From: Lingula anatina
Lineage: Eukaryota > Animalia > Brachiopoda
Length of the DNA: 64,000 bases
Assembly (NCBI GenBank): GCA_051362555.1
Contig: CM120640.1
Coordinates: forward strand, 65,016,788-65,080,787
Direction of reading: 5' to 3'
The position numbers were made by a program, and so were the translations under genes. Below are positions 1 to 64,000 of this stretch, in pieces (position 1 is the stretch's first letter; each line of letters opens with the position of its first letter). The notes below the pieces were generated by a model. That model was not told the origin of the DNA, did not search any database, and saw only the letters and a program-made list of their open reading frames with translations.

Positions 1-1155
1 TATATTTCGATATTGCCATAAGGGATTTATGATCTTGAGGGTTGAGAAGGATAAATAGTTTCTGATCACTGCCTGCTATATGTAATTCATAATTTTGTCT
101 CTCAGTATTTGGGAGGGAATTGAGCATGCTTTGTCGCTCTGTTTGGTAATTGCTGCAAGTGAGGAAGAAATGTTTCTCGTCCTCTATTTCTATTTTACAA
201 TGTATGCAGGTTCTTTCTTCCAGAGAGATTTTCATGTGCCTGCCTCTCTCTATCGCCAGTTCATGGTCACTTATTCTGTAGAAGTAACCATAGAGCAAGA
301 AAATGAACGTGAACATATACAAGACAAACATGCATATATACAGATGTTTTATTATAAAATCCTGTCCGCCATTGAATTATACTTTGATAGAAACTTGATA
401 GACTAAATCAGCTTAGAAAAATATATCCATTACGTATAATTTTTGTTTATGTTTATGAATGTTTTTTTACGATCCTTAGAAATTAAGTTATAAATCAAGG
501 TCACTTAGATGACTCCAATATTTAAACGTTTATCGAAAGCAACCTTCGGCTTTTAGTGAATTGTCTGATTTTTCAAATTGCCACAGTGAGCATTTCTCCC
601 AGAAAACCGTTCAGCTTTGATCTTATTTGAAAAGATTGATAAATGCGTTTTTCGCGTTCACCGCAAATGTGTGTATGTTGTACCTTTTTTTTAATTTCAT
701 ACATTGATGAATAAAGTAGACATTATTTCAATATGGTCATTAATGCGTTCCTTAATTGACAGTTATGTATGTGCAGAAATGTTTCGTTAATTTTAGTTAA
801 TAATTCATATTCAGACGTGACTTCGACCATAATTGATGTTGTGCAGCGACCTGGAATTGCAAACATGACAGTCAAATGCAAAACCATCACTCTTCATTAG
901 TTCCATTTTCTAATTGTCATGCTATTCAAACCATCGGTTGAAGTGAACTCAAATGTCCCTCCTTCGAATTTTTTAACGTTTCCATTGTATATTTAAAGAA
1001 AAACATTCCACATTTCATCTATAAAATTTAATTTGTGTATCTGTAACACAAAGAATGGTAACCAAGCTCAAAACGCGTGCAGCTGTGTACTTGATCACAT
1101 ATGGTAACATTTCTCATCATATTACACAGTGTTTAAGGGAAATCTAAAATTTTGT

Positions 1156-2295
1156 CTATTCATGCTTTACTTCTTTTGTATCCAATTGCTTCTTCATTTC
1201 AAAAGCAACCACCGTTACAGCATTTCCAACATCAGTCTCACCTGAATCTGGCAACGTGGGAACACATATTTTCTGCCCACCATAGTCGAACAAAAGTTTA
1301 TTAAGAAAAGCATGGGCACTGATATGTTGATTTTTAACAGCAGTGTTAACAATGACTATGGCAGTTTTCCCTCTGGTAAAATCTACTTTGTAGTATTCTT
1401 TGGTCTCAAATGACAACTGTTCATATTTCATCAAGTCCTGGTCATCTATGATCTTGTTCTCTTCAGGTATGTCTGCATCATCTTCTGACTCTTGGATCAG
1501 GCTTTCCACCATTGCTGGATCCATGGGACTGGCTTCTCTAGGAGACCAGTCGGCACAGTCTAGCACATGAACCTTGGTGTCTTCATCCAGATGACTAATC
1601 AAGGAATTAACAGTTACGTCTTGAACAATGGGGATGTGAAACTGACATCCCTTTCCTGCCTGAACTACCTGTAGGTCCCACACATCAATGCAGCCTGCAA
1701 ACAAACATTCCCCATTAAAAATTACATTTGTTTCTTTGTTGTGTATAAACTGTGGAAATAAGAAAAAGCATTCGAATCCCATGCCAATTCTATCTTGTAC
1801 TTGACATTGGCCAGCAATAAACATTCAGCTTACCACCTTAAAATTTTAATTGTAAAAAAAAAACTCGGTATTTTACAGATAACACAAAATCTGGAAAACA
1901 ATATCCATGAAGTATGCAAATGGCCATTTTAATAGGACTGTAACAACTTCCAACCATATAATCCATGACAATAATGGTAATTCAAAAATAAATAAATAAA
2001 TAAATAAATAAAATCCTAGCAAAACAACTGGAGAGAAGTGATTGTCTACCTTCAGCAAGAAGGATTTTATCTACTCTTGCAGCAGCAGCTGCCTGTAAAA
2101 GTGTCACCATACTTGCTGGGTCTGTCACTCCATCACATATCAGTGTTATGGGGCAAACGTCCTGTCTCTGCATACCTATCCTTTCAGGGAGAGGCATCCT
2201 AAAGATACCTGAGAGGGAAAGTATACATTCATTATAATCTAACAAGCAACTATAAAACATGTGTATAACACCTAGTGAAAAACAACATGCACACG

Positions 2296-2347
<52 letters not shown>

Positions 2348-5300
2348 ATGACCCAAAAATGTTACCCACTCTAACTGTTCACTGTATATCATGTCAATAC
2401 TTAAATCTTTTGGGTCAGAAGAAAAATGTCACGGAATGTTATGAAGTTTTTATTGGATACTATTAGTTCCTTACAGTCTCACTATTTCAGAACAGTGTTC
2501 AATAATTCATGACATGTTCAATCCTTGCACCTCATCCTGAATTAGTTGCTTCTCAGTGCATGGATTCCACAAATGTCATTAATTATTGAACAACACCAAT
2601 TTTTAATATTCAACATAATGAATACATTCCAGTTATATATTATAGCAATGTTCAGCAAGAAAAATGCTCCTTACCTACAACATTAGGTGTTTCATCAGCA
2701 TTACACCACAGTTGCATTGACTGCTTCTTAACTCCATATACATTTGGAATTTTCTTTTTACTTAAAGTTAAAGTGTCCAGCTTCTCTTGTACATTTAACA
2801 TTACTTTACTGTCTCCGGAAAAGAATATGCTCTTGGGAATAAGACCTGCTTCCAGTGCTCTTAATATCAATGCTTCTCCCTGCACCAAAATTATATCATG
2901 TTTCTTTCGACTGTAGGCAGTCCTTGTATGCTGCATAATGTACCTGAAATGAAAAAAATGCTTAAGTACCGTACATGATGAATAGGATATTTAACAAAGA
3001 AATATCCATATATGAAAACATTCAAACACGCTCAGATTGGGCTAACCAACTTCTGGGCATATTCAATTTAATGCACAATTCAGAAAAAGAAACAGTACCC
3101 TGACAGGACTTCGCCAAATTCTCACATTCAAAATTCCATGGTTGGAAGCCTTTCACAGTTTAGGATACTGTGGCCATATAAAAAAAGTTAAGCAATGTAC
3201 TGGTTCATTTACACAGCTATAAGCAGCGAAATTTATTGGTTTTTCATAAGTACCAACTTGTAAAGGAGATACATTGCAGTCACTTAAAGTTGAGTCAGGA
3301 CATTTCATAGTTACTTTAACATTCACTTTATATTCACATATTGGAGGATGTGCTACAAATGAACTAGCATACCTATCGCAGTAAATGCAGAACTCTTGAA
3401 AAGTAGTGATAGAGACAGATCTTAAGAGATAAGCAAGCAATAGCAAAATCCAACACTTTTATGGTTACTGTGAAGGTGCCAAGAATAAGATTTTCCCATG
3501 CTTGAGCTTTAAAAAATTACAACAAATCAACCCTTGATCATTCTTTCCTGACACTCAACATAACTATGTTACATTCTGGAGAAAAGTCAAGATAGGCAGC
3601 CAGTTTTGTAAGAATGTGATAAATTTGGTGACAGTAAATCATATTCTGAAAAACTATCAAAAGTAATATTAGAGACCATTCCAACAGATATTTAGATTGA
3701 TCTATCCCCCTGAGGAGTCTCACTAAATTGCTGTCAACTTGGCCGGCTTAAATGTCTGTCACATCTGTAAAGCTGTAAGAGGGTAATTATCTTTACCCTA
3801 GCTGATTCAGTAGGCATGACAGACTTAAGCTTTAAGCTTCTTGAGCTGGCAGCAATAGGGACAGTCGGGCTGACGTCACGCGCCTTAGCAACCGGCATCT
3901 GGGGTAAAACAAATCGGGCAACATGGCGGATCACATTGACTTCTAAGTAAAAGTTGGCAGACTTTGTCCGAAGATATCATACTTCGAAGTGCCTGAACAC
4001 TTGTGTCAGTGAGGATGAGTTATTCACCTGGTCGATTTCCTTTACAGGCCTTTGTAATTAGCGGCTGCACACCTGGTTAAGAGATAAAATCAGCTTAATA
4101 TAACTGCCGATCGTTATCTGTGATCGGGGATTTTACAGCAGAAGATTTTGCAAAGGCAGTGCTTGACCTTTTGTGTCTGGCGGGTTGAATCATTTACCTG
4201 GACTATTAAGTTAAGCCTAGGTCCCAACTACGTTTTGGACACATGGTTTTTAGGTTCCTAGGACGTAGCTAGATCGCACGTAGCGGCTGTTGATCATGTC
4301 GAAAAGTTTCTACGTGCTGTTTGCGTCCTCCAAAAGACATAAACTCACAGGTTTGTCAATATATTGACGTACTTATTTTTCTTATCTTTATAACGCCCTC
4401 AATTAACTTACAACAAAAAAGTTCGACGTTATAGTCCATTAATTTTAACTAAAAGAATTGATATACCGTCACACATGCCAAAACAAGATGCAATCTCAAT
4501 TTCTTGTAAATACTACTTTTTAATTCCTGTAACAATTGACAAACATAAATACCAAACAAGGTACAATGACTTTCTCCATATCTATAATAAAATTAACTAT
4601 ACACACATACACAAATCTCGTAGTGCATGTATACAGTGTAGCTATGACCAAATCTTGTTTCGATCATAAATCCCGTCTTTAGTCACGTTTGCACGACCTA
4701 TAGCCTGCAACAGTCGTTTATTTTTTATATTGAAATTTAAGAAATCCTCTTTGATTTTATTAATATGTTGGTAGTGTCACCTGGTATACAGCAAGCTTCC
4801 ACCATTTAACTTTTGTACGTGCCTGTGAGTTAAACAGTACCGGTTCAATTCAGTAGGCCTGCAAAATCTACCCGTCATGTGTGTCAGCAATATGCAATGT
4901 CAACAGTTATAAGTACAATTGAAACCTTCCTTGATAACATCAGTTGCTTTCATACGGTTTTCTTTTCAAAGAGATGTGAATATTATGCTCATCCAGGTAG
5001 GCAAATGAGTCTTTGCAATCTACCACTGTAAGATTCCCGATCACAGAAAACGATCGGCAGTTAAGGCCGATTTTATCTCTTAACCAGGTGTGCAGCGGCT
5101 AATTACAAAAGCCTGTAAAGGAAATCAACCAGGTAAATAGCTCAACTTCACTGACGCAAGTGGTCAGGAACTGTGAAGTATGATATCTTCGGACAAAGTC
5201 TGCCAACTTTAAGGAGCGGATGTACCCAAATATAGCTAAAAATAGCCATTTTTGGTTTTTTATGTCTAATTATTGGTTAAACGTGTATCTAACGTTTAAC

Positions 5301-8300
5301 AGAATAAAATTTTTACATTTTGAACAAAAAATTTGTTTTTTCTGATTATTCTGATGCTGCACACATCGACAGCGGTGGCCTGGTATATGCCCCGCCTTCG
5401 TTGTCAAGGGCCGTTGGCATGGGTAAACTCGGTGGGCGGACCTTAGCAGCATCAGCACGTCTAGGGAAACAATAGAACAGGGATGCGCCATGCCCCCTTT
5501 GTCATAAACAGCGATCGGCAAAGCAGTGCCTATTGTTCCGCTTAAGCTGTTTTGATAGTCTCTCTTGATTGTGATCAGCGCTAAGATGAATCTTTTCCGA
5601 CACATTGGATTTGCTCCAAATACTCGTTCTCCCTTGAATATTGCTTGTTGTTACACGCGTTCTTTCGATTTTCTTGTTAACTTTTTGAGATACGCAAAAG
5701 AAAAGAAGAAAATTCCGTTGCTTGCTACCCGTGACAACAATCGTCATTCTTTCTATCCATTTTCGCCAACAGGTCGATGCAGTTTAGTGTTAGATTTTAA
5801 AAATATACATGGGGGTAACTAGGCATACGCACGGATGCACTGTGCGTACATTTTTTTGGCCAACCATGATATTATTTTATATAAATTTAGTGTATTTTTC
5901 ACGGAATATAAAGAAATTCTCTGCTTATTAAAGTCACCTGTATGAACAAATCCTCTGTATCAATTGTATAGGCACAATTGTTCTGACACCCCCCTCCCCC
6001 CGTCTTGCATACTTTTATTGAACTGAGGTAAACAATGCCTGAAACCTTAACAAGTTTTATCTTAATCGTCCATCTAACTGGAACTTCCTTTACCTCTTTA
6101 TTGGAGGGTTCAGTGGCCCACAACTCACCTGAAGCCTCGCTGGCAATATTTATCTCAGGTAAAATATCTGTGTGTTATTTTCAAAGAGCAGCTCACGCAA
6201 CCCTGAGGGCATTAGATAAAATCTGGACACCAGGTTTCATAAGGAGCTAGAGAAACGAAGGAAGGATTTTTCCTGCAAAGCGTCAAAGAATTTTGACACG
6301 GACTTGACCCAGCTTATCCCTCCAAACTAACAGGGTGACATGGACAATTTTTACAAACATATAATAAAACTTAGATGTACCAGAGCTCTGTCGTGTCGTA
6401 CAATTGGTTGTTATGGGGAGCCATGCATCCACATGTAAGGTTAATGAAATCTAATGTTAGTTCAACTCAGAGGCGGATCCAGGATTATTCGAAGGGCGTT
6501 CCACGTATGCGAAGCTAGCCTCCTTTTAAATAAATATACCATTCTGGGTAATAAGTTTATTGAAACTTTTTTAATTGCGAGAATATTTCTGACTAAATGA
6601 TGTTTTATTATTAATGGAAATTAAGCTGCGGTGTGTGGTACATATGCTGTGATTACGCTGTCCTTCATCTCTTGCGTTAGTCTATATTTTGCTGGGAATG
6701 TAAAAAATCTGTGCGTACAATTTTTTTAAGGTCTGGTTACGCCCCTGAATCTATGCAACTTGGGCAATTCGGCCCTAGCATCGAGGCTCAACTCCTATTT
6801 ATTTCTGCTTACCATTGGTAATCGGAAAATCAACAATGATAATATCTAACCTTTCCACCTGTTTTCGAACCATTTTTCGCTTGGCGAATGTGGACAGGAC
6901 CGCATGCGATGCTGCTATTGTGTGCACATCCTAGAGCGCATCCCTAACACTTGCCCCGACGGCAATTGACGTGGCCACTGATTGCTTGGGTCATTAGGGC
7001 TTACTAGATTGCCTGTCAATCATTCTGGCAGTGCTAGCGGTAACCCCTTGAAGTTACTAACAGGAGGTGAGATTGATACAAAAATAAGATTTTCTGACAT
7101 CCAAATACATGCAAACAAGCTAATTTCAACCGGCAAAAGAGTACCCATCTTCGCGATCGTCAGAACGATAACAGGTAAAGCTGTCAACAATTTTATTTGC
7201 TTATATGGACAATTAACTTCACTGAAAGGGTTTTTGCTCGTTTTCTTTGCTTTCAATATTGATGAGATAGCGTTATCTTAACAAGCTTTAACTATCTACC
7301 TGTACACCTGAGGGAGACCAAATTCACCATGCTAATTATGAACAGTATGCTCTAAAAGTGCTTTTTAAGAAATTTTGATTGATCCTCTCTTTTCTAATTT
7401 ATAGACTTTGAAAGTGAAAATTCCCTAATATTTTGATGTAATTTCACGTTTTTATAGATAAAATCAACAATAAGTGTCTGAAGAAAAATCCCTGACTCCA
7501 TGCTGTAGTACTTTGTTCAAGTGTCATAATGACATCAAAAGCAAGTTTATAGCTGTCCAGGTGCCTGAGAAAATCAGGTGTATAAAAATGGTGTTTTTGT
7601 CCCCAAAATCCCAATATTACGTCACACGATGAAGTTAAAGCTGTGTTCCAAGCATAATTAGATATTTTGAAGATACGTTAAATGAATGTGACAGGAATAA
7701 AAAAGCCAAGACCTTTATTTTAAGAGAAAATCTCAAACCTACATTCCCTCCTTAACATAGAAGTCAATGCGATCCGCCATGTTGCCCGATTTGTTTTATC
7801 CCAGATGCCGGTTGCTAAGGTAAAGTGCCCGGATGACCGACTGTCCCTATTTAGCGTGAACCCCCAGGGAGTTAGGTCAATCCAGATGGATCGATCTAAA
7901 TCTGTAGGAATGCAGTCTCACTTGTACTTACTAGTACATATTTCCAACAAGAAATGGTTTACATACTTATACCTAAAAGTACTTGTATTCAAAATCTTAT
8001 GATTTTCCCTTTAGTATGCCAAGGATACAAGTAAGCCATCTGTAAAAGAAATGTAACTAAGAAAGACTTACCCAAATCTAGGGTCCAGTTCTTTCAGCAT
8101 TTCGTAACGTAATGGTTTCACTTTCACGCTATGTTTAGGGGCGTTTGACTGGTCTTCACTACTTCCTATAACAGGTGGTGCAACAGAAGACTTTGAAAAT
8201 TTCTTAAATTTTTGTGGTTTCTTAGGAGTGCTAGGAGTGGTAAATGCTTTTCTCTCTCGTGGATGTAGGTCTTTCCATTCACGAGGCTTCTCAATCGGTT

Positions 8301-8493
8301 TTATGTGTCGTTTGTGTTGTTGTTTTCTCAATTCTTCTTCCTCTTGTGGTGTCATAACTGTAATTACCTTTCTCCTCATCAGTTTAGCATAATTTCTGGC
8401 AAAAATGGGAGTAAGTCGTTCAATACTAGTGTGTGTTTCCCGCAAAAATAACCCAGACCTCAGGAAGAAATGTAATTTCGTGGGCGCAGCCAT
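1156..8493 (-). CDS. MRM3: Mitochondrial rRNA methyltransferase 3 (RNMTL1)-like SpoU/TrmH-fold protein, 4 exons, 462 aa; catalytic motifs degenerate
   Basis: Exons 8493-8072, 2943-2675, 2208-2050 and 1694-1156 have GT/AG junctions and total 1389 nt in one frame ending in TAG. The N-terminus is basic and transit-peptide-like (MAAPTKLHFFLRSGLFLR). Family segments: IILVQGEALILRALEAGLIPKSIFFS, PITLICDGVTDP, GCIDVWD..V..AG.G..F.IPI, GGQKICVP, FEMKKQL. Head-to-head with GLOD4, as at the human locus. Confidence 0.9.
2300..2345. repeat. (AG)n microsatellite
   Basis: agagagag run in MRM3 intron 2. It produces the spurious ERERER and SLSLSL ORFs. Confidence 0.95.
5213..7751. mobile_element. TTAA-target insertion (Kolobok-like termini) nested in the MITE right arm
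   Basis: TTAA at 5209-5212 and 7752-7755. Termini ggagcggatgta ... tacattccctcc form a 10/12 inverted match. Removing the element restores ctgccaactttaacatagaagtc, colinear with the left MITE arm. The superfamily call is inference. Confidence 0.75.
6468..6747. mobile_element. Degenerate short CAGGGGCGGATCCAGG-type MITE
   Basis: Starts cagaggcggatccaggattattcgaag and ends ggttacgcccctg. The start resembles the copy at 58767. No clean TSD. Confidence 0.4.
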
Positions 8494-8688
8494 TTTCTAT
8501 ACGCTAAGAGGAAAATGGCATTTTAGCCAATCACGCTTTCTCTGTCGCTTGCGCCCGACGCTACGCGCACGTGCCATAGTAAACATTGAATAGAAAACCA
8601 CACGTTAGTAGTGTTACCACAGCAGGTGGTGAAAAAGTGGGATTTGGAGGCTGCACGACAGAATATCGGTTCCACTTTAATAGTAGAC
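8494..8688. promoter_or_regulatory. Bidirectional promoter shared by MRM3-like and GLOD4
   Basis: 195 bp between divergent ATGs and locally CpG-rich. CCAAT box (agccaatca, ~8525), NRF1/E-box-like gcgcacgtgc (~8565), and YY1-like AAAATGGC at ~8512 and overlapping the MRM3 ATG. Confidence 0.8.
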
Positions 8689-11600
8689 ATGTCAGCTACG
8701 AGGCGTGCTTTGCATTGGGTTTTCAAGGTTGGAGATCGAACGAAAACTGCAAAATTTTACAGAGAAGTTTTAGGAATGAAGGTACGAGTAACTGTGTTAT
8801 GCTGCACAAACATGATGGTTTCGCATGACTTGCAACTTGCATGAGTGGCCATGCTGACATATGGCACTGTGTCATTAGGCGTTTTTCTAGACAATATTGT
8901 CCAACGGGTTTTTGATGGGATCGTTTTAAAAGGGTTCAAACATATCACTGTACCAGTACCTTGACTTTTGCATAAATTTCGTGCTACATGTACTCGCCCC
9001 CATATGCAAATGAAATTCTAGGTGAAATCTGAAGAGGATAAAATAGTCAATTTAAAGCATTTCCTTGTACAGTATTGTCTTGATTAAATGATTTGATGCC
9101 CAACTATTCGGAACCATAAAATTGAATAATAAATGTACTGAATATATGGATTATTTTGAATAGATATTAATGGTAAAGTATTATATTATATTAACTAGTA
9201 AAATACATTATTTCAGTTTTTGCGACATGAAGAATTTGAAGAAGGATGCAAAGCAAGTTGTAATGGGTAAGGACAATTGCTTGTACAAACAGAGGCTCAT
9301 CATTTGTTCAACCAATATGTTGCAAATTTATGAGTCATTATGCTTATATTGTACTTTCAACAAGGAGGCATATACTTAGTATGTACAGTGTAATATGGTG
9401 TAGTTCATTAATATGGTAAATCACATTTGCTTCGGAGTTATATATTGTTCATAGTGTTTAATATTTAAAGTTGCCAGAAAAAATCAGAATAATAAATTAC
9501 AGACCTAAAGTGGTATATTTTATATTCAGCCCATATGATGGAAAATGGAGTAAGTCCATGGTTGGGTTTGGACCTGAAGATGATCACTTTGTTGTGGAGC
9601 TGACTTATAATTATGGGTTAGGATCCTACCAACTGGGAAATGATATGCAGGTACAATTGACTGGTGCATGTGCCGTGCCAAAACACATGTGATAAACAAG
9701 AATGGAAGTGGCAGATTTTGAGTTTGTTCTATTTTGGCAATTAAAAAATATCATTTTGAGATCAATGCAGACACCAAGCCATATTTTTTTTTCACAAAAT
9801 TGCAGTTTCATCTCAGATGTTGTAACTTTCAGTTACTATAAAACAGGTTTGTTTGCATGTAGCTGTGGCAGGCAAAATTGAATGAAAAAAAGTATTTTTT
9901 TAACTGCTTTCTGTTTCATATTACATAGGGTATTACAGTGCACTCTAAACAGGCAGTAGAGAATGCTGCTTCACACAACTGGCCTTCTAGTCAGATAGAT
10001 GGAGCCACTGTTGTAAAGGCCCCAGATGGATACCCATTCATTTTGATAGATAAACAAGAAAGCGGTGGTTTGTATAATTTCAATCAATCAAGGATTTGAT
10101 GTGTTTTAATTTGCCATTCTTTCTGATTTCCTTAATTTTCCTTCTTTGATGATACCTACATATAGTATACATTAATTGTATGATTGATATTCTGAATATG
10201 TCAAATAGGACCACTGAGTATGCTGTACTCATAGGTGTAAGGGTCTTTTCTAATTATTTACACTGTATATATCTTCTCTGCAACATTACTATTTTGACCC
10301 TTTACTATTTTGACCTTTAAACACTGAACAAAGGATGATATCATGCAAAAGTACATGTATAACACGATCATTTTCAGATCCAGTCAAAAAAGTTACATTA
10401 TCAAGTTCCAACCTACAGAGGACGATAGGTAAAATATGGAGGAGATAATTTTTGCACTTAATATATGCTAAATATATTGTCAATTCTTAAATTTTGTCAT
10501 ATTTAAAAATATATTAAAATTATTGATAAGACAAGACATAATGATAAATGTTGTAAAAGATCTTTTTTTCTATCAGATTATTGGACTAAATTATGTGGGA
10601 TGAAAATTTTCTCTCAAAGTGACAAAAGTGTGACACTTGGGTATTCAGATAATCAGGTATGGAATTTTGGAATCTTTTGAACTTTGTCTCTTGTTTGATA
10701 TTTGTATATTGGTCCCTCCTGTCTTTTTTGGGCACTCATGCTAGCAGCTACTGAAAAATATTTTTATTGTGTACACATTGATAGTATGTAATGCTTAGAA
10801 GATGTGACCTTACTATTAAATATCCGTGTCATTTGGTGTACAGATAGTGATAAACATGAACTACTGGTAGTAGCAGGCAGCTTGATTTGAAGGAGTAATT
10901 TTTCTTTCCTCAGTGCAAGCTTGAGTTTGTGGACATAGGTCAGCCCATTGACCATGCTAAAGCTGGTGGCAGGATTGCTTTTTCATGTCCAAGAGCAGAG
11001 GTAAGACTTGTAGTAATAGCAATTATAGTAGTAGTAGTGGAAGCAATCTACATACATTAATAAATTTAAAAGATTTTGTCTTTTTAGATGATTTTAAAAG
11101 AAGTTGAATTTTTATTTAAAAATTAGACTAGTTGTATGAATATTTTCACAGATGTTTATGCTATAAACATTATTTTCAGGAACAATTGTCATTTTTATGA
11201 ATTTAAATAAAATTCTGCTAGGTTGTCTCAAGTGTATCAAAAAGATAGCAGTGTCTTGATTTATAGCTTCCAGATATAGAAAGCCAGATGAAGGCAGCTG
11301 GACAGACCATCCTCACACCCCTGGTCAGTCTGGACACTCCTGGCAAGGCTACTGTAGAAGTGGTCATCCTGGCTGATCCTGTAAGTACAAGCCTTCCAGC
11401 ATTTCTAGCGTACATGCATTTAAAATGATAATGTGCATGTGGTAATGCCCTGTGAATTTTGAATGGATCCTAAACTTCGAATGATCTTTTAAAAAATTGG
11501 CCATCTGGAGTTTTGAAGCCCATAAATTTCAACCAGGAAGTCATTTTGCACAATGGTGATTTTCGTGAATTTTGCACGGCTTAAAAATCAGCCTTTTTTC

Positions 11601-12296
11601 ATGGACATAAAATTACCAGATATAATGTACACATTTTTTAAATGTAGCCTCAGCTGAAATCTTTTTGATCACTTTCATGTTGAACTTGATCAAAATCTTT
11701 TTTAAAAGTTTATTTCTGTCATACCAACAAATACGGTATAAGAAATATAATTTGATACTTGTACTTAATTGTAAATTGTCCTGTATTTTTAGGATGGCTA
11801 TGAAATATGTTTTGTTGGAGATGAGGCATTCCGGGAGCTGTCCCAAATGGACTCTACAGCTGAGAAGTTGATAGATGAGGTAGAGTTAATGTTAACATGT
11901 TGTTAACCTATATTAAATTTTGAACTTTTTAAAGTTACACATTGTTAAACTTTATTTTTCATTCATCAACATCATGATCTGATCCTATACAACCTGATAA
12001 AAAAATTGTTTATAAGAATATTCTGACACCAAATGCTATGTGTCTTGGAAAGTCCCTAATCCTGGTTAGTGGCTGGGCCTTTTTATGTCTATATACATTT
12101 CACAAATTATTATAAAAATTGAATTTTAAGCAAATTAGAAAATAAAAATCAATATTAAAATATAGAGAGTAAATCAATATAAAAATATAAATATATACCT
12201 TAACCTTCACTATTTCTGTTTATTTTTTAGGCTATTGCAGCTGATAAAAGTGATGAGTGGTTTGCCAAGAAGGGACTTGTGAAGTCTTCTGAATGA
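8689..12296 (+). CDS. GLOD4: Glyoxalase domain-containing protein 4, 10 exons, 295 aa
   Basis: Exons 8689-8781, 9217-9266, 9530-9650, 9929-10067, 10378-10428, 10577-10656, 10914-11000, 11267-11380, 11793-11879 and 12231-12296 (888 nt, all GT/AG). Diagnostic peptides: [117 protein letters not shown]. Confidence 0.97.
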
Positions 12297-14122
12297 TTGA
12301 TATAAGAAACAATTCAATGTATTTGTTATTCTGATTTTTGATGCCATATTTCTGTATAATTGAATTTATTGTTTTGTTATTTGCTCACACCAAGTTGGAC
12401 AATATATTGTTGATCTTTTTATACCATTGTTAATTTTAAAAGCTTGAGTCATGGGGTGAATCCCCCTGAGCACGTGTTGATACACACTGACACTCGTACT
12501 GTGTGAACCGTAGATTTTACAGAAAATGTGTTCAAATGTGGAAAAAATGGTAAATAGTTGATTTTATGTGTGCTGTTTAAATATATGTTTTTTCCCTCTA
12601 TGGCATTTCTTTTTCCATTCTTCATCTGTTTAAAGTTTCATGCATTAATAGAAAAGATCAGAAAAATAAAGTAAGATTATGTAAAAAGTTTCAAGGAGTA
12701 TTAACTAATAACTATTATTATAATTATATTTACAATAGATGAGAAATGTGGATGTTTACAAGTGAGTTAGAATTTCATAATTGACCATTATGATTAGTAA
12801 TTCACTGCAAGTGGTCTTTTCTCAAACATTTATAAAATATTGTGCCGTGCAAAATTTTAGAGATATAAAAATTTACTTATATTAAATATTTTACTCATTC
12901 TGGTAATGCATTTATATGCCCAGATTGTATGTGAAAAATCTGATCACTCTTTATGACATTGTATGTATATATATGAATTTCTTTCAGACTGTTATTTAAC
13001 ATCTTCTTTACCTTTTTACATTTCTGTTACTGTTCAAAATTAACCATGCAATCTAACTGACCTTCCTTGCAAGAAAAAATAAAGTAATTAATTTCTATTA
13101 AAGTTCAACAAGTTGTCATCAGTAAACATGGAGGCTTTGCACCGAGTAAATTTTTTAAAGCTTTGCTCCAAGTATTTACACCAGAAAACAAATGGATATA
13201 TTTTAATTTGAATAGGCTTCTTGTACTGTACATCACATATCCAGTTGTTCTCATCATACCTTACTTGGAATGCATGCGAGGTTTTCAATAAATGTTTATC
13301 TCGTGAGATTTGAACTTATTAATACCTAGTTTTTTTTTTTTTTTTTTTTTTTTTTTCAAACCTGATCATTGTTCTACCATAGAAAAGCATGGGTTAGGAT
13401 AACGTGGTAGCTTACATGTATAAAGATAAGGCAAGTGCCTTTTATGAAAACGTACATTTTTTAGGGGAGGGGGGGGTGCTGCCAAAAATTGAATAAACCA
13501 CTTTCAAAATAGGTTTTCGGATGATGTGAATAGGAAGCGAAAATGAAACTGAAAGTGCGACACCCCTTTTTACTGGCTGAATATAAATAGGTTCGGATGA
13601 AAGATATAAGGGGTGGAGATTTGGCTGGAAATTGTTAATTTATAATATTCAGTTTGGTTGGTGGATCTGCAACAAGAATGCAATTAGTAAAACGGGAATG
13701 AGGGGGCTATACATTGCCACGCACTCATGTATATATACACACACGCGCCCTTTACCCGGGATAATTAAGTAGCACATGCACGGAAAGCTGTTACTTGTCT
13801 TTATTTTAAGAACAAAATTGCAGACGACAACTTAATATAAAACACGGTCCGTTTGGTTTTTTAAATGCAAATCTTCGGTCTAGTATAATGAAAGTTATTT
13901 AAGGACACCCTGTTATTTCCCGATGTTTAAGAAATGGGGAAATACTGTAGTAATATTGTTGGAAAACGTCAGTGCTGTTTGTTTGATGGAGGCACTCTAG
14001 GAATAATATTTAGGGCACTTCACGCCTAAATCCATTATGGAGGTGCATTTCACAAGCTGAAGTCCTAAAAAATAAAACTGAATGATGTGGATATGTGTGT
14101 AGAACAAAAACCCACGTCTGTC

Positions 14123-14126
<4 letters not shown>

Positions 14127-14164
<38 letters not shown>
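14127..14164. repeat. (TA)n microsatellite
   Basis: Pure atatat run. Confidence 0.95.
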
Positions 14165-14166
<2 letters not shown>

Positions 14167-15233
14167 GATTTCTATCATGGTCTATTCCATTATGTAAGAA
14201 GCCCAAACGGAACTTAACAAATGGACATGTATGTTCCTGGAGATATAATTTATTTATTTATTTATTTATTTTTTGTTTCGTGTCCCAATATCTGTTGTAG
14301 TAATTCAGTCATGGTAAATTATAGCTAACGTAAGGATGTCTTTATGAATATTTATATAGGCTATATTTATACTGTAGCTCAGGGGGCTTTGCGTTTTGCC
14401 TAAAACGTAGGCCTACGTAATCGTCCCCAGAAAAATGTCCGCAAAAAGTTATTCTTGTCCAAGCACTTGGTGCAATAGGTACCAGGGGTTTCTATTGTCG
14501 ACTGACACATGTAAAGTGTTTTCATGCGTAGTTTGACATTTCTGACAAAAAAATTTGCACCACGAAAGTGTTTCGATCTTTTAGGGCCTATAGGCCTACT
14601 GTCAGCGTGCTGAATATTTCCCTTATATAATACAGAATGACAAACAAACTAAAATCGTTCAAATAATAATAATAATCCCTCTATACAGAGGATTATCATG
14701 TTTTTACAACTTTATACTTGTGGGAAATAAATTAAAGAATAAAGCCAATGCTGATCGAATTTTCAAAGTGGGGAAAAGGCAGAATATTTTTCACTTGTGA
14801 CAGTAGGCTAACGTACGGATATTTCTTTTTGAGGCTAGACAGTGGATTATTTTTTATTCTTTATAGGTCCAGGGCAGTAAAAGTTTGACACTTCTTCTTT
14901 CATGCGGACCCTAAAACCACCAAAGTTTCTTATACAATATGCGCACTTAATATTTTAAGAGCGTGCCTGTAACATAATGTGCACCTAGAGCTATATTGGG
15001 TTTGGGTGGCCGGCTGTCACCTTGATCAGCTGGCACCTAGAGCACGGGCATTTGTAAGAAAAGTCAGTTTGCAGCTCTTGGCAGACGCCTCACAGCAGCT
15101 GCTCTCAAGACGACATTAAACCAAAAATAACAGGGTTATCTAGTGCTCTCTCTATAGACTAGACGACATTGACCCAATTCAGTGTTCACATGACACTATA
15201 CATAAACCAGATCTAAGCTGTAAAGTGGGAAAC

Positions 15234-18200
15234 ATGGCAGAGGCAGAACAACAAGCCGCCCCTGAAGGGGACTCACCGTCTGTTGATTTCTCTGGAATGT
15301 GGAAATTGGACAGAAGTGAAAACTTCGAAGACTTTTTGAAGGAAAATGGTAGCGTATGCGTAACTAGTGGATGGGGTTCAGAGGGAGAGGGAGGGGGAGT
15401 GAGTTAGCTATCGCAGTATCTGACCTGTACACCTAGGCCTACAACCATGCATTGCATATGTTTGGTATTTACGAAACGTGTTACTTGGAAATCACCGAGA
15501 AGTGCATGTACCTTCTCTGTCCACCATGGCAGAGGCTGTGTTGCATATATATGTATGTAAACCAGAGATCGAACTACTGGTAGTACGTGCAGTACCACCC
15601 CGAGGATAAATTTGAGTGTAGAAGGGGGCGTGGTGCGTGAGGGCGTGCAGCATGTATTGAGTTTGCCAGTATGGAGTTCACGCTTGATTGTAATGCCCGT
15701 GACAGCTAATTAAGTCTAAATACGATAAACCCATTTGTCTCATAACATTTTATTGCTGTAGTGATTTACATTTTATTATGTACAGACACAGATGTGTCTG
15801 TACATATAGCCATCATCTGCGTCTGTCGTCGCCGTCGTCGCCGTCGTCGCCGTGCACTTTTACCGATAACACGATAAGTGGAAAACCATTTTACCTTTTG
15901 ACTTGAAACTTGCAGAACTGATGAATATTCATAATACGCAGGTCAAGTTCGAAAATCAGCATGATCGGGTCACTTTTAGGGAATTTATGCTGTTTTTATG
16001 TACAGACACAGATGTGTCTGTACATATAGCCATCATCTACGTCTGTCGTCGTCGCCGTCGTCGCCGTCGTCGTCGCCGTGCACCTTTACCGATAACACGA
16101 TAAGTGGAAAACCATTTTACCTTTTGACTTGAAACTTACAGAACTGATGAATATTCATAATACGCAGGTCAAGTTCGAAAATCAGCATGATCGGGTCACT
16201 TTTAGGGAATTTATGCTGTTTTTTCACTTTTTTCAGCATATATGCAGCACCGATAACACGATAAGTGGAAAACCATTTTACCTTTTGACTTGAAACTTAC
16301 AGAACTGATGAATATTCATAATACGCAGGTCAAGTTCGAAAATCAGCAAGATTGGGCCATTTTTAGGGAATTTATGCTGTTTTTTCACTATTTTCAATAT
16401 AAATACAACACTGATAACACAATATAAGAAAAACGGATTGGCCAATTGTAATTATACTCACAGGAGTGGTCAATCTTACTAAAACGCAGGTTGAGTTCGA
16501 AAATCAGCATAATCGGGCCATTATTTTAGAAGTTATACTGTTTTTCACATTTCCTCAGATTCAATTATTAGGCATGTTAACAGTCTCATTATTTAACTAA
16601 TAAGATGCCTAAAAGTGTTTGTTTGATATTTCCTGCATCTTTACAACATTGTTAGTTGATTATGTAAAAAACATGGTAAACTTGTTATCATGTATTGTGT
16701 AACAAAGTGTCAAAAATGGAAATAAACTCATATCATTGCAGTTTGTCAGATTCAATCATCCACTATGTTCAGAATCTCAGAATGGAGGAAATTGGACATT
16801 TAACACTGTTCTATTGATACTTTTCCCATCTCATCAATTTTCTTAGTTGGTCATATAAAATGGCAGTAAAATGTTTATTTTGTTTTATGTTAAAAAAGTG
16901 TTAAAAATGGAAATAAACCCATTTCAGAACAGTGCTGTCTTGTTTACATTTTGGCATTTTCAAGGCGTGACTTTGAAGTTCCATGGGCCTGAAGACTTTT
17001 GCTTGTCACATTTTCTGAATGTCCATGTTACTAATATTTTATTAATAACATTTGATTGTCATTATGCTGTTAAACATTATGTAATGTTGCATCAAAATTT
17101 GAAGAAACCCCTATTTTGGGCACTGCTCCTATGATGACCATTTAAGGGAAATCATGTCACTTACTGTTCTCAAACTTACAGGAAAGAAACATGGGTCTAA
17201 CATACAGCTTTAATTGGCAACACAGTCTGTTTGGTAAATTTTTCTGGCAATTTAACAGTTTTTTGTGAAAATTTAATTTTTCAGTTATTTGCATCTTTAT
17301 TTTCTGTTCTTTGTCTGTACATTTGACAGCTTTGCTGCCTTGTTTCACTTTTTTCAGCATATATGCAGCACCGATAACACGATAAGTGGAAAACCATTTT
17401 ACCTTTTGACTTGAAACTTGCAGAACTGATGAATATTCATAATACGCAGGTCAAGTTCGAAAATCAGCATGATCGGGTCACTTTTAGGGAATTTATGCTG
17501 TTTTTTCACTTTTTTCAGCATATATGCAGCACCGATAACACGATAAGTGGAAAACCATTTTACCTTTTGACTTGAAACTTACAGAACTGATGAATATTCA
17601 TAATACGCAGGTCAAGTTCGAAAATCAGCATGGTCGGGTCACTTTTAGGGAATTTATGCTGTTTTTTCACTTTTTTCAGCATATATGCAGCACCGATAAC
17701 ACGATAAGTGGAAAACCATTTTACCTTTTGACTTGAAACTTACAGAACTGATGAATATTCATAATACGCAGGTCATGTTCGAAAATCAGCATGATTGGGC
17801 CATTTTTAGGGAATTTATGCTGTTTTTTCACTATTTTCAATATAAATACAACACTGATAACACAATATAAGAAAAACGGATTGGCCAATTGTAATTGTAC
17901 TCACAGGAGTGGTCAATCTTACTAAAACGCAGGTTGAGTTCGAAAATCAGCATAATCAGGCCATTATTTTAGAAGTTATACTGTTTTTCACATTTCCTCA
18001 GATTCAATTATTAGGCATGTTAACAGTCTCATTATTTAACTAATAAGATGCCTAAAAGTGTTTGTTTTATATTTCCTGCATCTTTACAACATTGTTAGTT
18101 GATTATGTAAAAAACATGGTAAACTTGTTATCATGTATTGTGTAATAAAGTGTCAAAAATGGAAATAAACTCATATCATTGCAGTTTGTCAGATTCAATC

Positions 18201-20662
18201 ATCCACTATGTTCAGAATCTCAGAATGGAGGAAATTGGACATTTAACACTGTTCTATTGATACTTTTCCCATCTCATCAATTTTCTTAGCTGGTCATATA
18301 AAATGGCAGTAAAATGTTTATTTTGTTTTATGTTAAAAAAGTGTTAAAAATGGAAATAAACCCATTTCAGAACAGTGCTGTCTTGTTTACATTTTGGCAT
18401 TTTCAAGGCGTGACTTTGAAGTTCCATGGGCCTGAAGACCTTTGCTAGTCACATTTTCTGAATATCTGTGAAACAAATATTTTATAATTAAAAATTGATG
18501 GTCATTAAGCTGTTAAACATTATGCAATTATATAATTATATAATATTGCATTATATAATATTGCATCAAAATTTGAAGAAACCCCTATTTTGGGCACTAC
18601 TTCCATGATGACCATTTAAGGAAAATCATGTCACTTACTGTTCTCAAACTTACAGGAAAGAAACATGGGACTAAAATACAGCTTCAGTAGGCAATGCAGT
18701 CTGTTTGGTATTTTTATTTATTTATTTATTTATTTTTTTTTTTTGGCAGTTAAACAGTTTTTTGTGAAAATTTAATTTTTCACATATTGGCATTTTCAAG
18801 GTGTGACTTTAAAGTTCCATGATCTTGAAGACTTTTGCTTGTCACATTTTCTGAATGTCCATGTTACTAATATTTTATTAATAACATTTGATTGTCATTA
18901 TGCTGTTAAACATTATGTAATGTTGCATCAAAATTTGAAGAAACCCCTATTTTGGGCACTGCTCCTACGATGACCATTTAAGGGAAATCATGTCACTTAC
19001 TGTTCTCAAACTTACAGGAAAGAAACATGGGTCTAACATACAGCTTCAATAGGCAACGCAGTCTGTTTGGTAAATTTTTCTGGCAATTTAACAGTTTTTT
19101 GTGAAAATTTAATTTTTCACTTATTTGCATCTTTATTTTCTGTTCTTTGTCTGTACATTTGACAGCTTTGCTGCCTTGTTTATGTACACACTAATCCATT
19201 GTTATGGCTTTGAAACCTTTTTTATATTGTGTTAGTTCAACATTTAGGCCTAAAATTAACAAACTGAACAGTTAATTATAAGTCAGTGATGGTATTATCT
19301 ATTATGGTTTTTATGTCCATGACAGGTGCCAACATTGTAGCCAGAAAGATGGCAGGATTATCCAAACCTACACAAGAAATCAAACAAGAGGGGAACAAAT
19401 TTGTGATCAAGACACAGGCTGGTTTTTGGACACAGGAGCAGTCCTTTACAGTGGGAGACAGTTTTCAGCAGGACCATCAGGGCACGACGATGACAGTAAG
19501 CTGAGCAGTCAGTTCTAAATATTCCAGTTGCGTAAGATGTAACAGTGGTTGCCCTTACACAGCCTGATTGCCTGTGACCTTTTTAAAAGATAGGCGGGTC
19601 TTGCTATAAATAATGAGCTGACAGTGCCCTTTGGACCCTTATGTAAGATAGATGTAAAATTGTATGTCTTCCTGCATGATTATTCTATTTATTTGTGACA
19701 CCAGCATATTCTACCTAGTGTTTTAAAAGGAACCCTGAGTAGTTGAGTGATAAAGGTGATACAGGTACTCCTCTCGTGGTGTACGTTACCTTCTCTGTCA
19801 GTAAATATATAGGCCTACTGTATAAAGAACACCCATTTAAGCACTGAAACTCTGGGGTTGATTGTGTTGTTTAAATAGGCATTAGATTATATATATAGCA
19901 TTTGATTGTATGTTTATTTTATTAGTGTTCAACTCGTTGGGAAGGGAACAAACTTATCACTGATTTAGTTCCCAATGAAGAGGGTAAAGGGAAGAAAACT
20001 AAGAATACTAGAGAGTTGGTGGGTGACGAGTTAGTGCAGGTAAGAATGCTGTAAGATTTGTAATACTGGTACTGTGCACCATACTACAATACCAGTACAT
20101 GTACTGCTGTGACTGTGTCATGTCTGTGAATTTTTACATGATTTTTTCTTAATGTCCACCGTTGGTAGTATCTTAAAATGTAATACTTAATGTGTAATCT
20201 ATCAATTTTAGTGATTTCAGGAATCTCTTTTTGCTGTTGTTCATTCAGTATTGAAAAATTATGGTAAAATATATCATCAGTCTCTATAAGTTGTTGGCCA
20301 GGTTTTTGATAATTAAATAGAATTGACATCCTTGGTCGTCATGTCACAATGAATGATGGTGATTAGAAATTTCCTTTTGATTTTTTTAAAATTAATTAAA
20401 ATTCATATGTAGAGCAATGACTGCATTATTACTGCACATTATTTTGTGGGATACTGCTATATACAGCTTAAAAAAGATATAAGTATTTACTTTATTTTCT
20501 TTCTAATACTCCCTTAAATAAATAAATAAATGAATGTTCTTTTTATTATTTTGTTTGTTGTTGTTGTTTTTTGTTTTGTTTTGTTCTGTTTTTTTTTTTC
20601 AGACCATGGAAGTGGGAAATGTGGTGTGCAAGAGAATATTCAAGAAACTGCCTCCAAGTTAA
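15234..20662 (+). CDS. FABP: Intracellular lipid-binding protein (FABP/CRABP family), copy 1, 152 aa
   Basis: Exons 15234-15348, 19326-19495, 19926-20039, 20603-20662. Motifs DFSGMWKLDRSENFEDFLKENG, RKMA..KPTQEIKQEGNKFVIKT, SFTVG, WEGNKL, TRELVGDELVQ, VVCKRIFKK. Canonical iLBP 4-exon layout with intron phases 1,0,0. Confidence 0.95.
15773..19181 (+). mobile_element. Helentron-associated (HINE/DINE-1-like) element, family A; composite of two nested copies with 161-bp core repeats
   Basis: 5' palindrome tgtacagacac-agat-gtgtctgtaca, a (GTC/GCC)n microsatellite, tandem 161-bp cores (caccgataacacgataagtgg at ~17369, 17530, 17691), and a 3' subterminal repeat gtctgtacat plus hairpin gacagc-ttt-gctgcc. 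T-rich target with no TSD. Two heads (15778, 15998) and two tails (~17343, ~19181). Confidence 0.85.
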
Positions 20663-22845
20663 TTGCGCTGAACAAGATGCTTATGAAATATATATTTTAT
20701 AGTATATATTCCAAGCATGTTAACTAAACGTTGACAAACTTTAAGTTATTAGTTTAACATTTTGGGCATTAATTCCAGTCATTTGTATAACATAGCCCAT
20801 TTGACTGTTTTATAAGAGCTATAGTACATCATGTTTGTTTTAAACAAAATGTGCATATAATGTACAGTAAAACTGCGTTTGTGTAAAAGTGTTATAATAT
20901 AAGACATGGCAGGTTATCTGACCGCTTACAATAAGCAGAAGATACTGTAAACAATGAAAGTGTAGACCTACTGAAAAAGGGACATTTGCAATACTGGTCA
21001 TTATTTTGTTGTTTTTTTTTACTTGATTCATGTCACATATGTGGTATTTTATCATGGTACATGTGCTTATTTAGCTTGTACAATCTCATGACATTTGCTT
21101 ATATACCATGCTTACATTGAAATGTAATTTTTTTTAATATTACCGTATATGGTTAACCTTTTTTTCAGTGATTGTTTCATGATTAGATTTTAAGGATTAC
21201 AAGATGAATGGAATGAAAACAAATGCTTTATTTTGATAATCACTATATCCTGCTTATTGCTTTGCGCAAAGAGCCAGTAGATTAATATATTTTTTTCAAG
21301 TCTAATAAGGAACTATTGTACGCAGCAACCGTTGATCACCATGTTATTCTGGAATAAGTAAGAATAGAATCAACAGTGTTGACGTCATTTCAACGAAAAT
21401 CGGAAACCAAATAAAAGTGCTTGCTAAGCTTTTCTGTGCTTTACATCAACTTTAACCCCAAAAATATTATTGGTGAGCCTAAGAGAGAGAGAGGGAGAGA
21501 GAGAGAGAGGTGGGGGTAGGCCCCTAATGCATCAAAATGAGCATAAGGATACAGTGATAGCTCGCACTGGCTCGTCCACTCTGTTTTGTAAGTTATTCTG
21601 ATTTATATGTGAAAATAGTTTCATTGGATCTCAACTTTAAAAAGTAATTCAGTTGTGACCAAGTCTGTCAGAGTGAACAGACACAACGGTCAAGAGATAA
21701 ATCTAATATGTGGATCTATCGTAAATGAAAACTTTAAAAATTTTCTTCTGATTTAGTTTTCAATGCTTTAAATGCACACGTTCAAAGATTTACAGAGTGA
21801 GCCAAAAAGGAAAAGTGCAACAATATATTACCTCATTAATACATGTACACGTAGACCTACTTATTGTCTGTTCACCCGTGTCAGCTTGATGTATCCCTGG
21901 GCATTGGCTTGCTCTTCACAGGGTTCTTTCGTATATAATGTCCTTTGTTAAACATAACATCATTAGTATCTATACTGAGGGGTATTATATCCATTGGTAA
22001 ACATTAAAACATAAATATCTCAAATTTAATTTAACAGGAACAAATTGCATATTGTTTGTACGAAAAAAAATTATTTTATAAAGATTAAGCCCTACTGAAT
22101 TAGTGAAAATATTTTAAATTAAAATAACCAAAGTCTTAGAATAAATAATGGGCTTACAGCTTTAAGTGACATCTTTCCTGAATATATACACTATCACTGA
22201 AGGTTATAGTTATTTTATTTTATTCATTATTTAAAAAATTTTCATTGTTTATTCCCAGCGACGTGGTCGTTACATGCAACGTCATTTTGAGGGTTCATAT
22301 CAAATCACCGTATAGACCTTTAAGAAATAAATAAGTTATCCCCAGAGAAGGCGTAGAAACCGAAAGCTTGGATAGGATACTACATCTTTTTCATGAGATC
22401 TTCATAGATGCATCATTATGATAACTTCTTTATACAACGTCATTATGACGACGCCGCTGCACGCGATCACAACGACGTACGTAAGTAACAACTATTTGAT
22501 TGAAAATAGCGTCATTTGAAGACACATGCAATTGTAGTAGACTCTATGCGATCGTTGGTGGCTGCAATTGTGTAGTGTCCTGCTTTGGACTTTGGTAATG
22601 CAGCAAACCATTGCATGGACAGCGTCACTGTTCACAAAGAAGATAATCTTAATGCTGGATTTTGAAGTTAATGTGTGACTTGATCAACGGGTGCTGTTGT
22701 AGGCCTACCTGATTACGTACGATAGTTTGTAAAGACGACTTCAGAAGCTGGAAAGGCAATGTGCTTATGCAGCACCGTTTTACTAGAATATATCTACATC
22801 TAGCTGTAAATATTTACACGTCTTATAGTGTAGTTCTCCCTCACC

Positions 22846-23925
22846 ATGGCAGCAGTTGATTTTTCTGGTTCTTGGAAAGTGTACAGAAGTGAAAATTTTG
22901 AGGCTTTCATGAACAAAGTTGGTAAGTTAATCATACATTGTAGACCTACATTCCATACCTGTACACGATAGAGATAACTGAGTCGACATACGACTTGTGC
23001 CTTAGATATATTTCGTGTGTATCTCTAACTGTAGTACTGGCATTTGTTTCCATACATGAAATAATGCCAACTTTTCATCATTACAAATATATCCTGTGTA
23101 CGCTATGCTTTAATGAAATATTTCAGGTATTGGCTTCATAAAGAAAAAAATTGCTGCTAACACCAACCCAACGGTAACAATAGAACAAAATGAAGACAAC
23201 TTTAAAACTAAATTTAGCATGGGACCAATATCAAAAGAAAGTGCCTTTGCAATTGGGACTGAAATGAACGTTGATGAATTTGACAAGAAAATGAAGGTGA
23301 GAAGGTGACGTCATTTCATGATTTTTTCTACTGCATATGGAACTATTCATTAACTCAGGTGCACACATAGCACATACGGCGAAATTTTAACACTTTTCAA
23401 TGGAATTCTATTAAATTTGAAGATCTGTTTGTTTGCCCTGTACTTGCAGACCACTCCTGCTTGGGAGGGGTCCAAGCTGGTATTCCGTTGTGTTCCGGTA
23501 GACGGCGACGGCGACTCCGTTATCATGACCAGGGAGATCGTAGACGGGGAGATGGTGCAGGTAGATATACCACGTTATTTGTTTAGGAATAAAATCAAGA
23601 CTTTGTATTACAAAGTGCAAACTATTTAAGTTACTGAAAATTTGAGTCAACCTTATATTCGTCCGAGAGTCGACCAGAAATCGTCAAATTTGTTGAATAT
23701 CCATGATTCTTTACTAATGATTGGAGTTAGCCTCATTGAAACATGCCTCCCATGCAAACTATAGAATAAGAGGAAATGACAAAAAAATTGTCGGTTTTTC
23801 TTAATAAAGGCACATGTTTTATTTGATTGGTTTGGTTAATGCCTTTTAATCTCTAAATCATTTCATTTCAGGAGATGACATGCGGTGAAGTGACTTCAAA
23901 ACGATTTTTTAAAAGAGTTCAGTAG
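22846..23925 (+). CDS. FABP: FABP/iLBP copy 2, 136 aa
   Basis: Exons 22846-22921, 23127-23296, 23450-23560, 23872-23925. MAAVDFSGSWKVYRSENFEAFMNKVG...WEGSKL...TREIVDGEMVQEMTCGEVTSKRFFKRVQ*. Confidence 0.95.
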
Positions 23926-25115
23926 GGTCTAGTATTTACTGCTTCCAGGGAGAGACACGTATTGTACAAACTGAAAAACCGCTCTGTTCGATTGTACAGG
24001 TCAAATGAAGACAGAGAAGCAGCGAATTTTTTCAAATCGTGTGAAGCTCATACTACGTGTACATATAAACTGCATGATCAAAACTCCCCAGCGAGGTTTA
24101 ATTTTGATGAAAATTCATGTGTCTACTTATCGCAAAACAAAGTCCAAAAATATATCGTTTATGTTGTTCTTTGGATTGTATATTAAATTAATTGTATCAG
24201 TTTTACTCCTGAAAAGGCTACTGCTTACGTGTCGAATATAAATTTTTATCGCCATTTAAATCATATGTTTATTTATAAATACTCGTACATTGTTTTGTAC
24301 TATGATGAATATTGATATATACGAAAATAAATTAACGAATCTTTCCTCACAAACATCTTATAACTTTGTTTACCTTTACACTTATTGTCTTGTGACACAA
24401 GTTATATTTTAGTTAATTGAAATCAATATAATCATCACTGATCGCATCTAATGCACAGTTAAAACATCGATCGATTTATACAAGACTGACTACAGGGTCC
24501 TAAATTGTTCTCATATCATGCATTAGTGACTTTGCACAGGCAAGTGCAATAACCTATAGTAAGTAGGCCTACTTTCTATATAGGCCTACCGCCTTCTCAA
24601 ACCACCTCTATCCACCCCCACCCAAAGACACCCTCCCCCCCCCCCCCCACCCACCCACCCACCCACCCACCCAAACACACACACACACACTGATAGCCTT
24701 GGGTTACATGTCGGACGTGTATTTCGGTGCTTGGCTTTATCAAATCTCGTCACTGTGCTCTAGCAGGCCCTACTATCTCTTTTCGTTAACAATTCACATT
24801 TCGCAGTGACAAGCAGAAAATTATTTGAGAATATGTCATCTAATAAAAGCTGACATAATGTAGGTCCTACCCGTAAATCCGGTAAAAGCACTGGCCCATA
24901 TTTTGTAGTGCTTAAACATGCTTAAGGTTGGGAAGAGGTTAAAAACCAGGACTATACCCTTTGTTAAATAGATCTTGACCTCTTTTCACTTTGTATACCG
25001 TGCATACAATGAGTATGTTCGAGTCTCAGTACCCAGGTTTGTGTTAATGGACACCATAATTTAATAGGTATTTGAACAGAGTAGCAGTAGAAAACGTCAA
25101 CAATAATCCACTAAC

Positions 25116-26533
25116 ATGGCGCCAGTCGATTTCACTGGGACTTGGAAGGCGGATAGAAGTGAAAACTTTGAGGCGTTCTTGAACAAAGTTGGTAAGACGA
25201 CTTGTCTATAATTCTACATGTAACATACGGCAGCACCGTTACTTTACCTTTACATTTGTACAGTAACAACTTTTGTTTGCTATGATTCGACGGACGGGAC
25301 TAGTGCTTCTCTATCTGATCTGCTATGCGTCACTGGACTTCCAGATTTGCTATCTGCGATTTCGGGGGAGTGGGACTGGGGTGGGAGGCAATCTTTTTCG
25401 TTTTGGAGTATGTGACTCAGAATGATAAACCATATCAAACAGACTCATATGACTGTGTGATATGGGAATGGCATCAACCGTACCCGGTATATACTGTTAC
25501 TACATAAACAACTAGAAAAGCACTCCGAGAGCGCAGACCTCCGCCAAGACAGCGATTTTTTTATTATTGTTGATTATTGATTGATTATTAATCCGGATCA
25601 CCACCAAAAACTAATCATCTCTTCCTTGGCCCACTTCTGACAGTTCCTGAAAAATTCATCAAAATCGGTCCATAACTTTTTGAGTTATGTTGATGACAAA
25701 CAAACAAACAGACAGACAGACAGACAGGGGTGAAAACAATCTCCTTGGGGGGGGGGGGGGTTATAAATAAAAGAATGAATGAATGAAAAAAGAAAGAAAG
25801 ATCCTATAAGCTGGATGTATTAAAAAGTTTTCCTTTGAATCCAAGTGCTAAACTAAAACATGCATTATTTACTCTAGGTGTTTCATACTTTATGAAAAAA
25901 ATAGCAGTCAATACTCACCCTACTTTGGTTATGGACCAGAAGGAAGACAACTTCAAGGCTAAATTCAGCATGGGAATTATTTCAAAGGAAAGTGCCTTTA
26001 CCATAGGGATAGAAATGGATTTTGACGAATTCAAGAAGAAAATGAAGGTGCAAACATACCATATATGTCATTAAATTATATAATTTATACCTCTTCTTTT
26101 GTCTCTTTTGCCATTAAAAAACTTGATACAGGAAAATGGGCATACAAATGAAGGTATTTATTCGATTGACAAACTGTGCAAGTGCATTTAAATCATTTAT
26201 TTAAGAAGTCATACGCTGCATTTGCAGACGACTCCTGCTTGGGAGGGGTCCAAGCTGGTATTCCGTTGCGTTCCGGTAGACGGCGACGGCGACTCCGTTA
26301 TCATGACCAGGGAGATCGTAGACGGGGAGCTGGTGCAGGTACGGTGAATAAATTGGAATTGTTAACTAAGTTCCCAATTATCTGAGACAAACACATTACA
26401 TTATATTTATTATAAGCGCCTTCCAAAACTTGTCCAAGCGCTGGGTGCGGTTTTGTAATGCCCTTAATTATATTTTCAGGAAATGACTTGTGGTGAAGTG
26501 ACTGCGAAAAGGATTTTCAAGCGTGTTGCATGA
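25116..26533 (+). CDS. FABP: FABP/iLBP copy 3, 136 aa
   Basis: Exons 25116-25191, 25878-26047, 26228-26338, 26480-26533. MAPVDFTGTWKADRSENFEAFLNKVG...WEGSKL...TREIVDGELVQEMTCGEVTAKRIFKRVA*. Confidence 0.95.
25506..25766 (-). mobile_element. Short HINE/DINE-like element (family B)
   Basis: aactagaaaagcactccgagagcgc hairpin followed by acctccgcca, a single core, a (CAAA)/(CAGA)n microsatellite and a degenerate terminal ctccttgg...gg.ttataa. Same architecture as the other HINEs, in reverse orientation. Confidence 0.6.
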
Positions 26534-27414
26534 TCAAATATAGGGGCGATGTTATTAAACAGTATTAAGTTATCATATAGCGTTTGTATAATCCAGGATT
26601 GGGCTTTTTTTGCTTAAATTACATGTTCAAGTCACTGTATTTAAGCATGAAATGCACCGCGAGGATGAGCGACAAAACGTTACTGTTTATTAGTGCATTG
26701 GTTACTGCATGCCCATGGTCAGGTGTTTGTAGAGAAACAAACCTACAAATAAAGATGTTTGAAAACAGTAACAGTGCCTAAGAGAGAGAGGGAGAGAGAG
26801 AGGACAGCAAAGTGTAACACGCCTATATCTCTTTTTAAAATCCCTCAAGCATTTATTATTTTCTTTTTAGATGCAAATTTATGCTAATATATGTACATTA
26901 TATGTATAGCACAAATAAACCGTTTACTAGTTATTTTAAGATAATTGTTATGGACAACACTGAATTTTTGTCGAATATTTCTCCTTCCCCTATTAAATGT
27001 CTTTTGTATTTAACACCCATGATCCTATTGATTGGAACTGCTTACAAATCCTCGTGTACAGTACGTAAGTGATGCGCGAGAAGACATCATACATCATTTA
27101 AACACCCCTTATGGGCCACACCTTCTGGGTACTAAGTAGGCCTATAGAATACAATAAACTGGGCTTTTTAACTCTCGGGTCAATAACTGGGACGCACGCA
27201 TTAAAACCGCATAATAAAAATACATTGTGACGATGCAGAGGTCAATAACTAGAACGCATAGTACTGTGTTACCATGTGCACAAAATTATATCCTGAAGCT
27301 GATTATTTTCGATATAAATAGCGTGTATTCTGCCCTGACTCAATATCGGTACAAGTATCAACAGAGACAGCACAGTCTGCATAGATTTTGTTCATTCAGC
27401 ACAACAAATACAAA

Positions 27415-28688
27415 ATGCCTTGCGACTTGTCCGGCGTGTGGAAACATGACAGAAGTGAAAATCTTGATGGGTTTTTGGGCGCACTTGGTAGGTAATGACC
27501 AGATAACCTAAATTTAATATTCACAATAGTGTCACTTACACTACTATTATTTCGTAAATAATTCCTGTTCTTGGTGAGTCTTCTCGTGTCTAAGGGTTAG
27601 ATTGATTGAATATTGTTTTTCTTTGTGTGACATAATGGAAATCATACCTATTTACCGCTTATATTGATGCTCTATAGGTATGCATTTTTCCACACATAAG
27701 CAAGAGTGTATGTTAATATGCCTTTGGCAGAATTTGAAAATTAAGCGTTCAAAACAAACTAAAATTATTTATACGTATTTAGGAATGAACGCCTTAAAGA
27801 GAAAGATGGCGATGCAAGTAACGCCGGTTATAGACATCAAACAGGACGGCGACAAGTTTGTAGCGAAGACATCAGGTGGACCAAAGACAAACACTATGGA
27901 GTTTACTGTAGGAAACGAGTTGGAAACAGAGATGTTTGACCATAAAATGAAGGTACTAGTAGGTCTAGGCTATAATACACTTTTTCAGTTACTGCTATTA
28001 ACCATAGAATAACAAAATCAATATTAATATAAACTATAGCATATCATGGCAATGTACACATACTGAGGAAGATGTTTCATTAACGAATTAATAAAAAACA
28101 TACTAGTACATGTAGATAATTGTTGAAATTTAATAACTTATTCATCTCTCTCTCTCTCTCTCTCTCATGTCATCCCGACGTTTCAATTCAGTTGCTCTCT
28201 CTCTCTCTCATGTCATTTCGACGTTTCAATTCAGTTGCTCTCTCTCTCTCATTCCGACGTTTCAATTCAGTTGCTGTCCTCCTGGGACGGGAACAAACTG
28301 ATGATGAACTTCACACCAGTGAAGGAATGGAAAGGACCAATGGTCGTCAGCAGAGAGATTGTAGCAGACGAAATGGTACAGGTGCGAACCTCTTTTGAAA
28401 TGTTCTGCTTTGTCCGCACTATTACTTAGTGTTAGGGATAAAATGTACATTGCTGGTAATCGCAAATAATTACTAGCACGATAAAGTGCGTTTGTTTTTG
28501 TTCCTACATGTTTTTATTGTTTAAACTATAAAGATGAAATGATTGGTCTAGAAAAGAAAACTATGAAGTATTAGGGATAAAATGAATATTTCTGGTATTA
28601 GCAAACCTCACTTATGTATTTTATTTTGTTCTTTCAGACAATGGTGGTTGGAGGCGTGACTTGCAAACGATTCTTTAAAAAGCAGTAG
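27415..28688 (+). CDS. FABP: FABP/iLBP copy 4, 134 aa
   Basis: Exons 27415-27487, 27783-27952, 28271-28381, 28638-28688. MPCDLSGVWKHDRSENLDGFLGALG...WDGNKL...SREIVADEMVQTMVVGGVTCKRFFKKQ*. Confidence 0.93.
28144..28275 (+). repeat. Three imperfect tandem copies of the FABP-4 exon-3 acceptor
   Basis: (CT)n...cgacgtttcaattcagttgct occurs three times, with AG ending at 28191, 28234 and 28270. Confidence 0.95.
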
Positions 28689-29146
28689 TTTAGATCTTTC
28701 AACTATGATACAAGCGGACTTTTGTAGCCTGTGAATATACTGGTAGCCACTAAAAGAAGTATGGTCATTTTGATCCCTTTATGTTTTTATTGCTAAAGCC
28801 ATAAAGATGAAATGATTGGTCTAGAAAAGAAAAACTATGGGAGTGTGGTGACAGTCATTACTTAAAAGGTCTGCTAAAATAACATGTTGGCTATAAGCAT
28901 GTTTAAATACAATCGTTCTCTGTAATACATATAAGGACTGTTTTTATAATAAATCTACTTAGACATTTAGTTGTGAGAAAGAAGTAGGCCTTCAATAAAG
29001 TGGACAGCCTTCAAAAAGGGCGTGGATTTAAATGTGTTAGATTTATATTTGGTTTTAGTACTAATTTTGGACTGAATCAGTTCTGTTGGATGTCTTCAAC
29101 TACCTAATGCCCCTTTCTACTGGGTGACAAGTTGACAACTGACACG

Positions 29147-29336
29147 TACGGGTGTTACAATAATGGCAGTCCACAATAGGAACCGTAGTCCGCTCCCCAT
29201 ACGGGTGATATTCGCCCCATATACTTCCCCCAATCAAGGAGTTATAACTCCTTGCCCCAATACTCCGGCTAACTCTAACCTGCACTTAGCATATGGGACC
29301 CCGATATCTAGGACTACCATTCCTGTCACACCGGTA
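29147..29336. mobile_element. Degenerate short MITE
   Basis: tacgggtgttacaataatggcagtcc compared with the reverse complement of the right end, taccggtgtgacaggaatggtagtcc: a ~26-bp imperfect inverted repeat. Confidence 0.45.
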
Positions 29337-29948
29337 CATAGTACATACGCTCGTATACAGTATGTATGTTGCAGTATTACACATAGTACATGTACTTCCA
29401 AACCCCTCAAATCCTCAAACGTGATAATTAATCACTGATTAGCGATGATTCGAATCAAACTAATTCGAAATTATTATCAAAGCCTAACTTAAGCTATAAA
29501 TAATTATAACTCGTGGTTGAATTATTTGCATATAATCAATTCCGTTTGTGTTCAATTATACGGCACCCAAGTGTTTGTTTAATAAATATTATACACACAA
29601 TTGCACGAATGTATCTTTTTTTGTATAAGGAGCTGACAATCAATAATGCATGGTTTATAAAGGCCAAAAATCGGGACGCAAATATATACATAGGCCAGTA
29701 TGAAAACCAACTAAAGCTAGCGACACAAAAATAAAACGCAGCAAAAGTCAGCAGCACAATATTTAATGCCTGCCTAGTAACGTGTAAGATTACCAAAGTG
29801 AAGACAGTGTAGAATTACTGTCAGGAGCCAGAACCCCCTTGAGTTTATTCGTTGTAGAGGTTGGGTCTAGATTGTGCGGCGAAATAGCCCCCTTCGCTTT
29901 GAAGACGTTTTCATTTATCAACTGATACCTAAATTAATACGATACACC

Positions 29949-32269
29949 ATGCCTTGCGATTTCAACGGTGTTTGGAAACATGACAAGACTGAAAACTTTG
30001 ATGCATTTCTGGATGCTCTTGGTAAGTTGGAAAATCATGATGAAATGTACGATTACTAATATGAATATCTTTTGCGCCTGCTTTTAAATGAACAATGTAA
30101 AGTTGCAAAGGCGTGGTTACATCTACCTGAATTTACCCTCTTGCCTGGACTCTGAAATATAGGATAGTTTCAATGAGGTTTGAGCGTCCAGAAGATTTCG
30201 CAATACTTAATGGTTTCATGCTCTCTGTTCGGATTAGTTAGCTTAAAGTCTGTGTCTATTGCAATGGAATACCGCCCATTGATTACTTTGAATTAAGTCA
30301 ACAAATCAGGACAATGAAGCTCCATTCTACATTGAGTTATTCTCCTCACGGCCTCTGTGCCGTTTAGGCTGAGAAAAAAAACGTAGGTGGCAGCTGTTGA
30401 AGTTGATGGTAGGAAAAGCCGAAAACGTTAAGTAGAAAAATTCTTAAATCTCGAGAGAGGAGGAGGGGCATCTGACTTCCACCCCCCCCCCCCCCCCCCC
30501 ACCCCCCACCTCCAATCCCCACGCGCACACAACCTTGATAAATACTGCCATTTTGTGTGTGATGAAGTCACATATGCTAGGGGGCACACGTATATAAACA
30601 CACCAATACACCCCAAAGGACCTTACTATTAGGTTTAGAGATGCGCGCGCGCGTGTGTGTGAAGCCTGTGGGTAGGGGACAGCGGCTGCGGTCTGCTTTT
30701 ACTCTAACATATAATCGCGTATTAAGGCAGTTACCTTTTCCTATTCCAAATTGCAATGGACATTTTTAGATTACTGCCGCTTCTATGTCTTTGTGAAAGG
30801 GCATATTCAGTAGCATGAATGTGTCACCATGGCAATGAGTTCTTCTCAGTAGATATGTTTGAGATTTTGCCACGTTTTACCTTTTTATTTACATATTATC
30901 AGCCTACACTAACGTAGTTACTGTGTTGCAAAGCCAATTCAACACACCAACTGGTTTTTATGCAAACGTTTTTCGCAAAAATCTTTAGGAGTAAACGCCG
31001 CAAAAAGGAAGATAGCAGCGGCTATAACGCCAGTAATGGAGATAACACAGGACGGTGACAAGTTTGTGGTGAACGCGTCAGGGGGACCAGGAGGGGCCAC
31101 AAAACTGGAGTTCACCATAGGACAAGAATTTGAATCCGAGATGTTTGGCCATAAAATGAAGGTAATTATAGTTCAAAATGACCCTGCATCCTGTCATTCT
31201 ACTTGGTAATATTTGTGAAGAAAAAACGAATCCTTAAATGCAAGGCAAAACAAAGATAAATGGTTCATACATTTAAATTATCAAATACAATCCGAAAAAC
31301 TTTCATACCGCTAGTTTACGGCCAATCTGGAAGTAGGCCTGCATCAGACTGATGTGAATATTTGATAATTTTCGTTATGATCCAACTACAAAGCCAATGA
31401 AGGTTTTGCTCTAAGAGTTTTGCATATTGAAAAACTAATGAAAAAGGTGCCCTCCCTCACCTCACTACGTTTTGCTCATTTTCAGAACAAGCCGAGTTGG
31501 GACGGTAACAAACTGAAGATGATTATGACGCCCTTGGGTGATCTGAAAGGTCCGATAGTCATCACCAGAGTGGTTCAAGGAGATGAATTAAATCAGGTCA
31601 TTCATTTTATATATTCATCAAATCATTTCTAATATATGCACCTTCTTTTAACAGTTAAAGTTGAATCCCTGAAAGTCGGTCTTTCCACGAACATCCCTAA
31701 ACGCAGATGCAGTAGTATATAAAGCCCCCTTTACACTGGACGGCGTCCTTTCTGCGACCATGGAATTTGGCATCGCTGTGGTCTTAATAAGGAGGCTCGA
31801 GCATTGATTTTGTATCAGAATGAATGCTCAGTGATCGGCCAGTTGTCGGCACGTAAAGTATTGTAATTTTTAACTCTCAAATGGGGCCGTACTGCTGGAC
31901 GCAGAAAGGACGCCGTCCAGTGTAAAGGGGGCTTTAATGACACATCCGTGAAATGCATGTATGTATATTGGCTGATATATATATCTGAGGGGGCATTAAA
32001 AATTATATGTAACTTCTGACCCATCTGCCTAGAAAAATAGGTATATGTACCTAAGGGCGTGTTTTAATCAAGCTTGATTACACGTACCCTACATTTGCAA
32101 CTGTGAGTATACAGCGAACAGATAAATACACGTGGTCTAAATGCCCCCCCCCCCCCCCCCCCCCTCCCAATAGACCACTCTATGCCAGAGAAATAACTGA
32201 AATTCTTATCAATTTCAGAGGATGGAGGTTGGAAATGTAATATGCACACGCATCTTCAAAAAACAGTAG
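29949..32269 (+). CDS. FABP: FABP/iLBP copy 5, 135 aa
   Basis: Exons 29949-30021, 30989-31161, 31486-31596, 32219-32269. MPCDFNGVWKHDKTENFDAFLDALG...WDGNKL...TRVVQGDELNQRMEVGNVICTRIFKKQ*. AATAAA at ~32567 and ~32618. Confidence 0.95.
31722..31934. mobile_element. MITE with ~35-bp perfect TIRs (Harbinger/Tourist-like ends)
   Basis: aagccccctttacactggacggcgtcctttctgcg ... cgcagaaaggacgccgtccagtgtaaagggggctt, flanked by TA/TAA on both sides. Confidence 0.88.
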
Positions 32270-35148
32270 TCCCCGCCTAGTCAAGAAACACCCGGTTTTG
32301 ACTATTTATCCGGAAAAAAGATGATCTGTGCTTGTTGTTCAGCCGTTTAACTACTAGTCTGTGTTGATGTTAGTTATTTCAGATAGCAGGGATAAATATA
32401 CGGACACTGCCCCAGGAACCGTTTTTTAAACACTTGAGGACGTTTTCTCGTAGAAAATGGAAAACTAGATTTCTCGTCTTCGATGAGGAATCGCATCACT
32501 ACATGTACATAACGTACTCCATAATAGTGCGAGATAGATTTTGAAAAATTTTCTAGATATTTTGTTAATAAAACGTTTTCCTTGATTATTTTTCTCCTTT
32601 ACATATTGCACGTGAAAAATAAACGCATTTTAGAGAATTAGTTTGTTTCTTTCTTTACCACGCATGCGGATCCGTCAACTCGTGTCTGGAAACCCGCACT
32701 GTGTTGAATCTGGCTTGATGTTGTGAGAAGCGCCCATAGCACATGTATTTTTTAACTACTTCAATTTCACTCAATACTTATACCGTTACGGTATCTCACG
32801 TGTAAATGAACATTCTTTTATCAACAGCCTTAATGAAAATCACGTATAATTTTATTTCAAATAATTACAGTCCCTATCCGGCCCAATATAAAGATATATC
32901 ATTACAGTAAGAGCGACCGTCATAATAAGCTTGGTGGTCTCAACGCTAAATTTCTCATGCAAACTGTCAGGTATATAGGCTGGGAAGGTATGGCATACAG
33001 GCGGGGAGGAACGGAAGACTTGTGTCTAACGCTTCTCGCAATCTCACAAAAGAGAGAAAGAATAAAGAACTCCGTAACTGAGAAAAGAATAAAAATCTCT
33101 GTAACTGAGACATACCACATGCTTATGGAAGAGTAACTTTAGTGTTACTCTATAGTTAGAACCAACCATTATCAAACAGTTTTATAAACCCCACCCCTTC
33201 ATTGAACACTGTAATATCTAGAAAATAATGGCGATTTACAAGCCTGTGTGTCCACAAGCGGCACAAACTATCCAGATCGTAAAAGATATCTCTCAATCAC
33301 TAGGTCTCTCTCTTTCTCTCTCATCAACAGGTTTTAACCCATAAAAGGGCATCTCGTATTGTGCTCTTTCTATAGGTTACGGTAATACAACAGTAACAAC
33401 TATAGTACCAGACAATGTAACACATTAGGTAAGTAGAACTACAATCCGACGGTAGCCAATGTAGAAATATTATACAGCAGTTAGGTTTCTTCAGGTGTAC
33501 AGCATGGCTTCATATAAAAGAATATCAACAGTATTTTAGCTAATTAATTAGTCCACCACTTGCTTCTGGGCAATCTGTCTGTAAGTACACAAAATAATAA
33601 TAATAATAACATGGACTCTGTCTACAAGTCGCAGTATAACAATATTATTACAATATAATCATATCTACATTATAGAATGTATTTCCATGACGAGTGTACA
33701 TGAATTTGGCATGGTTCTCAATCACAGTAGGCAACCTCCAACTTCTATCACCAAACTCTCACAGTTTTCAGACCACCTTCTAGCCAATTCTATTACAATA
33801 AATAATAAGGTCAATCACAAGGCTTTGGCTACTGATCTACTCAGCTCTACTGATAACTGTTACTTAGGTGAACTCTTCCTGCTCTCAGAGCAAAACTTGC
33901 TGCTTAACAGTCTTTCATTCTGTAGGTGATCTCCAAGCTATGAAACATTACACAAACATTCTAGTTTTCTCTGTGATAAAGGTGAGAATCCAAATGTAAC
34001 CCAAAGAGCTCAGCTCATCCTACATCAGCACACAGTGGCCAAGCTATGATGTCTATGTCTTGAGGAGAGTGTTATGTACAGGTCTGCACTGTACCAGACA
34101 CAGGCTTGTATCAATATCAAGAAACCCATCACAGAACCATCATTAATACTACATGCAAGTTAATTAAATATCTGCTAAACTGAATATTTTGAAGTGTGGC
34201 TTAAGTTATTCATTTTAGAAAAGATTACATACAATTCTTTGAAAGGGGTTAACAAGTCCTTCAAATATACAATAAGTGGAGATTTATCCCAGCAGTAATT
34301 TTATACAACACCACCACTTCTTGTTATATAGCAGTATAGTAAATAAATATTAGCATGCCTAGTAGTCTATATGGAATATAATCACAAGCATATAGAGTAT
34401 AGCTCACTGAAGAATAGTTTTCACAAACATGATGAGGCCACATATGCCAGTCAGCCTTATATCTACTTAATCTACATATACACAAACATTCGCAATAATA
34501 TTCATATAAAAGCAATTGCATATGACATTCAGATTATCTGTTTAATACACAGGTGTCCAGACCACTCACAGACAATACTGCACTGGTGGTGAGAACACTA
34601 TACCTAATGCTCTCATCTGTTATTGGAATAGTAAACACTTGCCATCATGGACACTTGTCATCATTTAAGAATCACTGCCATAAAACTCTCAAAACTGATA
34701 AATGTGGTGGTAAAATTTTCTGCCCTCTTGATACTTATAATGCCCTCAACTAGTTTATGTGTCAAAATAAAAGGGGTCTTGAATAACCCACCACGGGCCA
34801 GGAAGCACAGTATCTCTCCATGCAGTGAAAATCTGTGAGAATCTGGAATTTGTGTCTAATTGACTCAGTCAACTGTACATTTGACTGAAATAAGCTGCAA
34901 TCACATGGAAGCAAGCATTTTTTTTCCATTGTACTTTGTCTTTAACAATAAAATGATATTCATACTTAACAGAGCATTATGAAATATGTATGAAAAAAGC
35001 AACCATTTGCAAAACATTCTTTATCTTCTTTTTTTTTTTTCAACAGTTTCACTTTATTGTCTTTGCTGTGATTTACTGAGTCTTATTATAGCAAGGACAG
35101 GATGCTACCTATCCCAGTCTGTAGATAGAGCAGCACTGCTGCAGCCAA

Positions 35149-56602
<21,454 letters not shown>

Positions 56603-57020
56603 CTAAAAGAGGAAAATGAGTGAAGATAACTTGACCTATTTTTCATCCACTGGGTTGAATTTTAAGATCCCATTCTTGTTTTTTGCTTTCAAAGAGCCTT
56701 CACAGACAAACAACACTCCTAATCTTAGAACCATGTCACTGACCTCTTTTAGAGTCTAATACTGATTTCTGAAGTGATGTTTCAGTTGAATTAGACTCTG
56801 TCTTCCAGTTATTGGCTTCAAAGCGGAACCGGTATTGGGTATGATGGTGCGCATGTGCAAAGGTCAATATGAAGTGTCTCGTGACAGCTGAACGTGGCAT
56901 TACGATACCTGAGGGCGGACCTGAAATAGCACGTGGCCCATTTAAACGTTATCAGTGAGTTTTCAGTTTATATCAACAGAAAATGAAAAATAAATCAATA
57001 AATGTTTTTAACTTTCTCAC

Positions 57021-57080
57021 CTTAAAATGCGTGTATGGGATCAGAGTGACTAGAAAGGGTAGGGGGTACAGGTACGTGGG
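57021..57080 (-). other. Probable non-coding first exon (5' UTR) of coronin
   Basis: Strong donor AAG|gtgag at 57021/57020 and acceptor ttttag|GTGATG 3 nt before the ATG. The surroundings are CpG-rich. The upstream boundary is approximate. Confidence 0.55.
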
Positions 57081-57484
57081 AGAAGCCTTTTGGAAAATCG
57101 GTAGCCTAACTGTCACTTTATCATTAGCTACGGCCTATATATTTAGTGAGCGTTAAAAGCGTAGGCTTTGAGGATATTGTAAATGTATTTCATAGAGCAA
57201 TTTTTACATTTTACGACTAAAAGCATTACTTATGAAATTTGAAATGTCATGTTTACTATTTTATCCGTGAAAGGCCTACTGCATCAGTTATTAAAAATCT
57301 AAATTCGAGATCAGGGTTCGAATTTTGTCAAGGTGAAAGCTAGAAAAACATTTAGAAAACGCGTTTAGATAGTCGTTTTAATGGAAAGAATAATGTGTAG
57401 TTGACATTGAACACTATAGGAAATGTATCAACAGTCCAACTAAAATAGAATATATAGCAGTCATAGAGAGCAGGCCCTCGCTAA

Positions 57485-58558
57485 GGCCACACTTTTTTAA
57501 TTTTATGGATGACATCCTGCGCGCGCACCGATTTTCGTCCGTTCTCCAAAAAAAAAAAAAAAAAAATCCCCCCCCCCCCCCCAAGGAAGTCGGTTGTCGC
57601 AAACGTCGTTATTGAATTTGCCGGAAAATGCAATCGGCAATCCTCGGCTAATTCCGCAAGCTCCATACTGTCATTGTCAACTGCGGAGACATCCAAGTAG
57701 TTCCAAGTGCGGAAAATGAGCTTTCTGCGCATGCGTATTATCACCACGTGGAAATGGCCGCTTTGCCGTCAAATTCATCTCTAGCATTAATTTCAAAATA
57801 CACGACAATTAAAGTCATAAAGAGAACGGGGGCCGTCGTTTTGGATTGGTTTGCCATTGATATTGGACATGGAGATATCACCCTTTTACAATTATACGAA
57901 AGGCTGGCCGCGGCCAGCGATCATCGCCCAGAAAATTTCAGTGACATTCTGTCCAAAGCAGCACATACCAGGTTTTTTTGTAGCGAAAAAAGGGTCGACA
58001 AGAGCGTCGTGGTATTTGGTGGACTGAAGGTCGGACAGGCCACCCGATAGTTGGCTGCTACGTGTGAGTCGAAGTAGACAAAATGGCATCGACCGAAATT
58101 ACCTTTTTTAGATTTGGTAGTAGGAAGCATAGGCCTATCTTTGCTTCATTTTTTTAACAATTCTGTGAAAAGTTTCCAATGCTTTAATTTTCTGAGAGTA
58201 CAAATAAAGACACGCTGTTTATTTGATATTTGATTATTGACTGCTATACCAACAGAATGCATGAAATAACCTTAAATAGATTTGGTAATATGCAGCATAT
58301 ATATTCATGACTTTTTACCTTTCTACGAAGTAGGCCCTATTCACAATGCTTTAATATTTTGAGAGCATGGATAAAGACATGTTGTTAGTTTGATACATGT
58401 TTCTGTGGTAAATTAGTGTTTCCAGCTGTGTACTGAAAACATAACTTTTCTTAAGCAGTTTTTTTTTTTTTTTTTGGACTGTTTTTTTTTTTTCGCCCGC
58501 TCGCACCGATTTTGGGGTCCCCAGAGGATGTCATCCATAAAAATAAAAAAGTGTGGCC
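57485..58558. mobile_element. Non-autonomous DNA transposon with ~34-bp TIRs and a TAA TSD (PIF/Harbinger-like)
   Basis: taa|ggccacacttttttaattttatggatgacatcct ... aggatgtcatccataaaaataaaaaagtgtggcc|taa. A subterminal cgcaccgatttt occurs near both ends. Confidence 0.88.
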
Positions 58559-58766
58559 TAATTAAAGCAACTCACTTCTCATTACTATGAATCTTTATTT
58601 ATTAGTTAATGAATTAATTGATAACTTAATTCTCATTACTATAAATTTATTATAAATAAACTTATTAATAAAATTCTCATTATTATTCATTATTATCAGT
58701 TTATTAAATTATGTATTAACAATAGCACTAATTAGGCTAATTGATTGAATTATTAATAAACTAATT

Positions 58767-59052
58767 CAGGGGCGGGTCCAGGATTATTTGAAGCGGGGGG
58801 TTCACGGATGCAATGCCGACCGTCTCCCCCCCCCCCCCTCCCTTGGCATGGGGTTTGGGGCCCGCTGAAGGGCCCAAAAAATTTGGTATTTCAGAGGGCA
58901 AACGGTGCCATTTGGTATGGTTTAGAACTACGATTCAGCAAGTCAAAATTCTAATTTCAAGAGGGGACCATTGATGTGATTTTTTTCAGAAATCGAAAGG
59001 GGGGGATCAGGACCCCCCTGACCCCCCCCCCCCCCACCCAAATCTGCTACTG
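58767..59052. mobile_element. Short CAGGGGCGG-type MITE
   Basis: taatt|caggggcgggtccagg ... aatctgctactg|taatt; a GC-rich island in AT-rich DNA. Confidence 0.6.
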
Positions 59053-59716
59053 TAATTGATAATCTTATTTATTGATTCACTATTCCTAATCACCACCCAA
59101 CTATAGCCCATTTCGGACCTGACCTGAAAAAAAAAATCAAAAATGTGTCAAGTTCAATATATATATTTTTATTTCCTTACAAACAGTGCGGATCAGTTGT
59201 TTTTTACCAGATTCATACCAGTAATTACTGCTGCCAACATAGTTCTTTTACATGTTATTTTAAGTCTGGATTTGTCTCATATCCGGCTTAAGAAGAAAAA
59301 CTATTTTAAATACGAAAATGAAATCATTGTGTATATATGTGCAAGATAGCATGTTTACGCTTGGAACTTGTTTAAAACTTAGAACTTGTCCTTCAAAACA
59401 CATAAAGGTTAACTTTGCTTCCTTTTTAAAATTATTTATGTCAGTTATAAAAAAACTGAAAGTGACAGTTTGTTTCTCTCATTACATGAGCTTTTGGTGG
59501 CCAATGCATCAGCTTCACAAATCATCGATCACATCCTGCCCTAGTTCCTGGAGTTGGAACTATGTCCTTGAAACTGCGTGCAGTCATTATTATGCTTCAT
59601 TACGTCTTTCGCAAGCACAGGCTTCGGTTCCTTTTTATAGCAACTCTAAATGAGAACCAGATATCAAACACAGAGGTCTGTTTAACAGCGCAGTCGTTGC
59701 AAATATTGCGGAAAAC

Positions 59717-62700
59717 ATGAATTCGACATGTTTGAAACTTCTCTTGCTTCAGGTTTTTGGCGTGGTTGACTTTTGTTTGGGGCAATATGTTAGAGGTAAG
59801 TTGAATTCTCTCTCTCTCTCTCTCTCTCCTTGAATATATGAGGTTCCTCATTGACAGAGAAATAAGACCTAATGCCCTTTGCAAGTATTTGGACCAAATC
59901 TCATGCAGGCACTAGTACTGTAGGACACATCCCTGTCATCCCTGTCAGAAACTGAATTGTGCACAGACTTCTCTTTGTCCAATCTTCGGATTTTCAAACC
60001 TAAGTGACTTTTAAAATGCCAGGCGAATAATCTGGTTAATGTAGTCAACAGAGTTCATATGTAGTGGTGTAAGTGGTGCTCCATAAAACACAATTTCAGT
60101 TACGTGCACGTGGGTAAAATACACTGAAGCCATCATGTACGAGTTTGTCTGTTAACATACAAGTAATATAAAAGAGCCTTTTTTTTCACAGATTGTTTTC
60201 GACGTTTCCATCCTGACACTGTTTTACATTTAAGTTATATCAGAAATCGTGCGGAAGCTTAAGAATAAGAACTAGTTTGGTGTCACTTATATAGAATATT
60301 TTCAGTTAGCCAGTTTTGGAAACCCGTAAATGTTGTAAATGCGCTGTTTCAAAGGGTTGTGGAACGTGCAGCCGATTTTGGAATCATGTCCATTTCTTGG
60401 ACAGATCATTGAAAGAGGCAAGGGTATATTAGTTTTATTGGAGTTTTCCCATCATTCGCTATCGTTTGCTTGCTCTCCTCCCGAAAACAGAAGAAAAGGG
60501 GATATTATTAGGTTTTACGTGTAATATTTCAGATACGTGTGCGGTAGGGTCAGGATCAGTGGTGCCACCTGCCAAGATAGGCTACACCAGTGCCAGAAAT
60601 GACAGTTCAGCATGCACGTGGGAAATAACGGGACAACCGGGACAGGTAAAGCCACTTATTAAAGTTACAGCACAAGGAATTTCAAGTAAATTAAAGAGCA
60701 TCATGTTTTGGCGATACTTTTCAGTGGTGGGCCATGCAAGTATTATATTCCTTCATGATTTTTTGTTTTCCAGATGTTAAGTACATGCCTAATAATGCAC
60801 AATCGTTAACACGATAACATTAACTCATGCAGGGTTGACAAAGATGTTAAAATTTTTAAACTTTCTTGTTGATTTTCCGCATTGCTTTGATGGTAGTGTT
60901 AAAGCTTTAAAATAGTCTGAGAATGTTACATCAAAACGGATTTTGATTTCATTTTCCCCACTGTTCTCTTTACAGATTACATTATGCAGTCATTCATTTA
61001 CCTATCGATTCCAAACACCCTATATTCTACCCTGAAAACAAACATCAGTTAGGCCAGGACGTATACTATAACGAAAAAAGTGACCCAGAACAATCTCAAT
61101 CACATATTTCTAAGAGATTGCAGATTAAATACGAAATACTTAATTTCAGCGGTTGGCTTTCTGGACCATTACTTTTTCATTGAGCGCCATAGCTGTTTTA
61201 TGTTTGTCAAATGCAATGCGAAGTATTAAGTGAAATGTCATTGTATCAAAGTGAATAATTTATTAGTTACTTCCTAAATACACTGAACTTGCGTGTTTCT
61301 CTCTCTTACTCCCCCCCCCCCCCCCCCCCCCCCCCTCCAGACACACGTACGTCAGTTGCTCATAGCACGGAGGATGTTTTGTTCGTTTCTTTTAGACTTT
61401 CTGTCTCTCACTTTTCTGTTTCAGGTACTAGTGCTCCGTATATCGTTTAGTGGAACATTTCGACATGAATGGATCGAAAAATGTACTTTGGCATACGTGG
61501 ATATCGTCCAGAGCAATTCGAACCTTAGACAGGGCAGGTTTTGTGGCAACACAAACCCACGGTATTATCAATACATAGATGGCGGGGTGCGGATAAGATT
61601 TGTGACCCACATGAAAGGCGTACAACTTAACATTTTGGTCTATAATCGAGGTGAGACGAAGCTGCATTTATATCGGTACTAATTTATAAAGTCTCAAAAA
61701 CGTCATCCGACGAACAGATTATAGTCTGAGGCCGCTAGTTTAGTAGATGTAAGCGGCAACTGCATTTCAGTTCTAAAATTTGACTCTGGGCTGCGAAGGG
61801 GTAAAATATTTCAGTGTGTCAAAAATGTATAGCAACTGTATAGAATTGCAACATAACGTATAAAGCGGCAAAAATATGCTACTAGGATGTGCGGCCTGCA
61901 TTCAACAATAGTAATGATATTTATGATAATGAAAATGGTACAATGTATCAACGGATTTTACACGGCTCGGTTGTGAATTTAATTTGTGGATGGGGGGGGG
62001 GGGGGGGGGAGGGGGTACAGAGACAGCTACTGTCCAGAAAAACGGCACCAGAACACGGAAGGGGTGATGCACATGTTATCTGGAAACAAATGAAAGATTT
62101 CTAAGCATGACCTGATCAAGTTGGGACTCCTGAGGTGACAGGTAAGTAGGTAAGCGCGAGAGGACATCACTCCGTTGTTAGATTGACGCATTGTCAACAT
62201 TTCGTCTTCCTAAATCAGCTAATATCTCAGGCTCATGTCTTGCGTTGTCTTTTTACATTAACAATTACATATACATAATAAGTGCTTCATTTCAGATGTG
62301 TCAACTCTTGAAGCTTGTCCAACAGAGCAAAACCCCAGAGTGTTTGTGAACCCTGGAACCTTAGAACCATTTGGTAGTGCCAACTACTCTCATTCCCTTC
62401 AATGCTACTGGAGAATAACTAGTCAATCTCCACGGAAGGTAAGTTGTGTCGCGTACAGTTTTATCTTTATTTAGTTTTATTTAGGATATTGTATATGTTT
62501 TATGATGTATTTAAATCACGTATTCAGCAGGATGAATTTCATGGCGGAGTATGTAAAATGCGTTTTAATGATATATACATGTATTAAAACATGCCCCCTG
62601 TCTGGCAAAAACAAATCCTGGACAGGCGACGCATTTGTGATAGCATCGGAAAGATGTTGCTATCCCGTAAAACATATCCTCCAGGTTGAAAACAAGATCA

Positions 62701-64000
62701 GGTATTTCAATTAAAATTATTTAGTGAAATGAAAAGTACAAAATCACTTATAAGTGACACTAAAATTTTAAGTTACGCAAGCACAAACTTTGCTCGCGTG
62801 ATCTAGTCACATCTTTAAAATTCTAAAAGCAAGTTATTCAAATCCAGGTTCAAGTACTTCCGTTTGGAAATTTTAGACTCATTTTTTAATCCTCCTCGAA
62901 TTTCAGGCATAAAGTACATGTGTAATGGATTTAAGCTACTCTGAGCTCATTTGAATTACCCTCTACATATCATTTACTGAACAATTAAGCTAAAAGCATC
63001 CTGCTCGGCAATTTTGCGCCAAGTCTTTTAGAAAAATAAAAAAAATCAAATCTCAATCGTTATTCGAACCTTTCATGAACTTGGATTCGATTCTAATTAA
63101 ATCATTTAGTTTGAAATGTCAGACTACACGTTTAGACTGTCTTGTTTTCTACACACCTCAAATGGCAATATCGTAGTTAGGTGCATGTATGAATCGGGTT
63201 TAATCGGATAAGATTATACCAGCTTTGCAGTATACGTAGACTTAGAAAATATGATTTTCGTATATTTTCAAACATAAATATTATAAATAGCATGGTCTTT
63301 AAAAGTTGCAAGGAGATGGTGCATATTTCTTTGATATTTTTTCCGTAGAAGGTGAAAGTAGTCAATTAGCTAAATACAAATGTATTTTAAGGTTATTGTA
63401 ACCCTTTATTATCATCCAGATAGCAAAAATGAATTTTTTCCTGCATCTTATTATTCAATAATGCATCTTTTTGATGGTTTAAATCAATTAAAACCCTCGA
63501 AAATATAAAATATCGGCGTTTATATTTCTCTTTGCAATGTATAAGCATAGGCAACTCAAAGCTTTAATCGTCAGTTTAACACCTTTTTATTATGAAGTGA
63601 GATAGCTATCGGTATGGGATGTAACTTCATTCCTGAACAAGATTTTATCACGAAAATTGGCAGAGTTAACCACGAATGTATGGGCTACAATGCCGTGCCG
63701 TTATTTTGGTTTAAATGTTTTTGGAGTTATAAGCCCCTAATTTTCATTAGAGATTTTCATTAAACAAAGGTATTATTTTGCTTTATCAACGATAAAATCT
63801 GAACTAAGACCTTTAAGAAAAATCACTCGCATGGCTTTGGAGTTCTAAATAGTGTCATTAACTTGGCATTGAAACATGCTATGTAGAGTAAGTAACAATG
63901 TTTATTGTAACATGTATCAATTTTGACAGAATGTCCGCTTCGAGATCACAGAGATTGATGTGGAAGATTTCCGACTGTGTTCAGCAGATTCGCTCTCGGT
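59717..64000 (+). CDS. Secreted multi-CUB-domain protein, 5' part (runs off the window)
   Basis: Signal-peptide-like exon 59717-59795 (MNSTCLKLLLLQVFGVVDFCLG, G|gtaag). CUB1 exons 60533-60645 (CTWEITGQPGQ) and 61425-61650 (VLVLRISF...C..AYVDI...GRFCG...VRIRFVT). CUB2 exons 62296-62438 (NYSHSLQCYWRITS) and 63930-64000 (VRFEITEIDVEDFRLCSADSL). Phases 1,0,1,0 are consistent. Additional 5' exons are uncertain. Confidence 0.82.

Follow-up and report, generated by a model that had tools for sequence, protein, structure and literature searches.

An apparently inactivated MRM3 methyltransferase in the brachiopod Lingula anatina: a candidate non-catalytic factor of mitochondrial ribosome assembly

In the genome of Lingula anatina, we observed a transcribed and spliced gene for MRM3 whose protein lacks the tested catalytic residues of the SpoU methyltransferases, is predicted to retain the SpoU fold and probably, if far from certainly, helps in a non-catalytic way to assemble the mitochondrial large subunit. 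The gene occupies positions 8493-1156 on the minus strand of the window, that is, of the whole 64-kb stretch of DNA that was analysed, and consists of four exons with 462 codons and a stop. All exon borders are GT-AG and the spliced open reading frame is unbroken, in agreement with an earlier note on this DNA that had described an intact 462-residue frame with intact splice sites; the span assigned there, 1156..2208, does lie inside the gene but takes in exons 3 and 4 only. The relevant features are as follows.

8689..8779, plus strand: first coding exon of GLOD4 (match to human GLOD4 in PDB, E 1e-8), with the ATG at 8689 and spliced reads at 8779/9215
8072..8493, minus strand: MRM3 exon 1, with the MAAP start, a putative mitochondrial presequence, the conserved basic N-terminal peptide and the start of the L7Ae/L30-like domain
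8347..8397, minus strand: conserved MRM3 peptide (residues 33-49), after the likely presequence cleavage site, from an N-terminal alignment of 25 proteins
2675..2943, minus strand: MRM3 exon 2, N-terminal substrate-binding domain (weak match to PF22435, E 0.036)
2050..2208, minus strand: MRM3 exon 3, in which the SPOUT domain begins, with a degenerate motif 1
1156..1694, minus strand: MRM3 exon 4, with K292Q/R295Q, an acidic insert, degenerate motifs 2 and 3, the conserved last helix and the stop

With exon 4 as the query, a single protein was retrieved, XP_013387570, which is Lingula anatina MRM3 by its RefSeq name and differs from the window protein over residues 39-462 at six positions only, each of them encoded by exon 4. 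This record begins at Met39, 38 codons 3' of the start in the window (8493-8380), and so is missing the likely presequence; the longer, 462-codon model is probably right because its MAAP start and the peptide R-x-Y-A..RR..V..P can be aligned with the orthologues of animals that range from molluscs to mammals. The best PDB matches of the window protein are mouse MRM3 (E 4.5e-33) and human MRM3 (E 2.2e-30), followed by RlmP (7e-11); thus MRM3, not MRM1, RlmB or TrmH, is the best match, and the matches in the ESM Atlas come from MRM3/SpoU clusters only. The gene lies head-to-head with GLOD4, with ~195 bases between the two start codons, an arrangement that we presume to hold for the human genes as well. 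The two human genes are both listed in one 17p13.3 deletion interval, as reported in PMC5685312. The gene in the window is an MRM3 orthologue, at a GLOD4-linked locus. A first tree (FastTree) placed it inside the lophotrochozoan clade and a second left it unresolved at the base of the protostomes; its terminal branch is long (1.72 vs a median of 0.58).

Reads from four RNA runs of three studies, mapped onto positions 900-9800, span all three MRM3 introns. Spliced reads in the four runs number 18, 3, 2 and 30 at the junction 1693/2049, 4, 3, 0 and 17 at 2205/2672 (the zero being that of run X17), and 32, 5, 5 and 23 at 2940/8069. First mates map to the plus strand over the MRM3 exons and mostly to the minus strand over those of GLOD4, as fits transcripts that run in opposite directions. 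The 5.1-kb first intron of MRM3 contains dispersed repeats (3600-7900), among which the segments 3700-3900 and 7730-7900 are alike and attract many reads of other loci.

Two further loci lie elsewhere in the window.

15100-31700, plus strand: several genes in tandem that resemble those for fatty-acid-binding proteins; one of the exons weakly matches the Lipocalin/FABP family of Pfam (E 0.0016)
35100-56600, minus strand: WD40 gene, from a domain match

The WD40 gene, which we take to resemble coronin, has a degenerate tandem repeat in its introns, near 43800-44800. Exons at 60400-62500 on the plus strand presumably encode CUB-like domains, and the open frame at 2-376 on the minus strand has a Cys/His pattern that, we assume, is like that at the C terminus of proteins from non-LTR retrotransposons.

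The evidence of inactivation comes from the motifs that form the active site. The four sequence strings quoted for them in the earlier note were located at residues 260, 289, 396 and 428 (window 2122-2075, 1680-1648, 1359-1330 and 1263-1219), and the MRM3 motifs that it had given for comparison are correct as read from the human and mouse PDB chains 7oi6_z and 9hcc_x. The replacements claimed there, namely, N263S, G265V, R269Q, R295Q, the loss of GxExxG and the change of SLN to ETD, are all present, and to them we add K292Q, E162Q and R165A, the last two of which turn the conserved E-G-x-R of exon 2 into Q-G-E-A.

2113-2111, 2107-2105 and 2095-2093, minus strand: motif 1 codons of S263, V265 and Q269, from the alignment with relatives
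1671-1660, minus strand: K292Q/R295Q, in exon 4
1335-1333, minus strand: K404, the position of the motif 2 Glu, in exon 4
1239-1231, minus strand: motif 3, E436-T437-D438, in exon 4

The four key positions, those of the motif 1 Asn, the motif 1 Arg, the motif 2 Glu and the motif 3 Asn, are thus occupied by S, Q, K and D, and residues 393-412, in the region of motif 2, contain no G or E at all, so that the glycines of the knot loop are gone. A shifted register in which N441 would serve as the motif 3 Asn was rejected, given that the anchors P429 and F448-E449 fix position 438. Individuals differ at these sites: the public Lingula protein reads ETI where the window reads ETD, and has N in place of K at the position of the motif 2 Glu.

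These replacements are rare in the family. An exhaustive search, with representatives at 50% identity, yielded 149 relatives, 145 of which were aligned, with the four longer than 750 aa omitted. Among the aligned sequences, the motif 1 N, G and R are conserved in 142/144, 142/144 and 140/144, respectively, the motif 2 E in 134/137 and the motif 3 N in 125/132. All four key residues are kept in 120 of the 130 relatives that span these positions, three in 8, one in 1 and none in 1, and a second, mostly vertebrate set of 111 rows has all four in each of the 108 rows that cover them; the concern voiced in the earlier note, that active invertebrate MRM3 proteins might commonly carry such substitutions, finds no support in these counts. 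Comparison with the Pfam SpoU profile, a check of the PF00588 kind that the note had proposed, points the same way, as the Lingula protein scores 23.3 bits, below the cut-off of 29.7, and matches only positions 2-83 of the 142 in the profile; four intact orthologues score 74-92.

Mutagenesis of bacterial homologues indicates what such replacements mean. In Bacillus subtilis RlmP, whose product is Gm2553, the site equivalent to that of MRM3, each of the substitutions N117A, R123A, E206A and N234A is reported to lower activity dramatically (PMC9380741), and N122A, R128A, D235A and N238A are reported to leave RlmR with 0-10% of its activity (PMC12123411). Every equivalent of these essential residues is replaced in the Lingula protein, which, judging from its sequence, is very probably catalytically dead and is likely to be unable to bind SAM productively or to methylate its target.

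The fold, by contrast with the active site, seems to be retained. The AlphaFold model (pLDDT 82, pTM 0.76) was built from an alignment of 109 rows in which active orthologues predominate, a bias towards the fold of the family; its best match is mouse MRM3 (Z 26.7 and rmsd 3.1 with 285 residues aligned; E 6e-23), and the L30-like N-terminal domain and the SPOUT alpha/beta domain are both predicted to be kept. The predicted homodimer scored 0.44, compared with 0.61 for one control, and we count this score neither for nor against a dimer. The hydrophobic pattern of the motif 1 helix and of the last helix is preserved together with the F-E-x-x-x-Q end, and, in the alignment of 25 proteins, the basic N-terminal peptide is retained in Lingula and in the MRM3 proteins of the clams Mya and Dreissena. 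The RNA groove fared differently. Of 17 columns in which K/R predominates among relatives, only 5 are still basic, and the 12 that are lost include the equivalents of R35, R128 and R153 of RlmR, which contact the A-loop and contribute to RNA binding according to PMC12123411. The SPOUT domain's first half has a net charge of -7, against a median of -1 in relatives (quartiles -2 to +1), whereas that of the N-terminal domain is +7 against a median of +5. Against six reference orthologues, the Lingula protein is 30% identical in the N-terminal domain, 38% in the first SPOUT half and 23% in the knot half, compared with 32-43, 48-55 and 32-43%, respectively, for intact lophotrochozoan MRM3 proteins, a Mytilus record without much of the N-terminal domain being set aside. 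The Lingula SPOUT domain seems, then, to have kept its folded shape as a shell but to have given up recognition of the A-loop.

The distribution of the changes argues for maintenance of this protein. Among 39 columns that are conserved at 85% or more in the non-degenerate relatives, Lingula has lost all 12 of those linked in the literature to catalysis or target contact as against 7 of the 27 others (Fisher p 1.3e-5, the column classes having been chosen with the alignment already known). Altogether, 19 of the 39 are altered, yet there is not a single stop or frameshift; given that 4.6% of single-base changes in this open reading frame create a stop, some 13 stops would be expected at 0.2 neutral changes per base. 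The coding variants of other samples in exons 2-4, among those listed (588 and 59 further rows lie beyond the two lists), comprise 11 replacement and 11 silent changes where ~79% replacements are expected (sites 760 vs 203), that is, a pN/pS of ~0.27 (p 0.002, with transition bias ignored and with samples that, as PMC8146825 indicates, may mix cryptic Lingula species); in exon 4 alone, the ratio among the listed variants is 9 to 9 (p 0.005). Three of the replacement variants hit the codons of the former motif 2 Glu and motif 3 Asn (K/N and D/I between Lingula samples). All 12 of the indels listed, from a total of 15, fall outside the MRM3 exons. In one DNA run, X2, a 595-base contig that tracks the gene between 2283 and 2121 departs from it inside exon 3, for at least 255 bases; in the same run, 1996-2120 is without coverage and the depth over 1165-1453 is ~2x that of intron 3. 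The loose end of the contig has no match within the 64-kb window, and the break is possibly a disrupted allele, a partial duplicate or an assembly artefact. MRM3 of Lingula is expressed, intact and, by the variants listed, under purifying selection. Because the loss is targeted, the fold is predicted to be kept and the variants are skewed to silent ones, we regard the protein as a maintained pseudo-enzyme, not the product of a decaying pseudogene; the suggestion of the earlier note, a pseudo-enzyme without pseudogenisation, gains support from these observations and from the RNA junctions.

Lingula is not the only species with a degenerate MRM3. The alignment contains two other such rows, XP_052802892 of Mya arenaria (P0130) and XP_052257011 of Dreissena polymorpha (P0109/P0157), in which, as in Lingula, motifs 1-3 are largely lost while the open reading frame and the N-terminal peptide are kept. 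Their replacements are unlike those of Lingula, however, and the erosion extends more widely and shows no significant targeting (p 0.08 and 0.29). The two clam proteins are sisters (100/100), grouped with two intact sequences (98/96) with which they have in common a two-residue insertion that is absent from Lingula; they are 62% identical to each other in the N-terminal domain, as against 46% and 33% in the halves of the SPOUT domain. A FastTree grouping of Lingula, Mya and Dreissena (0.864) was rejected as probable long-branch attraction, with a p-AU of 0.028 against a single origin for a group that was defined after the first tree was known. On the alignment and trees, the loss of motifs in Mya and Dreissena appears to be separate from that in Lingula. 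The motif 2 Glu is changed to Lys in the scallop Ylistrum (P0007) and to Asp in P0061/P0160, and motif 3 is ambiguous in a Trichinella record (P0100); the single-position changes suggest a wider, partial erosion of MRM3 in bivalves. Tentatively, and with rather more doubt than confidence, we propose that MRM3 has become a purely structural factor of mitoribosome assembly at least twice in shelled lophotrochozoans (in Lingula and in Myida), with partial erosion elsewhere in bivalves, and that the A-loop guanosine is unmethylated in these animals.

Slow decay after a recent or partial loss of function would account for some of the same observations if the remaining constraint reflected avoidance of misfolding and transcription simply rode on the promoter shared with GLOD4. 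The long branch, the eroded basic surface, a pN/pS that, at ~0.27 among the listed variants, is moderate, the possible disrupted allele of run X2 and the loss of the gene in nematodes all fit such a course. It is hard to reconcile with the change of 19 of 39 conserved columns without a stop or frameshift, with the aim of the loss at functional columns, with the position of the listed indels (12 of 15), all outside exons, and with the preserved presequence-like region and N-terminal peptide, and we consider decay unlikely. Somewhat less probable still is that the dead methylase has been retained to do something else in mitochondria, for example binding in RNA granules or nucleoids or service as a protein-protein adaptor, instead of large-subunit assembly: the acidic groove and the lost A-loop contacts would fit a change of partner, and the last helix and the predicted fold are kept, but the Lingula protein was found to have neither a novel domain nor a novel conserved surface, and the parts that it retains are those that the orthologues use on the pre-ribosome.

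The earlier note had also raised the idea of an inactive partner that forms a heterodimer with an active MRM3 paralogue, as proposed for mt-LAF5/6 of trypanosomes. SpoU 2'-O-methylases are dimers, as stated in PMC9380741, and a heterodimer does exist in trypanosomes, as described in PMC7957421. In the complex of RlmR with RNA and SAH, however, the active site is split between the protomers, with the catalytic Arg and R35/R153 coming from protomer B and SAH, N122, S236 and N238 lying in protomer A (PMC12123411); the Lingula protein is without both residue sets, and a pair of one active and one Lingula-type chain would therefore have no complete site. Moreover, the protein sits at the GLOD4-linked locus and has no close Lingula paralogue by a whole-protein word search, in which the one match among 4520 candidates was XP_013387570 itself. 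A profile search, which also missed several of its own seeds, found no second copy from Lingula, Mya or Dreissena in the best 120 of 568 matches, and none from Lingula was seen among the 149 relatives, 20 of which were identified by name; a second, active copy in Lingula may still exist outside the sequences covered. The heterodimer proposal thus fails on the shared site and is very improbable. We give just as little credence to continued activity, by way of a rebuilt site or towards a different substrate, which the predicted fold and the other mechanisms known in the SPOUT enzymes Trm10 and Sfm1 (PMC9380741) would allow; the positions that were once catalytic differ among samples labelled as this species, the glycines of the knot loop have been lost, and the replacements in Lingula, Mya and Dreissena all differ.

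A scaffold in mitoribosome assembly is our best guess for the role of Lingula MRM3. In mammals, an MRM3 dimer is reported to hold H92 in early large-subunit intermediates, with one N-terminal domain in contact with DDX28 (PMC8316566), and MRM3 is reported to stay on the intermediates even after SAM depletion (PMC12198368); for MRM2, METTL15, NSUN4 and Pet56, catalysis is described as dispensable for assembly (PMC8854578, PMC11197891). The simplest form of the scaffold hypothesis is weakened, since 12 of the 17 conserved basic columns are lost, those that contact the A-loop included, and with the A-loop groove eroded, any such role likely runs via the N-terminal parts. Presumably, the protein is imported into mitochondria, given a presequence-like N-terminus that aligns with those of orthologues, and its basic N-terminal peptide and L7Ae-like domain would bring it into an early intermediate of the large subunit; the A-loop target would no longer be gripped, so that a placeholder or recruitment step might be kept via the N-terminal parts with methylation dropped, and Lingula mitochondrial 16S rRNA would be without Gm at the site equivalent to G1370. 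Loss of the A-loop Gm is likely not an alternative to the scaffold but its companion. Mitochondria of C. elegans and yeast are reported to lack this Gm, which fly and fish have (PMC4148245), and animals can thus tolerate its loss; the same report describes C. elegans as without an MRM3 gene altogether, and the scaffold role is thus not universal.

A protein that is under selection without its chemistry points to a role of MRM3 that is independent of catalysis. Rorbach et al. 2014 (PMC4148245) did not settle whether mitoribosome biogenesis requires the MRM3 protein, the methylation or the two together; for MRM2 and METTL15, the question of protein versus catalysis now has an answer (PMC8854578, PMC11197891), and we found no such test for MRM3 in the literature searched. 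If our interpretation is true, the Lingula and Myida proteins are natural separation-of-function alleles that map the assembly surfaces of MRM3 without methylation. The prediction is that there are animals without Gm1370, with consequences for Um1369, which in human depends on MRM3 according to PMC8854578. Behind the RefSeq name 'rRNA methyltransferase 3' there is likely a dead enzyme. In the literature searched, with subscription papers outside its scope, we found no report of a dead animal MRM3, and the search yielded no papers that join MRM3 and Lingula. Dead methylase scaffolds are already known, in trypanosomes, and a natural dead MRM3 in an animal is apparently new in the literature searched.

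Among the known systems, human and mouse MRM3 (RNMTL1; 7OI6, 9HCC), the SpoU 2'-O-methylase for 16S Gm1370, is the best match in both sequence and fold. It has in common with the Lingula protein the order of domains, the acidic insert, the N-terminal peptide and the GLOD4 neighbour, and differs from it in that motifs 1-3 and most of the K/R residues of the groove are replaced in Lingula. RlmP of B. subtilis (YsgA, 7QIU) and RlmR of T. thermophilus (9H1K) have the combination of L30-like and SPOUT folds that is predicted here (Z 22.9 and 23.4, respectively) but are active bacterial A-loop methylases, whereas Lingula MRM3 is without all of their essential residues. The closest working analogue is most likely the dead SpoU factor MRM/mt-LAF5-6 of T. 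brucei, which is part of a mitoribosomal large-subunit intermediate (7AOI, 6YXX) and for which a closed SAM site, a disrupted motif and action as a scaffold are described in PMC7957421. The T. brucei MRM is a distant protist protein, with 13-15% identity, and belongs to a system of two paralogues, whereas the Lingula protein is animal MRM3 itself.
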